Source of the DNA: Thermoplasmata archaeon
Lineage (GTDB): Archaea; Thermoplasmatota; Thermoplasmata; UBA10834
Direction: 5' to 3'
NCBI GenBank assembly: GCA_020696365.1
Contig: JAEHCM010000006.1
Span: 19,484-83,483 of the forward strand
Length of the DNA stretch: 64,000 bases
In this document: piece after piece, positions 1 through 64,000 of the stretch
Layout of the letters: every line of letters starts with the position of its first letter
Position numbering within the stretch: position 1 is the stretch's first letter
Translations under genes and position numbers: made by a program
Notes under the pieces: model-generated
The model's database searches: none
What the model was told of the DNA's origin: nothing
Seen by the model: the letters and a program-made list of their open reading frames with translations, nothing else

Positions 1-1
1 T

Positions 2-586
2 CAGCTCAAGCTGAACAAGGTTGCTCCGAGAGCAATCATAAACCAGTCGGCAGAGCCCATAGTCGCCACGGGCGCCATCATGTCGGAGATCCCGATGGTG
101 GACAATATCGACATATCGCTTATCGCCACAGGTGACAGGGTTGCGGTCAACGCTGCCGACGGGACCGTCGAATTGCGCGACGTGACAGAACGACATGTCG
201 TGACCAGCATACTCCGGAACAGGGGCAGGATACTGATACTCAAGCGAAGCGACAAGGTGGGATCATATCGAGGCTCCTGGGCGGGCGTGTCGGGCTTCGT
301 CGAGAAAGCCGAGACCTACGAGGAGGCGGCGAGGAGAGAGATTGTCGAGGAGACCGGCCTTGGGAAGGTTCGTTTTTCGAAAATGATCCCCTCAAGGAGC
401 TTCAGAGACGACGACAGCGTCTGGACGATCCATCCTTTCCTGTTCGATGTCAGCTCCCGAGAAGTGGACATCGACTGGGAACACGACGCGTATGCATGGA
501 TCGTGCCGGACGAATTAGAGGAGTATCCTTCGGTGCCTGGACTTCACGCGGTGATCAAGAATCTACTGGAGCCGACTAACCTGTGA
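2..586 (+). CDS. 5'-truncated fusion: DUF126/AcnX swivel domain (phosphomevalonate dehydratase small subunit-like) plus C-terminal NUDIX hydrolase
   Basis: The frame is open from base 2: QLKLNKVAPRAIINQSAEPIVATGAIMSEIPMVD...GDRVAVNAADGTV (DUF126-like C-half), followed by a NUDIX box GFVEKAETYEEAARREIVEETGL. Confidence 0.75.
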   Translation, partial: QLKLNKVAPRAIINQSAEPIVATGAIMSEIPMVDNIDISLIATGDRVAVNAADGTVELRDVTERHVVTSILRNRGRILILKRSDKVGSYRGSWAGVSGFVEKAETYEEAARREIVEETGLGKVRFSKMIPSRSFRDDDSVWTIHPFLFDVSSREVDIDWEHDAYAWIVPDELEEYPSVPGLHAVIKNLLEPTNL

Positions 587-3500
587 AGGTATGGTCGACC
601 TCCCTCTCGAGGAGGTTGAGCTGGTGACTCTCGAGGGTCGACCGATTGACTGCTATCAGCAGGATAGACTGGTTAATCGCAACCTGGTCCCTAAGCGACT
701 GTATCAGCCTCAGCACGGAGATGAAGTTGTTGTTGGTTATGAGGTACTCAAGCCCGTCCAGCAGGACGATGCCGCCATCGGGCTGGGATAGGAACTGCTC
801 CAGCGACAGGCTCAACTTCTCCAGGTCCTTCGGACGTATCGCGTTGTCTCTGCCAACGTTCGACAGCCACACGATAGGGACATCCTTCAGGTTGAACTTG
901 GAGCGTATCTTCGCAGGGTAGTTCCTCGTTATGCAGTAACCCTTAATGCCCTTCTCCAGCGTGCTTGTGAACAGATTGTAGGAGGTCTCCGGCTTATCCT
1001 CCTCGACCAGGTAGGAGAACGACCGCTCGAGTTCCCTCACAGGCGTCTCTGGAGGCTCAGGGGCTGCATCTTTCAGCGGTCTCTGAAGGGATTCGTTCGT
1101 GGAGGGTTCCTTGGGCTCACGGTGCGTGGATGCTGACGGAGAAGCTACCTGCTGGGCGGCAGACGGCGCAGTCTGAGGCGGTGCGGGTGCGGGCTCTCCC
1201 TTGTTGAAATGGTCGTAGACTCGCTTCGCATCAAGCTTCGTGATTCCCTCCACGAGGGCAAAGTCCTCCTGAATGGCAGCCTCAAGCGACTCGATCGAGT
1301 TATAGCCCGAGTCGAACAGATTGATAGCTTTGTCCATCGTGATGCCCGGAACAGACGTCAGCACGTCGAGGTTCTCCTTCATCTTCATCGATGTGATGCC
1401 GACCAGGAAGCTCTCACCAGCAACGTTCCATTCGACTATGTACTCCCCTCTCGGGCTCTCGGCGACCTCGAGCCGTCTCGCCCGGGTCTCCCGGGATATG
1501 TGTTCCCGCCACGTGTCGATCGCGCTCCCGAGCTTCCTCGAGCACTCAATCTCAATGCGTATGAATTCTTCGACCTGGAGGCTCATGTCCTTGCGCATCT
1601 GTTGTATACGCCGTATGACCTCGCGGGCGAAGCCCTCGGCCTCCAGGGCCGGAGTCGCCTCCAGGTCCAGGTACACGATGCCTTCGCTGAACTCGGCGCT
1701 GATGACATCAGGCGGGAGGGTCGACGTGAAGGAGACCATGTTCGGCAGGATCTTCACCAACTGCCCCTCGATTCCGAGCGAATACTCACCCTTGTCGATC
1801 CCCCCCTTGATGGCCTTGGCAGGCCTGTTCTTAAGAAGGACCGCTATCTTGCTAGACCACTGGCGGTAAACCTTGCCGATGGCATTTGGGTTGGGGACCA
1901 CACTCAGGATCATCTCGTCCCATTCCTCGCCGGCCGGCACCATCTGGATGCTTTTCAAGTTGTTCTGGGACATCAAAGGCTCCTTCAACTGGACAAGGGC
2001 GTCGGCTACTTCGTCCGAACGAGGCCTGATGATAATCCTCCTGAGGGGCCATCTGAGGTTGATGTTCGATTCCTGTCTGATTCTCGCGACGACCTCGGAT
2101 ATCTCCCGAACGACGTCCATCCCCTTGTCCAGGTCTTCGTCGACCCATTTTTGGTTATAGGTCGGCCACTCGACCATGTGGACGCTCTCCTCGCGTCTAT
2201 CCAGGTTGAGATGCATGGCTTCCGATATATGCGGCGTGATAGGCGCAAGCAGGGAGGAGCAGGTCGATAAGGCCTCGTGCAGCACCTTGAAGGCGACGTT
2301 CTTATCGACATCGTCCCCCTCCTTCCACAGCCGGTCCCTCACGAGTTTCACATACCACCGCGAGAGGTCGTCCACGACGAGCGAGTCTATCGCCCTGATG
2401 GCCTTGTGGAGCTCATAGACCTCCATGGCCTCTGTGACGTCTCTCTTAAGCGCCTCGAGCTTCGAGATCATCCAGAGGTCCTCCGCTCTCATAGAATCCC
2501 TTATCTGTTCGACCTTCCTGGCCATTGGGTTGAACTTGTCTATCGACATGTACAGGGCTGCGAACTTGTAGACGTTCCACAGGATGTTCAAGGTCCTGTT
2601 CGCGGCCTTGACCCCCTCTTGCTGGAACTGCACATCCTCCCAGGGGGCGTTGGCCTTCAGAAGATAGAATCTCAGAGAATCCGCCCCGAGTGTGTTGATG
2701 ATACCCACAGGGTCGACAACCTTGCCCTCGCTCTTGGACATCGCCTCCCCCTGGGACGTCAGAGCCCACCCGTGCATCAGGACTGAGTTGTAGGGGGATT
2801 TTCCAAAGGCGAGCGTTCCTGTCACCAGCTGGGAGTAGAACCACCCTCGGGTCTGGTCGTGCCCCTCGGTGATCCATTCGCTCGGCCACCATTTGTCGAA
2901 GTCGTCCTTGACAGCAGGATAGCCAAGAGACGCCCATGAGGACACGCCGGCGTCGAACCAGACATCGAGGACATCAGGAACCCGCATCATGGTCTGCTGA
3001 CACTTCTCGCACTTGAATGTGAGCTTGTCTATCCATGGCCTGTGGACATCCATCCCCTCGGTGTATCCGTCCGCTTCGCGCAGCTCATCTATTGAGGATA
3101 CGACCCGCATGTTGCCGCACGCGCATGTCCAGATGGGGATAGGCGTCCCCCAGAACCTCTGCCTGCTTATGCACCAGTCCCGCGCGTTCACTATCCAATC
3201 GTTCTGACGGCCAGTGCCTGCCCAACCAGGGTACCACTTCACCTTGTTGTTGGCGCTCACCAGATCATCCTTGAACTCAGTAACCTTAAGGAACCACTGG
3301 TCTGTGATCCGGTAGATGATCGGTCTCTTGCACCGCCAACAGTGGCCGTATCTGTGTGTGATCAATCCCTGGTGGAACATGGCGCCATTCTCAACGAGAT
3401 CGCTCATTACGACATCGTTCGCTTCCTTGACGTTCCTTCCCGCCAGATGCTCGCCCACCTCATCGGTGTAATTGCCATCCTCGCCCACAGGGGAGAATGG

Positions 3501-4538
3501 TTCAATGCCGAACTCGACTCCCAGCTCGAAGTCCTCTGGACCGTGTCCAGGTGCGATATGTACAATCCCGGTGCTCTCCATCGTCACGGTCTCCAGAGGG
3601 ACTACCGCATGGACCCATTCACCGGCTACACTCTGCTGGTAAGGAACCAGATCGCTCAATGGATGGCTGTAATGCAGTCCCACCAGCTCGGCCCCCTTCA
3701 CGGTCTCGAGCACTTTCACGTCATCGATCTTGGCAAGGTCCTTCAGCTCATCGACCTTCTCCTCGAGGATGACCAGCGTCTCCTCGGTGGTGCCCCTCCT
3801 GACACGGATGCGTGCGTATGTGAAGTCCGGGTGAACTGCCGAGGCGAGGTTCCCTGGGATCGTCCAGGGCGTGGTCGTCCAGACCAGGAGGTACTCACCA
3901 GGTCGCTCGACGAGGGGGAATTTGACGTATATGGATGGGTCCGTTTCATCCCAGTACTCGATCTCCGCCTCTGCAAGGGCCGTCTCGCATCTCGGACACC
4001 AAGGAAGCACCCTTAGGTCGACGGTAAGCAAGCCCTTATCATGCGCTTGGCGAAGGGTCCACCAGACGGATCCGATGTATGACTGGTCGACGGTCGTGTA
4101 GGGTCGGTCCCAGTCCATCCATATCCCGAGCAGCCTGAACTCCTCCGTCATCTTGGACTGGAACTTCAAGGCGAACTCGCGACACGTCTCTATGAACTTC
4201 TCCATGCCCTGCTCTTCGATCTCCTTCTTGGATTTGATGTTCAATGCTTGCTCTACCTTGACCTCGATGGGGAGTCCGTGCATGTCGTAGCCCGGCTGAT
4301 CGCGGACGTTCAGGCCCTGCATCCTCCTGAAACGGATGACAGTGTCCTTCAGGACCTTGTTCCGTGCGGTCCCAATGTGGATGGAGCCCGTGGTGTACGG
4401 CGGCCCGTCTAGTATGTAATAGGCCTTCCCAGATTCCGAAGCATTCTTGACCTTATCGTAGGTCCGAGTGCGGTCCCACATCGCCCGAATATCTTTCTCT
4501 AACTGGACGGGGGAATAGTTCTCGTCCACTTGACGCAT
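576..4538 (-). CDS. ileS: Isoleucine-tRNA ligase with C-terminal helix-hairpin-helix and DUF835 extension
   Basis: GPPYTTGSIHIG (HIGH), DWCISRQRFWG, MSKS (KMSKS-like); about 270 extra C-terminal residues; start set at ATG 4538. Confidence 0.95.
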   Translation of the reverse strand: MRQVDENYSPVQLEKDIRAMWDRTRTYDKVKNASESGKAYYILDGPPYTTGSIHIGTARNKVLKDTVIRFRRMQGLNVRDQPGYDMHGLPIEVKVEQALNIKSKKEIEEQGMEKFIETCREFALKFQSKMTEEFRLLGIWMDWDRPYTTVDQSYIGSVWWTLRQAHDKGLLTVDLRVLPWCPRCETALAEAEIEYWDETDPSIYVKFPLVERPGEYLLVWTTTPWTIPGNLASAVHPDFTYARIRVRRGTTEETLVILEEKVDELKDLAKIDDVKVLETVKGAELVGLHYSHPLSDLVPYQQSVAGEWVHAVVPLETVTMESTGIVHIAPGHGPEDFELGVEFGIEPFSPVGEDGNYTDEVGEHLAGRNVKEANDVVMSDLVENGAMFHQGLITHRYGHCWRCKRPIIYRITDQWFLKVTEFKDDLVSANNKVKWYPGWAGTGRQNDWIVNARDWCISRQRFWGTPIPIWTCACGNMRVVSSIDELREADGYTEGMDVHRPWIDKLTFKCEKCQQTMMRVPDVLDVWFDAGVSSWASLGYPAVKDDFDKWWPSEWITEGHDQTRGWFYSQLVTGTLAFGKSPYNSVLMHGWALTSQGEAMSKSEGKVVDPVGIINTLGADSLRFYLLKANAPWEDVQFQQEGVKAANRTLNILWNVYKFAALYMSIDKFNPMARKVEQIRDSMRAEDLWMISKLEALKRDVTEAMEVYELHKAIRAIDSLVVDDLSRWYVKLVRDRLWKEGDDVDKNVAFKVLHEALSTCSSLLAPITPHISEAMHLNLDRREESVHMVEWPTYNQKWVDEDLDKGMDVVREISEVVARIRQESNINLRWPLRRIIIRPRSDEVADALVQLKEPLMSQNNLKSIQMVPAGEEWDEMILSVVPNPNAIGKVYRQWSSKIAVLLKNRPAKAIKGGIDKGEYSLGIEGQLVKILPNMVSFTSTLPPDVISAEFSEGIVYLDLEATPALEAEGFAREVIRRIQQMRKDMSLQVEEFIRIEIECSRKLGSAIDTWREHISRETRARRLEVAESPRGEYIVEWNVAGESFLVGITSMKMKENLDVLTSVPGITMDKAINLFDSGYNSIESLEAAIQEDFALVEGITKLDAKRVYDHFNKGEPAPAPPQTAPSAAQQVASPSASTHREPKEPSTNESLQRPLKDAAPEPPETPVRELERSFSYLVEEDKPETSYNLFTSTLEKGIKGYCITRNYPAKIRSKFNLKDVPIVWLSNVGRDNAIRPKDLEKLSLSLEQFLSQPDGGIVLLDGLEYLITNNNFISVLRLIQSLRDQVAINQSILLIAVNRSTLESHQLNLLEREVDHTFTG

Positions 4539-4637
4539 AATTAATCTTCCGTAGACCATATTGATGGCAGGTATTTTAAAGATAGTGCGACGGCAATCAG
4601 GGCAGGAAAATCCTCCATGCGCCCCTCCGGAGGACTG

Positions 4638-5657
4638 TCAGCCCCACACATCGAGGCAACTCTGAGCTCTGGCGGCATTCGTTGTTCTCACCCTTAAGAG
4701 GGTCGAATCGATCCTATCGACAGAGAATCCGTGTTGGTCGCACATCAGCTTCCTTACACCTTCCGCATCAACCGGTTTCCAGTCGAGCCGGTAATCGTTG
4801 TCCACCTCCGGGTCTAGGAATATCCTCCTTACTTCCTCGAAGTCCGGAGGCACTCCAGTTGTGGACCTCTCCGACATCGCTTCCAGGGAAGAATGCTCGC
4901 GTATAAGCTTGAGCGCCTTCTTCGGCCCGATTCCACGGACGCCCTCGTTGAAGTCAGTGCCGACCAGGATGCTGAGGTCTACCAGTTGCTCTCTCGTGAT
5001 CGAGAGAACTTCGAGCACGTGCTCCAGCTCGACAAGCTCAGGCGTTACCGGGGTTGAACCACCAGAAGAGGTCTTCCTTCTCTTCGAGAGCGTTAGGTTC
5101 CTCACTAGGAGCGGGGTTCCGAAGAGGATAGCGTCGAAATCCTGGGAGGCGCCTGCCCAGACATCCCCTTTCCTTGCCATATGTGCCATCTGCGCCTCCC
5201 CCTCCGTGGGTGATACGACCCAGGGGATTCCCATCGACTCGAGCAGCCTCTTTGCCTCGTCGACCATCCCCCCGTCCAACCTCGATGACTGGGACGCCTT
5301 CGTCAGCGCACGCTTCATGTCGCCTGCTCTAAGGGCATCGCTCCACTCCCGTTCGGCTGTCTTCCTCGCTTGCCTTCTGCTCTCAATGGTGCGCGACTTC
5401 AGCTCAGGGGGACGGCCGTCGAACACGAAGACTGGCTTCACTCCGATATCCAGGAGAGCTACCGATCTGTAGAAAAGCCCGGACAGGTGAGATGTCACAC
5501 GGCCATCACGGTCCTTGAGCGGGGTTCCGTCCGGCTGACGGATCGTCGTCAGGAACTGATAAAGCGTGTTGAAGGCGTCGATCGCCACGGCTTTGCCTGA
5601 AAGATCGCCCAAAGATATGGCCCGCCCACCGACCAGACTCGATATGTCGACGCCCAT
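4638..5657 (-). CDS. fen: Flap endonuclease 1
   Basis: MGVDI, AIDAFNTLYQF, EGEAQ, SQDFDAILFG, GTDFNEGVRGIGPKKA, C-terminal PIP-like QSCLDVW. Confidence 0.95.
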   Translation of the reverse strand: MGVDISSLVGGRAISLGDLSGKAVAIDAFNTLYQFLTTIRQPDGTPLKDRDGRVTSHLSGLFYRSVALLDIGVKPVFVFDGRPPELKSRTIESRRQARKTAEREWSDALRAGDMKRALTKASQSSRLDGGMVDEAKRLLESMGIPWVVSPTEGEAQMAHMARKGDVWAGASQDFDAILFGTPLLVRNLTLSKRRKTSSGGSTPVTPELVELEHVLEVLSITREQLVDLSILVGTDFNEGVRGIGPKKALKLIREHSSLEAMSERSTTGVPPDFEEVRRIFLDPEVDNDYRLDWKPVDAEGVRKLMCDQHGFSVDRIDSTLLRVRTTNAARAQSCLDVWG

Positions 5658-5717
5658 TGCAGACCTGCAAGAGGCTTTCTCATTAGATATTTCATTCGGA
5701 GAAACGCGAGGAACGAC

Positions 5718-5903
5718 CTAGGACTGCCTATCTTCCGTCTCGATGGGCAGATAAAGCACAAAGAACGCCACCCCAAGCCACACCCCGCAGAGAATGAGGA
5801 GGAATACGTTGGCTCTGAATATCACTCCGACGACGAACAATACGACTGGCAGGACGAAAGTCACATAGAACGTCAGCGGGTGTTCGCGCAAATCGAAAGT
5901 CAT
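5718..5903 (-). CDS. Small two-TM membrane protein, hypothetical
   Basis: 61 aa with two hydrophobic stretches; fills the gap between rpe and fen on the same strand. Confidence 0.55.
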   Translation of the reverse strand: MTFDLREHPLTFYVTFVLPVVLFVVGVIFRANVFLLILCGVWLGVAFFVLYLPIETEDRQS

Positions 5904-5934
5904 AGACCTCAGCCCTTGAAAACGACTTCTGATA

Positions 5935-6603
5935 TTAATCCTTTGACCCTGGCCGACCGTCCTTCAGCATTCTGATCGCGTCAGCCGGCCTCGGAGACTT
6001 GAACAGGTATGTACCCGCAGCCAGGATGTCCGCACCAGCCTCTGCCGCCAGAGCCCCGGTTTCCGCGTTGATGCCACCGTCGACCTCGATGGAAACGGAC
6101 AATCCCCTCCTAGATAGCTCCTGCCTCGCCGCAGGTATCTTGGCCAGCACTTCAGGTATGAAAGACTGCCCCCCAAAACCAGGATTCACCGACATGACAA
6201 GCAGAAGGTCGATGTCCTCGAGGTACTCGAACGATTCTTCGATCGCCGTTGGCGGATTGACCGCCAGGCCGGCCTTGCAGCCACAGTCTCTTATCATGCC
6301 CAGTGTTTCTCGGATATCCTTCTGCTCCGCCTCCAGGTGGATCTCGATTACATCTGAACCGCTCTTGGCGAAGCTATCGATGTGGTTTTCCGGATGCGTT
6401 ATCATGAGGTGCGATATGAAAGGTAGAGTGGAGCACGAGCGCAGGTCCCTGACCACCTGCGGCCCGATGGTGATGTTCGGAACGAACACTCCGTCCATGA
6501 CGTCGATATGTATGTAATCCGCGCCTGCCTCGCTGATCCTCCGGACATCGTCTCCCAGCCTTGAGAAGTCCGCAGCGAGTATCGAAGGGGCAACTTTTGG
6601 CAT
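5935..6603 (-). CDS. rpe: Ribulose-phosphate 3-epimerase
   Basis: APSILAADF, HIDVMDGVFVPN, MSVNPGFGGQ, VDGGIN. Confidence 0.95.
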   Translation of the reverse strand: MPKVAPSILAADFSRLGDDVRRISEAGADYIHIDVMDGVFVPNITIGPQVVRDLRSCSTLPFISHLMITHPENHIDSFAKSGSDVIEIHLEAEQKDIRETLGMIRDCGCKAGLAVNPPTAIEESFEYLEDIDLLLVMSVNPGFGGQSFIPEVLAKIPAARQELSRRGLSVSIEVDGGINAETGALAAEAGADILAAGTYLFKSPRPADAIRMLKDGRPGSKD

Positions 6604-6703
6604 GCAGACAAGGAACGGGCAGGTTGCATATTATGGCTTCTGGTGAGGCCATCGGTCCCGCGAGCAAATGATTTTAACCAGGAAACATGGTTATGCCGGT
6701 CTG

Positions 6704-6922
6704 ATGCCTGACCAAAGGCGCTCGGATCCGAAAGTGAGGCCGTGTGACATTTCTGGCTGTGAGAAGACTGCGGAGAGAGCGGTGAGCGGGAAGAAGGTCG
6801 AAAAGGCAGGGTTGGACCTGTCCTCTGACCCGACCAAGACCGCTCATCTGTGCAAGGACCATTACCGCAGCTTCAAGAAGAAGACCAAGAAGGACCGCGT
6901 TCTCGAACGGCTGGATTGGTGA
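6704..6922 (+). CDS. Small basic putative zinc-binding protein
   Basis: CDISGC...HLCKDHY and a Lys-rich C-terminus; ATG at 6704. Confidence 0.6.
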   Translation: MPDQRRSDPKVRPCDISGCEKTAERAVSGKKVEKAGLDLSSDPTKTAHLCKDHYRSFKKKTKKDRVLERLDW

Positions 6923-6990
6923 GTCCTGAACAGTACCCCGCTTCAGGTTCATTGGAAAACAAGGATATACGAGGCCATGATACGAGTGCG

Positions 6991-8112
6991 ATGCGGCCAG
7001 ACGCGATACAGCTTCTATCGAGCACAGGCTCGTTCGGGCCAGTAATACTCGTGCCCATTATCCTCGCGGACCACTTCGAGGCTTCGAAGTGGATGATCGG
7101 GGTCGTTGTGGCGGCGTTTGCAGCCGCCTCCTTCCTCTCCAGCTACTTCTCTGGCCGGGCTGCGGACCTACATGGTCGGCGTACCATCCTCCTCATAGGG
7201 CTCTTCCTGAGCGGCGCCGTCACAGCCCTTCATGCGGTCACTCTGTGGAGCGATTCGTTTGTGCTGTTCGTGTCCGTGAGGGTGGCGCTCGGCCTTTGCG
7301 CAGGTATGTTCCCCGCGGCCTTGCTAGCGTATGCTTACGAGATGAAGACGAAGATGGGGAAATTTAGCTCCTGGGGTGCGGCCGGGTGGGGACTGGGCAG
7401 CCTATGCGTGGGGCTCTTCGGCACCTTGTACGAGTGGGCGTTCCTAACTTGCGCCGCCATCATCTTCGCCTCTTTCGCGATGGCCCTCATGCTCCCGTTC
7501 CCCAAGGAGAAGAGGCTCTATGTGCCGCTACTCCCCCTGAGGCTGATAAAGAGGAACGCGCCAGTCTTCACTTCGATGATGGTTAGGCATACTGGAGCGA
7601 ACATGATCTGGGTCACCTATCCGCTCTTCCTCATCTCGATCGGCGCCGATGAGCTCCTAATCGGGTTGGTCTACGCAGTGAATGCATTCAGCCAGTTCCT
7701 GATAATGAACATCATAGACAGGTTCGACCCCATCACCCTTGTTGCATTCGGGGTCGGGGCGTCATCGATCACATTCTTCCTGTTCGCGCTTGCAGGTTCG
7801 TACTGGGAGATTGTTCCGATGCAGGTACTACTGGCGAGTTCCTGGGCATGCCTGTATGTGGGAAGTCTCAGATATGTGATGGACAAGAACGAAGAGAAGG
7901 CGACCGTCACAGGGCTGCTGTCGAGCAGTATAAGCATGTCAGGCATACTGGGTCCCCTACTCGGTGGATTCGCCGCGGCCGCCCTCGGATTCAGAGGCGT
8001 GATGTTCATCGCCTCCGCAATGGCGCTTGCCGCCTTCGTGATCTTCATAATCGAGCTGAGATTGTCGGGAGAGCTTTATCATATTCGAGGGTTCTCAAGG
8101 GCACCAAGATGA
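6991..8112 (+). CDS. MFS transporter
   Basis: About 12 hydrophobic segments; motif A-like GRAADLHGRR. Confidence 0.85.
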   Translation: MRPDAIQLLSSTGSFGPVILVPIILADHFEASKWMIGVVVAAFAAASFLSSYFSGRAADLHGRRTILLIGLFLSGAVTALHAVTLWSDSFVLFVSVRVALGLCAGMFPAALLAYAYEMKTKMGKFSSWGAAGWGLGSLCVGLFGTLYEWAFLTCAAIIFASFAMALMLPFPKEKRLYVPLLPLRLIKRNAPVFTSMMVRHTGANMIWVTYPLFLISIGADELLIGLVYAVNAFSQFLIMNIIDRFDPITLVAFGVGASSITFFLFALAGSYWEIVPMQVLLASSWACLYVGSLRYVMDKNEEKATVTGLLSSSISMSGILGPLLGGFAAAALGFRGVMFIASAMALAAFVIFIIELRLSGELYHIRGFSRAPR

Positions 8113-9047
8113 AGATAATCTTCCTAGGAACCGGTGGGACATATCCCTCGAAGGAGCGGAACGTCTCGTCGGTCGCTGTACAAATCGGGCGAGACGTGGT
8201 CATGTTCGACTGTGGTGAAGGGACCCAGAGACAGCTTATGCACTCGTCGGTGTCGTTCATGCGTATGAAGGCTATAATGGTGACTCATCTGCATGCGGAT
8301 CACTTCCTCGGCATCCCCGGGCTTGTCCAGAGCATGAGTCTGAACGGCAGAGAGGAACCTCTCAAGATATTCGGCCCGCTAGGGACGAGCGAGGCTGTGA
8401 AGAGCATGCTCACCCTCGGCTACTTCAAGAGTCAGTTCGATGTGCAACCGGTGGATCTCGACCCCGGAGAAACGGTCGAGTTCGAAACGTTCCATGTCAA
8501 AGCATCGGAGGCGTCGCACACAGTCCCAGCCCTGATCTATGCCCTTGAGGAGCATCCGAGGCCCGGCAAGTTTGATCTCGGAAAGGCGACCGAACTCGGT
8601 GTTCCGTCTGGGCCCTTATTCAGATCGCTCCAGGAAGGGAACGCAGTCCAGACGGACAGGGGTTTGGTCGCTCCTTCGCAGGTGATAGGAGAGAAGAGGC
8701 GGGGGAGGAAGGTCGTTTACACCGGGGACACGCGTCCTTGCGAAGGCGTGCGCGCTCTTGCGACCGATGCAGATGTCCTGATCCACGACTGCACCTTCGG
8801 GTCAGAACATTCCACGACCGCGTCTGAGTTCGGCCATTCCACAGCAAAGCAGGCAGCTGAGACAGCGAAGGCCGCGAAAGTACATAGGCTGTTCCTCATC
8901 CACTTCAGCCCGAGATACGACGACCTCGGCACGCTCGAGACGGAGGCGAGAGAAATCTTTCCGAACACGACGGCCGCGAGAGATCTAGAAGTTGTCGAAG
9001 TACCCTACCGAAATGGAAGTGACCGGGAATACGGGTCGGGAGAATGA
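8109..9047 (+). CDS. rnz: Ribonuclease Z
   Basis: FLGTGG, DCGEGTQ, THLHADH, YTGDT, HFSPRY; ATGA overlap with the MFS stop. Confidence 0.93.
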   Translation: MKIIFLGTGGTYPSKERNVSSVAVQIGRDVVMFDCGEGTQRQLMHSSVSFMRMKAIMVTHLHADHFLGIPGLVQSMSLNGREEPLKIFGPLGTSEAVKSMLTLGYFKSQFDVQPVDLDPGETVEFETFHVKASEASHTVPALIYALEEHPRPGKFDLGKATELGVPSGPLFRSLQEGNAVQTDRGLVAPSQVIGEKRRGRKVVYTGDTRPCEGVRALATDADVLIHDCTFGSEHSTTASEFGHSTAKQAAETAKAAKVHRLFLIHFSPRYDDLGTLETEAREIFPNTTAARDLEVVEVPYRNGSDREYGSGE

Positions 9048-9291
9048 GGGTATTTCTGACCGGGCAACCAATAACGTGGTGACTGGATGGGGCAGTTGAA
9101 TGAGATTCGTCGACGCTCTGAGACAGCCGACATTCGTTATTGACAGGCGATGTGGTTTTTCAGATACTGTTTTATAGCATATTTCGATTCCTGGTATGTC
9201 CAGGTTGACGACAGATGCGATTCATCGAACGCACGCTCGTTGGCCTGGGCTGCCGAAGCGACAACAGTTGTTGTTGAGGGGGAATTGAACC

Positions 9292-10251
9292 ATGGCCTTA
9301 CTAGAAGTCGAGGGGCTGAGAACTTATTTCAAAACTCAAGAGGGAACGCTGAAAGCTGTCGACGGAGTCGATTTCATCCTGGAGAAGGGTCATGCCATGG
9401 GTCTTGCTGGCGAATCCGGTTGTGGGAAGACGACTGCCGCTTTGTCTATCATGAAGCTCCTGCCAGCAAACGGTTACATAGCCGGAGGCAAGATAAACTT
9501 CATGGGCCAGGACATGGCCAGAGTGACCGGCGAGAAACTCCGTGCGATAAGGTGGCGTGACATCTCGATCGTGTTCCAAGGTGCGATGAACGCCTTGAAC
9601 CCCGTCAAGCGGGTCGGAGAGCAGATCGCCGAGCCGATTCTTCTGCATGAAGATGTCGACAAGGAAGTTGCAAATAAGCGTGTGAAGGAGCTTTTCGAGC
9701 TCGTCGGCCTCAACCCCACCAGAGTCAGAGAGTATCCCCACGAGTTCAGTGGAGGCATGAGACAGAGAGTCATGATTGCGATGGCCCTCGCGTGCAAGCC
9801 GAGGCTCGTCATCGCCGACGAACCGACAACCGCGTTGGACGTCATGATTCAGGCTCAGATTCTTGATCTGATGAAGACGCTCCAGAGGGAGCTCGAGCTC
9901 GCGATGATCATCATATCTCACGACCTTTCGGTTCTTGCAGAGACCTGTGACACCCTGTGCATCATGTACGCAGGCAAGATCGTGGAACGAGCGGACTCGG
10001 TCGAAGTGTTCCGGAACCCGCAACATCCGTACACACAGGGTCTCATCGCGGCCTTCCCAAACGTCAAGGGTGAGAGGGTGATGCCAGGGGCCATAGCTGG
10101 CAATCCGCCCAACCTGATAGAACCTCAACCGGGTTGCAGGTTCGCCAAGAGATGTTCGTTCACGAAGGATATCTGTCTCAATCAGGAGCCGCCACTGGTC
10201 GAGGTGCTGCCGAACCACTATGCGGCATGTCACTTAGTCGAACCGAGGTGA
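9292..10251 (+). CDS. Oligopeptide/dipeptide ABC transporter ATP-binding protein (DppD/OppD family)
   Basis: [35 protein letters not shown]-terminal Cys cluster. Confidence 0.92.
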   Translation: MALLEVEGLRTYFKTQEGTLKAVDGVDFILEKGHAMGLAGESGCGKTTAALSIMKLLPANGYIAGGKINFMGQDMARVTGEKLRAIRWRDISIVFQGAMNALNPVKRVGEQIAEPILLHEDVDKEVANKRVKELFELVGLNPTRVREYPHEFSGGMRQRVMIAMALACKPRLVIADEPTTALDVMIQAQILDLMKTLQRELELAMIIISHDLSVLAETCDTLCIMYAGKIVERADSVEVFRNPQHPYTQGLIAAFPNVKGERVMPGAIAGNPPNLIEPQPGCRFAKRCSFTKDICLNQEPPLVEVLPNHYAACHLVEPR

Positions 10252-10256
10252 TCAAG

Positions 10257-11366
10257 ATGGCCAAGGATATTATCAGCGTCAAGGATCTGCGAGTATGGTT
10301 TCAAGTGCGGAGAGGCTTCATCGAGAGCATCCTCTCAGAAGAGCAGAAGTATGTGAAAGCGGTCGACGGTGTCACCTTCACCATCAAAGAGAGGGAGATA
10401 TTCTGTCTTGTGGGCGAGTCAGGCTGCGGCAAGACTACCACGGGCAAGGCCATCCTGAGACTGGTTGAACCCACCGGTGGAGAGGTGGCGTACTTCGGGC
10501 CAGGCAAAGAGGACATGATGAAGGAGATGGTCGAAGTCGCCCTCGCCAAAGATGAGATCGATGAAGACAAGGCAGAGAGGATCATGGAGAGGGGCGGGAT
10601 TAACATACGTGCTCTGAGCAAGAAACGGATGAAGTCGATGAGGCAGAAGCTCCAGATCATATTCCAGGACCCCTACGAATCGCTCAACCCCAAACAGTCG
10701 ATCTATGACATCGTTGCCGAGCCGCTAGTTGTCAACTCTATCGGCGCAAACGAGGCTGAAAGGGAGGAGAGGGTCACGAAGGCACTGGACGACGCAGGAC
10801 TCAGGCCTCCCAAGAACTTCATGTGGAGGTATCCGCACGAAGTCTCCGGCGGTCAGAGACAGAGGGTAGGCGTCGCTGGTGCGCTGGTGCTCGACCCCGA
10901 CTTTCTCGTCGCGGACGAGCCAGTGTCCATGCTGGATGTCTCGATCAGGTCAGAGATTCTGAAGCTCATGCTCGACCTCAGGGAGAGCAAAGGCCTTTCC
11001 TTCCTGTTCATTACGCACGACCTCGGCGTCGCCTATGTTTTCAGTGATAGGGTGGCCGTCATGTACCTGGGCAAGATCGTCGAGATGGGCCCGACGGAGA
11101 AGGTGATTAAGAACCCGCAGCACCCGTACACGAAGGCGCTCATATCCGTCATCCCGACCCCTGATCCCAAGGACAGAGAAGAGAAGATCATCCTAGTGGG
11201 CGAGCGCCCCGACCCGTCTGATGTGCCACCAGGTTGCAGGTTCCACCCTAGATGTCCGTCCGTCATGGACATCTGCCGGTCGGAGGAGCCGAAATCCGTA
11301 TTCGTATCTCCGGGGCATTCGGTTTCCTGCCATCTGCTGATAATGCAGGGAGCTGGCAAGAGTTGA
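10257..11366 (+). CDS. Oligopeptide/dipeptide ABC transporter ATP-binding protein (DppF/OppF family)
   Basis: [39 protein letters not shown]; ATG at 10257. Confidence 0.92.
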
Positions 11367-12457
11367 ATCGGCCCCGAGCGAGGGATGGGGGCGTCCGCTT
11401 CGGTGACGTACCGACAGGTCCAAGGAACACCATCACGGATGTCAAAGGTGTCAAGGTCGGACACTGCACGCTCAGGAAGGGCGATGGTAAGCTGGTCCCG
11501 GGAGAGGGGCCAGTGCGGACCGGGGTGACCGTCATCCTCCCCCACGGAGATGACCTCTACAGGAGACCGGTCAAGGGCACCTACTTCGCCCTCAATGGCT
11601 GTGGAGGACTCATGGGGGCGCTCCAGGTGGAGGAGTTCGGGGTGATTGACTCGCCTATCGGGTTGACGAACACGATGGGCATGGCGTCCGTTGCGGAGGG
11701 GCTTGTTAAGTACACCCTCGAGCGGAATCCACTGGCGGGGATCGAGCACGACACAGTGATCCCCGTGGTTTTAGAGTGTGACGATGCTCATCTGAACGAC
11801 ACCCGAGGGCTTCATGTGAGGCCTGAGCATGTCTTCGAGGCGATAGCAGCTGCGGGCGATGACGTCTCTGAAGGCGCCGTCGGGGCTGGAACTGGCATGG
11901 TCTGTTATGACTTCAAAGGAGGGATAGGGACATCCTCCAGGTTGGTTGAGGTGCAGGGCGAGAAGTACACCGTAGGCATAATCGTCCTCTCGAACCACGG
12001 AGAGCGCAAGGAACTGATCATAGATGGGGTACCTGTCGGGAAGCTGCTCAACTCTGTGGAGGATCCCCACAGGAAGGAGAACGGTTCGATAGTGACGGTG
12101 ATAGCCACTGACGCCCCGCTTGATGCACGCCAGCTCAGAAGGATTGCCAAGCGTGCAGGGATGGGACTCGCACTGACCGGATCGTGCGCCCGCAACGGCA
12201 GCGGGGACATCATGATAGCCTTCTCGACCGCCAACGTCCACGACCGATACGAAAAGGAGCGGTTCGTCCTCACGCACCATCTCCTCGTGGATAATGAGAT
12301 GAGCGCCTTCTTCAGGGCGACGGTTGACTGCACGGCCGAGGCGATCATAAACTCATTGTTCAAGGGGGAGACGGTCAAGGGGCGCGACGATAACATCGTC
12401 CCAGGGCTGCCGATCGATGAGACATTGCAGCTGTTGAAGGCTCGCGGATGCCTGTAA
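11363..12457 (+). CDS. P1/S58 family peptidase (DmpA-like L-aminopeptidase/D-esterase)
   Basis: NTITDVKGVKVGH, GAVGAGTGM, GSIVTVIATDAPL autoprocessing site, NGSGD; TTG start overlapping the upstream stop. Confidence 0.88.
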   Translation: MNRPRARDGGVRFGDVPTGPRNTITDVKGVKVGHCTLRKGDGKLVPGEGPVRTGVTVILPHGDDLYRRPVKGTYFALNGCGGLMGALQVEEFGVIDSPIGLTNTMGMASVAEGLVKYTLERNPLAGIEHDTVIPVVLECDDAHLNDTRGLHVRPEHVFEAIAAAGDDVSEGAVGAGTGMVCYDFKGGIGTSSRLVEVQGEKYTVGIIVLSNHGERKELIIDGVPVGKLLNSVEDPHRKENGSIVTVIATDAPLDARQLRRIAKRAGMGLALTGSCARNGSGDIMIAFSTANVHDRYEKERFVLTHHLLVDNEMSAFFRATVDCTAEAIINSLFKGETVKGRDDNIVPGLPIDETLQLLKARGCL

Positions 12458-12538
12458 CGGCTCAATCTGTCAGATATCTTTTTCAGCAACCAGTGCGATG
12501 CCTAATGCACGCGTCCAGCGAGGGAGACGAAACAACCC

Positions 12539-13753
12539 ATGTCAGGCGACAAGAAGGACGTCGGTGACAAGATCAGAAGAGCCGTCAGGAAGGGAGCGAT
12601 AGAAACGCTTGCGAGACGGCTCATTGCCATCCCGAGCCATTCTGGAGTGCCAACTAGGGAGAAGGAAGCCGCCGAGTTCCTGCATGAGTATCTGTCGGGC
12701 AACGGGGTCAGTTCGAAGCTCAGGAAGGTCGAGAAAGGCAGGCCGAATGTCATAGCGATCGTGAAGGGCACCACAGGTGGAGGTAAGAGCCTCATGTTGA
12801 ACGGCCATCTGGACACCGTGCCGGCGTATAAGATGGACATCCCACCCTTCACCCCCAAGGTGAAGGCAGGCAGATTGTACGGGCGAGGAGCACTCGACAT
12901 GAAGGGTGGCCTCGCCGCGATGGCATGTGCCCTCGTCGCCATCGAGAGATCGCGAGTTGAGCTCCAGTCGGACCTGGTACTCGCCGCGGTCGTTGGCGAG
13001 GAGGAGCGTAGCGAGGGAACCGAGGACATCGTGATGAAGGGCCCGAGGACGGACTTCGCAATCGTAGGCGAGCCGACGAACCTGGAGATTCAGCCGTCCC
13101 ATAGAGGTCTCGAATGGCTCGAGGTCCATGTATATGGAAAGGCCGCCCATGGAGGGCAGTCGGACAATGGAGTGAATGCGATCTCTATGGCCGCGAAGTT
13201 CATAGATGTGGTGGAATCTGAGCTCCTCCCCAAGCTTGGGAAGAAGACCAGCAAGCATACCCTTCCACCAACACTCAACCTCGGGGTCATCAAAGGAGGA
13301 CAGCAACCCAGTTCGGTCGCGGACCACTGCGTTTTGGGAATTGACCGACGGTGGATCCCGGAGGAATCGCTGGACCAGGTGTTCCAGGAGATATACGACG
13401 TCTTCGACACCGTGAAGAAGGACCACCCGAAGTTCAAGGCGAAGCTGAAGCGTGACCCGAGGAGCATGAAAACGATGACGCACGTGCCGAATGTCGTCCC
13501 CTCAGACCATGTTCTCGTGAAGTCCCTCGGTAGCTCTGTGAGGCAGGAGACAGGTAGACGAGCGAAGATCTCGACCTTCTGGGGTTGGACGGACGCTGCA
13601 TTGCTGACCCACTTCGCCAAGACCCCGACGGTCGTGTTCGGCCCTGGCGGAGCCGGTGCTCACGCGAAGACGGAATATGTCAAAGTGAGCGATCTGTCAG
13701 CATGTACGAATGTCTACATGGATGTGGCCACTAGACTTTGCCTGGTCGATTGA
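12539..13753 (+). CDS. M20 family metallopeptidase/deacylase (ArgE/DapE-like)
   Basis: LNGHLDTV, GRGALDMKGG, GEEE, GEPT, C-terminal AH. Confidence 0.9.
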   Translation: MSGDKKDVGDKIRRAVRKGAIETLARRLIAIPSHSGVPTREKEAAEFLHEYLSGNGVSSKLRKVEKGRPNVIAIVKGTTGGGKSLMLNGHLDTVPAYKMDIPPFTPKVKAGRLYGRGALDMKGGLAAMACALVAIERSRVELQSDLVLAAVVGEEERSEGTEDIVMKGPRTDFAIVGEPTNLEIQPSHRGLEWLEVHVYGKAAHGGQSDNGVNAISMAAKFIDVVESELLPKLGKKTSKHTLPPTLNLGVIKGGQQPSSVADHCVLGIDRRWIPEESLDQVFQEIYDVFDTVKKDHPKFKAKLKRDPRSMKTMTHVPNVVPSDHVLVKSLGSSVRQETGRRAKISTFWGWTDAALLTHFAKTPTVVFGPGGAGAHAKTEYVKVSDLSACTNVYMDVATRLCLVD

Positions 13754-13756
13754 AGT

Positions 13757-15385
13757 TCACGAGACAGCAGGCGGTTTTCTGAGGACCAGGCCCGCACGCT
13801 CCTTCAGGTGCTCGCCATTCTGAATCGTCAGTATCCCGTTCACGAACACCTCCGTGATACCCTCGGAATACTGATGCGCATCCGCGAAAGTCGCCCTGTC
13901 CCGTATCGTCAGAGGATCGAACACGACGACATCCGCCATCATACCTTCCTTTATAATTCCTCTGTCGGTGATTCCTAACCTTTGAGCTGGGGACGACGTC
14001 ATCTTCCGTATCATCTCCTCGATCGAGACGACATGCTTGTCGATGACATACCTCCGAATGGCCCGCGGGAACGTACCATACGCTCGGGGATGCTCCGCGA
14101 TGTCCGCCAACGGGCCATACGGAGCGCTCACCTCTCCATCAGATGCGATCGATGAGAGCGGGTGCTTGATCACCCTCACGACATCATCCTCAGACATCTC
14201 GTGGAAGAAGGCTGTGATGTCAAGTTCCTCGTCTATTAGGAGGTCGAAGACCGCGTCCGGTGCATCCTTTCCCATCTCACTCGCTATCTCGCTCACACGC
14301 CTATGGTTATAGGCTTTGTTCGCGGGCTTCTTGAAACCGATCACCTCGATGTCATCCCAGCAATTCTCACCGACGATGTTCTCCCAAGGCACATCGCGAT
14401 TGGTGAAATCCGCCCTGATCCTCGCCCTAGTCTCAGGATCGGCCAATCTGTCGAGGATGGCGCCGCTACCGCCATCCTGAACCCACGGTGGCAGGACAGC
14501 GAACAGATCAGTGCAAGAGGATGTGTAGGGATAGACATCGAACGCAACGTCGACGCCTTTCTTGCGGGCATCCTCGACCATGCGGATGCTTTCTACCACA
14601 AGTCCCCAGTTCGGCCTCCCCCCCGCTTTGTGATGTGATATCTGCACCCGGAGTCGCGCCTCCCGGCCAATGGTAATCGCCTCGTCCACTGACTTGAGGA
14701 GGGTGCTACCCTCTCCTCGTATGTGACTCGCGTATATGCCTCCCAGTGCTCCAGATGTCGAAGCGAGTGCGATGAGCTCCTCCGTAGTGGCATAGCATCC
14801 CGGTGCGTATATGAGCCCGGATGATAGGCCGAAGGCACCCTGCACGATTGATTCTGCGACCAGCTCCTTCATCTCTTCGAGCTGCGAGTCAGTAGGCGGT
14901 ACATCATCTGGACCGATCACGCCCGAACGCACAGTATCCGCCCCCACCAAAGTAGCCACGTTCACAGATGTCCTGAGGTTCTCAAGCCTCAGAAGGTACT
15001 CGTCCATCGTGACCCAATCCACTTGTACGCAATATCTCGTTGCGAAGTCAGCTGTCATCTCCCTCGCAAGGCCTATCAACGGCGCGGCAGACCCCCCGCA
15101 GTTCCCGACGACCTCCGTTGTCACGCCTTGCCTGATCTTGCTCTCCGCAAACGGGCAACCGAGCAACGAGATATCGGAGTGCGTGTGTATGTCGATGAAT
15201 CCTGGACATACGATACTTCCGGCGGCATCGATCGTCACGGCGCCCTTCGAGGTCCCGGGTTCATGGATTCCAGTGACCTTAGTTCCATCAAGCCCGACAT
15301 CCATCTTAACGGAGGGCGCTCCGGTCCCATCGACAAGCTTCCCTCCGACAATAAGGATCGCATGATCACTCGTCATGATGTCCAT
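13757..15385 (-). CDS. N-acyl-D-amino-acid deacylase (amidohydrolase family)
   Basis: PGFIDIHTHSD, GNCG, SHIR, SHHK, SDG, HPRAYGTFPR. Confidence 0.9.
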   Translation of the reverse strand: MDIMTSDHAILIVGGKLVDGTGAPSVKMDVGLDGTKVTGIHEPGTSKGAVTIDAAGSIVCPGFIDIHTHSDISLLGCPFAESKIRQGVTTEVVGNCGGSAAPLIGLAREMTADFATRYCVQVDWVTMDEYLLRLENLRTSVNVATLVGADTVRSGVIGPDDVPPTDSQLEEMKELVAESIVQGAFGLSSGLIYAPGCYATTEELIALASTSGALGGIYASHIRGEGSTLLKSVDEAITIGREARLRVQISHHKAGGRPNWGLVVESIRMVEDARKKGVDVAFDVYPYTSSCTDLFAVLPPWVQDGGSGAILDRLADPETRARIRADFTNRDVPWENIVGENCWDDIEVIGFKKPANKAYNHRRVSEIASEMGKDAPDAVFDLLIDEELDITAFFHEMSEDDVVRVIKHPLSSIASDGEVSAPYGPLADIAEHPRAYGTFPRAIRRYVIDKHVVSIEEMIRKMTSSPAQRLGITDRGIIKEGMMADVVVFDPLTIRDRATFADAHQYSEGITEVFVNGILTIQNGEHLKERAGLVLRKPPAVS

Positions 15386-15545
15386 TGAGTAGATTCTGCG
15401 TGGATTATATAACGGTTCTCAACGCTGGCCAAGTATTGTATCGTGAATCGGTTCTTCGAGTAGACAAATGAGGGTAGCCCTGAATCTCTTCAAGTACCAA
15501 GTCTACGGAAGCGACTTCGTGATGTCACTGTTCATCGGAGGGCCC

Positions 15546-16907
15546 TCAACCGGAGGACTTCATCTTTCTCAATACTTCCTCGCTCACCACGAGTGTTCTC
15601 TCGACGTCCTCGTCCGTGTGCTCGGTACAGGTATAGAATGGCTTGTCAGGGTGGAAGTGGATCCCTCTTGCGAGCAAACCGTAATCGAACTGCATGCGGA
15701 GCTTCGCGTCGAAGTGCATGCAGTCACGATAGCTACGCGGCACCTCGACTTCCTTAGCGAATATTATGTTGAAGGTCGACCCAGGGCCATACGCTATCGC
15801 GTCGAACCCCATCCGGTCGAACAGGTCGTTGAGTCCGTTCTCCAGCTTCGCGGTTATCCTGTTGAGGTACGGGTATGTCTCAGGCTCCTCCAGGACATCG
15901 ATGGTCGCCATGCCGGCGGCGAGAGCGGTCGGGTGGCCGTTGAACGTGCCTCCGTGGAAGACCCTATTGTTCTTGTCCCGAGTGAGAGGGTTGACGACGT
16001 CCATTATGTCTTCCCGCCCGAGGAACGCTCCTGCCGGAAAACCGCCGCCGATTATCTTCCCAAGGCACATCAGGTCCGGTGTAACTCCGTACATCGTCTG
16101 AGCTCCTCCGAGACGGTCCATCCTGAAACCCGACATGACCTCGTCGAATATGAGTATAATTTCGAGTTCCTCTGTCGTCTCACGAACGGCCTTTAGGAAC
16201 TCTGGCTCCGACTTGATGAACCCCCTCTGTACGGGCTCCATTATCACGGCAGCAAGGTCGTTCTTGTGCTCCCTGAGAAGTCTCACCGTGTCCTCGGCAT
16301 CATTGAACGGAAGCACCTGAGTGCTCTGGAGGGTATACTCTGATGTCCCTAGCGAGCACGCAACCGGTTGAGGGGATGTGTAGGGACCTGCGGTCTCCTC
16401 CGACGGCGTAAGGCTGACGAGAGCCTCATCGTAGCAGCCATGATAATGCCCCTCGAACTTGGCCACCCTGTTGCGGCCTTTGAATCCCCTGCACACGCGC
16501 AGGGCGTGGAGCGTAGCCTCAAGGCCGGAGTTCGTGTAACGGACGCGCTCAGCACATGGGAATATCCTGTTGAGCCGCTCGGCCATCAGGCTCTCGAATT
16601 CGTGAGGCGGGCCGAATATCGTCGTGCCGTCCCGGTCCAGCTGTTCCCTGACGGCCTTCATCACTCGGGGATGTCCGTGTCCCAGGATCATCGGCCCGAA
16701 GCAGAGCATGTAATCGATGTACTCGTTCCCGTCCAGGTCCCACAGGTGAGACCCTTTCGCCTTCTTAGCGAACACGGGATACGGATGGTAGAACTTCACG
16801 TTCCCCGTCACGCCTCCTGGGAGGTGCTCTTTCGCCCTCGCGAACCATTCAGCAGTCTTCTTGGTCTTGCTCCGGTATTCCCCGACGGGGTCGAAGGCAG
16901 CGTCCAT
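15546..16907 (-). CDS. Class III PLP aminotransferase, glutamate-1-semialdehyde aminomutase-like
   Basis: KFEGHYHG, FDEVMSGFR, LGKIIGGGFP, GTFNGHP; N-terminal motif PGGVTGNVK differs from the HemL PGGVNSPVR. Confidence 0.85.
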   Translation of the reverse strand: MDAAFDPVGEYRSKTKKTAEWFARAKEHLPGGVTGNVKFYHPYPVFAKKAKGSHLWDLDGNEYIDYMLCFGPMILGHGHPRVMKAVREQLDRDGTTIFGPPHEFESLMAERLNRIFPCAERVRYTNSGLEATLHALRVCRGFKGRNRVAKFEGHYHGCYDEALVSLTPSEETAGPYTSPQPVACSLGTSEYTLQSTQVLPFNDAEDTVRLLREHKNDLAAVIMEPVQRGFIKSEPEFLKAVRETTEELEIILIFDEVMSGFRMDRLGGAQTMYGVTPDLMCLGKIIGGGFPAGAFLGREDIMDVVNPLTRDKNNRVFHGGTFNGHPTALAAGMATIDVLEEPETYPYLNRITAKLENGLNDLFDRMGFDAIAYGPGSTFNIIFAKEVEVPRSYRDCMHFDAKLRMQFDYGLLARGIHFHPDKPFYTCTEHTDEDVERTLVVSEEVLRKMKSSG

Positions 16908-16913
16908 CTATCC

Positions 16914-17684
16914 TCACCTCAGGTAAATCTTATCGGGATCCAGGGCTCTCAGGGTGGTGACTTCCATCTCCGTTGGCGGAGGAGTCGTCACGAGCTCTTC
17001 GGCCACCTTGACATTCCAAGGGGTGTTCTCCTGGACCTGCTCGATGGTGACCCCTTCGTGCAGGGCTGTGACGGTCATTTCACCCGTCACCTCGTCGAAC
17101 TTGAATGTGCAGAGGTTGGTGATCACCGCATACGGCCCTCCACCCTGGAGCTTGAGCTTTCTCCAGCCCTCCTTGCCGTCGATGAACCCCGGGCTCGTGA
17201 GGAAATCGACCTTCTCAACGAACCTCCTCTTCTCGTGAGGCGTAATCACAATGATCTTCTTCACGTTCGACGCGATATCACAGGCACCCCCGCTCCCTGG
17301 AAGGCGTACCTTCGGGGTCTTGTACGTGCCTATGATAGTCGAGTTGATATTCCCGTACTTGTCTATCTGGGCGCCGCCTAGGAAACCCACATCGATCCTT
17401 CCGCCCTGGAGGTAGTAGGCGAACTGCTCATACATGGAGCAGACGCTCTTGGCACCGCTCACAAGGCAAGGGTCCCCTATCGAGAGCGGCATGCGACTCG
17501 GATTCGACCCGACCGCCCCTGACTCGTAGACCAGCAGCAAGTTGGGCGCCTGCAATTTCTTCGCTAGGTTCGCGGCAAGGTTGGGTATTCCCACTCCGAC
17601 CAACACAGACTCGCGGTCCTTCAGCTCCCTCGCGGCAACGATGACCATCAATTCACTCTGACTCACTTCTAACATCATGCTCAC
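16914..17684 (-). CDS. Family I CoA transferase beta subunit (GctB-like)
   Basis: VYESG with the catalytic Glu, GGAQIDKYGNINST, RLPGSGGA. Confidence 0.88.
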   Translation of the reverse strand: MSMMLEVSQSELMVIVAARELKDRESVLVGVGIPNLAANLAKKLQAPNLLLVYESGAVGSNPSRMPLSIGDPCLVSGAKSVCSMYEQFAYYLQGGRIDVGFLGGAQIDKYGNINSTIIGTYKTPKVRLPGSGGACDIASNVKKIIVITPHEKRRFVEKVDFLTSPGFIDGKEGWRKLKLQGGGPYAVITNLCTFKFDEVTGEMTVTALHEGVTIEQVQENTPWNVKVAEELVTTPPPTEMEVTTLRALDPDKIYLR

Positions 17685-17690
17685 CCCGCA

Positions 17691-18611
17691 TCACACGCTC
17701 CCGTAGTTCACAGGCGAGCTGTACGCCTCCTTGGGACGAAGGCCATCAACCTTCGACGGGGGGAGCTTACTGACGTATTCCGACCTGCTCTCCACTCCGT
17801 GTACCCACTCGTCGATGTACTTCATAGTGCTCTCGTGTTCCTTGGTGATCTCGTCCCACTTGACATAGAACTCGTTGTCCCGGTCGTAGTATCCCTGGAC
17901 GTAGGACGGATGCGCACACCAGGGCTCATGGACGACCGCATGGGATAAGAAATCGGGTACAAGAGTCCTGTTAGGGTCGGACCTTATCACCGACTCGTCC
18001 ACTATCTCCTCGGCGCTTATGATGACCTTCTTCGCGGCGAACGCCGCGTCCTTCTGCTCCCCAATGATCCCCCAGATGTGACAATTGCCGTTGACATCCG
18101 CCCTCTGCACATGCACTACGGCGACATCCGGTTTCAAAGGAGGTACGACAGAGACTTCGTCGCCAGAGTATGGGTCTTTGACGACCTTCATCAATGGATT
18201 CTGTGCGGGGAGGTCTGAGCCCAGGTTCGTCCGCATCGGAAGGAACGGCATGTTCGTGGCTCCCGCGAAGAGTCTTCCCGACAAGCCGAAGTGAGTATAC
18301 TCCTCGATCTCGAGCGGCTTCGGGATACCCTTCTCATGTGCCCTCCTGAAGCATCTCAACGACCCCACGCCGGGGTTTCCGGCGTAGCTGAAGATGAGTC
18401 TCTTCGCGCATCCGGCTGCTATCATCTGGTCGTATATTATGTCTGGGGTGGCCCTGGCCAGGACAAGATCCTTCTTCTTCTGTCTTATGACCTCATGACC
18501 CGCGGCGAACGGTATCATGTGCGTGAATCCTGCAAGGTAGACCGTGTCTCCGTCCTGCACGAATCGGGATACCGCCTCCTTCATCGTCATAGTCTTACTC
18601 GAATCCATCAA
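17691..18611 (-). CDS. Family I CoA transferase alpha subunit (GctA-like)
   Basis: GFTHMIPFAAGHE, HVQRADVNGN, GYYDRD. Confidence 0.88.
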   Translation of the reverse strand: MMDSSKTMTMKEAVSRFVQDGDTVYLAGFTHMIPFAAGHEVIRQKKKDLVLARATPDIIYDQMIAAGCAKRLIFSYAGNPGVGSLRCFRRAHEKGIPKPLEIEEYTHFGLSGRLFAGATNMPFLPMRTNLGSDLPAQNPLMKVVKDPYSGDEVSVVPPLKPDVAVVHVQRADVNGNCHIWGIIGEQKDAAFAAKKVIISAEEIVDESVIRSDPNRTLVPDFLSHAVVHEPWCAHPSYVQGYYDRDNEFYVKWDEITKEHESTMKYIDEWVHGVESRSEYVSKLPPSKVDGLRPKEAYSSPVNYGSV

Positions 18612-18612
18612 C

Positions 18613-19038
18613 TCACCTCGATAACTCCTCAGGGATGAACTTGAATCCGTACCTTATGACGCCTTCCTCGCTGTAGACCTTTCTCAGCTCGGTCGAGACG
18701 GGCATATCCATCTTGACGTCCTTGGGGTTGACATCGGCGATCTGACCGATGACCTTCGGCCCTTCCTCCAGTTCCACGATGGCGACGGGGTACATGCCTC
18801 CCGCCTTCTCCTGCTCGGCGAACTCTGGTGGAGCGCCTCCCGCCCCGATCAATACGAACGTGTGGACCTTGCCTTTGCCGCTCAGCTTGACCTCATCGAA
18901 CTCGAAGGAGGCATTGCAGTACTTGCACACACCCTTCGGGGGGAAGTTGACCGCGTCGCACTTCCTGCACCTCTGTCCGACCATTCTGTACCTCTGGGGT
19001 ATGGTTCTCCAGTACATCGGAACTGACACATGCGCCAT
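18613..19038 (-). CDS. DUF35 Zn-ribbon/OB-fold protein
   Basis: CRKC...CKYC, GKVHTF, IRYGFKF; start set at ATG 19038. Confidence 0.9.
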   Translation of the reverse strand: MAHVSVPMYWRTIPQRYRMVGQRCRKCDAVNFPPKGVCKYCNASFEFDEVKLSGKGKVHTFVLIGAGGAPPEFAEQEKAGGMYPVAIVELEEGPKVIGQIADVNPKDVKMDMPVSTELRKVYSEEGVIRYGFKFIPEELSR

Positions 19039-19048
19039 GCTCACCACC

Positions 19049-20074
19049 TCACTTGATAGCTCCCTTGAGTTTCAGATACTGGATATAGTCAATGTACTGC
19101 TTCCTATCAACCTCAGACCTGAGGCCTGGATCAGCCTTTCTCTCTCCGACGATCTTGAAGCTCATCGCGTCACTTGCGGCTCCTGAACCGTAGCTGATGA
19201 CGAGAATCCGGTCACCCATTTTTGCCGCGTCAAGGGCTGCTGCGAGCCCAACAAGAGTCGATGCCGCACCCAGGTCCCCGAGTTCTCCAGCTATCGAGCT
19301 ACTAGCTAGATGAGTGTCCGTGAACCCCAACTTCCGGGCTATCGCACGTGGCAATCGGGCATCTGGCTGTTGTATGACCACATGCGCGTAATCCTCCTGC
19401 TTGGTCCCTATCTTCTCCAGAAGGGAGCGCGCGGCTTTCACGGTGGCTCCGATGAACGATGACTGTGCGTACTTCTTCACGTTCAGGTCGCGTATCAACT
19501 CGTCATCTCGGGGCCTGAATCTCTCTCCGAAATGCTCACACACATACGTCGCATGCCCTTCGAACTCCGCAACAAGATCATCATGAGACAGCACGAACCC
19601 AGCAGCACCCGCCCCGAGCCCGTGCTCGAGCGAAGACCACATACTCGCCTTTGGTGCATCTGCTGCGGCCACCAGCGCACACCCTGACGGGTTCGCGAGA
19701 ACATGCTCCACCCCGGCCATAAGCGCCTCCGTGCCCGCCCTAGACGATGTGGTGTGGTCGGACACGAACGCTCCGTCAGGCATGCCTATGCTGCTCACAA
19801 TCGTGCCCGAAAGGACCTTCTCAACATACGGAGCAGATGTTGATGCTAGCGCGAACCTCGTCACCTTTCCCGGCTCCAAAGGAACCGACGCCAGCGCCCT
19901 CTTCGACACCTTCGACGCGAATGTAAGGATGTCCTCGTCGAAGCCCATCACGGCCTTCTCGCTCACACCCGACGCCTGGAACGACCCCCATGCCTTGGCG
20001 TACTCATCCTTCTTAATCCTCAGTCTCGGGACCGCGACGCCATATCCAGAGATACCTATCGACAGCTTAGTCAC
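19049..20074 (-). CDS. HMG-CoA synthase homologue with substituted catalytic residues (probable pseudoenzyme)
   Basis: HMGCS-like N-terminus and SYGSGAASDA are retained, but SES>STS, ACKAGT>SSRAGT, HQPN>QQPD and GNTYS>GDLGA. Confidence 0.8.
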   Translation of the reverse strand: MTKLSIGISGYGVAVPRLRIKKDEYAKAWGSFQASGVSEKAVMGFDEDILTFASKVSKRALASVPLEPGKVTRFALASTSAPYVEKVLSGTIVSSIGMPDGAFVSDHTTSSRAGTEALMAGVEHVLANPSGCALVAAADAPKASMWSSLEHGLGAGAAGFVLSHDDLVAEFEGHATYVCEHFGERFRPRDDELIRDLNVKKYAQSSFIGATVKAARSLLEKIGTKQEDYAHVVIQQPDARLPRAIARKLGFTDTHLASSSIAGELGDLGAASTLVGLAAALDAAKMGDRILVISYGSGAASDAMSFKIVGERKADPGLRSEVDRKQYIDYIQYLKLKGAIK

Positions 20075-21237
20075 CTCCTCAGAATCGATACGGAAACCGT
20101 GCCGCCGGAGCCGCCCACGTTGTGAATGAGTCCTATCTCCGCATCTCTCACCTGTCTGGCAGGCTTATCGACCGTCCCCCTGAGCTGGTTGAACATCTCA
20201 TAGGCCTGTCCGGTGCCAGTGGCGCCGATGGGGTGCCCTTTGGATTTGAGTCCCCCGCTCGCATTCACCGGTCTATCGCCATCGATCTGGGTGTGGCCAT
20301 CTTCGACGAACTGTCCTGCCTTGCCCTTCTCGCAGAAGCCCAGGTCCTCACACGCGAGAAGCTCTGCTATCGTGAAACAGTCGTGGACCTCGGCCAGCTG
20401 TATATCCTTCGCCGAGAGCCCGGCCATATCGTAGGCATTAGCAGCCGCTCTCTTCGTCCCTTCCAAAGTGACCGTGTTGATCCTGTCGTGGATCGCGAGA
20501 TAATCGCTCGACGAACCGAATCCAGCAATGTAGATGGGCGTGTCCGTAAACTCCTTCGCAAGCTCGGCATCGCAAACGAGCACCGATGACGCACCGTCAG
20601 TGGTAGAGCAGCAGTCGAACAGGTTCAGAGGATAGGCCACATAGGGGCTCTTCACGGCTTTCTCCAAGGTTATTTCCTTCTGGAACTGCGCCTTGGGGTT
20701 CTGCGCGCCATTCTTGTGATTCTTGACCGCTACCGCGGACAGGTGCTCCCTCGTCGTCCCGAACTCGTGCATGTGCCTATGGGCGATGAGGGCGTACAGT
20801 CCGGCGAAAGTCGTCCCTGCGAGTCGCTCGTATTCCGTATCTCCCGAGACGCCAAGCCAGTACTTCTGCTTCACACCAGAGACATCTGTCATCTTCTCAA
20901 CGCCGCCAGCAAGCACCACGTCGTGGGCTCCAGAGAGGACGTCCATGCACGCGGAGATGAGCGCATATCCTCCGGAAGCGCAGGCGTTCTCGACTCTCAC
21001 GGTGTGTATGTAGGGAAGGCCGACGAACTCCGACACAAGGGCAGACATGTTACCCAGCTGGAATCCGCCCGAGCCAAGGTTGCCGACATAGGCCGCTCCA
21101 ATGCGTCTGGAATCCATTCCCTTGTCAACGCTCTTCACCATGTCCTGATACGATTCTAGAAACAGCTCTTTGATGCCTTTCTCGGGAAAATCACCGTACC
21201 TACTCTGTCCGGCTCCAACGATCGCGACCTTTTTCAT
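20071..21237 (-). CDS. Archaeal-type thiolase (acetyl-CoA acetyltransferase family)
   Basis: VENACASG, EVHDCF, GHPIGATG. Confidence 0.92.
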   Translation of the reverse strand: MKKVAIVGAGQSRYGDFPEKGIKELFLESYQDMVKSVDKGMDSRRIGAAYVGNLGSGGFQLGNMSALVSEFVGLPYIHTVRVENACASGGYALISACMDVLSGAHDVVLAGGVEKMTDVSGVKQKYWLGVSGDTEYERLAGTTFAGLYALIAHRHMHEFGTTREHLSAVAVKNHKNGAQNPKAQFQKEITLEKAVKSPYVAYPLNLFDCCSTTDGASSVLVCDAELAKEFTDTPIYIAGFGSSSDYLAIHDRINTVTLEGTKRAAANAYDMAGLSAKDIQLAEVHDCFTIAELLACEDLGFCEKGKAGQFVEDGHTQIDGDRPVNASGGLKSKGHPIGATGTGQAYEMFNQLRGTVDKPARQVRDAEIGLIHNVGGSGGTVSVSILRR

Positions 21238-21354
21238 GTTGATTCCCTCGCCTCGCGCGCTGATGCGCGCCCGTACTGAAAAACTGTCATACGGGCATCA
21301 ATCAACGGCAGATTCTGCGAGTCTGGATTGGCATGTGTTGAAACAAGAGCTCGG

Positions 21355-21362
21355 ATATATAA
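21355..21362 (-). promoter_or_regulatory. Candidate TATA box of the thiolase operon
   Basis: TTATATAT on the minus strand, about 120 nt upstream of the thiolase ATG. Confidence 0.45.
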
Positions 21363-21558
21363 CGATTCGCGACCAACACTCACTACAACTCGCGCTTTTT
21401 AGACACTGCAATACGAATCACGATACCTCCCGTCGCAGAAGGATTACTGCGGAATTCGTATTCCTTAATCGACCTTCGTAACACTAGCCTACCCTCCGTG
21501 GGCAGAGGCTAAATAGAGAGTGAGACAATCGCCTTTTTGAGTCGATTGGACGAAGAGA

Positions 21559-22842
21559 ATGAACCTGATGCCACCTCGCACTGAAATATCGCTTTGGAAG
21601 GATGTCACGCCCGAACAGTGGAACGACTGGAAGTGGCAGGCGAGGAACAGGATTACCAAAGTGGAGGAACTCAAGGAAGTCATCAACCTAACGCCAGAAG
21701 AGGAAGAAGGCGTCCGCGAGTCTCTGAAGATACTGAGGATGGCCATCACACCGTACTACGCTTCCCTCATGGATCCTGCCGACCCTTACTGCCCGGTGAG
21801 AAAGCAAGCGGTGCCGACCATCAAGGAGCTGGACTTCGGAGAGGCGGACATGGAGGATCCACTGTTCGAGGATGTCGACTCCCCTGTTCACGGACTCACA
21901 CACCGATATCCCGACAAGGTGCTGTTCCTGATCACAGACCAGTGTGGAATGTACTGCAGACATTGCACGAGACGGCGCCTTGCGGGACAGACAGACCACG
22001 AGCGTGACAAGAGCACAATAGACGCCGCAATCAGGTACATAGCTGAGCACGACGAGGTCAGAGATGTCCTCCTCTCTGGCGGCGACCCGCTCCTGGTATC
22101 AGACGAAAGGCTTGAGGACATCATCTCCCGTCTCCAGAAGATAGACCATGTGGACATCGTCAGGATTGGTAGCAGGGCGCCTTGCACGCTCCCGCAGAGG
22201 GTTACGCCGAAGCTATGCGAGCTGCTGAAGAAGCACCATCCCATATGGCTAAACACGCACTTCAACCATCCAAAGGAGATCACACCAGAATCCAAGAAAG
22301 CCGTGGAGATGCTGGCCGATGCAGGTGTGCCCGTCGGGAACCAGTCTGTCCTGTTAAAAGGGGTCAACGACTGCCCCACGATCATGAAGAAGCTGGTGCA
22401 GGATCTCGTCAAGATAAGATGTCGTCCATATTACTTCTATCAATGCGACATATCGAGAGGCATAGAGCATTTCAGGACATCAGTCGCGAAGGGCATCGAG
22501 ATTTCCGAAGCCCTGAGGGGGCACACATCCGGATTCGCGGTTCCGGACTTCATCCTGGACGCTCCAGGTGGCGGAGGCAAGATACCTCTTGCCCCACAGT
22601 ACCTGATATCGATGTCAGACAAGCGTGTCGTCGTCCGGAATTACGAGGGTGGTATATTCCAGTACCCTGAGCCGAAAGACAGGGTCAGCGTCTGTCCACC
22701 CACCTGCAAGATGTGCGACGAATACTCGAAGATCGAAAGCAGGGAAGGCGTGGCCGGCGTTCTCTCAGGGCAGAAATTCGCGCTGATACCAGAAGGAAGC
22801 GCCCGTGCACAACGCCGCGAGAAGTTCGGAAAGAAGACGTGA
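21559..22842 (+). CDS. kamA: Lysine 2,3-aminomutase (radical SAM/PLP)
   Basis: CGMYCRHC, YQCD and LDAPGGGGK (lysine-type Asp residues plus the PLP Lys). Confidence 0.92.
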   Translation: MNLMPPRTEISLWKDVTPEQWNDWKWQARNRITKVEELKEVINLTPEEEEGVRESLKILRMAITPYYASLMDPADPYCPVRKQAVPTIKELDFGEADMEDPLFEDVDSPVHGLTHRYPDKVLFLITDQCGMYCRHCTRRRLAGQTDHERDKSTIDAAIRYIAEHDEVRDVLLSGGDPLLVSDERLEDIISRLQKIDHVDIVRIGSRAPCTLPQRVTPKLCELLKKHHPIWLNTHFNHPKEITPESKKAVEMLADAGVPVGNQSVLLKGVNDCPTIMKKLVQDLVKIRCRPYYFYQCDISRGIEHFRTSVAKGIEISEALRGHTSGFAVPDFILDAPGGGGKIPLAPQYLISMSDKRVVVRNYEGGIFQYPEPKDRVSVCPPTCKMCDEYSKIESREGVAGVLSGQKFALIPEGSARAQRREKFGKKT

Positions 22843-22933
22843 CTGGCTAGCTTCCGGCAACCAAATCCACTCATTCCGAAAGGATTAAAAACGAACAGCA
22901 TATCATTCCTTTCGGTTTTCGCGAGGCGAGTGC

Positions 22934-24130
22934 ATGGAAAGGAACATTCTGATTGAGGAACTCACGCACACCCCGGTCGAGCAGCAGGTAATCGAATTCG
23001 TCGAGCGAAAAGGCATCGGCCATCCTGATTCGATAGCTGACGGCCTTGCAGAGAGCGTCAGCAGAGCACTATGTAAGATGTATCTCGAGCGGTACGACCG
23101 CATACTACACCACAACACTGACGAGACACAGATTGTTGGCGGTCAGTCCGCACCTAAGTTCGGAGGAGGAGCGATCCTCGAACCGGTGTACATCCTCCTC
23201 GTTGGCAGAGCGACGACCAATGTCGACGGGGAACGGCTCCCGTACAGGACATGCGCCATGAAGGCGGCCTATTCATATCTTGAACGAACCTGCAAGAGCC
23301 TTGATGTCGATTGGGGGGTTGTCCTCGATTGCATGATAGGTGAGGGCAGTGTCGACCTCAGAGGTGTGTATGAGACACAGCGACGACTCGCTAACGACAC
23401 ATCCTTCGGCGTCGGCTTCGCTCCTTTGAGCGAGACGGAGCAGATAACTCTCAACACGGAACGGTACATCAACGGGGATTTGTGTAAGATCCTTCCTGAG
23501 ATAGGTGAGGACGTCAAAGTCATGAGCTTCAGGAACGGATCCAAGATTGACATAACAATCGCTACCGCGATTGTGTCCTCTAAAGTCTCGGACAAAGACC
23601 ACTACAAGAGCGTGATTGAACAATGCACGAGCAAGGTCGCTGACTTCGCGTCGAAATACACTGACAGAGACCTCAGCGTTTTCGTCAACACGGCAGATGA
23701 TTACAGTAAGGACATCTACTATCTGACCGTCTCGGGTCTTTCGATGGAGAACGGTGACGATGGCTCTGTCGGCAGGGGCAACCGTGCGAACGGCCTCATC
23801 ACCCCCATGAGGCCAATGAGCATGGAAGCTTCTGCCGGGAAGAACCCCGTGACCCATGTTGGAAAGTTGTACAACATACTGTCGAGCCAGGTGGCAAAGA
23901 GGATTTATGATATGGCTGGCGGAGACATACTGGAAGTTAACACGAGGATTCTCTCCCAGATCGGCAAACCCATCGACTATCCACATGCGGCCAATGCGAA
24001 CATCATATACGCCCCGAATGTCGACAAAGCGAAGTATGACCGGGAGGCCCGCGCCATATACGATGAAATGCTCCAGAACATGGACCGCCTAACGATGGAC
24101 ATCGTCGAAGGAAAGATCACGGTGTTCTGA
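22934..24130 (+). CDS. mat: Archaeal methionine adenosyltransferase
   Basis: VERKGIGHPDSIAD, ENGDDGSVGRGNR, GKNPVTHVGKLYN. Confidence 0.95.
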   Translation: MERNILIEELTHTPVEQQVIEFVERKGIGHPDSIADGLAESVSRALCKMYLERYDRILHHNTDETQIVGGQSAPKFGGGAILEPVYILLVGRATTNVDGERLPYRTCAMKAAYSYLERTCKSLDVDWGVVLDCMIGEGSVDLRGVYETQRRLANDTSFGVGFAPLSETEQITLNTERYINGDLCKILPEIGEDVKVMSFRNGSKIDITIATAIVSSKVSDKDHYKSVIEQCTSKVADFASKYTDRDLSVFVNTADDYSKDIYYLTVSGLSMENGDDGSVGRGNRANGLITPMRPMSMEASAGKNPVTHVGKLYNILSSQVAKRIYDMAGGDILEVNTRILSQIGKPIDYPHAANANIIYAPNVDKAKYDREARAIYDEMLQNMDRLTMDIVEGKITVF

Positions 24131-24199
24131 GCAGGTGACAACCATCGGCGTGGATAGAATCACTCATGACCAGGAATGGATCGACGCACTTCCTGGGCT

Positions 24200-27100
24200 T
24201 CACTCCGGTTTCTCCAGTTGGTCTTCTCTTGTCCTCAATAACTGAGCCAACTGAGCTAGCTCTTCCTCGATGCTGTGCAGGCGCTCCCACTCGGATTCGA
24301 GCCGCTGCTCGTCATGCCTGAGCGCCTCCTCGCGCTCAGCGAGGCGCAGGTATGTGTCATCCAACTCTGACTTCTTACGCTCGAGCTCCTCTATGGTCTT
24401 CCCATCCACGGTCGAGAGGCCTTCCTTCGCGCCCTCTAACCTGTTCCAGAGATCCTCCACCTCGACCCTCTCCTTTTCCAGACGGTCGATCTCCAGAACT
24501 ATGGCACTCTCCCTGCCCTCGAGATCTCGCTCCCTCATCTTGACAGATTCCTCCATCTGCCTGAGGTCCACCTCACGCTTGAGCGCCGCCTCGTCCGATA
24601 ACTCTTGCCTGCCGGATCGCGCCGCCGCGGCCTCCGCCTCCTTGGTCAGCTCGGCTACCCGCTCGCGGACCTCCTCCTCGACCTTCTCGCGCCTAGATTG
24701 CAGCTCGAGCCTCCATGTCTCGAGCTCTTCCCTCAGTTGCTCGAGTCCGCGCTCCTTCTCTTCGACATGACCGCGCTCCGTCTCAGTCTCCACCTGTAGC
24801 AGCTCGAACTCGTTCAGGTTCCTCTCGAACTCCAACATGCGCTGATCGAGTTCACGCTCCTTCACATCGGTCTCCTCTTTCTTGTGGACGATCTCATCGG
24901 CCACGCTCTTGTATTCGTCTGCCGACTGAGCCATCTCATCCTCACGCTTGCTGATTGCGTGCTCTGCCGTCTCCAGCCTCGCTCTCAACTCGTTTATCTC
25001 AGACTCCTTTCCTGCTATGATAAGGGATTTCTCGGAAATCTCAGATTCACTCCTTGCAAGGGCTTCGTCCTTCACAGCGAGGCGCGCCTGGGTCTCGGCG
25101 AGCTCCGCTGACGCCTCCTGGAGTCCGGTGCGCTCCTGCTCGAGTTCCTCGCGCATGCGCTCGAGCGCGGTTCTCTCACCCTCCATCTTGGTCTGCTCGG
25201 CCGCCTCGAGGCTGGAGAACGCTGCCTCGCGGGCATCAAGCTCGGACTCCCGCTTGCGAAGAGTCTCTTGAAGTGATTCCAACTCCCCGCGTCGCTCCTC
25301 GGCCGATTCAGCCTCCGTTTGGAGACGGGAGTTCGTCTCGCTCTCAGACCGTTCTAACTCTGCCTTCCACGTCTCGATCTCTTCGGACATGGATCTGAGT
25401 TCGGCATCTTTGGCATCCTGGGAGGACTTCAACTGCTCGATTTGTGACTCACGCTGCTGGATCTCGGCCTCCCTCTCAGCGAGTCTGGAAGCCTTTGCCT
25501 CAAGTTCCGACTCACGCTCCGCAACCTGCTCGACCGACCGTCCCAGGGCAACTGCATTATCCTTCTTCTCCTCGAGAAGCCTAGTCTCCTCCTCCATTCG
25601 AGATTTGGACTCATCCAAGGCTGCGCGTTCATCGACCAAGCGAGCTCTATCCTCCTCGATTGACGCCGCCATGCTTCGAATCTCATCTTCCCGAGCGGAT
25701 AGCTCATTCTTCTGCTCGGTGACAGCAGCCGTTGCAGCCGCCAACTCGGCGGCTCTCGACTCTGCCTCCTTTGACATTTCATCGATCGACGAGCTTCGCG
25801 TCTCGTGATGCGATTCCATATCGCCCACTGCGGCCTCGCGCTCTTCTATTGCACGAACCTTCTCGGCGAGCTCCTGTTGAAGAGTCGCCAGCTCAGCCAT
25901 CTTGGTCCCGAGTTCGTCCGACTTCGAGTCGAAGTCTCCATGCCTCTCCTCCACTGTGGCATGCAATCTCGCGAGCTCCTCCTTCTCGGCCTCCAGACGC
26001 TCTCTCTCCCCACTGACAGAGGACCTCTCAGCGTCCGCGTCCCGCCTCATCGACTCGATATCGTTGAGGGCCTGGTCACGCTCCGACAAGAACGCCTGCC
26101 TCTCATTCTCCAGACTAGTCCTTTCAGCTTCGACTTCTCTTCGCATGCCGTCAAGAGACGCCTTGTCTAGCTCCACCGCCTTCTGCGATTCTTCAAGCTG
26201 GGTCTCCATGTCTTCGATGGAGCGGCGCGTCTCGGCGATCCTCTCCTCTCTCTCATCGACCTCGGCCTGGAGCTGGGTCATCTCGGACTTCATCTTCTCA
26301 AGGCTGGCGACCTCCTCCTGGGTCTTCTCCCGCTCGATGCACATGCTCTCGTCGAAAGATCGTCGCTCTCCTTCCAAAGATTCTATCTTCGACGTGATCT
26401 CAGCAGTGCGCGACTCGAGGTCGGACTCCCTCTCCCGGACCTGAATCTCCCTTGACGAGAGATCCGCGTCTCGTTGAGCCGCACCCGCCGCCATGTCCTC
26501 CAGTTCGCTCTTCCACGAGTCCAGCTCCTGCCTCACCCGTTCGTCCTCTGCCATGCGCTCCTCGACCGCTGACTTCTCTGACTCGAGCTTCTGGAGTTCG
26601 TCGTCGAGCGCGGACTTCCGAGAGGCCAATTCAGTCTGCTCGTTATCTATCGATGCTACATGCTCAGCGACCTTGCGCTCCCTCTCCTCGACGGTAGTCC
26701 TCATGTTCTGGAGCATTTGGGCCGTGGACCGAAGGTCCTCCTGCCTCGCAAGGATGTCCCTCTCTAGTGTCTCAAACTCCTCGTTCTTCTGCCCCTGTTC
26801 CCGCCTAAGCTGGTCGAGCTCTACACGCTCCTCCGCCATCCGAAGCTCCGAAGCGGCAACATCGCTGGACCTCTTGTCGAGGATGGCCTGCATCTCCTGG
26901 ATTGAGTAATCCCTCTCTTCCAGCTCTTTCCGGTCTTCCTCCAGCTTCGCCGATAGCCCGTCAAGCTCCTTCTGCCTCGGCCCCGTTGTACTGTCGAACT
27001 GCTCCTTCTCTTCGTTCAAAGCAATCTTGGCCTGCTCAACCGACCTGCGGTCCGCATCAATCTGTTCCCTGAGACGGTCACGCTCCTCCGTGAACTGCTC

Positions 27101-29278
27101 GCGCTCCGTCCTGAGCTCCTCGGCCTGGGTTTTCACCTCTCCACTGAGGCGCTCAGCCTCAGCCTTCGTCTCGGTTATCCCCCGCTCGCGCGCCTCCAGT
27201 TCTTCTGAAGTCTCCTTCAGGCTAGCGCCCCTCTCCTTCAGCTGTATCTCCAATTCCTCGAGCGACGCCGACCTCGCCTCGGTGTCCCTTCGGAACCGCT
27301 CCTCATCTCCATGCACGCGTTCCTCACGTTTGTCCAATTCCAGGGACTTCTGTGTGGTCTCCGCCTTTCTAGACTCTATCTCCTCGGAAAACCTCCGTTG
27401 CTCTTCGTCTAATGACGCCTCCCTGTCCTTCGCAGCCGTCTCCGCAAGTGCCGCCTTGTCGACCGCCTGCCGCGCATCGGACTCCCGGGCGGCTACCTCC
27501 CTTTCTCGGGCGGCCGCCTCCTCCTGCTTCAACGATATCTGCTCCTCGCGCTTGACCAACGATTGCTCACTTGCGGTGAGTCTCGTTCTGAGGTTCTCCA
27601 ATTCCCTTGTCAGGTTTGAAAGTGATTCCTCGCGCTCAGATAGCTCCTTCGCCGAGCGTTCCACCGCAGCTCTCGCCCTGCTCGATTCAGCCTCGTGAGA
27701 AGTCTTGAGCCGCTCCAGCCCCTCACTGTCCGAATCGACGAGAGCCCTCGCCTTCTCAATCTCCACCTTCTCGATCGCCAGACCGTGCTCCTTCTCAGCA
27801 AGTCGAGCCTCGATCGACCTAGCATCCTCCAACGATTTCGCCGTCTGGCGCTCCTTATCTTGAATGCGGCTGAGCTGTTCATCTAGGGCCTCCCGGTCTG
27901 CCTCGACTCTCTCCGTCAGATCGGCCAGCTTGCTGCGGTCTGCCTCTAGACGCTTCTGCTCGTTCTGCAGTTCCATCAAACGCTGCTCCGTCTTCAGGGT
28001 GACAATTCTGTCGAGCTGATGATACCTGGATTCAACTTCTCGCTCCATCGCCTGCAGGCGCGATTTCTTCGAGTCAAGCTCACCCATCTCCTTCACGAGC
28101 TTCGAACGAATCTTGGATGTGAGCGCCGCCTCCTCGCGGGTCAGTCTTATCCTGAACTCCTCGAGCTCCTTCCTGGTCTGCCGCACTCTCACAAGCGTCT
28201 GTCTAATCTCCTGACGGTCCTTCTCCAGCGCCTCACGCTCGGCCGAGACCGCCTTCGCCTGCGCAGACAGCTTTTCCTCTTTCGCGGAGAGAGTTCTGCG
28301 CTCGTCCGCAATCTTCTCCATCTCGATGATCATCTCATCTTGCTTCAACTCAACGATTAGCCTGTTCTCGACGTCGGGCATGGGCGCGACCTGCTCGACT
28401 CCGTCGGCGGAGAAGACCTCCAACTCCCTCTGGATGGAGGCAAGCTTCGAAGACTCAAGCGTCGACGCCTTCAAAGACACAATGCAGACCGCCTTCTGGA
28501 CCGCTATCTGGTCCCTGATCGTCTGGACCAGCCGCAACACGCTCACGAATTTGTTGTTAGTAATGAGATACTCAAGTGAATCTATAAGCACCAACTGTCC
28601 GTTTCCCTCTTCGAGGAATCGCCGAATCGTCAGGGTGAGACGCTCGAGGTCCTTCGGACCGATCGCCTCGTCACTCATGGCGTTGGTCAACCAGTAGATG
28701 GGCACGTCTCCGAGTTCAAGAGCCTTCCTGAGATTCCTCGGATAGGTCCTCGTCACGATCATTCCCACTTTTCCCTGAGCCTTGCACGCCAGGAAAAGAG
28801 AGTATGCTAGTTCTGGCTTCTCCTCCTCGATAAGATAGGTCATAGAAGGCTCGAGCTTCTTCACCAGGTCGTCGTGGGTAAGTGCACGGTCGCCTTCCTC
28901 TACCGGCAGACCGTCAGGCACAGAAATGGATTCGTCCGACGCAACTGACTCATCAGCAGGCGGCGCGTCAGCAGATTCCGATTCTCTCTCGGTAGGCTCA
29001 GAGGCTACTTCAGAGTCTGTAGTCCCAATCTCGGGCGCCCTCGCAGCGTCTGGAACAGGCTCCCTCTCGGGCACGGAGTCTCCCACCTTGTCAGACTCTT
29101 CCGTCACCTCGGGTTCCTCGCGGCCCGTCTCCTCCGATTCCTCGGGCTGGGGCTCGTCCCGCTCCGCCCCATCAGGGAGGGTATCCTCTGGTTTCTCTTC
29201 CGGAGCGTCATCTTCCTCAATCTCTTCCTCCGGCTCGGACCGCGATGCTATCTCCCTAGCTCTGTCCCTCAAGCCCAT
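24200..29278 (-). CDS. Giant coiled-coil protein with acidic N-terminus and DUF835 domain (~1690 aa)
   Basis: Long uninterrupted ORF; DUF835-like segment at about 28412-28855 (YLIEEEKP...VLIDSLEYLITNN); the rest is E/R/L-rich helical sequence. Confidence 0.85.
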   Translation of the reverse strand: MGLRDRAREIASRSEPEEEIEEDDAPEEKPEDTLPDGAERDEPQPEESEETGREEPEVTEESDKVGDSVPEREPVPDAARAPEIGTTDSEVASEPTERESESADAPPADESVASDESISVPDGLPVEEGDRALTHDDLVKKLEPSMTYLIEEEKPELAYSLFLACKAQGKVGMIVTRTYPRNLRKALELGDVPIYWLTNAMSDEAIGPKDLERLTLTIRRFLEEGNGQLVLIDSLEYLITNNKFVSVLRLVQTIRDQIAVQKAVCIVSLKASTLESSKLASIQRELEVFSADGVEQVAPMPDVENRLIVELKQDEMIIEMEKIADERRTLSAKEEKLSAQAKAVSAEREALEKDRQEIRQTLVRVRQTRKELEEFRIRLTREEAALTSKIRSKLVKEMGELDSKKSRLQAMEREVESRYHQLDRIVTLKTEQRLMELQNEQKRLEADRSKLADLTERVEADREALDEQLSRIQDKERQTAKSLEDARSIEARLAEKEHGLAIEKVEIEKARALVDSDSEGLERLKTSHEAESSRARAAVERSAKELSEREESLSNLTRELENLRTRLTASEQSLVKREEQISLKQEEAAAREREVAARESDARQAVDKAALAETAAKDREASLDEEQRRFSEEIESRKAETTQKSLELDKREERVHGDEERFRRDTEARSASLEELEIQLKERGASLKETSEELEARERGITETKAEAERLSGEVKTQAEELRTEREQFTEERDRLREQIDADRRSVEQAKIALNEEKEQFDSTTGPRQKELDGLSAKLEEDRKELEERDYSIQEMQAILDKRSSDVAASELRMAEERVELDQLRREQGQKNEEFETLERDILARQEDLRSTAQMLQNMRTTVEERERKVAEHVASIDNEQTELASRKSALDDELQKLESEKSAVEERMAEDERVRQELDSWKSELEDMAAGAAQRDADLSSREIQVRERESDLESRTAEITSKIESLEGERRSFDESMCIEREKTQEEVASLEKMKSEMTQLQAEVDEREERIAETRRSIEDMETQLEESQKAVELDKASLDGMRREVEAERTSLENERQAFLSERDQALNDIESMRRDADAERSSVSGERERLEAEKEELARLHATVEERHGDFDSKSDELGTKMAELATLQQELAEKVRAIEEREAAVGDMESHHETRSSSIDEMSKEAESRAAELAAATAAVTEQKNELSAREDEIRSMAASIEEDRARLVDERAALDESKSRMEEETRLLEEKKDNAVALGRSVEQVAERESELEAKASRLAEREAEIQQRESQIEQLKSSQDAKDAELRSMSEEIETWKAELERSESETNSRLQTEAESAEERRGELESLQETLRKRESELDAREAAFSSLEAAEQTKMEGERTALERMREELEQERTGLQEASAELAETQARLAVKDEALARSESEISEKSLIIAGKESEINELRARLETAEHAISKREDEMAQSADEYKSVADEIVHKKEETDVKERELDQRMLEFERNLNEFELLQVETETERGHVEEKERGLEQLREELETWRLELQSRREKVEEEVRERVAELTKEAEAAAARSGRQELSDEAALKREVDLRQMEESVKMRERDLEGRESAIVLEIDRLEKERVEVEDLWNRLEGAKEGLSTVDGKTIEELERKKSELDDTYLRLAEREEALRHDEQRLESEWERLHSIEEELAQLAQLLRTREDQLEKPE

Positions 29279-29375
29279 GATCGCAATGCTCCGCGTGCCA
29301 AACACGGTGTCAGGGGGGTGACGCACCGTGCTTCTGTCTCTGTGAGATATATGTTGCCATACATTAAATCATACG

Positions 29376-30641
29376 TCATATCTTGAGCGTGTCAAGGACC
29401 CGCTCGTAGAGTCTGTAATCCTCGCCCTGAGTGAACTTCTGTATCGCTGATTCCGGCAATTGTCCAAGGAGCTGATCAAGGACCCTGAGAAGCTTCCTGA
29501 CCTCGTCTTCTTCCGCTATGAGTTCTCGTAACCTCAGGTCAGCCTCTTCCTTCTCTTCCGCGGCCTTCCTTATGCGGGTCTCGAGCGAAGACATACTGTC
29601 ATCAAGCATCATATCCTCGTCGGGCTCGGGCGATTCCTGCTCCCCCTTGAGTGTGACCTCCATCCGCATCAGCCTGCAAACGGCCTCTCTCTCCATCTCG
29701 ACCCTTTCGTTCTCGCGCACTGACTCGCTCCCGGCCGATTCGGAGGAAGCCTTCATCTCCTCTAGCAGAGCGTTCTCCCGCTGTATCCGTTCCAACCTTG
29801 CTGACAACTCCGCCTCTTTGTCGTTTAGCTCCTTCTTCTTCAGAGCGTAACCCTTGATCTTCCTGTCAACCATCTCCTCCCGCTTGGCGACCTGTTCCTC
29901 CTTAGCTTTCAGCTCGTCGGCCCCGGCTCCTCCTGACTCCACCTTCATCTTGAGAGCCTTTGCGGCGAGGCCTTTCTGCTCCGTCCCCTCGCCCAGGTCG
30001 AGCGAGCTTGAAAGCGCCGATATCTCTTCTGCGACCGATAGCATGCTGGAATACAACTCCGTAACGTCCGTCATCTCCTTGGCGAGGGCAACGGCTCCCG
30101 CCTCGACTAGGTCCAGCTTCGGGTTGGATTCGTCCATGCCTTCCATGTCGACAAGGCGAGCCTTCTCCTCGTCGACTCGCTCGCCCATGCGTCGGAGCAA
30201 ATCCACCCTATCATCCACTAGACTCGCCATGCTCCTCACGAGCCCGCGGAGCTGCTGCAACTGGTCCTCGGAGATGCCCTCCATCTCCTCTGACTCTGGG
30301 ACAGTCGTCTCCTCCGGTTCCGCAGACCACGACGACTCGTCCGAAGTGGGTTCATCATCCTTAGATGGCGAATCTACGCCTCCAGCGACATCCGTCTGCC
30401 TCACGGCCTTCACCCGGAATTTCATGCCGCACTGAAAGCATTCCGAAACGCCGAAGGTCAGAAGACTCTTGCATCGAGGACAGAAGAACGCCTTAACCTC
30501 TTCCTTGAACTGGGAATCGCACGATGGGCAGCGCTCGATGGTACTGTCCACGAAGGACTTGCATTTGAGGCAATACGCCTCTCCGTTCCTTGTTACACCT
30601 TTCTGAGCCAAGGTCAACTCTCCGATCAGGGGGATCTGCAC
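29376..30641 (-). CDS. Zinc-ribbon plus coiled-coil protein, hypothetical
   Basis: Four CxxC pairs at the N-terminus, acidic linker, coiled-coil, compact C-terminal motif LLGQLPESAIQKF. Confidence 0.8.
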   Translation of the reverse strand: MQIPLIGELTLAQKGVTRNGEAYCLKCKSFVDSTIERCPSCDSQFKEEVKAFFCPRCKSLLTFGVSECFQCGMKFRVKAVRQTDVAGGVDSPSKDDEPTSDESSWSAEPEETTVPESEEMEGISEDQLQQLRGLVRSMASLVDDRVDLLRRMGERVDEEKARLVDMEGMDESNPKLDLVEAGAVALAKEMTDVTELYSSMLSVAEEISALSSSLDLGEGTEQKGLAAKALKMKVESGGAGADELKAKEEQVAKREEMVDRKIKGYALKKKELNDKEAELSARLERIQRENALLEEMKASSESAGSESVRENERVEMEREAVCRLMRMEVTLKGEQESPEPDEDMMLDDSMSSLETRIRKAAEEKEEADLRLRELIAEEDEVRKLLRVLDQLLGQLPESAIQKFTQGEDYRLYERVLDTLKI

Positions 30642-30873
30642 GCCAAGCGGTGCGTTCGCGTTCTACAATGGTCTCCCAACGACTTTAGTTTGACGGTCGG
30701 CATTTCAGAGCGGTCTCCGACCGCTTCACCGAACTCCAGCGTCACAGGCGACACAAGTTCCACTGGAGTTTTCATGGTATGAGCCGACGGGAGGTATGTC
30801 AAGGATGATAACTGAATGAAAATATGTAGTTTCCCTGAGAAAAGTCTTGGGGTTTCGGCGATCACGAGGCCCA

Positions 30874-31272
30874 TCATACCTCGACGAGCTTGATTAGAGT
30901 CGAAGTTCTGATGACTCCCGGATAGGCCCTGACATCGTCCACCATTCGGTTGAGTTCGTCGAGCGTGTCCGCTGTCAGCCGCACAGCCACATCGAATTCG
31001 CCGCTGCACTCGAAGACGCCATCGGACATCTCGCTCGCCTTCGCCTTGACGGCAGCTGTCCTTCCTACCTGGGTGTCGATGAGCACGATCCCCTCAACTC
31101 CCACAGGTGACGTCTCGATAGTGAATTTCCGAATCACCCCTCCGCGGACAAGCTTCTCTATCCTCGCTCTGACCGCCCGCTCAGTGAGGTTGACCTGGCG
31201 CGCAATCTCAGTGTTCTTCATCCTCGAGTACTCCCTGAGGAGATTGAGGATCTTAGTGTCCGTGTCATCCAT
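30874..31272 (-). CDS. Lrp/AsnC family transcriptional regulator
   Basis: MDDTDTKILNLL...EIARQVNLTERAVRARIEKL HTH plus a RAM-like C-terminal domain; start set at ATG 31272. Confidence 0.85.
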   Translation of the reverse strand: MDDTDTKILNLLREYSRMKNTEIARQVNLTERAVRARIEKLVRGGVIRKFTIETSPVGVEGIVLIDTQVGRTAAVKAKASEMSDGVFECSGEFDVAVRLTADTLDELNRMVDDVRAYPGVIRTSTLIKLVEV

Positions 31273-31485
31273 GAAGAGAGATAGTGTCGTTCCGGTTATC
31301 GTACCTTTCGATAGACTTCTCATTTCAAGGGGAGTTGAGTTCGCACAGGGCAGATTGTGCCAGACCGGAAATCTAGCCCGAATACGTCCATCACCCTCAT
31401 CAATGAACACTATTGGGCAACGGGAAGGAGGGGGGAAGGGTTTGCAGCGCTATCCCTCATTACTCAATCAGGCGCGAGAAACAAT

Positions 31486-31507
31486 GTGGTGGGCCCAACC
31501 GGATTTG
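31486..31507. repeat. Distal att copy, GTGGTGGGCCCAACCGGATTTG
   Basis: Identical to 36762-36783. Confidence 0.92.
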
Positions 31508-31661
31508 GGCTGACTCTGACGACTGGCAAATCGAGCAAGGAACATATAGTCTGTAATTGTGCATCGCCGGAAGGACGCAAGAAACAGCGCCCAAACCCCT
31601 TTCTCTTTTTCATTCTTCAAGTCGGTGGGGTTGAGGTTGGAGCTAACCCCCTTTCATTCTT

Positions 31662-32282
31662 TCACTTTTTCCGCGCAGCTATCTCAACACATGCAGTCCA
31701 TACTGCTACCATCACGCCTGCTATTCCGAGTGCCCACAGGACTCCGTCCGGTCCGGGCCACTCTATGATTTCTGCGTCATGCATATTCTTCCAAGTCGTC
31801 CAAACCATCACTGACCATACAACATAGAAGGCTGCCGTTATCAGGTGTATGCCCTGTTTGAACCCCAATCCAGAACCCATATAGAACATCCAGTGTCTAT
31901 CGGGGGGAAAGGCCCCGAGGTTCTCAGAATCATCATAGCTATCTGGCTGCCCCCATTCACAGACGTCCGCGTGTAGGTGTCGTGACCGTCGGAAATACCA
32001 TTCGGTCCAGTGCCAGACGCGAATCAACAACGAATGCCAAATCATGGTGAAGAATATGCCCCCGATTGCTATGGCGGACCTGACTTGAAGGCTCTCGGAG
32101 CCAAGAGAACCCTCACTGGCTGCTGCGAACGCGGTCAGGAGCAACCCTTCCGTCACGAACCAGTAGTTCAGTCGGGTGTGAACTAATCGATTTGACTCAG
32201 TATGCCAATCATGAGCAAGCCGTACAGGGTCGAGCCCCTCTAATGGTAGCTCAACTCCGCAATCCGGACATTTCCTCGGCAT
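31662..32282 (-). CDS. Multi-pass membrane protein (element cargo)
   Basis: N-terminal CPDC then about four hydrophobic segments; start set at ATG 32282. Confidence 0.65.
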   Translation of the reverse strand: MPRKCPDCGVELPLEGLDPVRLAHDWHTESNRLVHTRLNYWFVTEGLLLTAFAAASEGSLGSESLQVRSAIAIGGIFFTMIWHSLLIRVWHWTEWYFRRSRHLHADVCEWGQPDSYDDSENLGAFPPDRHWMFYMGSGLGFKQGIHLITAAFYVVWSVMVWTTWKNMHDAEIIEWPGPDGVLWALGIAGVMVAVWTACVEIAARKK

Positions 32283-32493
32283 TCCCCTCGACCACATAGC
32301 GCATACCCTTCCGCCCCTATGGCCCTTTGCACGCTATCAGGCGCGTTTCTGGGCGCGAATAGCCAAGGATTCGGCCTCAAGATCGCGTAGGCATACCTGA
32401 GTGCCTCTGAGGGCGCATTGGGCCGTAATCAAGGCTATTCCTGGATAAGATGGCCGTTTTATCGCGTCTTTGGGAGGCGCCCGGAAATCCGAC

Positions 32494-33498
32494 TCAAACC
32501 CTTTCCTCTTTTCTTGCTAGCATATAGAGAACATATCGCCCCTGTGACTCTCGCCCGATGTTCCGTAGCGCGGCTGGGATAGAAACGAGTCTTCCAACAA
32601 TTGGGTCGAACGGGTCGAACACTTGGACCTTGTTCACGGCGACGTTCACCAAGGACTTGAGAAATCCAGGTTTCTTGCCCGAATACGTTATCGAATCCAA
32701 GCACGGCTGCGCAAAAGGCACAGCTGCTTCCAGGGAGAACCCGCACGACTCGAAGAGACACCTTGCAGAATCCCTGCCATAGTAGCACATATGCTCGAAG
32801 TCCACCTTGAATCCTGTCCATTGATTGCCTTCTTGTTTCAGACAATCCGCGTTGGGCGATGTGGCTGCAAGGTAGCCACCAGGAGCAAGAACGCCTCGCA
32901 GACCAGTCAACAGATCTCGCGGATATGCAATATGCTCGAGTACGTCCCAAAGAACCACCAAATCGAATCGATTTTCATCTGCTGGCAGGTCGCCCAAGTA
33001 ACCAGCATATACGTCGAGTCCCAACCGCTTCCTCGCAGCTATGGCCATTTTCTTGTCTGGTTCGATTCCCGCGACATGACCGGCTCCATGATTCTGGCAC
33101 AAGAGAAGAAACCTCGAATTCCCACAACCAACATCCAGTATTCTCTTTCCTTTGATGTCTATTCCTACACGCTTCAAGACATGTGTCCTGCAATTGCCTC
33201 TGAGGAATCCGTATCGCGAGCGAGATATTCCACGCCAATAGCTCTCATCTTCGCAGTCGATTTTCTGATGAACCTCAGAGTACCTAGAATAGAACTCATT
33301 CAATGCGGAATCAGAAGGTCTTGGGGAGACGTAGAGCAATCCGCATCTCGCGCAGCTCCTCACCATCAAGCCGTCTGCTCTAGTCACAATCGGATTTGCC
33401 GCTTCAAACGCGCACACGGGACAATGAACTTCGACAAGTTCCCCCTTGGCCCAAGAAGGGACTCTAGAGTCAAGAGACTCCAGAACGGTAGTTGCCAT
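32494..33498 (-). CDS. Class I SAM-dependent methyltransferase with N-terminal Cys pairs (element cargo)
   Basis: CPVC...CARC, ILDVGCGNS, WDVLEHI, SPN. Confidence 0.85.
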   Translation of the reverse strand: MATTVLESLDSRVPSWAKGELVEVHCPVCAFEAANPIVTRADGLMVRSCARCGLLYVSPRPSDSALNEFYSRYSEVHQKIDCEDESYWRGISRSRYGFLRGNCRTHVLKRVGIDIKGKRILDVGCGNSRFLLLCQNHGAGHVAGIEPDKKMAIAARKRLGLDVYAGYLGDLPADENRFDLVVLWDVLEHIAYPRDLLTGLRGVLAPGGYLAATSPNADCLKQEGNQWTGFKVDFEHMCYYGRDSARCLFESCGFSLEAAVPFAQPCLDSITYSGKKPGFLKSLVNVAVNKVQVFDPFDPIVGRLVSIPAALRNIGRESQGRYVLYMLARKEERV

Positions 33499-33941
33499 TT
33501 CCTCCGCCCCTGAATCGCCTTCGATGGCTTAAGGGCTTCTCTCGGCAACCTTCCGATGACGGCCTGAAAGTGTCAACGTTAATACGTTCGACGTTTGTCT
33601 TACGCTACTTTTAACAACCCTGAGGAAAACCTTCTATAGGGGCCTGCCCCCTAAATTCTATGCCGGTCAACCACGAGATTGACGGCAGGCACACTTGCAT
33701 CGAAACCAACCTCGATGCGAGGGCGGAGTGACCAGATTGGGCCGTGACCTGCGCGCTATGACCGCGTGCGGTGTGCGCACCGTGTAGAGGTGCGTGAGGG
33801 AGGTTTACTAACCCCCAATGAAGCGGGTCTAAGGCACTCTGCTAGGTCGTAGCCCAATTTGATTCTGGGATTTCCCAGGGGTCCTCGAAGTCGGCCACCC
33901 GAACCCTTCCAAGGGCAAGAGGAAGGAGGAAAGGTGCTCCG

Positions 33942-34229
33942 ATGAGGACCTCGAAAAGTGGAAACGATACGGAAGATAAGCGGACTGGACGCAATATCCA
34001 GGGCGATGCGAACGGATTATCATGCGATGCTAGCCTGGGCCTGATTATTCGCGGTGATGTTCGAGCGATCCAAAAGGGTCTAACGGACATCGAGCCGATG
34101 CTTGGCAGGCATGAGCTGAGACTGGTCTATAAGATACTCTATCCAGGCCGACTGAGAATCAAGCGTGAGCCAATAACAGAAACAGAAGTCGAATCAGTTG
34201 TGGACGGTGTTGCGGATGGTCCTTCGTGA
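33942..34229 (+). CDS. Hypothetical protein (element)
   Basis: 95-aa ORF with upstream GGAGG-like RBS; first of a co-oriented run. Confidence 0.4.
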   Translation: MRTSKSGNDTEDKRTGRNIQGDANGLSCDASLGLIIRGDVRAIQKGLTDIEPMLGRHELRLVYKILYPGRLRIKREPITETEVESVVDGVADGPS

Positions 34230-34263
34230 CACCGTACGCGAGACTAGGGCGAACGACGAGCGC

Positions 34264-34521
34264 ATGGAGTCGTGCCCTCGATTCGACGAGTGCGACGCGC
34301 CGAAGTGTCCCTTGGACGAGAACGCCGATGTTCGCGTGTTTATCCCTGGAGAACCGGAGTGTACTGCCCGAAAGGGTGCTAGGTATAGGGTAGGGGGCAC
34401 TAGCCTCGAAACCCTTGGGCTAACGAGCAAGGAATACGCTTCTATGCTCAATTGGTACGGCAGTAGAGAGGCCGTAATACACGCATTGAGTAAGAAATAC
34501 GGCAAAGGGGTGGTTAGTTGA
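34264..34521 (+). CDS. Small Cys-containing hypothetical protein (element)
   Basis: MESCPRFDECDAPKCPLD...C, a putative metal-binding motif. Confidence 0.55.
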   Translation: MESCPRFDECDAPKCPLDENADVRVFIPGEPECTARKGARYRVGGTSLETLGLTSKEYASMLNWYGSREAVIHALSKKYGKGVVS

Positions 34522-34733
34522 CCCTCGATGGAGGGCACGGAACCACCTCTAAGGGGGCCGTTACGGGCTTGTTAGGGGGCTGCGAGGGTCTATCTAACGG
34601 TCCGTCATGTTTGCATCGTGGGCTGTCCGTGGGCAGTCCGTGCCTTGTCCGTCACGCATCCGGTCAATCGCCCGTGCGCGCGGACGATAATACGATAAGC
34701 GATACGATAACGTTACGAGCAGTCGTAGGAAAC

Positions 34734-35135
34734 GTGACGGGTGACGTATGCGATAACGAACCGCGCGTACGCGTTGGCCCCGACTACCCTTTCACCGAGA
34801 ACGAGCTTAAAGATCGATACGGGGTCGAGTTCATCAGGACGCCGCACAACGAACGACTGGTATTCGAGAACGCGTCTTACCTCGATGTTCACGACATCCA
34901 GAATCAAAAGTTCGGTTACGGCTACCTCGCCCATGTCTGGCGCGTTGACTTCCTGGCAGTAGGCGTACTGGACTTCAAGCAACCGATGCCTGGACTGTTG
35001 CAGATAACGGTCAAGCGATGGCGTCATGCGCGATTGGGCGATGCGAGGACCGTCTTTCAGGGTACTTGTGCGGTGGTAGCGAACGATGCTCGGCAGATCG
35101 TCGGCATTCAGGTGCAGATGGGGGAGGACGCATGA
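34734..35135 (+). CDS. Hypothetical protein (element)
   Basis: Start moved to GTG 34734 (AGGA upstream) because the upstream part of the listed ORF is repeat-rich; stop overlaps the recombinase ATG. Confidence 0.5.
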   Translation: MTGDVCDNEPRVRVGPDYPFTENELKDRYGVEFIRTPHNERLVFENASYLDVHDIQNQKFGYGYLAHVWRVDFLAVGVLDFKQPMPGLLQITVKRWRHARLGDARTVFQGTCAVVANDARQIVGIQVQMGEDA

Positions 35136-35749
35136 AAGTTGCGTTGTACGCGCGCGTGTCGAAGAGCGACGACTCGCAAGACCCTGAGAATCAGCTCATA
35201 CGGTTGCGTTCCTACGCGAAAGAGCGTTCGTGGCAGGTCCATGACGAGTACGTTGACCGTGCATCGGGCGCGGACGATTACAGGCCCGCGTTGGACCGCA
35301 TGATGAACGACGCGGTGGCTCGGCGCGTCGGCTTGGTGCTCACAACGAAGATTGACAGGATAGCGCGCTCCGCAAGGAACCTGTTGAACCTGCTTGAGCG
35401 TTTGAAAGAGCGCGGAGTCCTCTTCGAATGTGCGGACCAACCGTTCTCGACCGACGAGTCAACGGGACGGTTCCTATTGACCGTGCTCGGTGCCGTTGCC
35501 GAACTTGAGCGCGAGCTGATTAGCGAACGCACAAAGGCAGGCCTTGCGAGGGCGAAAGCGCAAGGCAAACGCCTGGGCCGTCCGCTTATCGAGCTGGATA
35601 TGGATAGAGTCCGAGAGCTGAAAGGCCAAGGATGGGGATACCGCAAGATCGCCCAGGAGTTCGACGTCTCGCATCAGACGATAAAGAACCGTCTAAGATA
35701 CGGGGTGGTCAATCCTGAGACTGTAGGCGACGGAAATCAGGGGGCATAG
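35132..35749 (+). CDS. Serine recombinase (resolvase/invertase family) with C-terminal HTH
   Basis: MKVALYARVS (catalytic Ser), KIDRIARS, ERELISERTKAGL, HTH tail. Confidence 0.92.
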   Translation: MKVALYARVSKSDDSQDPENQLIRLRSYAKERSWQVHDEYVDRASGADDYRPALDRMMNDAVARRVGLVLTTKIDRIARSARNLLNLLERLKERGVLFECADQPFSTDESTGRFLLTVLGAVAELERELISERTKAGLARAKAQGKRLGRPLIELDMDRVRELKGQGWGYRKIAQEFDVSHQTIKNRLRYGVVNPETVGDGNQGA

Positions 35750-35809
35750 GAAATAGACGATAAGTTTACGTTAAGTCACGCCAATGCCGATGGTGGAAGG
35801 TGTGACGAC

Positions 35810-36784
35810 ATGCCAAGAAATCCGTCGCCCTTCCAGCGATGCATAACTGGATATGTGGACTACATGACGACTGAGGCGATGTATGCGGACAAAACCATCG
35901 ATGAATACCGATGGGCCATCATCCGATGCCATGACATCGTTCGTGTAGGCCAGGGGCCGGAGAACCCTGAGAGAGTATCGAGAGAGAACCTGGAGTATCT
36001 GCTGGAGAACATGACTGGACGTGTGGCGAACCGCAAGTTCAACTGGACCGCGTACGCTGGATTCCTGAAATGGTGTGGCAACGACGCCATACACGACAAG
36101 AAACCGAAGTGGCCGAACGAACAGCGTATGAAGGTCGATTGGCTGACGGAAGAGGAGGCGTACGCCGTCCGAGAGACCGCGATGGGCATGGACCCGCTAT
36201 CGGCGCTCATAGTGCATCTGGAGCTTGACCTGTGTCTCAGGCGCATCGAGATAATGCGCTTGACAACTAGCTCCATTCACGACAACGGGATCGATGTTCT
36301 CGGTAAGGGCCGGATGGGTGGTAAGCTGAGAAGGGTCTCCCTGGTCGCGGGTGAGTCTGAGGCCATAATCGGCAGATACATGGAACACCGGGCAGAGCTA
36401 GAGCGCAAGGCGACGGGGCCGCGAACGGACAAACTCGTCGTCCATCTATGGCACGGAACACTGAAACCCTATTGTCGGTGTGCCCTGGACAAGCGCTTGA
36501 AGAACATACAGGTGGCATCAGGGGTGTCGTTCCTGGGACACCACACACTGAGGCGAACGGCAGGGCGCCTCATGTGGTTGGCGAAGATGCCAATAGAGAC
36601 AATCGCATCAGTCATGGGACACGCGAGCACGGATATGACCCTGCTGTACATCGGCGTCAACTTGGACGACCAAGCTAAGGCATTCGACGCAGTGCGGAAT
36701 ATGCGTATCCAGTCGCAAAAAACCGCGAAAATCGTTCCTTCGCTGGACATGCCAGTGGCGAGTGGTGGGCCCAACCGGATTTGA
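35810..36784 (+). CDS. Tyrosine integrase
   Basis: LRRIE, GKG, HTLRRT, MGH, LLY catalytic set; the 3' end runs through the att site. Confidence 0.92.
   Translation: MPRNPSPFQRCITGYVDYMTTEAMYADKTIDEYRWAIIRCHDIVRVGQGPENPERVSRENLEYLLENMTGRVANRKFNWTAYAGFLKWCGNDAIHDKKPKWPNEQRMKVDWLTEEEAYAVRETAMGMDPLSALIVHLELDLCLRRIEIMRLTTSSIHDNGIDVLGKGRMGGKLRRVSLVAGESEAIIGRYMEHRAELERKATGPRTDKLVVHLWHGTLKPYCRCALDKRLKNIQVASGVSFLGHHTLRRTAGRLMWLAKMPIETIASVMGHASTDMTLLYIGVNLDDQAKAFDAVRNMRIQSQKTAKIVPSLDMPVASGGPNRI
36762..36783. repeat. att copy within the tRNA-Ile 3' end
   Basis: Identical to 31486-31507. Confidence 0.92.
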
Positions 36785-36840
36785 ACCGGTGACCTCCCGG
36801 TTATCAGCCGGGTGCTCCAGCCAACCTAAGCTATGGGCCC
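36763..36840 (-). tRNA. tRNA-Ile(GAT)
   Basis: GGGCCCA acceptor stem, anticodon arm CCGG-CTGATAA-CCGG, GTTCAAATC T-loop, encoded CCA. Confidence 0.95.
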
Positions 36841-36903
36841 GTGGCGGCTCTTGCGCAATGCCGGCATCGGGATTAAATACTTTCCATGGCAGACGGTAGG
36901 TCG

Positions 36904-37971
36904 TCATTTCACCAGTTCGATCTGGACGTACCTACCCTCGCACGGATATCCCTTGCACACGTGCAGTCTGAGCTTCTTCAAATCGTATATCACCGAGAAT
37001 ATCGTCTCCGACGAATCAAGAGGATGCACCTTAGGATCCCTGTGACTGCAAATCGAGCTCGGTCGATTCACATGGTCTCTGAAGAGACCTTTCAGAGATT
37101 CCACCGTCACATCGCCCAGCTGCCGCTCTATGAGCCTCAGAGCACGGTTGTACCTGACGATTGAGCTTACAGACATCGGGTCCGATTCGAACCTTCGCAT
37201 CTTCTCAGCAGTGTAATGGTTCGTGTGCACGAGATATCCATCGATGCCGTACAACCATGCACAATCCGTGGCAGACCCCTCAAGGGAGTATATCTCGCCG
37301 TTCTTGTCGGAGCATATGTTGTTGTAGCTCGACGCACGCTCCTCGGGCATGGCAAACTCGAGCGCCTCGCCGATGCGGCGAGCCTCGAGGACCTTCCTAA
37401 CGGGGAACATCTTGGGGATTCCGATTCGCGTATCGTTAGGGCTCAAGGCGTTGCCGGTCAGGCACACTCCTCGGTCGTTCATACCCGTCGAGTGGACGAG
37501 ACCCGCATACGACGTGCATATGAAGGACGGCTTCTTCGAAGGTTTCGCGTGCAAAAGAACTACGGTCTTCAGGCAGCTCGCGTCCCAGTCCTCGTTGTGT
37601 CCTGCAAGAACGCTCCCGTCCGCAGTCATCTCGTCGGATACGACGACATCGGTACAGCCCTTGAAGCCAAGGGAAGAGAGAAGCTCGTGAGAGCACAGAG
37701 TGAACGCCTCCTCGAAGGTGATCCCCGCGCCTTCAGCGTATCCATCTATCTCCTCCACGAAATCAGGATAGAAGTCCTTTGCGTGTGGTAGATAGAACTT
37801 CGACTGTGCGATTGCACTGGCCCACTTCATTCCGGTGTAGAACTCTATGCTCTCTGCGACGGCCTTCCTGTAAGCCTTGGCCTTCGCCGCGCACTTCCTC
37901 CCCGCCTGTCTGCCCATGTCGAAAGGCTTCCCCGAAACCTCGACAACCTGCAATCTCGCAGCCATGCTCAT
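36904..37971 (-). CDS. C45 family autoproteolytic acyltransferase/peptidase (Ntn hydrolase)
   Basis: GCT cleavage/nucleophile site, GHNEDW, GMN, HTNHY. Confidence 0.85.
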   Translation of the reverse strand: MSMAARLQVVEVSGKPFDMGRQAGRKCAAKAKAYRKAVAESIEFYTGMKWASAIAQSKFYLPHAKDFYPDFVEEIDGYAEGAGITFEEAFTLCSHELLSSLGFKGCTDVVVSDEMTADGSVLAGHNEDWDASCLKTVVLLHAKPSKKPSFICTSYAGLVHSTGMNDRGVCLTGNALSPNDTRIGIPKMFPVRKVLEARRIGEALEFAMPEERASSYNNICSDKNGEIYSLEGSATDCAWLYGIDGYLVHTNHYTAEKMRRFESDPMSVSSIVRYNRALRLIERQLGDVTVESLKGLFRDHVNRPSSICSHRDPKVHPLDSSETIFSVIYDLKKLRLHVCKGYPCEGRYVQIELVK

Positions 37972-38036
37972 CTGCAACCCTCGATGATCCTGGAGAACAT
38001 CCTACTCTAAATATGCAACGAACGATTGAAGAGCCA

Positions 38037-38867
38037 TCATCTGAGGCTTCCCGGGACGTTCTGGAGCATGGTCAAAGCGGTCTTGGGCACCTTCTTCCCT
38101 GCGGCAACCTGCAGGCCCTCTTTCGCGATTGTCACTGGGCGGGGTACGGTGTCATGTGACGACCCACGCATCTTCTCGATGGTGATACAGCGTTCCATCT
38201 TGGTGCCAGTCATGAGCCTGTGGAGCCGGATCTCACCACGGCTGACGAATATCTCCGGTTCGACGGCGGTCGGGTCTGGCACATCGGTGATCACCAAGCA
38301 TGTGACATTGGACTCGGAGAGGAACCTGAGCAACGATACGATACCCGTACCCATATCCTGATCCCCCGACAACCTCTTCAGCGTCGTGAGTGAGTCGATC
38401 ACGACGCGCGAGTACCGCATCTCCAGGAACTCCTGTCTCAGCATCAGCTGTAGGGACTGCACGCTCAGATCAGGAGAGGCCAGCTTCATAGCATCCGTCC
38501 GCGCATCGTCCCGCGCCTCACGGAGCGACCCGACGGAGCGTTGCGCGGCTACCTCCACCATCGAGACCTTCTTGCTGTAGGCCTTAGCAGTCGGATGGAC
38601 GTCCAGAATGCGTATCTTGCCGACATCCCAGCCGAGGAATCTCCCGTTCTCCCTTATCTCCGCCGGAGGCTCATCGATCGCCACGAGAAGTGCCAGCTCC
38701 CCCTGCTTCACACCTTGCTGGAGAAACTGGACTCCTAGGGTCGTGCGCCCGCTTCCAGCGGTCCCGCAAAGGACATACGATCTCCCAGGGATGAGGCCGC
38801 CCTTGAGCATCTTGTCCAAGCCGCTGATGCCAGTGCTCACTCGCAGCTCCTTGACAGCCGTGTTCAC
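38037..38867 (-). CDS. Single-domain KaiC/RAD55-family ATPase with variant Walker A
   Basis: GTAGSGRTT, VVIDSL, IEKMRGSSH. Confidence 0.85.
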   Translation of the reverse strand: MNTAVKELRVSTGISGLDKMLKGGLIPGRSYVLCGTAGSGRTTLGVQFLQQGVKQGELALLVAIDEPPAEIRENGRFLGWDVGKIRILDVHPTAKAYSKKVSMVEVAAQRSVGSLREARDDARTDAMKLASPDLSVQSLQLMLRQEFLEMRYSRVVIDSLTTLKRLSGDQDMGTGIVSLLRFLSESNVTCLVITDVPDPTAVEPEIFVSRGEIRLHRLMTGTKMERCITIEKMRGSSHDTVPRPVTIAKEGLQVAAGKKVPKTALTMLQNVPGSLR

Positions 38868-39838
38868 AGTCCTCCGCCTCCTCTAGACTTTCCGGAAGTG
38901 GTTCTGACGCTCTTCAGACGTTTGTCAGTCGCTACTTGCTGTTGACTCAAGTCATCTGGCGGTGGCGGGAGGTCTTCTTCGCTCGGCTGCTGCTTCGAAG
39001 GTTCAGACTTCACCACCTCGTGCTTCTCTCCCGCCTCGGGATCGTTCTTGGCCGATGCGCCCTTCTTACTGCGTCCCTTGTCAGCGGACGGGACCACGAT
39101 CCCCGTTGATGTGATCTTAAGATGCCTCATCCGGGAGTCGTGCGAGGACCCCCTGTACTTGTCTATGGTCACGCCTCTCATCAGGCCTCTGCCATCGAAC
39201 CACTTGTGAAGCCGTATCTCGCCCCTCGCCAACTGTGACTCGAGCCCCGGCCTGTGGACTTCCGGTATGTCGACGGAAAGCACGGTCGTCGCACCAAGAT
39301 CTGACAGCATGCGGAAGAACGACTGTAGCGTGGCGAACTCCTCGCTCGTTCTGATGTAGAAATACTTCAACGACGTAAGCGAATCAATCGCGACCCGTGA
39401 ATATTTCCTCTGTTTGAACTCTTGCTTGATCAGCTCTTGGATGGTGCTTATCGTTACGTCGGTCGGACCCTTCTCCGATGTCCTCCTGATTGCGTCCCCG
39501 ACCGATTCGAGGGAGACGACAGTTCTCTCGCTGGACACGTCGCGCACCGGCGTCTTGTCGTAGCTCAGAATATCGGGAGTCCCATCAAGGACTCCTATCC
39601 CGTCCAAGTCCCACCCGAACTTGGAGTAGTTGTATCTGACCTCGTTCGGAGGTTCGTCGACGGCCACATAAAGAACCCTTTCCCCGTTCATGGCGCCTTC
39701 CCTCAGGAAGTGCATGGCGAGCGTGGTCTTACCTGTCCCGGTTGTGCCGGAGACAACGTAAGGCCTCCCCGTGAGTAGGCCGCCCTCTAGCATCTCATCG
39801 AGTCCTTCGATGCCGGTCTTCGCCCTGTCGCGAATCAT
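38864..39838 (-). CDS. Single-domain KaiC/RAD55-family ATPase
   Basis: TGIEGLDEML, GTTGTGKTT, VAIDSL, DKYRGSSH; low-complexity C-terminal tail. Confidence 0.88.
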   Translation of the reverse strand: MIRDRAKTGIEGLDEMLEGGLLTGRPYVVSGTTGTGKTTLAMHFLREGAMNGERVLYVAVDEPPNEVRYNYSKFGWDLDGIGVLDGTPDILSYDKTPVRDVSSERTVVSLESVGDAIRRTSEKGPTDVTISTIQELIKQEFKQRKYSRVAIDSLTSLKYFYIRTSEEFATLQSFFRMLSDLGATTVLSVDIPEVHRPGLESQLARGEIRLHKWFDGRGLMRGVTIDKYRGSSHDSRMRHLKITSTGIVVPSADKGRSKKGASAKNDPEAGEKHEVVKSEPSKQQPSEEDLPPPPDDLSQQQVATDKRLKSVRTTSGKSRGGGGL

Positions 39839-40040
39839 CTGAAGCCTCTGTCCGATTCAAACAAACTCTGTCGCCATCATAATTTAACTCGTGCATGGAT
39901 ATACTTTTCTCTCTGACTTGCTAGCCGCGAGAAGGTTTGAGAACGGCCATGCCAGCACATAGCGTTTGGCAAGCCATCGGGCAAGGCAGCTAACAAGCTT
40001 ATTATATCTGCAACCTTTTCCTTCAGAAGAGAAGAGTAGA

Positions 40041-41687
40041 ATGCCAGTAATCAACTTCAGCTACTCAGACCTGTGCAAGCTCCTCGAAAGGGAAGTTCCG
40101 ATCGATACGCTCCGCACTCGTCTGCCTATGATCGGGGCGGACCTGAATGTGGCGGACGAAAACGTCGATGAAATGTCCTTCGAGTTCTTCCCCGACCGGC
40201 CGGACCTGTACTCCGTGGAGGGTATCGCCCGAGCGCTCAGGTCGTTCCTCGGAGATGGCGGCGACCGGAGAGAGTACCACGCTAACCCTTCCGAGGTGAC
40301 CATCGAGGTCGACTCATCCGTTGACGATGTCAGACCGTTCATATGGTCTGCAATCGTAGAGGACCTGACCATCGACGACCCGCTGATCCGCTCGATGATG
40401 GACCTGCAGGAGAAGCTTCATCTCACGCTCGGTCGGAACCGGAGGAAGGTGGCGATCGGAATCCACGACATGTCCTCCGTGGAATCGCCGTTCACTTACA
40501 AAGCGGTCCTGCCTGACGAGCTCTCTTTCCAGCCTCTTCAGGGAGCGAGAGAGATGACCCCCAGGGAGATCCTCTCGGACCACGAGAAGGGCAAGGCATA
40601 CGCGTTCGTCCTCGAGGGGAAGGAGCGCTACCCGGTCATCGTAGACAAGAACGGGACGGTGTTGTCGATGCCACCGATAATCAACGGCATCGCGACCGAG
40701 GTGACTGAGCGTACGGAGGCCGTCCTGGTGGATTGCACGGGGACGGACATCAACGCTCTGAAGTACGCTGTGAACATACTCGTAACGGCCCTCGCCGACC
40801 GTGGAGGGAAGATACGAACAGTCACGATCAATCAGGGGGGAGAGTCGTTCACCGCCCCTGACCTCGCCCCGAGGGAGGTCGACCTTGATGTCGCCTATAC
40901 GAACGGATGGCTTGGAACGAGCCTTTCCGGGAAGGACATGGCGCAATGCCTCGCAAAGGTAGGGTACAGCGTAACCAGCCAAGGGGAGACGCTGAAAGTC
41001 GGGATCCCACCGTTCAGAGCTGACATCCTGCACTCCGTCGACCTGGCAGAGGACGTCGCAATCGGTTTTGGATACGAGAGGTTCGGGGACACATACCCTC
41101 ACGAAGTCACATTCGGGGTCGAGGACCCACTCGTGGCCTTCGCAGACAGGACTCGCCCGGTCATGATCGGCTTGGGGTTCTTCGAGGTAGCCACGCTGTC
41201 ACTGTCTAACCCGAAGGAGCAGTTCACCGCGATGAACTTGCCCCCCGACAGCAAGGCGTTGAGGATAAGGAACCCAGTGACGGAGGCGCACACGCTAGTA
41301 CGCACCTCGTTGATTCCCAGCCTCATGACGATACTCCGGAAGAACAAGCACAGGGAGCTCCCTCAGAAGATATTTGAGATAGGAGACGTGGTCCGTGGAA
41401 CCAAGAACCGGAAGCTCCTCGCGGGGGCAGTCATACACGCAAGAGCGGGGTTCACAGAGGGCAAGTCTGTGGTTCTTTCGATAGCCTCAGGTGTGGGGTT
41501 CTCGCCGGATATCTCCGCGGTCGACCATCCTGCTTTTGTAGGCGGCAGATGCGCCGAGGTCCGATCCGATGACTCGATGATAGGGCTGTTCGGAGAGGTC
41601 CATCCGTCCACCATCGACGCGTTCGAGCTGAAATATCCGGTGGTTGCATTCGAGATCGACCTCCAACGGCTCCGCGGCGTTCTCTAG
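40041..41687 (+). CDS. pheT: Phenylalanine-tRNA ligase beta subunit (archaeal type)
   Basis: DRPDLYSVEG, QEKLH, DILHSVDLAED, IRNP...RTSLIPSL, FGEVHP. Confidence 0.95.
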   Translation: MPVINFSYSDLCKLLEREVPIDTLRTRLPMIGADLNVADENVDEMSFEFFPDRPDLYSVEGIARALRSFLGDGGDRREYHANPSEVTIEVDSSVDDVRPFIWSAIVEDLTIDDPLIRSMMDLQEKLHLTLGRNRRKVAIGIHDMSSVESPFTYKAVLPDELSFQPLQGAREMTPREILSDHEKGKAYAFVLEGKERYPVIVDKNGTVLSMPPIINGIATEVTERTEAVLVDCTGTDINALKYAVNILVTALADRGGKIRTVTINQGGESFTAPDLAPREVDLDVAYTNGWLGTSLSGKDMAQCLAKVGYSVTSQGETLKVGIPPFRADILHSVDLAEDVAIGFGYERFGDTYPHEVTFGVEDPLVAFADRTRPVMIGLGFFEVATLSLSNPKEQFTAMNLPPDSKALRIRNPVTEAHTLVRTSLIPSLMTILRKNKHRELPQKIFEIGDVVRGTKNRKLLAGAVIHARAGFTEGKSVVLSIASGVGFSPDISAVDHPAFVGGRCAEVRSDDSMIGLFGEVHPSTIDAFELKYPVVAFEIDLQRLRGVL

Positions 41688-41748
41688 GTGAATCGGAGAA
41701 TACAATTAAGGACCAGATGCGTCAATCGGGCATCTGACGACCGAGGAT

Positions 41749-41838
41749 GCTGAGGTAGCTAAGCCCGGTTTAAGGCGCCAGCCTTGAGAGCTGGTGGTAC
41801 TTCGTACCACGGGAGTTCAAATCTCCCCCTCAGCGCCA
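41749..41838 (+). tRNA. tRNA-Ser(TGA)
   Basis: GCTGAGG/CCTCAGC stem, anticodon arm CCAGC-CTTGAGA-GCTGG, long variable arm, encoded CCA. Confidence 0.95.
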
Positions 41839-41951
41839 TCCAGGGCGGATCGCGGGCGAGTGGCGCGCAGAAAATGCGACATTTCGTAAACATTTATGTT
41901 CGGTCACGCGCATGTATAGTCCCGTATCGGGCGAAAATGGGATGGGACCCT

Positions 41952-42242
41952 ATGTGCAAGTACAGTTATCTCAGCGGAGCGTGTGCTAACCGGCGAGTGA
42001 GCAGCCTGCAATGCGTCGGGGAGGACGAGTGTGAGTTCTCGAACATGAACATACTGGAACTCCCATCTGGGAAGGACGCCGCAGACAATAACGGAGCGGG
42101 CAAATGGCTAGGGCTGTACTGTGAAACTCACGGGACGTTCCTCTGCAAGGAGGGGGCTGATTGCGCTACCCCTCCCGCGAGAGCTGAGAGACCAGCCACG
42201 CACTTGCAGCATAGACTCGACGAGAAGACCGGGGGCTGGTAG
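41952..42242 (+). CDS. Small Cys/His-rich protein 1
   Basis: CKYSYLSGAC...C...C...YCETHGTFLC...C. Confidence 0.6.
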   Translation: MCKYSYLSGACANRRVSSLQCVGEDECEFSNMNILELPSGKDAADNNGAGKWLGLYCETHGTFLCKEGADCATPPARAERPATHLQHRLDEKTGGW

Positions 42243-42243
42243 G

Positions 42244-42471
42244 ATGCTGTGCAGGTTCCTGTCCTCCGACGGCATCTGCGCCGGGAAGTACGAAGGCTAT
42301 GCGTGCATACGTTCTAATTGTTCGTACTGGGTGGAGGCTCACAGCTGCGAGCATCATGACAGCACGGGAGACTACTGCGATAAACACGCACGCTTCGGAT
42401 GCGTCGGGAAGGAATCATGTCATACACTCTCCGAATATCTTCAGGCGGCGTCCGAGGCGGAGACTGCCTGA
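42244..42471 (+). CDS. Small Cys/His-rich protein 2
   Basis: CRFLSSDGIC...C...C...YCDKHARFGC...C; starts 1 nt after the previous stop. Confidence 0.65.
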   Translation: MLCRFLSSDGICAGKYEGYACIRSNCSYWVEAHSCEHHDSTGDYCDKHARFGCVGKESCHTLSEYLQAASEAETA

Positions 42472-42477
42472 GACCCA

Positions 42478-43458
42478 TCAGCGTGTAGCGTACAACTCAG
42501 GCCTCATCCTCGGTATCAGCGCCATCAACACGGCCAATTCTGTGAGTGAAGTCCGGTTGATCAGACCGGCGGACAGGTAGCCTACTGAGCCGCTCTTGTG
42601 TCCGATACCCTCTATCCCGGTCATACCGCTCATGATATCGCCCACGGCGTGGCCACTCAGCGCTGCCTTGGTCACCTCAGGAGGGTACTCGAATCCAGGT
42701 CCGTGGCCGTACGTCGACAACCCGGACGCATCTACGATGGCACAGTATTGAACATCAAAATATTTCCCAAGACGGCCCACGTGGAACAGCCCCGCCTCGA
42801 CACCCACCCCGTATTCGGCACCGGACCGCTCGAGTGCGATTTGCGCCCTTCTGATCGCGCCCTCAATGGTATTGTCACCTACAGGCTCCCCCGAGACGAT
42901 CTCATCGGCAGCCACCTCGACAATCTCCACATATCCGAACACCTGTGTGAAGACGTTCCTTACCGCTTCGACCTTGATCCTGTTGCCGGTGGCGACCGCG
43001 ATCCTGGCAGGGCGCAGCAAGTGCCCGTCCTTGTCGATATCTCCCTTGAGGACCCTAGATGAGCTGATCTTGACCCGGTCGTCTCCTCTGACCGCCCTTA
43101 TGCGATGGATCTCCAGAGGATTCAGGCCATTGGACCTTCGCCGCTCGTTTATCTCCTCCGCCATGTCCACTGTCTCGGGGGAGACGACCAAGGCGCCAAG
43201 TGTCTCAGAGGACGCGGCCGTCCCCATCGAGTCCGAGATAGCGACGATTTCGAACGGTTTCCCGTATCGTTGGAGGAACCGGGACAGGTGCGCCCGCCTC
43301 TCCTCATAGATTCTGACGGGGACAGGCCGGGTCCTCTCGGCAAAGTCGTCGGACGTCAGGCCGACCTCCACAGAATCACCGAGGGTGAACGCAGTCTCGA
43401 ACAACAGTTCGTGTCCCGCATGGATGACATTGAACGTTCCGCCAATGCCTACTCTCAT
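42478..43458 (-). CDS. coaD: Bifunctional phosphopantetheine adenylyltransferase / non-canonical purine NTP phosphatase (YjjX-like)
   Basis: GGTFNVIHAGH, VVSPET, KISSS; then ATGNRIKVEAV, GVEAG. Confidence 0.9.
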   Translation of the reverse strand: MRVGIGGTFNVIHAGHELLFETAFTLGDSVEVGLTSDDFAERTRPVPVRIYEERRAHLSRFLQRYGKPFEIVAISDSMGTAASSETLGALVVSPETVDMAEEINERRRSNGLNPLEIHRIRAVRGDDRVKISSSRVLKGDIDKDGHLLRPARIAVATGNRIKVEAVRNVFTQVFGYVEIVEVAADEIVSGEPVGDNTIEGAIRRAQIALERSGAEYGVGVEAGLFHVGRLGKYFDVQYCAIVDASGLSTYGHGPGFEYPPEVTKAALSGHAVGDIMSGMTGIEGIGHKSGSVGYLSAGLINRTSLTELAVLMALIPRMRPELYATR

Positions 43459-43461
43459 CTA

Positions 43462-43659
43462 CTACCCCAAGAAAGTGAGCGAGATCGCCAATATCATGAT
43501 AATGACCATGATTATGTAGAAGAATGTCAGCTGCCTCTTCTTGGACCCCATCTTGCCCTTCCACTCAGTCTCGCACTCCTCATCGCAGAAGTCCTGCTTG
43601 ATGGGAACGGCACGCTCGCAACTCCTGCAGTGTTTGTGCTGTGCAACCCGTTCGACCAA
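43462..43659 (-). CDS. DUF2116-like Zn-ribbon membrane protein
   Basis: HKHCRSC...FCDEEC plus a C-terminal TM segment. Confidence 0.8.
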   Translation of the reverse strand: MVERVAQHKHCRSCERAVPIKQDFCDEECETEWKGKMGSKKRQLTFFYIIMVIIMILAISLTFLG

Positions 43660-43725
43660 CTACTCACCTTGACCAGCATCGACTCACGGTCATTTAGCGT
43701 TTCCCTGTTGCTCGGCACCCTTCGC

Positions 43726-44652
43726 CTAGCTCTCGACCCGGACGCCCGCGCAACCTACGCTGACCACGATTGGCTCCCCTCCAGCGCGCGAGATAGCTCC
43801 TGAGGTCTTCTCGGGATGATCGGTCAGTGCGATCATGCTCCCCCCTCCGCCTGCGCCTGTTAGTTTGGCCCCGTAGGCCGATTCCTCGCATGCGTCGACC
43901 AGCTTGTCCAGAGCAGGATGGCCTACCCCCAGATCGTTCAGCAACCCATGGTTCTCGAGCATGAGCCTACCCAAAGTGGGCTTGTCCGCCCTTCGGACCG
44001 CATCCACCCCTTCGAGAACGATATCTCCGATCCGGTCCACGTCTCTTCGGCGGTCCTTGTTTGTGTCTAGAAGAATCCTGACTCCGTCCACAAGGGGGCC
44101 TGTCGCCGCACGCACCCCGGTGTATCCGACAACGAACGTCATATCAGGAATCTCGCAGTGATGCATGTTCCAGACTCGTTCGCCTTTCGAGATCCTCCAA
44201 AGAAAACCGTCTCCCTGTTCAGGGGATACGAGGACTCCGTGCCCATGAACCGACGTCGATGTGTCAGTCGGGCTCGCGCCCTTCTGCACCTTGAACTCCA
44301 CCTCGAACGATTTCTTAGCTAGCGTCGCCAAGTCAAACGTACCTTTCTCAGCCAGCATCGCCCCCACGCTCGACACCGTCACAGCAGCGGACGAACCAAG
44401 GCCCGAGCCCGAAGGTATGGATGACTTCGTGGATATCCTCACGGGAGGGCCGTTCCAGGCCTCGTCGAGGGCAGCGGAAATGTAGGAATGATGTTTCGGC
44501 CGCATGGGATGTCCGTTGACCGCGAACTGGTCGGACACGCTCACGCTTGCCCTTACCCGGAGGTCGATCGCGAGTGCCAGCGCAGGCTTCCCGAACACGA
44601 CCGCGTGCTCCCCGAATAGGATGATCTTACCAGGAGCGGAACAGACTGCCAT
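43726..44652 (-). CDS. mvk: Mevalonate kinase
   Basis: SAPGKIILFGEHAVVFG, PSGSGLGSSAA, KLTGAGGGG. Confidence 0.92.
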   Translation of the reverse strand: MAVCSAPGKIILFGEHAVVFGKPALALAIDLRVRASVSVSDQFAVNGHPMRPKHHSYISAALDEAWNGPPVRISTKSSIPSGSGLGSSAAVTVSSVGAMLAEKGTFDLATLAKKSFEVEFKVQKGASPTDTSTSVHGHGVLVSPEQGDGFLWRISKGERVWNMHHCEIPDMTFVVGYTGVRAATGPLVDGVRILLDTNKDRRRDVDRIGDIVLEGVDAVRRADKPTLGRLMLENHGLLNDLGVGHPALDKLVDACEESAYGAKLTGAGGGGSMIALTDHPEKTSGAISRAGGEPIVVSVGCAGVRVES

Positions 44653-44804
44653 CGGGTCCTCCACGAACTAATGCGGATATATCCTTTTTGTCTACCGCTT
44701 GGAACCCAGGTGGAAAGACATATGCCGAAATGCCAGCTCGCTCAGTCCCGCAACAATAATTAGTCACGAGCGAGTTGATGTGTACCGATAAACGGGTTGG
44801 TCAC

Positions 44805-46085
44805 ATGGAGCGGACATCGAGGATTGAAGGATTCTACAAGATGCCTATGGAAGAGCGTCTTAGGATCGTCAGAGACTTCGGCCAGCTTACGGATGATGAG
44901 ACGCTAGCGCTATCTGGCCTCGGTGGAATAGATCCTGCCGTGCCGGACAGGATGATCGAGAATGCAATAGGCTCATTCCCGCTGCCCCTCGGAGTCGCAG
45001 TGAATTTCAAGATCAACGACAAGGAGTATCTTGTCCCGATGGCAATCGAGGAACCTTCCGTCATCGCTGCGGCGTCGAACGCTGCCAAGATGGCACTTCC
45101 GGGCGGCGGATTCGCCACGACGAGCACGCCACCCATCATGATAGGTCAGGTCCAGCTGACGGGACTGAAAGACCCGCACAGCTCCAAGACGCTGATCCTC
45201 CACAGGAAGAAGGAAATCCTGCAGTACGCGAACGAGCAAGACCCTATGCTGGTAAGCGTGGGAGGTGGAGCGAGAGACATCGAGGTGAGAGTGATCGACA
45301 CCCGAACCGGCCCGCAGGTTGTCGTTCATCTCATGGTGGACGTACGAGACGCGATGGGGGCCAACGCGGTCAATACGATGGCAGAAGCGATCGCTCCGAA
45401 GCTCGAGGACATGACCGGCGGACGCGTGTACCTAAGAATACTGTCCAATCTGGCCGTGCACCGACTTGCCCGCGCGCGTGCGCTCTGGAAGAAGGAAGCG
45501 ATCGGCGGAGAGGAAGTCGTGGACGGAATCATGGAAGCATACTCCTTTGCTGAAGCCGACCCATTCAGATGCACGACCCACAACAAAGGCATCATGAACG
45601 GAATCGACGCCGTAATCCTTGCGACGGGGAACGACACGAGGGCGATCGAGGCGGGAGCCCACGCCTACGCAGCGCTTCGGGGAGAGTACAAACCGCTCAC
45701 CAAGTTCGAGAAGACCACGGACGGCGACCTGGCAGGAACGATCGAGCTGCCCATGGCGGTTGGCCTGATTGGCGGAGCTACGAAGACTCATCCGACTGCG
45801 AGGGCGTGCATAAAGCTCCTAGGGGTCAAGAGCGGCTCCGAGCTTGGCGAGGTCGCCGCGGCCGTGGGCCTTGCTCAGAACTTCGCCGCTCTAAGGGCAC
45901 TAGCCACGGTAGGCATCCAGAAGGGACACATGTCCCTCCATGCGAGAAACATCGTCGCCAGCGTTGGCTGTCCTCCGGAACTCGCAGAGGAGGCCGTGAG
46001 GATCTTGATCTCCGAGAAGAAGATCAGGATGGACAGAGCTGCAGAGGTCGTGGAAGACCTGAAGAACCGCGGAAAACAAGGCTAG
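44805..46085 (+). CDS. mvaA: Class II HMG-CoA reductase
   Basis: MIENAIG, EEPSVIAA, DAMGANAVN, THNKGIMNG, GIQKGHMSLH. Confidence 0.95.
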   Translation: MERTSRIEGFYKMPMEERLRIVRDFGQLTDDETLALSGLGGIDPAVPDRMIENAIGSFPLPLGVAVNFKINDKEYLVPMAIEEPSVIAAASNAAKMALPGGGFATTSTPPIMIGQVQLTGLKDPHSSKTLILHRKKEILQYANEQDPMLVSVGGGARDIEVRVIDTRTGPQVVVHLMVDVRDAMGANAVNTMAEAIAPKLEDMTGGRVYLRILSNLAVHRLARARALWKKEAIGGEEVVDGIMEAYSFAEADPFRCTTHNKGIMNGIDAVILATGNDTRAIEAGAHAYAALRGEYKPLTKFEKTTDGDLAGTIELPMAVGLIGGATKTHPTARACIKLLGVKSGSELGEVAAAVGLAQNFAALRALATVGIQKGHMSLHARNIVASVGCPPELAEEAVRILISEKKIRMDRAAEVVEDLKNRGKQG

Positions 46086-46178
46086 CACGGGAAAGATATA
46101 TGCCGGCACCGAGGATAACATCTGTTTGTGGCAGTACCCACACATGGTGACCTGATAGGCCTGCTAGAGGTGTGAACC

Positions 46179-46754
46179 GTGAAACGTCTCATAGTAGTGG
46201 ACGGTCTCGATGGATGCGGCAAGGACACACACGCTGAACGTATACAGCGTGAACTCGCATCGAGGCACGAGGAGGTCACCATGATGAGGCATCCCTCCCA
46301 GAGGTTGTTTGGTAGGATGTCCAAGAGAGCGCTGCTCAAATCCGGACCCGTCGCTGTGGCTTTCGCGACCGTTTTCTACACAGCGGACGTCCTTGCCTCA
46401 GTCCGTAAGTTCAACCGCCGAAAGGTAGGCACCTTCATCTTCGTCAGATACCTCCTGGGAACGGCATATCTCCCCAGGAGACTCGCTCACCCCGCCTATT
46501 CCTTCTTCAAGGGACTGCTCCCTTTTCCGGACCTCGCCATCTTCATCGACATCGACCCGTCCGTCGCGTTGCGGAGAATCGAGCTCAGAGACCAGAAGAG
46601 GGAGATCTTCGAGACGCAGGAGAAGCTGTCCAGGGCGAGGGAGGTCGCTCGCACGCTAGTAGACGACGAATGGGTAACGATCGACAACAGCAAGGACGGT
46701 GAGGAACCATTCGCAGAGGCAAGACGCATACTCATCGAGAAAGGTATCCTCTGA
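46179..46754 (+). CDS. tmk: Thymidylate kinase family protein
   Basis: DGLDGCGKDT P-loop, VRY. Confidence 0.8.
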   Translation: MKRLIVVDGLDGCGKDTHAERIQRELASRHEEVTMMRHPSQRLFGRMSKRALLKSGPVAVAFATVFYTADVLASVRKFNRRKVGTFIFVRYLLGTAYLPRRLAHPAYSFFKGLLPFPDLAIFIDIDPSVALRRIELRDQKREIFETQEKLSRAREVARTLVDDEWVTIDNSKDGEEPFAEARRILIEKGIL

Positions 46755-46768
46755 GAATCCGCACGCCG

Positions 46769-47698
46769 TCAAGGAGGATTCTTGGACCTGAAGACCTGCT
46801 CGCGCTCCGACAGCTTACACGACTCGCAATCCTTTTCGCAAGGCTCGACATGTACAACAATCGTGCTTCCAGGGAGCGCTTCTCTAATCTCACCCTCCAA
46901 CCTCTCGATGAGGCTGTGACTATCGATGACGGTCATACTGCGAGGAACGGTCACATGTAGGTCTACCTGGCGCTCGGCCCCCACCTTCCTCGTTCTGAGT
47001 CTGTGATAGTCGACGAAATGGACCTCGTGCCGCTTCACGACGGCCTCGAGCACCCGCACCTCATGCTCTGGAAGGCTTCTGTCGAGAAGGCCATCGCAGG
47101 ACCGCTTGGTTATGTCGAAAGCTGCTCGGATGATCAAAGCGGCCACTATCATGGCGACGACGGGGTCGACGATCTGCCATCCTGTCACCAGAATGACCCC
47201 GAGCGCTACAAAGACTCCCGCAGATGTCCAGACGTCGGTCATGAGATGATAGGCATCAGCCTCCAGAGCGAGCGACTCGGTCTCCTTCGCCACCCTGAAG
47301 AGCTTCCTGGAAACGACGATGTTGACACCCGCAGATATCCCCATCACGAGCATTCCCGCGCCGAGCATCTCCACCTCAGTGACATCGAACAATCTCTTGC
47401 TGGCCTCATACACTATCATGGCTGCGGCCAGGAATATCAGCGTACCTTCGATGAAACCCGAGAGGTTCTCGTATTTACCGTGACCGTAGGTGTGGTCCTT
47501 GTCGGCGGGCTCCGCCGACCGTTTCACGGAGTACCTCGCGACCAAAGCCGCCACAAGATCAATGCCCGAATGGATTGCCTCGGAGAGTACACTGACTGAG
47601 CCCATCATAAGCCCCACGACGAGCTTCAACGCCACGAGAAAGCTGTTCGACCAAACGGACAGACCTGCAACCGCGATCTTCTTCTCGGCTGGCTCCAT
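46769..47698 (-). CDS. Cation diffusion facilitator transporter
   Basis: SEAIHSGID, YGHGKYE, DAYHLMTD, HVEP. Confidence 0.93.
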   Translation of the reverse strand: MEPAEKKIAVAGLSVWSNSFLVALKLVVGLMMGSVSVLSEAIHSGIDLVAALVARYSVKRSAEPADKDHTYGHGKYENLSGFIEGTLIFLAAAMIVYEASKRLFDVTEVEMLGAGMLVMGISAGVNIVVSRKLFRVAKETESLALEADAYHLMTDVWTSAGVFVALGVILVTGWQIVDPVVAMIVAALIIRAAFDITKRSCDGLLDRSLPEHEVRVLEAVVKRHEVHFVDYHRLRTRKVGAERQVDLHVTVPRSMTVIDSHSLIERLEGEIREALPGSTIVVHVEPCEKDCESCKLSEREQVFRSKNPP

Positions 47699-47819
47699 CT
47701 GATATTCGATGAAGACGCATGTACTTAGGTTTTGTCGAGTAAACAGAGTTTTACAGGTTATCCGAAACAGTTATGTCGGGATAGAGGAATAATGCGCCGG
47801 CCCGATGAGAGGCACCCCC

Positions 47820-49250
47820 ATGACCGACGACCTTCTTGAATTACTTGGAACTCTGACGGTAGCGGAGTTGAAGTCAGTAGCTAAGAAACATGGAATCAAT
47901 GTTTCGTCGTGCAGAGGTAAGAAGAGCTACATGAACGTCCTCGCCGGCGCGAACCTGACGCAGAAGACGGTGAAGAGCGCTCTCAACGCAGGTAGCGAGC
48001 GAAAGGATGAAGCCGCTCGCGAGATGAAGAAGATAGAGACAGACCTGAAGGTCATCTCTGAGAAGAAGTCCGAGCCCAGGGATATCCCGGAGGACGAGAA
48101 CATCGGCATCGAGCGAAGCATCGACCAAGCCCTCCATCTCAGACCCCTGTTCTTCGAGATAGACTCAGCGACCGAGCAGGCCTGGAACAAGATGATACTC
48201 GGCGATTTCGCTCAAGCACTGACGCTCAACAGGGGCTCCCGGTCGCAGGTGATCGACAGACTCAGCACATTCCACCTCTACTCGACCGCGCTCTCAATCC
48301 GCGCCTCAGAGACTATTCTCAATCAGATAACATGGACAGATACGAAGGTGTCCTCGAAGCTCAAGACCGCTCTCGCAGAGACGAAGAAGGCGTTCATAAA
48401 TGGACCCTCGAAGAGGAGGGAGACGACCCTCGAAGAGCTGGAGAATCTGACGACGAAGGCGTTCGAAGCCTTCATCGACAAATCGCAGAAGGCCGAGAAT
48501 GATCTAAAGAAGATGCTCGAGGAATACTCTTCGTTCGGAGTACACGTGAAGGGTTCCCATGACCTTCTTGAAATCGCTACGCAGGCGAGAAGTTACTCCG
48601 ATATCGTGCAATATGCTAAGCTGATGGAACAGGCGAGAGCTCAGGCCGGCCGTGCGAAAGAGACACGGATGAAGGAGATCGACGACGCTTTCGAACGTGT
48701 CGAGAGAGCGATCGAGGATGCGAAGCAGGCGGGAGCGGAAACCGCCGAGGGTCAGACGCAGTTCACGAACGCGAAGAAAGCGTTCAAAAACAGCGAATTC
48801 GCGAAGGCGATGGAGCTGCTCGCTTCCGTGGAGCTGGCCGTCGACGGCGCCCACCAACAGAGAGTGCGACAGGATCGGGAGGCCGAGGCCAAGGAGATCG
48901 CGCAGATAACTTCGTCCTTGCAGGAGGCGGAGCCAGACCTCGAGGAGGCGGCGATGTATGGGATGGACGTACGCGAAGGGCTGTTGTTCGTGGGATCCAC
49001 GAAGACTGCCCTTCAGCAGAGGGACGTCGTCACGGCTGCCAAGTTCTCAAAGAAGGTGAGGAAACTCACAAAGTCCATGGAAGGAGATCTCGAGAAGCTC
49101 CGAGAGAAACACTCAGCTGAGAAGGAGAGCCAGCGCGACAGCGGAGACAAGTCGACGCGAACACCGACCTCTGATAGAACCAGCACGAACGATTCGGCAC
49201 CCGCGCAGACGAAGAAAGACAAGAAGTGGCGCTCCATCATCAAGAAGTGA
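47820..49250 (+). CDS. Helical/coiled-coil hypothetical protein with SAP/Rho-N-like N-terminal motif
   Basis: LTVAELKSVAKKHGI motif; long alpha-helical body. Confidence 0.7.
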   Translation: MTDDLLELLGTLTVAELKSVAKKHGINVSSCRGKKSYMNVLAGANLTQKTVKSALNAGSERKDEAAREMKKIETDLKVISEKKSEPRDIPEDENIGIERSIDQALHLRPLFFEIDSATEQAWNKMILGDFAQALTLNRGSRSQVIDRLSTFHLYSTALSIRASETILNQITWTDTKVSSKLKTALAETKKAFINGPSKRRETTLEELENLTTKAFEAFIDKSQKAENDLKKMLEEYSSFGVHVKGSHDLLEIATQARSYSDIVQYAKLMEQARAQAGRAKETRMKEIDDAFERVERAIEDAKQAGAETAEGQTQFTNAKKAFKNSEFAKAMELLASVELAVDGAHQQRVRQDREAEAKEIAQITSSLQEAEPDLEEAAMYGMDVREGLLFVGSTKTALQQRDVVTAAKFSKKVRKLTKSMEGDLEKLREKHSAEKESQRDSGDKSTRTPTSDRTSTNDSAPAQTKKDKKWRSIIKK

Positions 49251-49295
49251 GTTCGGGTGTTGCCACAGACCAAATGCGGTTCTGACAGTACAGTC

Positions 49296-49811
49296 TTACT
49301 CAACGGGCGGAACGGTGTCAGCGGCTACTTCAACTCTGCCATTGCTGTTATTGGCAAGGCCCTTGATCACGTCTCCCCTCGTGATTATCCCGATGAGCTC
49401 ACCAGCCTTCAGAACGGGGAGGCGATTGACGTCGGCCTTCACCATGACCACCACAGCGTCCTTCAGCGTGATGTCATCGTCCACCGTGTGGACCTGCTTT
49501 GACATGACCTCGCTGACCAACTTCTCGCCGATCTCCTCGTACGCCTCGAGCAGCTCGCGCTGGACGAGCTCTTCCTGAAAGGCGATGCCTATCGACGATA
49601 CTGATGGGAACACGAGCCGTAGGTTCTTCTTCGTCGTCTTGAGAGATCTCAGGACATCGACCTCGCTGAAGACACCCACGATATCCCCACCCTCCATCAC
49701 GGGTGCTCCAGACACATTCTTCTCCGCCAGAAGCGCCGCAGCATCTTTGACCAGCGTGTCCGGAGTCACGGTAACGACCGGGCTGCTCATGACATCCCTC
49801 ACTCTTCTCAT
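49296..49811 (-). CDS. CBS domain pair protein
   Basis: VRDVMSSPV, GAPV, RLPV...GIITRGD. Confidence 0.9.
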   Translation of the reverse strand: MRRVRDVMSSPVVTVTPDTLVKDAAALLAEKNVSGAPVMEGGDIVGVFSEVDVLRSLKTTKKNLRLVFPSVSSIGIAFQEELVQRELLEAYEEIGEKLVSEVMSKQVHTVDDDITLKDAVVVMVKADVNRLPVLKAGELIGIITRGDVIKGLANNSNGRVEVAADTVPPVE

Positions 49812-49885
49812 CGTATCAACTTCCCCATCATCAGGAAACTTATAAATGTTTTCGGCTGGTTCCTACAACTGATATCTTCAAGGGG

Positions 49886-50848
49886 ATGTCTATGGCGAGA
49901 ACCAGGTTGAAACCAATCTCAGACATAGAGGTCGACAGCGAGATCAAGGTCGTCGACCTGACCGCTATGATGCTAGCGTCAGGAGGATTCACAGCCAAGA
50001 AGCTCGGAATCGCCTCCGAGATACTCACCTCCATGCTGAGAGATGAAAAGTGCACCATCTTCCTCTCATTTCCCGCATGCATAGTATCCACGGGAACGCG
50101 AGGAGTCATCAGGAAGCTCGTCGAGGAGCGTCTAGTAGACGCGATAATCACCACCTGCGGAACCCTCGACCACGACCTTGCCCGCGTATGGAAGAAGTAC
50201 TACCACGGCGACTTCATGATGGACGACGCGGACTTACACAGGAAGGGAATCAACCGTCTGGGGAACATACTGATCCCCAACGAGAGCTACGGGATAGTCC
50301 TGGAGCAGAAGATGCAACCCATCCTAGATGAGCTGTACAAGGAGGGAAAGAAAAGCCTGTCGAGCAGGCAGCTGGCATACGAGTTCGGGTCGAGGCTCAC
50401 CGATAAGAAATCCATCCTCTATTGGGCCTCTAAGAACGACATTCCGGTTTATGTCCCCGGCATCACCGACGGCGCGTTCGGGTCACAACTATGGCTCTTC
50501 AGCCAGCGCCATCATGACTTCACGATCGACATCCTGAAGGACGAGCAGGAGCTCTCGGACATAGTATTCACCGCGAAGCGAGCCGGGGCGCTGATGATAG
50601 GTGGTGGCATCTCGAAGCACCATGTGATCTGGTGGTCCCAATTCCGGAATGGCCTCGATTACGCGGTGTACCTCACGACAGCAGAGGAGTTCGACGGGTC
50701 TTTGTCTGGCGCGAGAATCCGAGAGGCGGTGAGCTGGGGCAAGGTCAAGGAGAGGGCGAAGTACGTCACCGTCGAGGGGGACGCCACGATAACCCTTCCG
50801 ATCCTCGCATGCTCCGCACTCAGCGTCGGCAGGCCTGGAAGAAATTAA
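49886..50848 (+). CDS. dys: Deoxyhypusine synthase
   Basis: GGGISKHH, DGSLSGA, EAVSWGKV. Confidence 0.95.
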   Translation: MSMARTRLKPISDIEVDSEIKVVDLTAMMLASGGFTAKKLGIASEILTSMLRDEKCTIFLSFPACIVSTGTRGVIRKLVEERLVDAIITTCGTLDHDLARVWKKYYHGDFMMDDADLHRKGINRLGNILIPNESYGIVLEQKMQPILDELYKEGKKSLSSRQLAYEFGSRLTDKKSILYWASKNDIPVYVPGITDGAFGSQLWLFSQRHHDFTIDILKDEQELSDIVFTAKRAGALMIGGGISKHHVIWWSQFRNGLDYAVYLTTAEEFDGSLSGARIREAVSWGKVKERAKYVTVEGDATITLPILACSALSVGRPGRN

Positions 50849-50890
50849 TAACATGGATGGGGGTTACACCTTGCACGAGGCGGTTGACAC

Positions 50891-51958
50891 ATGACCTTGA
50901 AGGAAGAGGGCCCTGGAATCCCTTCAGCGCAGGATCTGACGGCCTTCGCCAAGGAATACTACAGGGCATACATGCAAACTGTCGAGGAGAAGAAGCCTCA
51001 GGCCCTCTCCAAGTTCGCTCAGGACGCACCCTACACCATCAGGGCATATCTCCTGCCGAACGCATCGATATGCATGCTCTTCAACTCAACGGACGAACTC
51101 AAAACTCATGGAAGCACCAAGGATTGGGATAAAGTCCAGGACGAGATCGTCAAGGGCGTGGACCACTTCGCTGGATTCTTTCCGTTCGAGGATCGCTCCC
51201 TCGGCGACTGGAGCAAGCGAGGTAAGAGGGACGCGCTGAGAGATCTCAGGCTGCTCGAGCGCTCCGACCTGTCGACCGCCAGCGTGAAGCTGGAGGGAAT
51301 CATCGAGAACATAACGAAGATGATCAAGGCGAACCCGTGGCTGGGGAAGTCGGGCAATGAGGTCATCGCGTCCATGAGGGATATCGACAGCCGCGTCAGA
51401 GGAGGGTTTCCTACAGTCGACGCGATCGCATCGCTTCAGTCACTCAAGGCGTTCGCTCCGACGGCAGAGAACGTGACAATCGACTTCCCGGACAAGGTGC
51501 TCCTCGAAGAGATCGCCGAAGGATTGAGGGATGTGTCCGACCTTCAGACGAAGATCGAGACCATTGAGAACCGCATGTTCGATATGGAGAAGGCGAGTCA
51601 GACGCCGGACATGGCAGACCAGATGAACGAGTATGGCGAACGGGTCGACAGGCTCGAGAAGCAGCTGGAGAAAATATCAAACATCCTGACGATGCTCAAT
51701 TCGAAAGTGGAGGCGTACTTCTCCAACACCGCTGAGAGGGAGCGACAGGGTGAGATGGAGCAACGCCTTGAGGAGCATGGCAACAAGGTACTTCAAACGG
51801 AGTCGAAGATGATGGCCATGGAGAAGGAGGCGGAGCGGCTGGTCTCCGAGATCAAGACAATGGCATCCAAGATGGAGAAGGACGTGCAGGATGGACGCAA
51901 GAGGATCGCCCGCATGGAGAAGCATCTAGTGGATTTTGCCAAGGTGGTCCAAGAGTAA
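50891..51958 (+). CDS. Hypothetical protein with C-terminal coiled-coil
   Basis: 355-aa ORF filling the gap between dys and the dehydrogenase. Confidence 0.7.
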   Translation: MTLKEEGPGIPSAQDLTAFAKEYYRAYMQTVEEKKPQALSKFAQDAPYTIRAYLLPNASICMLFNSTDELKTHGSTKDWDKVQDEIVKGVDHFAGFFPFEDRSLGDWSKRGKRDALRDLRLLERSDLSTASVKLEGIIENITKMIKANPWLGKSGNEVIASMRDIDSRVRGGFPTVDAIASLQSLKAFAPTAENVTIDFPDKVLLEEIAEGLRDVSDLQTKIETIENRMFDMEKASQTPDMADQMNEYGERVDRLEKQLEKISNILTMLNSKVEAYFSNTAERERQGEMEQRLEEHGNKVLQTESKMMAMEKEAERLVSEIKTMASKMEKDVQDGRKRIARMEKHLVDFAKVVQE

Positions 51959-51965
51959 CGTTCCC

Positions 51966-52964
51966 ATGAAGTCGATATGCGTCCTTCCCGGTGACGGCAT
52001 CGGCCCGGAGGTCGTCGGCTGTGCGACAAGGGTCCTCGAGAGAGTGACTGACCAGCTTGAGCTCCACACGGCGGACATAGGCCGTGCGGCGTTCCATCGC
52101 TCCGGCGAGCATCTACCCACGGACACCATTGCCGCGATGGAGGCCTCGGATAGCTGCCTGTTCGGTGCAGTCACATCTGATGAAGGGGCGGGTTACGATT
52201 CTCCGGTGCTTAGGTTCAGGAAGGAGCTTGATCTGTTCGCCAACCTCCGCCCCGTGAAGAACATCGCCAAGGTTTCGACAGCAGCGATGGACCTGCTCAT
52301 AGTGCGGGAGAACACCGAAGGTCTCTACACGATGAACGAGCACGAGGACGACGCAGGAGTGACGACCATGAGAAGGGTCTCCAGGTCCGCCTGCGAGAGG
52401 ATAGTGGAAAAGGCCATAGACGAGGCTCGCCGGACCGGCCGGAAGAGCGTCTGCTGTGTCCACAAGGCGAACGTGCTGCGCAAATCGGACGGCCTGTTCC
52501 TCCAAGTGTTCAGAGACGCCGCCCGAACGCGTGGTCAGGGCCTGAAGTTCACCGATCAGCTCGTGGACTCGGCTGCCGCGAAGATGGTAACGAGACCGGA
52601 GGCGTTCGATGTCGTCGTTACGCTGAATCTGTACGGCGACATCCTCTCCGACCTCGCAGCCGGGATTGTCGGCGGATTAGGCTTCGCACCTTCAGGAAAC
52701 ATGGGAGACAGACGGTCTGTGTTCGAGCCCGCACACGGCTCCGCCCCGGACATCGCGGGAAAGGGCATAGCGAATCCGACGGCTACGATACTCGCGGCCG
52801 CGATGATGCTGGACCACCTGGGCTTCTCCGTCGAAGCGAGCCACGTGCGCGAATCGACGGAGCAGGTCTACAGGAAAGGCCTTCGCACAGTCGACGTCGG
52901 AGGAAACCTGGGATCTGAGAAGTTCACGGACAGGGTTCTCTGCAACCTGAAATCCATGCTCTAA
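51966..52964 (+). CDS. Isocitrate/isopropylmalate dehydrogenase family protein (LeuB/AksF-like)
   Basis: PGDGIGPEV, RENTEGLY, NLYGDILSD, EPAHGSAPDIAGK. Confidence 0.9.
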   Translation: MKSICVLPGDGIGPEVVGCATRVLERVTDQLELHTADIGRAAFHRSGEHLPTDTIAAMEASDSCLFGAVTSDEGAGYDSPVLRFRKELDLFANLRPVKNIAKVSTAAMDLLIVRENTEGLYTMNEHEDDAGVTTMRRVSRSACERIVEKAIDEARRTGRKSVCCVHKANVLRKSDGLFLQVFRDAARTRGQGLKFTDQLVDSAAAKMVTRPEAFDVVVTLNLYGDILSDLAAGIVGGLGFAPSGNMGDRRSVFEPAHGSAPDIAGKGIANPTATILAAAMMLDHLGFSVEASHVRESTEQVYRKGLRTVDVGGNLGSEKFTDRVLCNLKSML

Positions 52965-52984
52965 ACCATGAGAAGAGAATGGCG

Positions 52985-53069
52985 TGCGGGGGCTGAGATT
53001 CGAACTCAGGGACTCCTGCGAGACCAGACCCTCAATCTGGCGCCGTTGACCGAGCTTGGCTACCCCCGC
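52985..53069 (-). tRNA. tRNA-Leu(GAG)
   Basis: GCGGGGG/CCCCCGC stem, anticodon arm CCAGA-TTGAGGG-TCTGG, variable arm; CCA not encoded directly. Confidence 0.93.
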
Positions 53070-53274
53070 AAGTTGCGCTGGGAGCGGTCCATGTGTGTCC
53101 TTCGATTAAAGCCTTTCGTATTTTGGAAATCGATCCCTGATGAGATGCCTTTCGATCTTCACCCTGGCGTTGGTCATTCCCCACAAATATATACCCGAGT
53201 GCGATACGGAGTGTTCAATAGGACGCTGAGGGGGTCCACGGGCCCACCTTAAGCGGCTCGAGGAGATACAGCAG

Positions 53275-54741
53275 ATGATAGGTTTTCCGAAGGGGAGGAT
53301 TTCGTTCCGCATGTTCGACGAGAGCGATTTGGACTCGCTCCACTGGGGAACATTGGATGTCCTAGAAAACGCAGGCATAAAGGTATTCAGCGAAGAGTGC
53401 CTGAAACTCCTTGAAGACGCAGGCTGCACGGTGAACCACAAAGATAGCAGCGCGAGGATACCCGGAAACCTCGTCGAGGAAGGGATAAGGAAAGCGAAGA
53501 AGAACATCACACTCTACGCTAGGAACCCGGACTACGATGTCGTCCTCGACGGAAGAAGGTCGTACTGCTGCACGGACGGGAACGGGACGAGCGTCATGGA
53601 CTTCGACACGGGAAAGAGGAGGATGTCGACCACGAAAGACCTGCAAACGGTCGGGAAGGTCGCGAATGCCCTCGATTCCGCGCACATATTCTGGCCGTGC
53701 GTGAGCTGCCAGGACGTACCAGACCACATCCGGCACGTGGTTGACCTCAAAGTGGCGCTCGGAGCCATAGAGAAGCACGTTCAGGTGGAGACGACCAGCC
53801 ACAGGAGGGAGGCTAAGTGGCTCGTCCAAATGGGTGCCGCTCTTGCAGGCGACGAGAAAGCCCTGAGCAGGAAGCCGATATTCTCTTCCATGCATTGCCC
53901 GTTCTCCCCGCTCCAACTCGACGGCGGATCGACGGAAGGTGCGCTCCTACTCGCCCGTGCCGGGGTCCCGATCTCATTCTATGGAATGCCCCAGGCAGGA
54001 ATAACTGGCCCGGTGACGCTCGCAGGCTCAATAATCGTGAACAACGCCGAGGTTCTCGCAGGCATGACGATGGCCCAGCTAGCAGCGCCTGGATCACCGT
54101 TCATATACGGGACGGGAGGAGCAGCCTTCGACATGAGAACGATGACTTGGGCCGGCGGCGGCCCCGAGAGAGCGCTCATATCCTCCGGCGCAGGGGCGCT
54201 AGCACACCACTACGGCTTCCCGATACTATGTGGCGGTATCGTAACCTCGGCGAAGGAGCCGGGACCACAGTCTTGCTACGAGAAGATGTCGAGCGGGCTG
54301 CCGCAGTTCTTCGCTGGCTGTGACATGATAGCCGGGCTCGGGCTCCTCGATGACGTCACGATGTTGTCGTACGAACAGATGGTCATTGATGACGAGATGG
54401 CGAGGATAATGGGCCGCCTCTCCGGAGGAGTGATCGTTGATGACGAGCACATGGCAGTCGACCTCATCAAGAAGGTCGGCGCAGGCGGCAGCTTCCTGAG
54501 TCACAGACACACCATGCATTGGCTACACAAGGAGCACTTCATACCAGACATAACAGACAGGCGTACGGGAGAGGCATGGGAGGTAGACGGCAATAAGAAC
54601 GTCGTAACCCGTGCAAGAGAGAAGGCTGCGAAGATAATGAAGGAACATCAGGTGCAACCGTTGACGACGGACGTGTCAGCGAGATTCGAAGAGATCGTGA
54701 AAGAGGCCGACGCGGACATAAAGACGAACGGCCTCAACTGA
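53275..54741 (+). CDS. Trimethylamine methyltransferase (MttB) superfamily protein, non-pyrrolysine
   Basis: GPVTLAGS, NAEVLAG, GLLDD...SYEQMVIDDE; no internal amber codon. Confidence 0.88.
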   Translation: MIGFPKGRISFRMFDESDLDSLHWGTLDVLENAGIKVFSEECLKLLEDAGCTVNHKDSSARIPGNLVEEGIRKAKKNITLYARNPDYDVVLDGRRSYCCTDGNGTSVMDFDTGKRRMSTTKDLQTVGKVANALDSAHIFWPCVSCQDVPDHIRHVVDLKVALGAIEKHVQVETTSHRREAKWLVQMGAALAGDEKALSRKPIFSSMHCPFSPLQLDGGSTEGALLLARAGVPISFYGMPQAGITGPVTLAGSIIVNNAEVLAGMTMAQLAAPGSPFIYGTGGAAFDMRTMTWAGGGPERALISSGAGALAHHYGFPILCGGIVTSAKEPGPQSCYEKMSSGLPQFFAGCDMIAGLGLLDDVTMLSYEQMVIDDEMARIMGRLSGGVIVDDEHMAVDLIKKVGAGGSFLSHRHTMHWLHKEHFIPDITDRRTGEAWEVDGNKNVVTRAREKAAKIMKEHQVQPLTTDVSARFEEIVKEADADIKTNGLN

Positions 54742-54840
54742 CATGCCGACTCGACGGCAGAAACCCACAAACCACATCAGAATCGGAGGACGGCGCCCGC
54801 AATCGATTCCAGCAAACCCTGACATGGAGGATAGTCCCGC

Positions 54841-55794
54841 TTGATCCCACTTGAGCTGGTACGAGAGTTCGAGAGACAGATGAAGGCGATGAGGATAGGG
54901 GACACACCCCTCAGACGCCTTCAGAAGATAGAGGGACTGCTCGGCACAAGGCGGCTCCACATCAAGCTCGAAGGTGAGAATCCGACAGGTACCCACAAGG
55001 ACCGGATGGCCCTGCTCCTAACACTCAGCGCAAGGAGGGAGGGGTATGACACCGTCGCGGCCGCCACCTGCGGCAACTACGGCGCCTCGCTCCTCCGCGT
55101 CTGCGACAAACTGGGGATGCAGTGCAGGATATACATACCCACGGAGTACGAAGGGACCAGAAACGCGGAGATCACAGATGCTGGCGGAAAGATCGTCACC
55201 ATTCAAGGCGATTACGAGAATGCGATTGCGACGTGCATCAGGGAATGTGCTGCGAACAGGTGGTACAATGCGAACCCGGGCGGGAAGAACAACGAGCTCG
55301 GAATCTACGCATACACATTCGTAGCGAAGGAGATGGCGCAGGCCCTCGGAAAACAGCCGGATTGGGTGTCCGTTCCGGTTGGGAACGGCACCATACTCGC
55401 TGGTGTCTGGCAGGGATTTCAATCCATGGGGATGAAACCACGCATGCTAGGGACATCGAACAACAACGCGGCCGTGAGAGGGATGGTGATGGGACGGGAG
55501 GTTCCCGTGACAGCGCCAGATATGACCCTGACACATGTGAACGACCCGCTTGCGGGGAACTATCTGCCTGACGCCGAGGACGCTATACGCGCAGTGATCG
55601 AATCGAAAGGACAGGGGATGGAGATATCCGACGAGGAGATGGTCGAAGCCGCGGAGATGTTGCTGGAAGAGGAAGGGCTAGACATACTCCCTGCCTCAGC
55701 TAGCGCTCTGGCCGGAATACGACATCTCGAGACGAAGACCCACACATTTGTGCTGGTTGCCACCGCCCGCGGAAATCCAGGCGGGGTTCGTTGA
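54841..55794 (+). CDS. Fold-type II PLP enzyme (threonine synthase-like)
   Basis: EGENPTGTHKDR, TCGNYG, VPVGNGT, PASASALAG; TTG start. Confidence 0.82.
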   Translation: MIPLELVREFERQMKAMRIGDTPLRRLQKIEGLLGTRRLHIKLEGENPTGTHKDRMALLLTLSARREGYDTVAAATCGNYGASLLRVCDKLGMQCRIYIPTEYEGTRNAEITDAGGKIVTIQGDYENAIATCIRECAANRWYNANPGGKNNELGIYAYTFVAKEMAQALGKQPDWVSVPVGNGTILAGVWQGFQSMGMKPRMLGTSNNNAAVRGMVMGREVPVTAPDMTLTHVNDPLAGNYLPDAEDAIRAVIESKGQGMEISDEEMVEAAEMLLEEEGLDILPASASALAGIRHLETKTHTFVLVATARGNPGGVR

Positions 55795-55861
55795 CCTGGC
55801 ATTGGAGTCAGTGTATCATTTTGGACGTTCGTGAGAGTACCGGCCCAAGCCAGCCAAGATA

Positions 55862-55870
55862 TTAATATAT
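55862..55870 (+). promoter_or_regulatory. Candidate TATA box of the ilv operon
   Basis: TTAATATAT with an upstream purine-containing BRE-like segment; 21 nt before the uORF ATG. Confidence 0.6.
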
Positions 55871-55890
55871 CTTCGTTTATGCCAGATTGT

Positions 55891-55977
55891 ATGCGCGAAA
55901 CCGCTGGTCGCAGAGCAGGTATTGTTCTTCCGTTGGCCCTAGTCGTTCTGCTCGACCTGCGAATCGTGCACCCCTGA
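55891..55977 (+). CDS. Putative Ile/Val/Leu-rich leader peptide MRETAGRRAGIVLPLALVVLLDLRIVHP
   Basis: Translated by hand; 12 of residues 11-26 are I/V/L; ends 54 nt before ilvB. Confidence 0.65.
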   Translation: MRETAGRRAGIVLPLALVVLLDLRIVHP

Positions 55978-56031
55978 CGGACTGCCTGTTTTCGCGGGTT
56001 TCCTGTCGGGTGAGATGAGGGAGGTGTAGAG

Positions 56032-57714
56032 ATGAATGGTTCGAGGGCCGTCGTGGAACTGCTTGAAGGACAGAAGGTCGAAGTCCTCTTCGGTATACCG
56101 GGAGGTGTGCTCCTGCCACTATACAACGAGCTGGTCGACACAGATATGAGGCACATACTCCCCAGGCACGAGCAGTGCGCTGCTCACATGGCTGACGGAT
56201 ACGCACGCGTGTCGAAGCGCCCGGGCGTGTGCATAGCCACATCTGGGCCGGGGGCGACGAACCTTGTCACCGGGGTAGCCACCGCATTCATGGACTCATC
56301 TCCGTTGATTGCATTGACGGGGCAGGTGGCGACCGGCGTCCTCGGGAATGACGCATTTCAGGAGGCCGATTCATTCAGTCTGATGATGCCTATCACGAAA
56401 CACAACTTCAGGGTAACAGACCCGGAGACCCTTCCAGAGGTGATGAAGAGGGCATTCCTGATCGCTACCACCGGCAGGTACGGTCCCGTACACGTCGACC
56501 TGCCTATCGACATACTCCAGGGGGAGATATCGGATGACGCAATGAGGAAGCCGGTCAGGGTGCCGAAGCCGAAGCGCAATCTCTCCGGCCTGCTGGATGC
56601 TATCAAGCTGCTCGAAGGAGCTGAGAGACCTACCATCCTCGTTGGGGGAGGAGTCTCGTGGTCGCGAGCGGGTCCTGAGATTGCACAGCTCGCCGATCTC
56701 CTCATGGCGCCCATCGTGACGACCCTGATGGCCAAGGGAGCCATCCCGGAGGACCATCCGCTCGTCCTTGGGGTTTGCGGAATGCATGGCCGGCAGGTCG
56801 CGAACTATGCCCTCAACAATTGCGATATCCTTCTGGCCATAGGAACCAGGTTCAGCGACAGGGTGACCGGAAATCTGAGTGAGTTCGGCAAGAACACGAA
56901 GGTCGTGCACGTCGACATCGACTCGTCTGAGATAGGCAAGAACGTCAAAGGCAGGGTCGGCCTCGTCGGAGATGCTTGGACCGTTGTGAATGCTCTGATT
57001 GCGGGCCTTCTGAAACGAAAGAAGAGATCGACCTGGAAGGATCGCATCATCGAGCTGAAGAAGGAATGCACCTGCGACTACAACCTAAGATCCGACCCGA
57101 TCAAGCCGCAGAAGGTCATACACGAGCTCTCAGACCTCCTGCCAGAAGATGCCATAGTCACGACGGAGGTGGGTCAGAACCAGATGTGGGCTGCGCACTT
57201 CTTCAGATGTCACGGCAAGCGGATGTTCTTCACGTCCGGTGGCCTCGGTACCATGGGGTTCGGGTTCCCGGCCGCACTCGGGGCCAAGGTTGCCCGGCCC
57301 GAGAGCGTCGTCGCGGACATCGCTGGTGACGGGAGCCTGCAGATGGTCTCCCAGGAATTCTCCACGGCGGTCGAGAACGACATCCCGGTGATGATATGTC
57401 TGTTGAACAACGGATGGCTCGGCATGGTCAAACAGTGGCAGAAGCATTTCTACGGATCGCGCTATCTGGCGACTAAACTCGGAAAATCACCGGACTTCGT
57501 GAAGCTTGCGGAAGCATACGGGGCGGAGGCTATAAGAATAGAGAAGCACTCCGAGGTTGCCGAAGCCATCAAAAGAGGCACAAGATCCGACGTGCCGATC
57601 CTGCTCGACTTCATAGTTGATCCTGAGGAGGATGTACTGCCTATGACGCCGCCCGGGAAGAGCTCGGCCGAGTGGATAAAAGGCAGGTGCCAATGGAAGG
57701 GAGGTGTCAGGTAA
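56032..57714 (+). CDS. ilvB: Acetolactate synthase large subunit
   Basis: FGIPGG, RHEQCAAHMADGYAR, TSGPGATN, GDGS...NNGWLGMV ThDP motif; SD GGAGGTG. Confidence 0.95.
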   Translation: MNGSRAVVELLEGQKVEVLFGIPGGVLLPLYNELVDTDMRHILPRHEQCAAHMADGYARVSKRPGVCIATSGPGATNLVTGVATAFMDSSPLIALTGQVATGVLGNDAFQEADSFSLMMPITKHNFRVTDPETLPEVMKRAFLIATTGRYGPVHVDLPIDILQGEISDDAMRKPVRVPKPKRNLSGLLDAIKLLEGAERPTILVGGGVSWSRAGPEIAQLADLLMAPIVTTLMAKGAIPEDHPLVLGVCGMHGRQVANYALNNCDILLAIGTRFSDRVTGNLSEFGKNTKVVHVDIDSSEIGKNVKGRVGLVGDAWTVVNALIAGLLKRKKRSTWKDRIIELKKECTCDYNLRSDPIKPQKVIHELSDLLPEDAIVTTEVGQNQMWAAHFFRCHGKRMFFTSGGLGTMGFGFPAALGAKVARPESVVADIAGDGSLQMVSQEFSTAVENDIPVMICLLNNGWLGMVKQWQKHFYGSRYLATKLGKSPDFVKLAEAYGAEAIRIEKHSEVAEAIKRGTRSDVPILLDFIVDPEEDVLPMTPPGKSSAEWIKGRCQWKGGVR

Positions 57715-58077
57715 ATGGAAGTCATCATGATGCTCACGTATGACCAACCAGGCGTGATGCAGCGAGTAATGGCCGAGTTCACGAGGAAGAAGATCAACGT
57801 GGACACCATCATCGTTGGACCTTGCGAGATGCCGGATAGGTCCCGGATAGTGATCTCGCTCAGGGGCCGCGAGATGGCCCTGGGCGTCATCGAACACCTC
57901 AGGGGGCTCCAGGAGGTCATCGAGGCCGACATGGTCGACCACAGACGTCATGAGGGCTACGCCGTCATGCTCAGCAAGGGCGGCGTGTGCCGCATCACGG
58001 GCACCGTGGAAGAGGTGGAAACCGTCATCAAGAAAAGTCAGCCAGACAAGTACATAGAAGTCGTCAATGCGATCTAG
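57715..58077 (+). CDS. ilvN: Acetolactate synthase regulatory (ACT) subunit
   Basis: DQPGVMQRV...INVDTI ACT motif; abuts the ilvB stop. Confidence 0.75.
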   Translation: MEVIMMLTYDQPGVMQRVMAEFTRKKINVDTIIVGPCEMPDRSRIVISLRGREMALGVIEHLRGLQEVIEADMVDHRRHEGYAVMLSKGGVCRITGTVEEVETVIKKSQPDKYIEVVNAI

Positions 58078-58098
58078 GATCCGCGCAAAGGTGATAGA

Positions 58099-59079
58099 AT
58101 GGCCAAAATATACTATGACAAGGACGCCAGCCTCGATGTTCTGAAAGGAAAGAGGGTGGCAGTGATCGGATACGGAATACAGGGAAGGGCACAGTCGCTC
58201 AATCTGAAGGACAGCGGTGTAGATGTCGTCGTTGCCCAGAAGTTCAAAGACGAATACTACGAGCGGGCCAAGACCGACGGAATGGAGATAATGGACATAC
58301 CTGAGGCGGTGAAGGGTTCGGACATCGTCATGATGCTCATCCCTGACGAGGTGCAGAAGGAAGTCTACGACAAGGAGGTTGCACCACATCTGCGAGAGGG
58401 CATGGTGCTGGACTTCGCCCACGGTTTCAACATACATTTCAAACGGATCGTCCCGCCCGAATTCATCGATGTGATCATGGTCGCCCCGAAGGGACCTGGT
58501 GCACTGGTCCGCGAGACTTTCGAGGCGGGCAGCGGCGTCCCTGCGCTCATCGCGGTACATCAGGACCACTCGAAGAAGGCCAAGGAGACCGCATTGGCCA
58601 TCGCGAAGGGCCTAGGCGCGACGACGAAGGGGGTTATCGAGACGTCCTTCGAGGAGGAGACGGAGACGGACTTGTTCGGCGAACAGGTCGTGCTGTGCGG
58701 CGGCGCGAGCGAATTGATCGGGTCAGCGTTCGACTTCCTCATCAGGAGCGGGTACCAGCCCGAGGTCGCCTACTTCGAGGTGCTTCACGAGCTCAAGCTC
58801 ATAATAGACCTCGTTCAGAAGGGCGGAATCGAGGGCATGTGGAAGAATGTGTCCAATACCGCCGAGTACGGGGGCCGGACCAGAGGCGCCAGGATCATAG
58901 ATCCTGCGACAGCGAGCGCGATGAAGAACGTCCTCGCGGACATCAAGTCGGGCGGGTTCGCCAAGGAGTGGGTGGACGAGTACGAGGCGGGCATGCCCAC
59001 ATTGACGAAGCTCAGGCAGGAAGGCGCCAAGTCACAGATAGAGGTCATCGGCACTGACATAAGGAAGATGTTCAAGTAA
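58099..59079 (+). CDS. ilvC: Ketol-acid reductoisomerase
   Basis: IGYGIQG, MVAPKGPG, ETETDLFGEQVVLCGG, SNTAEYG. Confidence 0.96.
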   Translation: MAKIYYDKDASLDVLKGKRVAVIGYGIQGRAQSLNLKDSGVDVVVAQKFKDEYYERAKTDGMEIMDIPEAVKGSDIVMMLIPDEVQKEVYDKEVAPHLREGMVLDFAHGFNIHFKRIVPPEFIDVIMVAPKGPGALVRETFEAGSGVPALIAVHQDHSKKAKETALAIAKGLGATTKGVIETSFEEETETDLFGEQVVLCGGASELIGSAFDFLIRSGYQPEVAYFEVLHELKLIIDLVQKGGIEGMWKNVSNTAEYGGRTRGARIIDPATASAMKNVLADIKSGGFAKEWVDEYEAGMPTLTKLRQEGAKSQIEVIGTDIRKMFK

Positions 59080-59145
59080 TAGCGCTCCTGACTGGCTTCG
59101 GATGCAGAAGTAATAGATACCCGATGGCCGAATCTCCTCGGAGGA

Positions 59146-59952
59146 GTGAGAACGGATTTGAGCGATGACGTTGTACCTGGTGGGCTCTTCGGCAAGTTCG
59201 CGGCCGACGGCAGGACCTTCGTCGGCACGGTCCATGACGACAGTGTAGTCGAGTTGGACACGGACCGAATGTCTGACCTCTTCGACGGCTCGCCGGGACG
59301 CACCGTCAGGTCCCACAATGCTGGCGCAGTGAAAGTGCTGGCTCCGGTCGACCGACCATCCAAGATAATCTGCATCGGGCTGAACTACAGGAGCCACATA
59401 AGTGAGATGGGCTGGGAGGCACCCTCCTCTCCGATATTGTTCACCAAACCGCCCTCTGCCATTATAGGCCAGGGCGAGGACATAATTCTTCCATCAATGT
59501 CGAGAAGAGTCGATTACGAGGGCGAGTCCGCGACGATCATCGGCCGTCGCGCGAGCCATGTATCGGATGGGAGCCAGTTCATTTTCGGATACACCGCGTT
59601 CAACGATGTAACTGCCCGGGACCTGCAGAAAGCGGATCCAGACTGGACCAGAGCGAAGGGGTTCGACACGTTCGCTCCCATCGGGCCTCTGATCTCAACA
59701 ACTCCTCCGACGACCGTAACGACACGCCTGAACGGGAAGACTGTGCAGAGGTCGCCAACAAGCGACAGGGTTTTCGACGACTACACCCTTGTGGAATACA
59801 TCTCAACCATCATGACCCTCGAGCCGGGCGACATAATCGCTACCGGGACGCCATCTGGAATATCCCCGATGAGCGAAGGCGATGTCGTCGAGGTCGAGCT
59901 CGACGGAGTCGGGATATTGAGCAACTCCGTGAGAGAGTCCGGGGTTCGATGA
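59146..59952 (+). CDS. Fumarylacetoacetate hydrolase family protein
   Basis: KIICIGLNY, FTKP, DYEGE, NDVTARD, KGFDTF, TGTP; start uncertain. Confidence 0.88.
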   Translation: MRTDLSDDVVPGGLFGKFAADGRTFVGTVHDDSVVELDTDRMSDLFDGSPGRTVRSHNAGAVKVLAPVDRPSKIICIGLNYRSHISEMGWEAPSSPILFTKPPSAIIGQGEDIILPSMSRRVDYEGESATIIGRRASHVSDGSQFIFGYTAFNDVTARDLQKADPDWTRAKGFDTFAPIGPLISTTPPTTVTTRLNGKTVQRSPTSDRVFDDYTLVEYISTIMTLEPGDIIATGTPSGISPMSEGDVVEVELDGVGILSNSVRESGVR

Positions 59953-59967
59953 AGGGGTTGATGCTGT

Positions 59968-60891
59968 ATGCTGATCCAACCAACCGAGAAGATATGGAAG
60001 AATGGCGAGTTGATCCCGTGGAAAGAAGCAACCGTGCATGTACTGAGCCATGGGCTTCACTATGGCACTGGCGTGTTCGAGGGAATAAGATGCTACGAGA
60101 CCCAGACGGAGCCTGCGATATTCAGGCTCAAGGAGCACATGATAAGGCTCCACGCGTCCGCCAAGACCATCAACCTGAGCATACCGTATCCTGTCGATGT
60201 GCTTTGCAGGGCCGCGAAGGACGTCATCAACGCGAACGGCCTGAAGGCAGGCTATATTCGCCCGATCTCGTTCTTCGGTGTTTCAGGCATAGGGGTCAAC
60301 CCGTTTGATTACCCCGTAGAGACGTTCATCGCCGCTTTTTCGCTCGGAGCGTATCTCGGGGAGAAAGGCGTCAGAGATGGCATCCGCATCCACACCTCGT
60401 CATGGAGGAGGATATCGAGCACGGCCGTCCCCGCCACCGCCAAAGTTTGCGGAAGCTACCTCAACAGCGCGCTGGCCGTCATGGAGGCCAAGCAGAACGG
60501 ATTCGACGAGGCAGTCCTTCTCAACGACGAAGGCATGGTCGCCGAGGGGTCTGGAGAGAACATCTTCATGGTGAGGGACGGGCGCGTATTCACGCCTCCC
60601 CTTAATGCAGGGATACTACCAGGCATAACACGGGATTCGGTCATGATACTCGCAACGGACCTTGGCATCACGGTTGAAGAACGCAACTTTGTCAGGAGCG
60701 AACTCTACCTGGCGGACGAACTCTTCTTCACAGGGTCTGCAGCGGAAGTCACCCCGATCAAGGAAGTCGACAGACGTCAGGTCGGCGATGGAAGACCCGG
60801 GCCGGTCACAAAGAAGCTCCAAACTAGGTTCCAGGAAGTTGTATCGGGAAAGAATGGCAAGTATGCCTCATGGTTGGACCCCGTCCGCTGA
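59968..60891 (+). CDS. ilvE: Branched-chain amino acid aminotransferase
   Basis: LHYGTGVFEGIRCY, AKVCGSY, EGSGEN, ILPGITR. Confidence 0.95.
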   Translation: MLIQPTEKIWKNGELIPWKEATVHVLSHGLHYGTGVFEGIRCYETQTEPAIFRLKEHMIRLHASAKTINLSIPYPVDVLCRAAKDVINANGLKAGYIRPISFFGVSGIGVNPFDYPVETFIAAFSLGAYLGEKGVRDGIRIHTSSWRRISSTAVPATAKVCGSYLNSALAVMEAKQNGFDEAVLLNDEGMVAEGSGENIFMVRDGRVFTPPLNAGILPGITRDSVMILATDLGITVEERNFVRSELYLADELFFTGSAAEVTPIKEVDRRQVGDGRPGPVTKKLQTRFQEVVSGKNGKYASWLDPVR

Positions 60892-60956
60892 GCGGCAACT
60901 GTTATATACTGCACAACACGTGACTGTGTCTGACGATTGTCATACGACAGGATGGG

Positions 60957-61253
60957 ATGAACGTCATGCGGACTATGTTGAATAAACTCGTGAGCCAGGC
61001 AGACCAGAACGGAGTGACTTTGGCCGAGATCATGGCAAAGGAGTTGTCTCCTGGAGAGATCGACCGGATGCAACAGTACCTCCGCCGAGAGATGAACGAC
61101 AACTACTCTGCGATCGAAGGCTTCATGCAGGACATCGATGTGCCTGGCACTTACGATTTCAGCTCGATGGACGAGTCGGAGTTGGCCAACCTTCAGGTAA
61201 ATCTCTTGGAGGCGCTGTCTGACACGTCCACCCTCGCATCATCCGAGGCCTGA
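60957..61253 (+). CDS. Small acidic hypothetical protein
   Basis: TATA-like TTATATA at about 60902; its 3' end overlaps the convergent cheR by 61 nt. Confidence 0.45.
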   Translation: MNVMRTMLNKLVSQADQNGVTLAEIMAKELSPGEIDRMQQYLRREMNDNYSAIEGFMQDIDVPGTYDFSSMDESELANLQVNLLEALSDTSTLASSEA

Positions 61254-62095
61254 AACGCCGCCTGCTCGCTCTCAGACTTCCTGAAAATGCGGTTCTCGTG
61301 GTCGACCACATCAAATAGGCGTCTAGGAGACCCCATCAGAGTCTCTGTCCGGCCCAACATCAGAACCCCTCCTGGCCTCAACGCCGTGTGGAAGTTCCTG
61401 ACGAGCACGTCGTGCATCGGACGCGAGAAGTATATCACGACGTTCCTGCAAACGATGAGGTCGATGTACTTCTGGCTAGGGCTGTCCAACAGATTGCCCT
61501 CAGAGAATCTCGTCATCCGTCGTATGCTTGGTGAGACCTGGTAGCCCGAATCATCCTTGGTGAAGTGCTCGGAGAGTATGTCCTTCGGTATCGCCTTCAC
61601 CTGTGCCTCGCTGTAAACCCCCTGTGTGGCAACGTTCAAAGCAACCTTAGAGAGATCAGTACCCTGAATCCTCACGACCAGGTCACCGCCCTTCTCGCTC
61701 TTCTTGAGCTCCTCGGCGACGCATATCGCGATCGTGTAGGTCTCCTGCCCGGTGGCACATCCGGCGCTCCATATTCTGAGTGTGCTCCAGCCGAGATCCA
61801 CCTTGAGGGAGGCCAGAGGCCTGATCACTTGTTCTGTCAAGGCCTCGAACGCCCCAGTGTCACGAAAGAAGTCCGTCACATTCACCGATAGGGCTGCGAT
61901 GAGTTCGTTCATCTCGTCCTCGCTCTTCCTCAGAAGAGCGATATATTCCATCGCGTGTCTGCACCCGGAACGTCCCACGCGCTTCCTGACGGCACGAGCG
62001 AGGAACGACCTGGAATACCCGCTGATGTCGAACCCTCTGGTTTTCAGCAGGTGTCGTCTGATGAGATCATATGACTTCTCTTCGTCGGCTTCCAT
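61193..62095 (-). CDS. cheR: CheR-type protein-glutamate O-methyltransferase
   Basis: [40 protein letters not shown]. Confidence 0.92.
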
Positions 62096-62308
62096 CAGGC
62101 AGTCTATTGTCCGTCCTCTAGATATTTCTTCTCAGGGAGAGACCAATCACCTCTCTCGCGCCCAAGAAGCAGGTTATCTAAGAGCGAATTCTGGACGACA
62201 TATTTTTATATAGACCGTACCAATTTTGATATCCATGCAAGAGCTTCTGGGTTCGAGCGAACCGTCCGTCATTCGGGGCTCTTACATCGATATTGTGATG
62301 GTGGTGCA

Positions 62309-64000
62309 TTGAGGATACCTTTGACACCGAAGTTGATGGCGATTATACTCACCCTGTCGCTTGTACCGATTCTCGTCGTGAGCTACATCTCGATCTCCGA
62401 GATGAGCCAGATGAGGAGCGACATGAGGGTCCTTTACGACGAGAACTTGGTGGTCGTCTCAGAGATAGCGAACGCGGAAGCATCTCTTCTTACGGCAGAT
62501 GTCTCGTTCAGACAATATGTGCTCGAGTACGGCACGCCCGGCGCGAACGACTACTACAACGTGATGTTCGATCGACAGAACATATTCTCACAATTCCTGA
62601 CCGACTTCCGGACCACATACACCTTCGAGGTAATGCCAGGCATGCTGACCGCTATCGAGGAGATGGACAGAGGAGACTTAATCATCTCTCAGCAGTCCAA
62701 CCTCCGGAGCCTGCAGATATCATGGAACGAGTACACGAACTGGACTGGCGCGACGATAGATTACCTGAGAGACGACGCACTCAGCGAATCCGTCGATGCC
62801 AGGAAGAATGCTACAACATATCTCGAGAACATGATGGACGAGCTCGAGAATCTGATAGAAGACACGACGGAGGCAGCGGCGCTCATGGATGAGCGCGCGG
62901 AGAGCACGATCGAACAAGGCATCTCCTACCTTATCATGAGTGGATCCGTGGTCGGAATCATGGTCGCGGTAATCACTCTCTACGTCTCGTCCCGTATCAC
63001 GGCGCCCATTGTCGAAGTATCCGAGCGGGCCAAGATAATCGCTGAAGGGAACTTCACGGATCGACTGGACACGAAGGTGCCTGACGACGAGGTCGGCGAC
63101 CTCGTCAGGTCCATGAATCTGCTCATCTACAACACATCTGAACCCCTCCGGAAACTCACGGAGAGCGCCCGAGCCATCTCAGAGGGCGATTTCTCGATGG
63201 AGATCGATGTCCATGCGAGAGGCGACCTCGCGACGCTTGTCGATACCTTCAGGATGATGAAGGACCGGCTGGCGAGCATCACTGTAGAGATAAGGGGAGC
63301 ATCCAAATCGCTCAAGGACGCATCGACCCTCCTGGCGGAGACGACCAAAAGCATAACCGATGGGTCACAGCAGGTGTCCGCGTCCATGTCGCAGACGTCC
63401 AAGGGCGCTGAGACGCAGGCATCCAGGGTAGAGGAGATGGTGAAGATGCTCGGGGAGCAGACGAAGGCCATCTACGATGTCGTGCAGAGCGCGCAGAACG
63501 CAGCAAGAGCTTCCGAGGACGCGAGCGATGTCGCTCAGAAAGGAAGCAGATCCATACATGATTCCCTTGAGAAGATGAGTTCTCTTCTCAGGAGTGTGCA
63601 GGAGACCTCGGCGTCTATGCAGAATCTCTCAAGGAAGTCTCAGGAGATATCCCAGATAGTGAACATCATCACCAACATAGCACAACAGACCAACCTACTG
63701 TCCCTAAACGCAGCGATAGAGGCTGCCAGGGCAGGTGAACACGGTAGAGGATTTGCGGTCGTCGCGGACGAGGTTCGCAAACTGGCTGAAGGGTCCAGGA
63801 AGGCAGCAGACCAGATTCAGGAGCTCCTGCAATCGATTGGGAACGACATAGGAGAAACCTCTGAGAAGATGAGTAACACCAGCAAGGATGTCAATGACAG
63901 CGCTACGACCATCTCGGAGTCGCTGAGATCCTTGGAGGACATCGCAGCCACTGTCGAAGAGACCGCAGCGATGGTTCAGGAGATCAGCGCCTCGACCGAG
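62309..64000 (+). CDS. Methyl-accepting chemotaxis protein, 3'-truncated by the window
   Basis: Not in the ORF track because it has no stop. Frame read by hand: TTG start after GGTGGTG, TM1, helical sensor, TM2, two HAMP-like repeats, [35 protein letters not shown]. Confidence 0.93.

What the first reader, a model, noticed from the sequence alone, without database searches (positions are those of the whole stretch)
15546..24130. Candidate B12-independent lysine catabolic route via beta-lysyl-CoA
Seen: six tightly packed minus-strand genes (thiolase, HMGCS-like, DUF35, CoA transferase alpha and beta, GSAM-like aminotransferase; gaps of about 10 nt or less, or overlapping) are divergent from kamA and mat. 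KamA keeps the Asp residues of lysine-specific enzymes (YQCD, LDAP). No lysine 5,6-aminomutase and no AblB-type acetyltransferase lie nearby. Established: KamA makes beta-lysine and needs SAM. From memory, a HemL-like acyl-CoA beta-transaminase (Kat) converts 3-aminobutyryl-CoA to acetoacetyl-CoA in an alternative lysine fermentation. Inference: beta-lysine -> beta-lysyl-CoA (CoA transferase) -> 3-oxo-6-aminohexanoyl-CoA (transaminase) -> acetyl-CoA + 4-aminobutyryl-CoA (thiolase). This would skip the cobalamin-dependent step. The adjacent deacylases might feed in N-acetyl-beta-lysine.
Basis: partly seen in the sequence, partly recalled or inferred. Interest (0 to 1): 0.8.

Follow-up and report, generated by a model that had tools for sequence, protein, structure and literature searches.

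The report
Archaeal B12-free beta-lysine breakdown operon
Next to the gene that turns lysine into beta-lysine, this uncultured Thermoplasmata archaeon has a conserved six-gene operon that most likely strips the beta-amino group, adds CoA and cuts off acetyl-CoA, a lysine breakdown route without vitamin B12 that I found described in no paper I could search.

Summary
Six minus-strand genes lie 1-6 nt apart or overlap: SCP2-type thiolase, HMG-CoA-synthase-like protein, DUF35, GctA/GctB-like CoA-transferase, and a GSAM-like class-III aminotransferase. They are divergent from a lysine-type KamA and from MAT.

The operon is in 45 of 46 sampled genomes of the family. It lies 4.65 kb from kamA in 28 of them. 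In a second Thermoplasmata family it co-occurs with kamA without being adjacent (5/5 against 0/19). Caldisericota carry an analogous operon: kamA, two aminotransferases, classical thiolase, 3-oxoacid CoA-transferase.

The tested genomes lack Kce, KamD, AblB and HemB. So this is not the classical fermentation, osmolyte synthesis or haem synthesis.

The HMGS-like subunit has lost all four catalytic residues, while the thiolase keeps its motifs. That matches a published complex that only cleaves acetoacetyl-CoA.

The reading is partly supported. A B12-free beta-lysine route is likely. The order of steps is open, and transamination of the free acid first fits better. The fate of the 6-amino group is also open: free amine, N-acetyl, or oxidised to 3-aminoadipate and then 3-oxoadipate. 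MAT is the only housekeeping copy. Nothing has been tested biochemically.

The parts
21559..22842 (+). KamA, lysine 2,3-aminomutase (radical SAM/PLP). It makes beta-lysine.
   Evidence: TIGR03820 scores 604 bits against a cut-off of 525. It matches 2A5H at E 2.7e-174 with D293, D330, the CxxxCxxC motif and the PLP lysine kept. It lies on the same contig, about 4.65 kb from the aminotransferase, in 28 family genomes.
21238..21558 (.). Divergent promoter region shared by kamA and the six-gene operon. TATA-like boxes are at about 21355-21363 (read on the minus strand) and 21508-21516. Conserved TACGAAT (21412-21418), ATTCGTA (21454-21460) and TTCGTA (21475-21480) repeats may be an operator.
   Evidence: Alignment with two other genera shows these blocks are invariant while the rest drifts. 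No Rfam family matches. Their function is inferred.
20071..21237 (-). SCP2/archaeal-type thiolase, the catalytic subunit of the triad.
   Evidence: NF004720 scores 487 bits. The best PDB match is the archaeal acetoacetyl-CoA thiolase 6ESQ_A at 1.5e-89. The nucleophile Cys (ENACASGG) and the HDCF and GHP motifs are kept in all orthologues.
19049..20074 (-). HMG-CoA-synthase-like subunit with a dead active site. It probably serves as a scaffold and as part of the shared CoA site.
   Evidence: The E-C-H-N tetrad is replaced by T, S, Q and D in the window and in L081, L082, L086, L088 and L117. The best PDB matches are PhlA 9SKH/5M3K, then archaeal HMGS 6ESQ_I. It is only 31% identical to the genome's real HMGS on contig C22.
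18613..19047 (-). DUF35 protein (zinc ribbon plus OB fold), the third subunit of the thiolase complex.
   Evidence: PF12172 and PF01796 match. The CxxC...CxxC motif is visible in the sequence.
17691..18611 (-). Family-I CoA-transferase alpha subunit, GctA-like.
   Evidence: PF01144 matches. It matches 1POI_A at 1.8e-42.
16914..17684 (-). Family-I CoA-transferase beta subunit, GctB-like, with the catalytic glutamate.
   Evidence: It matches 1POI_B at 6.2e-46. The ESG glutamate aligns (YESG).
15546..16907 (-). GSAM-like class-III aminotransferase of a distinct clade; the proposed beta-amino acid transaminase.
   Evidence: PF00202 matches. TIGR00713 scores 371 bits, below its 527 cut-off. Its clade has 98/98 support and is separate from true HemL. 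HemB is absent from the genome. PDB relatives include the beta-transaminases 4AO9 and 2YKU.
22934..24130 (+). Archaeal methionine adenosyltransferase. It is adjacent, but it is probably housekeeping and not part of the module.
   Evidence: NF003364 scores 586 bits. It is the only MAT in the genome. No MAT lies near the operon in the second family.
13757..15385 (-). D-aminoacylase-family amidohydrolase, a conserved neighbour downstream of the aminotransferase. It may be an accessory deacylase; its role is unknown.
   Evidence: It matches 1M7J at 6e-76 and 3GIP at 2e-75. A homologue lies beside the module in both Thermoplasmata families.

Best explanation
The locus encodes a cobalamin-independent breakdown of lysine through beta-lysine.

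- KamA converts L-lysine to beta-lysine. This is shown at the level of sequence and active-site residues.
- The GSAM-like aminotransferase then turns the 3-amino group of a free beta-amino acid into a 3-oxo group. The substrate is beta-lysine itself or a derivative changed at C6. This step is inferred.
- The GctAB-like family-I CoA-transferase moves CoA onto the 3-oxoacid. This step is inferred.
- A thiolase complex cleaves the 3-oxoacyl-CoA into acetyl-CoA and a C4 acyl-CoA. Only the thiolase subunit of the complex is catalytic. The dead HMGS-like protein and DUF35 act as scaffold and as a shared CoA-binding site. This step is inferred by analogy with a characterised complex in the same state.
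- The C4 product is either 4-aminobutyryl-CoA (or its acetamido form) or succinyl-CoA. Succinyl-CoA would result if an omega-aminotransferase and an aldehyde dehydrogenase encoded elsewhere first make 3-aminoadipate.

My odds:
- Module-level function: about 0.6.
- Within that, transaminate-first variants together: about 0.5. I split these roughly as 3-oxoadipate branch 0.2-0.25, N6-acetyl branch 0.1-0.15, free-amine branch 0.15.
For: - Tight operon with gaps of 6 nt or less.
- Lysine-type KamA.
- The operon is present in 45 of 46 genomes of the family. It lies beside kamA in 28. The only long-contig exceptions have truncated clusters that have also lost the adjacent kamA.
- In a second family the operon is intact but unlinked to kamA. 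There kamA is present in 5 of 5 operon-bearing genomes and in 0 of 19 genomes that carry only the BKACE-linked paralogue.
- Candidatus Cryosericum has kamA, a GABA/ornithine-type aminotransferase, an aminotransferase of the same clade, a classical thiolase and a 3-oxoacid CoA-transferase A/B. These form one operon flanked by unrelated genes.
- Clade relatives pair with BKACE or with the triad alone, at the same locus.
- Kce, KamD, AblB and HemB are all absent.
- The HMGS tetrad is lost while the thiolase motifs are kept. A published complex in that state only cleaves acetoacetyl-CoA (PMC12960953).
Against: - There is no biochemical or expression evidence.
- Most of the synteny comes from one family, so it is not independent.
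- The KamD search had no positive control.
- 3-oxo-6-aminohexanoate and 4-aminobutyryl-CoA are expected to cyclise. An omega-aminotransferase, an aldehyde dehydrogenase and an acetyltransferase are all missing from the archaeal operon.
- Genomes with the BKACE-linked paralogue lack kamA, so the aminotransferase clade is not restricted to beta-lysine made in the cell.
- I could not compare the aminotransferase with Kat itself.
Confidence: 0.6

Rival explanations
1. The CoA-transferase first makes beta-lysyl-CoA. A Kat-like acyl-CoA beta-transaminase makes 3-oxo-6-aminohexanoyl-CoA. The thiolase then gives acetyl-CoA and 4-aminobutyryl-CoA.
For: Kat is a HemL-like enzyme active only on CoA thioesters, and it sits beside a thiolase (PMC3149608). 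A BKACE next to an aminotransferase is also the Kce/Kat pairing.
Against: The bacterial counterpart uses a pcaI/scoA-type 3-oxoacid CoA-transferase. The BKACE-linked genomes lack KamA and KamD, so a Kce/Kat-like order there has no source of substrate. Both thioester intermediates carry a free amine placed to cyclise, which rests on chemical knowledge. Orthology to Kat was not tested.
Confidence: 0.1
2. 3-oxoadipate branch. Beta-lysine loses its 6-amino group first, through an omega-aminotransferase and an aldehyde dehydrogenase encoded elsewhere. The operon then converts 3-aminoadipate to 3-oxoadipate, then to 3-oxoadipyl-CoA, then to succinyl-CoA and acetyl-CoA.
For: The CoA-transferase is closest to glutaconate CoA-transferase, a dicarboxylate enzyme. 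The Cryosericum operon order is kamA, an omega-type aminotransferase, the GSAM-like aminotransferase, thiolase, then PcaIJ-family transferase. An aldehyde dehydrogenase lies near the module in the second family. G000 has several ornithine/GABA-type aminotransferases. The route avoids intermediates that cyclise. The idea came from an earlier unchecked note of this scan.
Against: Two steps would be encoded away from the archaeal operon. I found no paper on 3-aminoadipate from beta-lysine. The Cryosericum thiolase is no closer to PcaF than to generic thiolases.
Confidence: 0.22
3. The operon degrades some other beta-amino or D-amino compound released from imported peptides. Its position next to kamA is inherited by descent within one family and carries no functional link.
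For: The neighbours are an S58 (DmpA-type) peptidase, an M20 deacylase, a D-aminoacylase-like amidohydrolase, oligopeptide-type ABC ATPases and, in relatives, a DapF-like epimerase. The BKACE-linked paralogues occur in genomes without kamA.
Against: kamA co-occurs with the operon in a second family where the two are not adjacent (5/5 against 0/19). kamA is fused into one operon with the analogous enzymes in Caldisericota. The two truncated clusters have also lost the adjacent kamA copy.
Confidence: 0.12
4. The genes are housekeeping: the triad serves the mevalonate pathway, the aminotransferase is HemL, and KamA makes beta-lysine for an N-acetyl-beta-lysine osmolyte.
For: NCBIfam would name the proteins HMG-CoA synthase (PRK04262, 260 bits against a cut-off of 244) and GSAM-like. 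The genome's other triad has a thiolase without its catalytic Cys.
Against: The HMGS tetrad is lost. A second triad with an intact HMGS lies on C22. The Cys-less mevalonate thiolase is found across the whole order, including genomes that lack this operon. HemB is absent. No AblB is present.
Confidence: 0.04

Closest known systems
Classical lysine fermentation of Fusobacterium/Clostridium and its Kat variant in Candidatus Cloacimonas (KamA, KamDE, Kdd, Kce, Kal or Kat, AtoAD, thiolase; PMC3149608)
   Same: It starts with KamA. It ends with a HemL-like aminotransferase, a family-I CoA-transferase and a thiolase that yield acetyl-CoA.
   Different: No KamD, Kce or (by context) Kdd is present, so there is no B12-dependent 5,6-shift and no C6 to C4 + C2 cleavage by Kce. 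The thiolase is an archaeal SCP2-type complex. The transferase is GctAB-like rather than AtoAD-like.
L-beta-lysine catabolism of Pseudomonas B4 (Barker and co-workers, about 1979-81; EC 2.6.1.65 N6-acetyl-beta-lysine transaminase, 3-keto-6-acetamidohexanoate cleavage, 4-acetamidobutyryl-CoA deacetylase-thiolesterase). Recalled from memory and not read here.
   Same: It is B12-independent. It uses beta-transamination to a 3-keto acid, then a C2 cleavage that gives a C4 acyl-CoA leading to 4-aminobutyrate.
   Different: That route needs N6-acetylation and a Kce-like cleavage enzyme. To my knowledge its genes were never identified. Here no AblB-type acetyltransferase is found, and cleavage would be done by a CoA-transferase plus a thiolase.
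[quoted passage not shown]
   Same: It has the same three-protein architecture. As in PfACAT, the HMGS tetrad is lost while the ACAT keeps Cys, HDxF and GHx. That complex only performs thiolysis.
   Different: The Pseudomonas complex has no known pathway, and its HMGS and DUF35 are fused. Here the triad is embedded in a catabolic operon, which suggests a physiological role.
PhlACB and MucABC Friedel-Crafts C-acyltransferases (PDB 5M3K, 9SKH)
   Same: The HMGS-like subunit's best PDB match is PhlA. It shares Thr at the Glu position and Gln at the His position.
   Different: PhlC and MucB have lost the HDxF motif and act without CoA substrates. The window thiolase keeps HDCF and is closer to archaeal ACAT (1.5e-89) than to PhlC (about 1e-33). 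No PKS or NRPS lies nearby.
Beta-ketoadipate pathway end steps (PcaIJ 3-oxoadipate CoA-transferase, PcaF thiolase) and BKACE enzymes
   Same: The logic is the same: 3-oxoacid to 3-oxoacyl-CoA to acetyl-CoA plus a C4 acyl-CoA. BKACE replaces this module at the same locus in related genomes.
   Different: The enzymes are not orthologous to PcaIJ or PcaF in the archaeon. The substrate is unknown.

Membership tests
Lysine 2,3-aminomutase (KamA/AblA, TIGR03820) | Score above the equivalog cut-off | tested here: met
   604 bits against a cut-off of 525.4.
Lysine 2,3-aminomutase (KamA/AblA, TIGR03820) | CxxxCxxC cluster motif, PLP lysine, and Asp293/Asp330 that bind the lysine epsilon-amino group | tested here: met
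   CGMYCRHC, GGGGK, YQCD and LDAP all align with 2A5H.
Classical lysine fermentation pathway | Lysine 5,6-aminomutase KamD (PF09043) in the genome | tested here: not met
   No match in G000 or in 6 related genomes, including a closed 1.4-Mb one. The search had no positive control.
Classical lysine fermentation pathway | [quoted passage not shown] | tested here: not met
   Absent from G000-G004. The control genomes rang, and the search found it in G005 and G006.
Archaeal mevalonate HMGS/ACAT/DUF35 complex | HMGS catalytic tetrad E-C-H-N | tested here: not met
   T, S, Q and D at the four positions. This is conserved in five orthologues.
Archaeal mevalonate HMGS/ACAT/DUF35 complex | ACAT motifs CxS, HDxF and GHx; DUF35 zinc ribbon plus OB fold | tested here: met
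   ENACASGG, HDCF and GHP. PF12172 and PF01796 match.
PhlACB/MucABC Friedel-Crafts acyltransferases | [quoted passage not shown] | tested here: not met
   HDCF is retained. The criterion comes from PMC12960953.
Thiolysis-only ACAT/dead-HMGS/DUF35 complexes (PfACAT type) | HMGS tetrad lost while the ACAT Cys, HDxF and GHx are kept | tested here: met
   judged by the criteria.
Thiolysis-only ACAT/dead-HMGS/DUF35 complexes (PfACAT type) | Thiolytic but not condensing activity | not testable with these tools
   Needs an enzyme assay.
HemL (glutamate-1-semialdehyde 2,1-aminomutase) | Equivalog score, and presence of the rest of the tetrapyrrole pathway | tested here: not met
   TIGR00713 scores 370.7 bits against a cut-off of 527.3. 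HemB is absent in G000 and in closed relatives, and the control rang in 11 of 14 genomes. It falls outside the HemL clade.
Kat, 3-aminobutyryl-CoA aminotransferase (EC 2.6.1.111) | HemL-like class-III fold | tested here: met
.
Kat, 3-aminobutyryl-CoA aminotransferase (EC 2.6.1.111) | Orthology to CLOAM0809, and activity restricted to CoA thioesters | not tested
   No Kat sequence could be obtained with the tools. The activity needs an assay.
Family-I CoA-transferases, glutaconate CoA-transferase type | Alpha and beta subunits homologous to GctA/GctB, with the catalytic glutamate in beta | tested here: met
   1POI_A at 1.8e-42. 1POI_B at 6.2e-46 with ESG aligned.
N-epsilon-acetyl-beta-lysine osmolyte synthesis (AblA/AblB) | AblB acetyltransferase (TIGR03827) | tested here: not met
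   The best score is 27 bits against a cut-off of 205, across 8 genomes. The control rang in Methanosarcina.
Pseudomonas B4 beta-lysine pathway | N6-acetylation before transamination, and a deacetylase acting on the C4 product | tested here: inconclusive
   No AblB-type enzyme is found, and other GNATs exist elsewhere in the genome. A conserved deacylase-family amidohydrolase is adjacent.

The most novel reading that the evidence does not exclude
Marine and soil Thermoplasmata, and independently Caldisericota, run a complete oxygen- and cobalamin-independent lysine catabolism: lysine to beta-lysine, to a 3-oxo C6 acid, then to acetyl-CoA plus a C4 unit. None of its enzymes after KamA has been assigned before.

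This would give the first physiological role to the widespread 'dead-HMGS' thiolase complexes.

In this order the ancestral HMGS/ACAT/DUF35 complex has split into two reciprocally degenerate copies. One is HMGS-active with a dead thiolase and serves mevalonate synthesis. The other is thiolase-active with a dead HMGS and serves catabolism.
Probability: 0.4. Interest if true: 0.75.

Novelty: new variant of a known kind. Interest (0 to 1): 0.62.

Why it matters
Lysine fermentation is the textbook case of a pathway that depends on a B12 aminomutase. A shorter route built from a beta-transaminase, a CoA-transferase and a thiolase would explain how uncultured peptide-degrading archaea use lysine when they lack both the 5,6-aminomutase KamD and Kce.

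It could also supply genes for enzyme activities that, as far as I recall, were described about forty years ago but never assigned to genes.

It would give a function to the many bacterial and archaeal thiolase/HMGS-like/DUF35 loci that a 2026 paper classed as having no known pathway. Beta-transaminases and thiolytic complexes of this kind are also of interest as biocatalysts.

Tried and rejected
- HemL reading: rejected. There is no HemB, the score is sub-threshold, and the gene sits in a separate clade.
- Mevalonate reading: rejected. The HMGS tetrad is dead and a second triad lies on C22.
- Idea that the window thiolase compensates for the Cys-less mevalonate thiolase: rejected. That defect is found across the whole order, including genomes without the operon.
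- Osmolyte reading: rejected. No AblB is present.
- PhlACB-like CoA-independent acyl transfer: rejected. HDxF is kept and the thiolase is closer to archaeal ACAT.
- Rfam scan of 13000-25000: nothing found.
- Metagenome scan with a clade alignment: only three more clade members.
- The genome-collection scan was dominated by true HemL at 36-40% identity.
- Pfam on long ORFs around kamA in the GC-rich second family: the frames were mostly spurious, so those kamA neighbourhoods remain unread.
- NCBIfam typing of the Cryosericum thiolase: it did not separate PcaF-like from generic thiolases.
- Literature searches for 3-oxo-6-aminohexanoate and 3-aminoadipate with beta-lysine: nothing relevant.
- I could not obtain the Kat sequence for a direct comparison.

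Full report
**Observation**

From the 3' end of the operon, the gaps are 6, 6, 1 and 1 nt, then a 4-nt overlap. Pfam and NCBIfam give the following assignments:
- a class-III aminotransferase whose best families are GSAM/HemL, but below their cut-offs (TIGR00713 371 bits against 527);
- two PF01144 CoA-transferase subunits;
- a DUF35 protein with a zinc ribbon and an OB fold;
- an HMG-CoA-synthase-like protein;
- an SCP2/archaeal-type thiolase;
- KamA, with TIGR03820 at 604 bits against a cut-off of 525;
- the archaeal MAT.

KamA aligns with Clostridium subterminale lysine 2,3-aminomutase 2A5H at E 2.7e-174. It keeps the cluster cysteines, the PLP lysine, Asp293 (YQCD) and Asp330 (LDAP).

**Is it just housekeeping genes side by side?**

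No. The 1.84-Mb assembly is 86% complete, and the window is C64:19484-83483. It holds a second HMGS-thiolase-DUF35 triad on contig C22 and a second GSAM-like gene on C67.

The window's HMGS-like protein is 31% identical to the C22 HMGS. All four residues of the HMGS catalytic tetrad are replaced: E to T, C to S, H to Q and N to D. The same replacements occur in orthologues from two families. Its best solved relative is PhlA, ahead of archaeal HMGS.

The window thiolase keeps the nucleophile Cys (ENACASGG) and the HDCF and GHP motifs. It is far closer to the archaeal acetoacetyl-CoA thiolase 6ESQ (1.5e-89) than to PhlC (about 1e-33).

A 2026 paper sets out these criteria (PMC12960953). Friedel-Crafts acylases such as PhlACB and MucABC have lost both the tetrad and HDxF. 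A Pseudomonas complex that lost only the tetrad makes neither HMG-CoA nor acetoacetyl-CoA, but it does cleave acetoacetyl-CoA. The window triad is in that second state, so a degradative thiolase complex is the best reading.

The aminotransferase is not HemL. HemB is absent from this genome and from closed relatives, although the control rang in 11 of 14 genomes. In a maximum-likelihood tree it falls in a clade with 98/98 support, separate from true HemL (99/100) and from the C67-type paralogues. Its PDB relatives include beta-phenylalanine and Mesorhizobium beta-transaminases.

The CoA-transferase subunits match glutaconate CoA-transferase 1POI at 1.8e-42 and 6.2e-46. The catalytic glutamate is conserved.

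**Absence of the classical route**

BKACE/Kce is absent from this genome and from four other cluster-bearing genomes, including a closed 1.4-Mb one. The search did find BKACE in two other genomes and in the controls.

KamD (PF09043) gave no match anywhere, but nothing rang in the controls either. That negative is therefore formally uncontrolled.

No AblB reaches its cut-off in eight genomes, and the control rang in Methanosarcina. This argues against N-acetyl-beta-lysine osmolyte synthesis.

**Conservation**

In a sample of 401 Thermoplasmata genomes, aminotransferase orthologues of at least 66% identity occur in 43 of 46 genomes of the window's family, spread over four genera. Two more genomes show the thiolase next to kamA on short contigs, which makes 45 of 46.

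In 28 genomes the aminotransferase and a KamA of 74-100% identity lie on one contig about 4.65 kb apart. That distance equals the five intervening genes. In 13 fragmented assemblies the two genes are on different short contigs or one was not found.

The two exceptions on long contigs (G150, G282) have clusters truncated at the thiolase end and have also lost the adjacent kamA copy. Public contigs show the same order.

All this is one family, so it counts as roughly one observation. Two independent lines add weight.
- **A second Thermoplasmata family.** The six-gene operon is intact there (L086, L088, L119), but kamA lies elsewhere in the genome. All 5 operon-bearing genomes have kamA. None of the 19 genomes that carry only a 50%-identical paralogue has it.
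- **Candidatus Cryosericum (Caldisericota).** It has a single operon on a 369-kb contig, flanked by unrelated genes. The operon holds a lysine-type kamA (TIGR03820 567 bits), a PRK05769-type (ornithine/GABA-like) aminotransferase, an aminotransferase of the same clade (46% identical), a classical thiolase and a pcaI/scoA-family 3-oxoacid CoA-transferase A/B. The thiolase and transferase there are not orthologous to the archaeal ones. The shared element is therefore the pathway logic and not common descent.

**The paralogue context**

The 50%-identical aminotransferases sit convergent with a BKACE gene. Next to them are another GSAM-like aminotransferase, a D-aminoacylase-family amidohydrolase, oligopeptide-type ABC genes and an aldehyde dehydrogenase.

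One contig with the same flanks has thiolase, dead HMGS-like protein, DUF35 and aminotransferase, but no transferase genes.

So three alternative beta-keto cleavage modules occupy one locus. This ties the aminotransferase clade to production of a beta-keto compound that is then shortened by C2.

**Mechanism**

- Shown: KamA is lysine-specific by sequence.
- Shown: the HMGS-like subunit cannot be an HMGS.
- Shown: the thiolase and the transferase keep their catalytic residues.
- Inferred: the aminotransferase oxidises the 3-amino group.
- Inferred: the transferase makes the 3-oxoacyl-CoA.
- Inferred: the thiolase complex releases acetyl-CoA.

I favour transamination of the free acid before CoA transfer, for two reasons. 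The bacterial counterpart uses a 3-oxoacid CoA-transferase. BKACE, which replaces the module, takes free beta-keto acids. The alternative Kce-then-Kat order has no substrate source in genomes that lack KamA and KamD. This is suggestive and not decisive, because Kat shows that HemL-like enzymes can be thioester-specific.

The identity of the C6 substrate is open. With a free 6-amino group, the 3-oxo intermediate and 4-aminobutyryl-CoA should cyclise to a pyrroline and to 2-pyrrolidone. This rests on chemical knowledge and was not tested here. As I recall it, the Pseudomonas B4 pathway avoids this by N6-acetylation.

Another solution came from an earlier unchecked note of this scan. In it the 6-amino group is removed first, giving 3-aminoadipate. 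The operon would then run 3-aminoadipate to 3-oxoadipate to 3-oxoadipyl-CoA to succinyl-CoA plus acetyl-CoA. This suits a glutaconate-type (dicarboxylate) transferase and the gene order in Cryosericum. It needs an omega-aminotransferase and an aldehyde dehydrogenase outside the archaeal operon. The genome has candidates.

Gene context cannot separate these branches, because they use the same enzyme families in a different order.

**Other points**

MAT is the only copy in the genome and is not near the operon in the second family. I treat it as housekeeping.

The 321-nt divergent intergenic region keeps two TATA-like boxes and TACGAAT/ATTCGTA/TTCGTA repeats across three genera. These may be a shared operator. 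No Rfam family matches.

**Novelty**

I found no paper in the searchable library that mentions the proposed intermediates or this gene set. Older subscription papers are not covered.

Other windows of this scan carry the same archaeal operon and similar bacterial ones, and earlier agents reached similar readings. Those notes are leads and not independent evidence.

I class this as a new variant of a known kind of pathway. It is well supported by comparative genomics and untested at the bench.

Noticed in passing
Genome contig C22:173751-176399 (outside the window); loci L099-L116: The genome's other HMGS-thiolase-DUF35 triad, presumably for mevalonate, has an intact HMGS tetrad. Its thiolase has Gly in place of the catalytic Cys (EAAGASGG) and GDP in place of GHP. 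The same holds in 16 of the 17 other genomes of the order that I fetched, including the sister family and genomes lacking the window operon; G084 could not be read because the wrong reading frame was picked. The two triads are therefore reciprocally degenerate, and the source of acetoacetyl-CoA for HMGS is unclear. A classical thiolase lies on C11:91440-92609.
   Followed up: partly
Genome contig C44:151662-152921: A second lysine-type KamA, 68% identical and with D293 and D330 kept, is present in nearly all genomes of the family, including the one without the operon (G084). It sits between ABC-2 transporter genes and a diphthine-ammonia-ligase-like gene. Its role is unknown.
   Followed up: partly
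L097, L098, L003, L005 versus L117 versus L086, L088: In a second Thermoplasmata family the same locus carries one of three cleavage modules next to the clade aminotransferase: a BKACE gene, the thiolase/dead-HMGS/DUF35 triad alone, or the triad plus a GctAB-like transferase. The flanks are an amidohydrolase, a second GSAM-like aminotransferase, a methyltransferase, Opp-type ABC genes and an aldehyde dehydrogenase.
   Followed up: partly
window 6850-15385: Upstream neighbours on the plus strand are an MFS transporter, a metallo-beta-lactamase-fold protein, two oligopeptide-type ABC ATPases with no permease or binding protein nearby, an S58 (DmpA-type) peptidase and an M20 ArgE/DapE-type deacylase. 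A D-aminoacylase-family amidohydrolase lies on the minus strand. Relatives add a DapF-like epimerase. This may be a D- or beta-amino-acid peptide salvage set.
   Followed up: partly
window 21412-21480: Conserved TACGAAT, ATTCGTA and TTCGTA repeats lie between the two TATA-like boxes of the divergent kamA/operon promoter region. They are invariant in three genera.
   Followed up: partly
Genome contig C67:15577-16932: A second GSAM-like aminotransferase, 40% identical to the window's, occurs in a genome without HemB. It lies beside a zinc-type alcohol dehydrogenase-like gene, a class-I aldolase-like gene and an MttB-like methyltransferase. Its function is unknown.
   Followed up: no
L091 (G150:C1) and L092 (G282:C18): Two genomes of the family have clusters truncated at the 5' end. 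In one the thiolase and part of the HMGS-like gene are missing. In the other everything upstream of the last third of the transferase alpha gene is missing. Both also lack the adjacent kamA copy.
   Followed up: partly
G009:C57:6659-7600: One genome of the family has a strong HemB match (475 bits), while closed relatives have none. This is either contamination of that assembly or a lineage-specific tetrapyrrole pathway.
   Followed up: no

Follow-up and report, generated by a model that had tools for sequence, protein, structure and literature searches.

The window (the whole 64,000-nucleotide stretch of DNA analysed) comes from an uncultured sediment archaeon that carries two thiolase/HMGCS/DUF35 complexes, in a genome that is 86% complete. 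On its minus strand, genes for a thiolase, an HMG-CoA-synthase-like (HMGCS-like) protein and a DUF35 protein are followed by genes for CoA-transferase subunits A and B and an aminotransferase, with gaps of 0–6 bp between neighbors. This operon is divergent from kamA and MAT, the genes for lysine 2,3-aminomutase and S-adenosylmethionine synthetase, and its layout is kept in several MAGs whose HMGCS-like proteins are 64–69% identical to that of the window.

9292–13753, plus strand: genes for peptide uptake (two Opp-type ABC ATPases) and for peptidases (S58, DmpA-like, aminopeptidase; M20 peptidase)
13757–15385, minus strand: amidohydrolase, D-aminoacylase-like (Pfam Amidohydro_3; NF006560, 181 bits)
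15546–16907, minus strand: HemL-like class-III aminotransferase, candidate beta-aminoacyl-CoA transaminase (Pfam Aminotran_3)
16914–17684, minus strand: CoA-transferase beta subunit, GctB-like (Pfam CoA_trans, 137 bits)
17691–18611, minus strand: CoA-transferase alpha subunit, glutaconate CoA-transferase (GctA) type (Pfam CoA_trans; PDB 1poi_A, 149 bits)
18613–19047, minus strand: DUF35 protein, zinc ribbon and OB fold (Pfam zf-ChsH2, OB_ChsH2_C)
19049–20074, minus strand: HMG-CoA-synthase-like pseudoenzyme (alignment, dN/dS, AlphaFold2 model, tree placement)
20071–21237, minus strand: SCP-x/archaeal-type thiolase, predicted catalytic subunit (Pfam Thiolase_N/Thiolase_C_1; NF004720, 487 bits)
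21238–21558, no strand: divergent intergenic region of 321 bp between the thiolase operon and kamA, with the same divergent layout in relatives
21559–22842, plus strand: lysine 2,3-aminomutase, KamA/AblA-type radical-SAM enzyme (TIGR03820, 604 bits against a cut-off of 525)
22934–24130, plus strand: archaeal S-adenosylmethionine synthetase (Pfam AdoMet_Synthase, 545 bits)
43726–44664, minus strand: GHMP kinase, likely mevalonate kinase
44775–46085, plus strand: HMG-CoA reductase

The triad and its conserved neighbors

The folds of all three triad ORFs are backed by Pfam, NCBIfam, and PDB searches. The ORFs are tightly coupled: the GTG start of the HMGCS-like gene overlaps the TGA of the thiolase gene, placing it under translational coupling within a conserved operon. 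The thiolase retains Cys86 (CxS), His285 and Cys287 (HDCF), and His335 (GHP), and these three motifs are intact in 11 of 11 triad-2 thiolases, namely that of the window and those of 10 related triads. Its best PDB match is 6esq_A (304 bits, versus 121–123 bits for PhlC). The DUF35 protein, predicted to connect the two thiolase-fold subunits, has both CxxC pairs (Cys27/30 and Cys41/44) and matches 6esq_E best (95 bits, versus 39–40 bits for PhlB). The motifs that the initial annotation read as intact in these two partners are thus all in place.

The GctA-type gene lies 1 bp from the DUF35 gene and is kept in relatives. The GctB-like subunit, 82–84% identical in relatives, contains a YESG motif in which Glu54 is the expected catalytic glutamate. 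The aminotransferase scores under both curated hemL cut-offs (393 versus 398 for NF000818 and 371 versus 527 for TIGR00713), and its PDB matches include GSAM at 304 bits and beta-transaminases at 170–182 bits. No reductase or dehydratase genes were detected in the operon by Pfam, and there are no PKS or NRPS genes among the window neighbors of the triad.

Across the intergenic region, the S-adenosylmethionine synthetase gene sits downstream of kamA, an adjacency kept in relatives, and its product probably supplies KamA's cofactor. The amidohydrolase gene beside the operon recurs in three relatives' loci (L003, L005, and L006), whose operons are also flanked by the peptide-uptake and peptidase genes; the latter agree with a catabolic setting. 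Among relatives, the triad is restricted to one Thermoplasmata family, and KamA copies above the TIGR03820 cut-off are, together with the triad, confined to that same family.

Loss of the catalytic tetrad and the genome's mevalonate entry

We aligned the HMGCS-like ORF with the M. thermolithotrophicus HMGCS (6ESQ), the canonical HMGCS of its own genome, and PhlA. The ORF is full length with 0 frameshifts, and the tetrad Glu/Cys/His/Asn is replaced by Thr79/Ser111/Gln235/Asp267. Specifically, SES becomes STS (Glu to Thr79), ACKAGT becomes SSRAGT (Cys to Ser111), HQPN becomes QQPD (His to Gln235 and Asn to Asp238), and GNTYS becomes GDLGA (Asn to Asp267). The alignment therefore bears out the initial annotation, which had reported the joint loss of these residues in an unbroken reading frame. 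Among 119 homologues (64–100% identity), column 79 is Thr in 119/119 and column 111 is Ser, Thr, Ala, or Gly in 30, 86, 2, and 1; Gln occupies column 235 in 118, and Asp occupies columns 238 and 267 in 119 and 118, respectively. These counts indicate that tetrad loss is fixed in the family and not a chance event. Lacking the tetrad, the protein should form no HMG-CoA by the known mechanism.

The gene is under purifying rather than relaxed selection, with a dN/dS of 0.17 at dS 0.37 and 0.09 at dS 0.79, compared with 0.035–0.06 for the window thiolase and 0.06–0.07 for the canonical HMGCS of the genome; the HMGCS-like protein changes 2–3x faster than its partners. An AlphaFold2 monomer model (pLDDT 88.5, pTM 0.91) gives TM-scores of 0.88 to the 6ESQ HMGCS, 0.85 to PhlA, and 0.84 to MucA. 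The HMGCS-like protein is a pseudoenzyme, not a pseudogene. With the tetrad gone, yet selection and fold retained, it is predicted from its sequence to be a non-catalytic structural partner, the role that the initial annotation had assigned to it. Metatranscriptome contigs identical to positions 19713–19969 are few and short, come from a small run, and may represent DNA carry-over.

HMG-CoA reductase and the likely mevalonate kinase are encoded in the window, as first annotated, and the second, active HMGCS expected elsewhere has a counterpart in an intact copy at G000:C22 in the same genome, of active type by its residues. The thiolase adjoining this HMGCS at the canonical locus is itself catalytically dead, which the initial annotation did not anticipate; each of the two complexes in this genome has one dead partner. 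A classical thiolase with its Cys/His/Cys residues is found at G000:C11, so that mevalonate entry is covered outside the window triad by the intact HMGCS and the classical thiolase. We rejected the idea that the window thiolase is the sole live thiolase feeding mevalonate, given this classical enzyme and given that related families without a window-type triad have the dead canonical thiolase too.

Lineage and relation to known complexes

In the tree, the HMGCS-like protein lies inside a large tetrad-less clade (SH-aLRT support of 99 with 52 rows and 97 with 68 rows), separate from both the canonical ECHN sequences and PhlA/MucA, and the window thiolase lies in a separate clade with support of 100. 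The nearest named relatives of the triad are from Bacillota, one of them in a beta-oxidation cluster, and from Helarchaeota; the related triad of Desulfotruncus alcoholivorax is inside a beta-oxidation cluster with ACAD, ECH, HCDH, and EtfAB. Judged by these placements, the three window subunits all come from a tetrad-less lineage that is old and widespread. The origin first suggested, duplication of the resident complex, does not hold: a recent in-lineage duplication is rejected by the 28–32% identity of the HMGCS-like protein to canonical copies, by the grouping of all three subunits with Bacillota and Helarchaeota triads, and by a different gene order. Like the archaeal mevalonate-entry complex, the window triad has genes for an SCP-x-type thiolase, a protein of the HMGCS fold, and a DUF35 protein side by side, and the three folds are the same. 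It differs in lacking the HMGCS catalytic tetrad, in the separate, well-supported clades of its subunits, and in gene order, which is thiolase, HMGCS-like, DUF35 in the window but HMGCS, thiolase, DUF35 at the canonical loci examined. A search for related loci with an 8-sequence alignment brought up canonical HMGCS loci for the most part.

Roughly 1,000 ‘minimal’ bacterial HMGS-ACAT-DUF35 loci have been described (Liao et al., Nat Commun 2026, PMC12960953). The P. fluorescens complex, whose HMGS is tetrad-less and whose ACAT retains HDxF, made neither HMG-CoA nor acetoacetyl-CoA and cleaved acetoacetyl-CoA; in the bacterial complexes assayed, all activity maps to the thiolase subunit, MucB by itself is inactive and needs its partners, and the PhlC and MucB acylases lack HDxF (PMC12960953). 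The Pseudomonas complex was described as an evolutionary intermediate, with no defined pathway yet recruiting it (PMC12960953). Like PfACAT/HMGS-DUF35, the window triad combines an HMGS-like subunit devoid of the E-C-H-N tetrad, a thiolase retaining its catalytic Cys, HDxF, and GHx, and a co-localized DUF35 protein with an intact zinc ribbon, away from PKS/NRPS genes. Since its thiolase keeps HDxF, the triad fits the thiolytic PfACAT type rather than the PhlACB Friedel-Crafts acylases, as far as motifs can tell.

Several features set the two apart. The Pseudomonas complex has been shown to perform thiolysis only, whereas thiolysis is predicted for the window triad; the latter is archaeal (one Thermoplasmata family), consists of three separate genes in place of the P. 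fluorescens HMGS-DUF35 fusion, shares its genome with a canonical mevalonate-entry locus, and stands in a defined operon context with a CoA-transferase, a HemL-like transaminase, and lysine 2,3-aminomutase. The tetrad-less HMGS/ACAT/DUF35 complex, so far described only in bacteria (2026), would thus also exist in archaea, beside the canonical complex.

Proposed thiolysis in a beta-lysine route

We propose, with a probability of roughly 0.55, that the triad is a degradative tetrad-less thiolase complex with an inert HMGCS-like structural partner, and that its most likely substrate is 6-amino-3-oxohexanoyl-CoA. From the evidence above we infer complex formation, reaction direction, substrate identity, and step order. 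The SCP-x-type thiolase (Cys86, His285, His335) would be the sole catalyst. The HMGCS-like protein, devoid of synthase activity, would be retained as an obligate structural partner that probably still shapes a fused CoA-binding chamber with the thiolase, and DUF35 would clamp the two together. The complex would work degradatively, cleaving a 3-oxoacyl-CoA with CoA. Thiolases are reversible, so the direction of the triad's reaction is read from its context.

The operon probably breaks down lysine and does not serve membrane lipids. KamA makes beta-lysine, and here would convert L-lysine to it. The GctAB-like CoA-transferase would turn beta-lysine into beta-lysyl-CoA, the HemL-like transaminase would replace the 3-amino with a 3-oxo group to give 6-amino-3-oxohexanoyl-CoA, and thiolysis would release acetyl-CoA and 4-aminobutyryl-CoA, whose CoA could return to the next beta-lysine. 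The conservation of the CoA-transferase, the HemL-like aminotransferase, and lysine 2,3-aminomutase suggests this thiolysis. Through its operon the complex acquires a specific pathway setting that can be put to the test, namely degradation of beta-lysine with no B12-dependent aminomutase.

Lysine 2,3-aminomutase, present in the window, is also the first enzyme of classical lysine fermentation. A variant of that pathway includes the HemL-like 3-aminobutyryl-CoA transaminase Kat (Perret et al. 2011, PMC3149608). As in the proposed route, it starts with KamA, uses a HemL-like transaminase to convert a beta-aminoacyl-CoA to a 3-oxoacyl-CoA, and has a neighboring thiolase that cleaves the product. 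It depends, however, on Kdd, Kce, and the B12-dependent beta-lysine 5,6-aminomutase, and the compound cleaved is acetoacetyl-CoA (PMC3149608). KamD (PF09043) was not found in four family genomes, in a search without a positive control, and Kce (BKACE, PF05853) is missing from three of the four, occurring only in G011 and away from the operon. That the 5,6-aminomutase, Kdd, and Kce genes were not found would imply direct processing of the C6 compound, beta-lysine, by the GctAB-like CoA-transferase. A role for KamA in synthesis of the osmolyte N-epsilon-acetyl-beta-lysine was rejected, as no AblB was found in the genome (best match, 22 bits). The literature searched contained no mention of beta-lysyl-CoA or 6-amino-3-oxohexanoyl-CoA.

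A bolder version, which we advance tentatively and at less than even odds, makes the triad the C–C-cleaving step of an undescribed B12-independent lysine catabolism in sediment Thermoplasmata, with the pseudo-HMGCS pocket holding or channeling a cyclization-prone amino-oxo-acyl-CoA. If true, this complex and its mirror image (live HMGCS, dead thiolase) would mean that thiolase-fold heteromers repeatedly keep one partner as a purely structural obligate subunit.

The clusters of the relatives (L003, L005, and L006) also hold DAP epimerase, a lysine-biosynthesis gene; the lysine route accounts for neither this gene nor the amidohydrolase.

The same architecture could perform thiolysis on plain acetoacetyl-CoA, by way of Kat-like 3-aminobutyryl-CoA transamination, as in Cloacimonas, or of acetoacetate via the CoA-transferase. 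PfACAT/HMGS-DUF35, the sole assayed relative, cleaves this compound (PMC12960953), Kat is HemL-like and adjoins an acetoacetyl-CoA thiolase (PMC3149608), and 6esq_A, nearest to the window thiolase, is an acetoacetyl-CoA thiolase. We nevertheless consider this substrate unlikely: the steps to 3-aminobutyryl-CoA were not found (KamD in 0/4 family genomes, without a positive control; BKACE/Kce in 1/4), and acetoacetyl-CoA already has its classical thiolase in this genome.

Slightly less probable is an HMGCS-like subunit that is not inert, its pocket (Thr79, Ser110, Glu172, Glu180, Arg185, and Asp267) being newly catalytic or substrate-holding in a two-step complex. The former active-site loops (DHTTS[S/T]RAGTE, ASTSAPY, VVIQQPDA, and LGDLGAAS) are the best-conserved segments of the family (conservation window means of 0.89–0.95), which indicates that constraint on the pocket persists and leaves room for ligand binding or a new activity there. 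Thr79, Ser110, Asp238, and Asp267 show little or no variation in the family; across 26 diverse tetrad-less sequences, Thr79, Ser110, and Asp267 reach at least 90% conservation or do not vary at all, and the interfacial CoA chamber is kept in PhlACB and MucABC. However, the former Cys column varies (S/T/A/G) in the family, the former His column holds many different residues over the tetrad-less clade (Q, H, P, S, D, Y, G, T), and the thiolase subunit accounts for all activity in the assayed bacterial complexes (PMC12960953). The conserved set is moreover common to members in unrelated gene contexts and so fits a structural or CoA-binding role.

Condensation by the triad, for instance of 4-aminobutyryl-CoA with acetyl-CoA in the direction of beta-lysine and lysine, or within a ketothiolase/DUF35 module of the archaeal fatty-acid-synthase type, is improbable. 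Thiolases and KamA are reversible, DAP epimerase occurs in the relatives' clusters, and a part in archaeal fatty-acid synthesis has been proposed for ketothiolase/DUF35 pairs (bioRxiv 10.1101/2024.07.05.601840). Yet Claisen condensation by a thiolase is unfavorable unless another step pulls it, and HMGCS, the partner that would do the pulling, is dead here; the assayed Pseudomonas homologue gave no acetoacetyl-CoA from acetyl-CoA (PMC12960953). The flanking peptide-uptake and peptidase genes, the beta-oxidation cluster around the nearest bacterial relative, and an operon devoid of reductase and dehydratase genes also argue against synthesis.

PhlACB (P. protegens, 5M3K/5MG5) and MucABC (S. macacae, 9VBO) are likewise tripartite with a non-catalytic HMGS-like subunit, and the initial annotation called the triad PhlABC-like, its thiolase running degradatively or as an acyltransferase. 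The likeness stands for the HMGCS-like subunit, which shares the His-to-Gln and Asn-to-Asp replacements with PhlA and has PhlA-type chains as its best PDB sequence matches (144–148 bits). It breaks down at the thiolase, whose intact HDCF and far lower score to PhlC than to the archaeal enzyme point to the PfACAT type, and the tree puts PhlA and MucA in another clade. PhlACB and MucABC use non-CoA acceptors beside PKS/NRPS genes, in type III PKS or NRPS-PKS clusters, whereas the triad has genes for a CoA-transferase, a transaminase, KamA, and peptidases around it. A Friedel-Crafts C-acyltransferase acetylating a small non-CoA acceptor is therefore very improbable; of the two roles first offered, the degradative one is favored by the P. 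fluorescens biochemistry (PMC12960953) and the operon context.

Decay of a duplicated mevalonate-entry operon into a pseudogene, which the loss of every catalytic residue, the faster evolution, and an in-frame TGA in one relative's copy (G005) might suggest, is refuted by the dN/dS values (0.09–0.17), fixation of the replacement residues themselves, a confidently predicted fold, translational coupling in a conserved operon, and a reading frame intact in about 120 cluster representatives among the matches listed.

The HMGCS-like protein of this triad is routinely misannotated as HMG-CoA synthase. It scores 260 bits against NCBIfam NF003274, above the cut-off of 244, and is consequently labeled ‘hydroxymethylglutaryl-CoA synthase’ in public records, which leads metabolic reconstructions of these archaea to count two mevalonate-entry enzymes instead of one.

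Layout of the triad operon

The window lies on contig C64 of a 1.84-Mb MAG (G000, 86% complete) from an uncultured archaeon of the Thermoplasmata (Thermoplasmatota), and metagenomes from marine sediment, sediment, subsurface, and permafrost contain near-identical sequence. Six minus-strand ORFs with an intergenic spacing of 0–6 bp form an operon that opens with a triad of thiolase, HMGCS-like, and DUF35 genes. The HMGCS-like gene begins at a GTG that overlaps the thiolase TGA, and internal starts are preceded by Shine-Dalgarno-like GGAGG motifs.

Genes of the triad operon and its surroundings (window coordinates)
20071–21237, minus: thiolase
19049–20074, minus: HMGCS-like protein
18613–19047, minus: DUF35 protein
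17691–18611, minus: CoA-transferase alpha, glutaconate CoA-transferase type (1POI, 149 bits)
16914–17684, minus: CoA-transferase beta, with a catalytic-type Glu54 in YESG
15546–16907, minus: class-III aminotransferase, HemL-like
13757–15385: amidohydrolase, 160 bp after the aminotransferase gene
321 bp: divergent intergenic region between the operon and kamA
21559–22842: lysine 2,3-aminomutase, kamA (TIGR03820, 604 bits; cut-off 525)
22934–24130: archaeal SAM synthetase (MAT)
Upstream (9292–13753), plus: two Opp-type ABC ATPases, S58 aminopeptidase, M20 peptidase

Related MAGs keep the order thiolase, HMGCS-like, DUF35, CoA-transferase A/B, and aminotransferase, with kamA and MAT pointing the other way, even where HMGCS-like identity is only 64–69%. 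In three relatives' loci, the aminotransferase and amidohydrolase genes are separated by an oppositely oriented DAP-epimerase gene (L003, 14562–15425; L005, 14536–15396; L006, 14509–15369), at the position of a bare 160-bp gap in the window (15386–15545). A gene for a 1,708-aa DUF835 and coiled-coil protein (24200–29326, minus) adjoins the SAM synthetase gene; L005 and L006 carry a 1,626–1,762-aa ORF in the equivalent position. The window also encodes HMG-CoA reductase and a GHMP kinase, as the initial annotation stated.

The HMGCS-like subunit is a pseudoenzyme under purifying selection

The HMGCS-like protein had been read as a catalytically dead HMG-CoA synthase. Alignment to M. thermolithotrophicus HMGCS (6ESQ), the canonical HMGCS of G000, and PhlA bears out all the substitutions listed: Glu to Thr79, Cys to Ser111, His to Gln235, the HQPN Asn to Asp238, and the GNTYS Asn to Asp267. 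Across 119 database homologues (64–100% identity), the Glu and HQPN Asn columns hold Thr and Asp, respectively, in all 119, the His column Gln in 118, the GNTYS Asn column Asp in 118, and the Cys column Ser/Thr/Ala/Gly in 30/86/2/1. The partner subunits are intact, also as first noted: the thiolase retains Cys86 in CxS, His285-Asp-Cys287-Phe, and Gly-His335-Pro, and DUF35 keeps both CxxC pairs.

Against two genomes of the same genus, at dS values below saturation (0.37 and 0.79), the window gave a dN/dS of 0.17 and 0.09 for the HMGCS-like gene, 0.06 and 0.035 for the triad thiolase, and 0.095 and 0.07 for DUF35, with 0.06–0.07 for the canonical HMGCS of G000. The HMGCS-like protein evolves 2–3 times faster than its triad partners, and its gene is clearly under purifying selection: it is a pseudoenzyme, not a pseudogene. 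Relaxed selection on a decaying pseudogene, the alternative that the initial annotation had set against its own reading, is at odds with a dN/dS of 0.09–0.17. An AlphaFold2 model from a 27-sequence alignment (pLDDT 88.5, pTM 0.91) best matches HMGCS 6ESQ (TM 0.88), PhlA (0.85), and MucA (0.84). One copy from the same genus (G005:C50:7693–8709, in a 60% complete MAG) contains a single in-frame TGA, for which a sequencing error and a local loss are both candidate explanations. In a small metatranscriptome (run X22, from a study rich in the window strain), contigs are identical to 19713–19969 in the HMGCS-like gene and 100% identical to 13890–14126 in the amidohydrolase gene; this is weak evidence of in-situ transcription, with DNA carry-over as an alternative source.

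There is a small chance that the vestigial pocket has a ligand-binding or new catalytic role. The best-conserved segments of the family are the former active-site loops, where Thr79, Ser110, Asp238, and Asp267 are invariant or nearly so, and Thr79, Ser110, and Asp267 are kept across diverse sequences lacking the Glu-Cys-His-Asn (E-C-H-N) catalytic tetrad. This conservation may instead stem from the core of the fold and from the CoA chamber, and the former Cys and His columns are variable, which argues against a new catalytic role.

The pseudoenzyme scores 260 bits against NCBIfam model NF003274 (cut-off 244), and nearly all NCBI/JGI names listed for its homologues read 'hydroxymethylglutaryl-CoA synthase', a systematic misannotation.

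Relation to thiolytic complexes and origin of the triad

According to Liao et al. (Nat Commun 2026, PMC12960953), the tetrad is missing from PhlA, MucA, and the HMGS-like subunits of ~1,000 bacterial loci, and in the Friedel-Crafts acylases HDxF is missing as well, from PhlC and MucB. A P. fluorescens complex that pairs a dead HMGS with a thiolase still carrying HDxF produces no HMG-CoA and no acetoacetyl-CoA; it cleaves acetoacetyl-CoA, which requires the HDxF His (PMC12960953). The same paper reports that the catalytic subunit (MucB) shows no activity by itself and that the interfacial CoA chamber is retained. At the sequence level, the window triad matches this complex feature by feature. 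Lack of the tetrad and a separate clade set it apart from the canonical mevalonate-entry complex, of which it is not a member. Nor is it a PhlACB/MucABC acylase: it has HDxF, its gene neighbourhood does not fit, and it falls in another clade. By every sequence-level criterion, the triad belongs to the thiolytic HMGS/ACAT/DUF35 complexes without a tetrad, a kind first characterised in 2026, and it probably works like them; it is a new archaeal and unfused member. Of the PhlABC-like architecture first proposed, the tetrad-less HMGS subunit stands; by analogy, the thiolase is most likely degradative and, with HDxF kept, not of the acyltransferase type.

The cultured bacterium Desulfotruncus alcoholivorax DSM 16058 carries a related triad (locus L014, NZ_AUMW01000011.1, 6793–9428; HMGCS-like 40% and thiolase 60% identical) within a beta-oxidation/Etf cluster, flanked on one side by acyl-CoA dehydrogenase, enoyl-CoA hydratase, and 3-hydroxyacyl-CoA dehydrogenase genes and on the other by EtfBA. 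This context fits a degradative ketothiolase, and the bacterium could serve as an experimental stand-in for the window triad.

Within the class, 21 of 25 genomes in the window's GTDB family (f1) carry the HMGCS-like copy, and all 16 genomes examined from 14 other families lack it; canonical HMGCS copies are only 28–32% identical to it. When 50%-identity cluster representatives were searched exhaustively, >100 clusters emerged at 30–54% identity, nearly all tetrad-less with a recurrent T-x-x-D signature, and many of these representatives are HMGS-DUF35 fusions of 470–490 aa. Maximum-likelihood analysis nests the window family (support 100) in a broad clade of tetrad-less sequences (52 rows at 99, 68 rows at 97), across the drawn midpoint root from canonical ECHN sequences and the PhlA/MucA clade. 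The nearest named relatives (Desulfocucumis, D. alcoholivorax, a Clostridiales MAG, an unclassified bacterium, and a Helarchaeota MAG) all share the gene order thiolase, HMGCS-like, DUF35. Their thiolases are 51–61% and their DUF35 proteins 42–59% identical to those of the window, versus only 48% and 33% for the canonical pair of G000, and the thiolase tree agrees with the HMGCS-like grouping (support 100). By the trees and subunit identities, the triad is an old unit that did not arise by recent duplication of the resident complex; an ancestral member of one Thermoplasmata family probably acquired it. Duplication of that complex had been the original proposal; all three subunits are closer to bacterial and Helarchaeota triads.

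The canonical locus and a proposed lysine scheme

The second, active HMGCS predicted to lie elsewhere was found by a family search of the genome (564 bits), with ESxxY, ACKAGT, HQPN, and GNTYS all intact, in a locus with the order HMGCS, thiolase, DUF35.

Canonical locus (G000:C22:173868–177902, L001) and classical thiolase of G000
L001 1486–2784, minus: HMGCS
L001 317–1489, minus: thiolase
L001 1–315, minus: DUF35 protein
L151 4393–5616 (contig C11), plus: classical thiolase; Cys, His, and Cys motifs present

The thiolase of this locus has lost its catalytic residues (CxS Cys to Gly in EAAGASGG, HDCF to HDNY, GHP to GDP), and its dN/dS of 0.04–0.09 indicates purifying selection. We surveyed 37 canonical loci from G000 and sampled relatives, 36 with a readable thiolase (that of f13 was unscored). 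The thiolase is dead in 11 of 14 scored families (f1, f2, f4, f6–f12, f15) and intact only in f3, f5, and f14. Every sampled genome of the 11 dead-thiolase families has a classical PF00108 thiolase (270–339 bits), with the exception of two MAGs that are incomplete: G032 (74% complete) lacks one, and G007 (73% complete) has just a 110-bit fragment. The three genomes whose canonical thiolase is live have no classical one. The pattern resembles non-orthologous displacement, the pseudo-thiolase being kept as a structural subunit, and the stand-alone classical thiolase of G000 probably feeds the mevalonate pathway. With one dead partner in each complex, G000 therefore holds two mirror-image complexes plus a stand-alone thiolase.

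Each of the 25 f1 genomes has KamA above its curated cut-off, and no other sampled family does; at the family level, this distribution matches that of the triad. The aminotransferase scores below both curated hemL cut-offs (NF000818, TIGR00713) and also resembles beta-transaminases. Kat of a variant lysine fermentation, the sole known acyl-CoA beta-transaminase, is HemL-like and encoded beside a thiolase gene (PMC3149608). The simplest scheme we infer for the operon would convert lysine to beta-lysine, beta-lysine to beta-lysyl-CoA, beta-lysyl-CoA to 6-amino-3-oxohexanoyl-CoA, and the latter to acetyl-CoA and 4-aminobutyryl-CoA, with CoA recycled by the CoA-transferase. Searches for the later steps of classical lysine fermentation did not recover such a route: PF09043 (KamD) was not found in four f1 genomes in a search run without a positive control, BKACE/Kce was present in one of four f1 genomes searched, and AblB was not found. 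A search of a literature library found the intermediates of the scheme in no paper for such a context. The pathway context is likely to be new, and it adds to the value of the find, as does the presence of mirror-image complexes within one genome.

A second KamA paralogue (G000:C44:151680–152891; L152 6636–8483, minus; 591 bits, above cut-off) lies beside diphthamide synthase and ABC-2 transporter genes, in a neighbourhood unrelated to the triad operon, and most f1 genomes have two KamA copies.

Follow-up and report, generated by a model that had tools for sequence, protein, structure and literature searches.

The window analyzed here, a stretch of 64,000 nucleotides from a Thermoplasmata archaeon, carries an ilvB-ilvN-ilvC operon preceded by a small open reading frame (ORF) rich in codons for Ile, Val, and Leu, and by an archaeal promoter (Table 1). 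The identity of the three genes is secure: ilvB scores 731 bits against TIGR00118 (cut-off 538), ilvN has the ACT domain of the small subunit of acetohydroxyacid synthase (AHAS), and ilvC contains the domains KARI_N and KARI_C. Downstream of ilvC, on the same strand, lie a gene of the FAA-hydrolase family and then ilvE. We describe sequence features, conservation, and RNA structure of the leader that separates promoter and operon, and weigh the explanations that could account for it.

Table 1. Features of the ilvB leader and operon, in positions of the window.
Feature	Positions	Strand	Description
Archaeal promoter	55853..55869	+	BRE-like GCCAAGA, then TATA box TTAATATA at 55862-55869
Leader ORF	55891..55977	+	28 codons and TGA (55975-55977); product MRETAGRRAGIVLPLALVVLLDLRIVHP
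P1 5' arm, CCGCTGGTCG	55901..55910	+	Codons 4-7; complementary to 55953-55961
Ile/Val/Leu codon tract	55921..55968	+	Codons 11-26; proposed sensing codons
P1 3' arm, CGACCTGCG	55953..55961	+	Codons 21-24
P2 hairpin	55973..56010	+	Stable; 5' arm holds the last sense codon and the leader stop
ilvB Shine-Dalgarno (SD), GGGAGGTG	56019..56026	+	8 nt past the end of P2, 5 nt upstream of the ATG
Operon under proposed control	56032..59079	+	ilvB 56032-57714, ilvN 57715-58077, ilvC 58099-59079; Pfam/NCBIfam matches

The original prediction described a 28-codon ORF whose ATG follows a TATA-like box by 21 nt and whose stop lies 54 nt short of the ilvB ATG; the start, stop, peptide, and both distances were re-read from the sequence and agree (29 nt when counted from the start of the box). 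Its account of the composition also holds on recount. Residues 11-26 comprise 2 Ile, 4 Val, and 6 Leu, with Leu encoded by CTT, TTG, CTA, CTG, and CTC, Val by GTT, GTC, and GTG, and Ile by ATT and ATC; the rare codons of the tract are ATT (55921), GTT, CTT, TTG, and CTA (55939-55941). At least 12 Ile, Leu, or Val residues occur in 1.7% of 27-residue segments from long ORFs of the same genome, and the ORF recurs at the same place in all 40 relatives aligned; for these 2 reasons, the leader exceeds what chance would provide.

The spacing between promoter and ORF is conserved as well. The promoter block GCCAAGATATTAATAT is kept throughout 1 of the 2 families sampled (f1), and TTTATA occupies the equivalent place in the other (f2); an A/T-rich element (cATTg) lies about 11-13 nt upstream of the leader ATG. 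Of 40 genomes, 33 place the ATG 29-31 nt from the TATA start; in the 3 genomes of f2 the distance is 32-33 nt, and in 4 genomes of a single genus (g2) it is 37 nt. Upstream of other genes of the source genome, TATA-like motifs accumulate in a single spacing band, 28-33 nt, which fits the suggestion in the original prediction that the ORF may be leaderless. Judged by this spacing, the 5' terminus of the mRNA probably coincides with the start of the ORF or lies a few nucleotides from it. A further ATG in the same frame, at 55879, would prepend the residues MPDC; it is confined to the source genome and its 3 closest relatives, and is unlikely to lie downstream of the transcription start because it is too near the TATA box.

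Conservation of the reading frame is the first line of evidence for a coding function. The alignment comprises 40 related genomes from 6 genera and 2 families of one uncultured Thermoplasmata order; an equivalent ORF of 26-30 codons occupies the same place in 40 of 40, a count that overstates independence, as do the others given below, since the genomes are related by descent. The leader frame is open in every genome and the +1 frame closed in every genome, the stop falls in a single alignment column despite the use of all 3 stop codons (TGA in 23, TAA in 16, TAG in 1), and indels inside the ORF are of 3 or 6 nt, that is, multiples of three. The comparison proposed at the outset, for conserved position and Ile/Val/Leu enrichment despite sequence drift in related Thermoplasmata, thus came out in favor of the prediction. 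ORFs on the minus strand over the leader match no family, and in relatives they are disrupted by non-triplet indels.

The distribution of the leader is narrow. A covariance model finds 1 strong copy per genome in 46 genomes from the 2 families of the order, and nhmmer finds 1 copy in the source genome. The model has no match in 3 further genomes of f1, and no strong match in any other family among 401 genomes of the class. Of the weak matches in those families (E 3.6e-4 to 9.3e-3 per genome), 15 were fetched; the 3 that were checked for ORFs (L062, L063, and L067) fall within long ORFs and were taken as chance. In 2 other Thermoplasmata families, the regions upstream of ilvB show no upstream ORF (uORF) in one and an ORF that is not branched-chain-rich in the other.

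The composition of the leaders sets them apart from ordinary hydrophobic peptides. Among the residues of 37 distinct leaders, 45% are Ile, Leu, or Val, versus 23% in the proteome, and 0.4% are Phe, Met, Trp, or Tyr, versus 10%. Ile/Leu/Val-rich segments of proteins encoded by the organism itself contain about 8% of the latter 4 residues, which disfavors the alternative that the original prediction had itself raised, a small hydrophobic or signal-like peptide. Positions 10-16 vary freely, yet only among Ile, Leu, and Val. Rare codons are conserved along with the residue class: CTA, which is 5% of Leu codons overall, occupies codon 17 in 38 of 40 genomes; ATT, 10% of Ile codons overall, occupies codon 13 in 20 genomes, where ATC is never found; and CTT is likewise a conserved rare codon.

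A companion ORF gives this composition a biosynthetic context. A second small ORF lies upstream of leuA in 32 of 32 genomes of the same lineage; its sequence is unlike that of the ilvB leader, and the codon logic is common to both. In the leuA leaders, Leu accounts for 41% of residues and Val for 1.3%; in the ilvB leaders, the shares are 23% and 16%, a contrast with p = 7e-29 in a Fisher test (Val versus Leu) uncorrected for relatedness. The leuA leaders carry a run of Leu codons and also keep the rare CTA, and they end in ...LILA-stop. Since the ilvB leaders encode Ile, Leu, and Val and the leuA leaders encode Leu nearly without Val, each set matches the products of its pathway. Genome-wide scans for leaders with runs of other amino acids (Trp, His, Thr, Phe, and others) returned only noise, leuA excepted, and no leaders were found upstream of the 2 other genes of the HMGL family or of threonine synthase.

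The leader RNA is itself under constraint, in 2 helices that overlap and follow the coding tract. The first, P1, pairs an arm near the start of the ORF with one toward its end; the block GTCGACCTGCGGA around the 3' arm is near-invariant in 40 genomes. For the P1 helix, 79% of cells pair; with a slid partner, the figure for the entire structure tested is 33-45%. The sole unpaired position of the 5' arm, the third base of codon 5, is the variable one, and at codon 4, nucleotides 2-3 are kept while the residue varies among Ser, Thr, Pro, and Ala. No covariation was found in P1 because both arms are conserved and neither varies. Support for an outward extension of P1 was no better than for shuffled sequences.

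The second helix, P2, is a very stable hairpin that takes in the leader stop codon and is present in 40 of 40 genomes. Its folding energy is -20.1 kcal/mol in the window and averages -23.5 kcal/mol over the 40 genomes; z-scores average -3.8, with 97% below -2, and 39 of the 40 hairpins are unusually stable. Compensatory changes occur among the basal pairs; the sequence of the apical helix changes from genus to genus, yet the helix folds in all of them; RNAalifold on 26 leaders recovers the foot of P2 only. Codons 27 and 28 vary in residue (Arg, Gly, Ser, or His; Pro or Leu) and keep their paired nucleotides. Given residue changes alongside unchanged paired nucleotides, what is constrained at codons 4, 27, and 28 is RNA structure and not a peptide motif. 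GGAG-type motifs are kept in relatives at the place of the ilvB SD, 7-9 nt past P2. A reading of the UGA bulge in P2 as a K-turn was rejected, as the 3' strand offers no G·A partner.

We consider it probable, on comparative evidence, that the ORF is a cis-regulatory leader peptide through which the ribosome reports to ilvB-ilvN-ilvC how much charged tRNA for Ile, Val, and Leu is available. In the model that follows, we infer that the leader is translated and that ribosomes stall on it, and likewise in which direction expression changes and at what level P1 and P2 operate. The first transcribed nucleotide would be the A of the ATG or lie beside it, as the spacing suggests, and the leader would be translated as a first, leaderless cistron. 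With branched-chain amino acids (BCAA) plentiful, the ribosome would traverse the 16-codon tract, terminate in the foot of P2, and depart; the leader would then fold as P1 plus P2, and operon expression would be low. With BCAA scarce, the ribosome would stall on the tract, including its conserved rare codons, and would cover one strand of each helix: the 3' arm in P1 and, from codons 23-26, the 5' arm in P2. This would keep the leader from folding, and ilvBNC expression would rise. As to the level of control, our favored guess is that an open P2 eases access of the 30S subunit to the ilvB start 8 nt downstream; P1 and P2 may alternatively act on transcription pausing or termination, or on mRNA decay. 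The leader-peptide model leaves one feature without account: a UAG at 55940-55942 that is invariant.

A search for the output step covered the classical possibilities in turn. Archaeal intrinsic termination needs a U-tract. After P2, such a tract is absent in most genomes, where the spacers are of the GAGAUGA or GAAUUGA type with at most 3 U, and a scan for bacterial promoters and terminators found no terminator between the leader ORF and ilvB; its one match, a terminator-like site, follows the threonine synthase gene that lies upstream. Upstream of leuA, a tract of U5-6 is present in some genera only. A classical 2:3 antiterminator, joining the 3' arm of P1 to the 5' arm of P2 or the 5' arm of P1 to the 3' arm of P2, was examined by hand and dropped as unsupported; with the 3' arm of P1, neither arm of P2 forms more than 4-6 base pairs. 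RNAalifold returned no alternative structure, and constrained folds showed no consistent switch. Masking of the SD fared similarly. Over 39 genomes, the predicted unpaired probability of the ilvB SD is 0.44 in the free leader versus 0.48, 0.48, and 0.41 in 3 simulated stall states. For the leuA SD, the corresponding values are 0.55 versus 0.55, 0.46, and 0.51. Pairing of the SD with pyrimidine-rich Leu and Ile codons appears in minimum-free-energy folds of individual genomes, with no consistent effect over the 39 genomes or across stalls. For neither ilvB nor leuA do the folds indicate a translational attenuator that works by SD masking, as in ermC or the mycobacterial Cys short ORFs. Of the attenuation-like BCAA control originally proposed, the conserved Ile/Val/Leu uORF stands and is joined by the Leu-only leader of leuA; the scans and folds revealed no terminator, no convincing antiterminator, and no consistent masking of the ribosome-binding site.

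The conservation of the RNA raises an alternative that we regard as unlikely, namely that the leader is a structured cis-regulatory RNA (riboswitch-like or a protein-binding site) in which P1 and P2 are functional and the frame is incidental or secondary. Strong nucleotide conservation that extends to synonymous positions and the invariant UAG, the stability of P2 in all genomes, and residue changes that respect pairing at codons 4, 27, and 28 are what such an element would predict. A noncoding RNA would not be expected, however, to keep a frame open in 40 of 40 genomes with a start whose distance from the TATA box is fixed, to use 3 stop codons in one column and triplet-only indels, or to preserve the Ile/Leu/Val class across nonsynonymous change. 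A scan of 54500-57500 against Rfam gave chance-level matches only (E at least 2.7, far under the gathering scores), and a leuA leader of different sequence has the same codon logic.

Slightly less likely again is a device for ribosome loading or reinitiation, in which the leaderless cistron brings ribosomes and unfolds P2 for ilvB without sensing amino acids. The leaderless position, the stop inside P2, and the fixed 7-9 nt gap from P2 to the SD all fit, and passages in PMC4833913 propose that bacterial leader genes raise downstream translation. Loading alone gives no account of Ile, Leu, and Val before ilvB but Leu without Val before leuA, nor of the exclusion of Phe, Met, Trp, and Tyr or the conservation of rare codons.

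The end of the peptide could suggest an arrest peptide like TnaC, in which a nascent chain ending in ...DLRILRP-stop would respond to a metabolite from within the exit tunnel and prevent termination at Pro-stop. The C-terminal half looks conserved (V-L-V-D-L-R-I-x-x-P), and Pro directly precedes the stop in 29 of 40 genomes. We nonetheless find this improbable: the last 2 residues are chemically unlike among relatives, as C-G to U-G changes in P2 allow, the DLR codons are the P1 3' arm, so that RNA explains the apparent motif, and the leuA leader ends differently. Conservation of C-terminal residues independent of RNA, the mark of a TnaC-type leader, was not seen in the ilvB leaders. Most improbable of all is a co-transcribed, nonregulatory small protein with its own role (a membrane micro-protein or an acetolactate synthase partner): conservation of the ORF and a hydrophobic core of about 12-16 residues speak for it, but that core is broken by conserved Asp and Arg, falls short of the length of a typical membrane helix, and avoids Phe, Met, Trp, and Tyr. 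In addition, the N-terminal half is free to drift, the peptide matches no family in Pfam or NCBIfam, and nhmmer and covariance-model searches never found it away from ilvB.

A leader peptide of the kind we favor has well-known bacterial counterparts. Leader-peptide attenuation is a textbook bacterial mechanism that needs ribosomes closely trailing RNA polymerase. In enterobacteria, ilvBN and ilvGMEDA are controlled by ribosome-mediated transcription attenuation at the leader peptides ivbL and ilvL. The archaeal leader resembles these in placing a short Ile/Val/Leu-rich ORF between promoter and acetolactate synthase operon, with hairpins overlapping and following the ORF. It shares with classical attenuators a conserved short ORF, predicted to be translated, and an enrichment in end-product codons; it differs in its TATA/BRE promoter, archaeal RNA polymerase, and apparently leaderless ORF, and in a hairpin that has no U-tract and contains the stop codon, with no antiterminator alternative found and no intrinsic terminator between the leader ORF and ilvB. 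The leu leader (leuL) of Escherichia coli and Salmonella carries rare CUA codons, and the archaeal leuA leader likewise combines a Leu run with rare CTA, which the ilvB leader keeps too; the differences are the archaeal host, a U5-6 tract confined to some genera, and the lack of a defined antiterminator.

Closest in gene order is the attenuator of Corynebacterium glutamicum ilvBNC, which contains an intrinsic terminator. Its leader peptide is described in passages of PMC11857589 and PMC10272879, and Morbach et al. 2000 is cited for it in PMC13158618. As presented in those passages, the 2 systems share the order ilvB-ilvN-ilvC, Ile/Val/Leu-rich leader codons, and a leader translated without a ribosome-binding site, as the archaeal one apparently is. 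The corynebacterial attenuator consists of 3 hairpins in the account excerpted from PMC11857589, whereas the archaeal leader has 2 conserved helices and no terminator; the archaeal leader has no sequence similarity to it and matches no Rfam family. The general scheme of ribosome-mediated attenuation is summarized in bioRxiv 10.1101/834739, which also describes mycobacterial polycysteine leaderless short ORFs that act without a transcription terminator. These and the archaeal leaders, apparently leaderless, are alike in being first cistrons with an excess of pathway-product codons. In mycobacteria, the Cys codons pair with the SD region of the gene that follows, whereas in the archaeal folds neither the ilvB SD nor the leuA SD is consistently masked.

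Known control of archaeal amino acid operons is, to our knowledge, exerted by DNA-binding regulators. The original prediction knew of no established leader control of archaeal ilv operons, and our full-text literature searches found no case of archaeal leader-peptide attenuation. We lean, with modest conviction, toward a general reading in which archaea use ribosome-mediated, product-matched leaders (Ile/Val/Leu before ilvBNC, Leu before leuA), read out through a stop-containing hairpin that abuts the next ribosome-binding site and not through a hairpin-plus-U terminator. Such a read-out would amount to an archaeal way of linking the translation of a leaderless mini-cistron to operon expression. 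The analysis flags unannotated small ORFs that were missed by the annotation of these metagenome-assembled genomes, and the leaders offer a testable handle on functional transcription-translation coupling and on uORF regulation in archaea. If the model is true, archaea would read tRNA charging through the ribosome, on leaderless mRNA, with an RNA polymerase that does not use bacterial-type terminators.

Between a TATA box and the ilvB-ilvN-ilvC operon of this Thermoplasmata genome lies a 28-codon open reading frame (ORF), the ilvB leader ORF, whose reading frame, isoleucine, leucine and valine codons, and predicted RNA helices together have the look of a regulatory leader peptide. The layout and the codon inventory of the original prediction were borne out exactly when the sequence was re-read and the codons were counted. 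Downstream are the biosynthetic acetolactate synthase large subunit (TIGR00118, with a score exceeding the cut-off), an ACT-domain small subunit, and ketol-acid reductoisomerase, followed by a fumarylacetoacetate-hydrolase-family gene and ilvE. The terminator-like site behind the upstream threonine synthase gene fits an ilv leader that begins its own separate transcript.

Features of the ilvB leader region and of the leuA leader in the same genome
Feature	Position	Strand	Remark
MttB homologue (trimethylamine methyltransferase family)	53275-54741		two genes upstream of the ilv leader; threonine synthase gene intervenes
Threonine synthase gene	54841-55794		upstream of the ilvB leader
Terminator-like hairpin and T-run	55796-55821		directly 3' of the threonine synthase gene
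TATA box, TTAATATA	55862-55869	+	read from sequence
In-frame upstream ATG	55879 (55879-55890)		12 nt upstream of the leader ATG; would add MPDC
ilvB leader ORF, 28 codons, peptide MRETAGRRAGIVLPLALVVLLDLRIVHP	ATG 55891, TGA 55975-55977	+	read from sequence
UAG across codons 17 and 18	55940-55942		codon 17 positions 2-3 and codon 18 position 1
ilvB start ATG	56032	+	preceded by GGGAGGTG
Fumarylacetoacetate-hydrolase-family gene	59146-59952	same as ilvC and ilvE	between ilvC and ilvE; unusual in a branched-chain amino acid cluster
leuA leader ORF, 20 codons, MVNESRGLLLLLPLGLILLA	7639-7701, reverse-complement coordinates of contig C1 of the same genome, outside the window	minus	leuA-type gene starts at 7737

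We aligned the ilvB upstream regions of 40 genomes, from four genera of one family (f1) and two of another (f2), which make up the whole of an uncultured order as sampled. An equivalent ORF of 26-30 codons is present in all of them; since the genomes are mutually related, the independent lineages behind 40/40 number perhaps eight to ten. The stop falls in one alignment column as TGA (23 genomes), TAA (16), or TAG (1), and lies 53-65 nt before ilvB. Insertions and deletions within the ORF measure 3 or 6 nt, whereas those in the spacer behind it take any length. The leader frame is open in 40/40 genomes, the +1 frame is closed in 40/40, and the +2 frame is closed in 12/40. Variation is greatest at third codon positions (entropy 1.05, with 0.85 at first and 0.81 at second positions). 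Position and branched-chain enrichment are kept across these relatives despite sequence drift, as the original prediction had anticipated.

The ORF is probably leaderless, judging from its promoter. The promoter block is conserved: it comprises a BRE-like GCCAAGA, the TATA box, and, some 12 nt upstream of the ATG, an A/T element. In 33/40 genomes the ATG is 29-31 nt away from where the TATA box starts. The three f2 genomes have 32-33 nt instead, and four genomes of one genus, in which the ATG is shifted two codons inward, have 37 nt. Across this genome, TATA-like hexamers cluster 28-33 nt before genes, with hardly any at 21-27 nt. The in-frame upstream ATG occurs only here and in the three closest relatives; it lies only 17 nt after the TATA start, upstream of any plausible transcription start, and so is probably not transcribed.

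Besides the frame, the leader conserves a class of amino acids. At positions 10-16, 19-21, 23, and 25-26 both codon and residue vary freely, yet they remain isoleucine, leucine, or valine. Among 37 distinct leader peptides, these three account for 45% of residues, against 23% in the proteome, and phenylalanine, methionine, tryptophan, and tyrosine for 4 of 996 residues, against 10%. Windows of equal richness in the genome's own proteins contain about two of these four residues on average, and none in 14% of cases. The avoidance thus goes beyond that of comparably rich proteins, which indicates that isoleucine, leucine, and valine are the selected property and not hydrophobicity, as a small hydrophobic or signal-like peptide would have it. 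Rare codons are both favored and kept. CTA, 5% of this genome's leucine codons, is retained at codon 17 in 38/40 genomes, and is decoded solely by tRNA-Leu(UAG), with one such gene in the assembly; codon 13 is ATT (10% of isoleucine codons) in 20 genomes and ATC in none; codon 20 is CTT (12% of leucine codons) in 23. The UAG spanning codons 17 and 18 is invariant in 40/40 leaders; the residues encoded across it both vary, and it also closes the +1 frame in all.

Other codons keep pairing while their residues change. Codon 4 encodes serine, threonine, proline, or alanine, always with CC at nucleotides 2-3, and codons 27 (R/G/S/H) and 28 (P/L) change in ways that preserve G-C or G-U pairs. These codons form arms of two helices, as predicted thermodynamically at 37 °C. 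The first, P1, pairs CCGCnGG (codons 4-6) with CCnGCGG (codons 22-24), and its sole unpaired position is where the single variable synonymous site falls. Pairing is seen in 79% of cells, compared with 33-45% in a slid-partner control computed for the whole tested structure, and covariation is lacking because both arms are nearly invariant. The second, P2, starts in the last sense codons, contains the stop codon, and leaves 7-9 nt between its end and the ilvB Shine-Dalgarno sequence. Compensatory changes occur in its foot, and its upper helix differs in sequence between genera yet folds in all 40 genomes (the energy averages -23.5 kcal/mol and the z-score -3.8, with z below -2 in 39/40). Beyond what the helices impose, the leaders share no peptide motif, which together with the regulatory codons argues against an arrest peptide or a functional micro-protein.

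A ribosome stalled at codons 10-21 blocks the predicted P1; at codons 23-26 it additionally covers the 5' arm of the predicted P2, and any ribosome that reaches the stop codon has to melt P2. A long-lived stalled ribosome would hold the leader open, and an open leader would raise ilvB expression. The simplest route would be small-subunit access beside the ribosome-binding site, 8 nt past P2; the effect may equally well be on transcriptional pausing or termination, or on decay of the mRNA. For bacterial-type termination, no U-tract follows P2, and T-runs occur inside its loop in some genera only. For antitermination, the alternative pairings we found do not exceed 4-6 base pairs, and none emerges from RNAalifold. 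For masking of the ilvB Shine-Dalgarno sequence, predicted accessibility stays near 0.45 both in the free leader and with a 30-nt ribosome footprint at codon 17, codon 23, or the stop.

Full-text literature searches turned up no account of archaeal control by leader peptides, and papers touching both attenuation and archaea regard attenuation as bacterial. On evidence that is all comparative, the ilvB leader would work like bacterial ilv and leu leader peptides. The Corynebacterium ilvBNC leader is described as leaderless (PMC11857589, PMC10272879; Morbach 2000 as cited in PMC13158618), as is predicted for this one. A terminator is likewise missing from the leaderless polycysteine ORFs of mycobacteria, whose action is on translation (10.1101/834739). 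The ilvB leader shows neither the terminator of a classical transcription attenuator nor the masking of a Shine-Dalgarno-masking attenuator, so it would be a variant of the leader-peptide kind and a member of neither class.

The assembly holding the window (1.84 Mb, 67 contigs) has a single copy of the leader by nhmmer. A pattern scan of species-representative genomes gave 40 matches: 30 in uncultured "Thermoplasmata archaeon" MAGs from sediment, soil, and groundwater (such as RBG_13_57_23, RBG_19FT_COMBO_56_21, and the closed MAG CP070748), and 10 in unrelated bacteria, within chance expectation. No carrier is cultured. A covariance model built from 24 leaders and run over 401 genomes of the class matched 46 genomes of f1 and f2 strongly, once in each, with no match in 3 more f1 genomes and no convincing match in other families; the weak matches there that we checked fall within long ORFs. 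The element is also missing upstream of ilvB in two other Thermoplasmata families. At one locus of another family (L028:3196-3276, minus strand), a 27-codon ORF, MNMEGACCHCETSAAESGPDPADSIIH, lies between a TATA box and ilvB; it has four cysteines and no branched-chain enrichment.

A search of other branched-chain genes in the same genome revealed a second leader ORF, which stops 35 nt before a leuA-type gene. A leucine-rich ORF of 19-23 codons is kept there in 32/32 genomes of the order (loci L136-L165), with all three stop codons in use; a TATA box of its own, some 75 nt of leader, and a GGAGG site come before it. A CTA codon is retained two codons before the stop; like the ilvB leaders with their invariant UAG, leuA leaders retain CTAG close to the stop. 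Three of the four f1 genera have a U5-6 tract after the ORF that runs up to the leuA ribosome-binding site, and simulated stalls leave predicted ribosome-binding-site accessibility unchanged here too. The 5' untranslated stretch from the TATA box to the ORF (columns about 165-195 of leuA leader alignment A7, loci L136-L165) contains a hairpin whose arms, by eye, both seem to change between genera (GTCACGCC...GGCGTGAC, GGCCGTCCCT...GGGATTGGCC, GTCATGCGCC...GGCGCGTGGC); this is possibly another structured element. Neither the regions upstream of other HMGL-family genes and threonine synthase nor scans of the whole genome for amino-acid runs yielded additional leaders.

The 2 leaders differ in composition: leuA leaders have 41% leucine, 7.6% isoleucine, and 1.3% valine, against 23%, 6.8%, and 16% in ilvB leaders. 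Having leucine alone ahead of the committed leucine enzyme, with all three amino acids ahead of the shared enzymes, follows the logic by which enterobacterial leuL differs from ilvL and ivbL.
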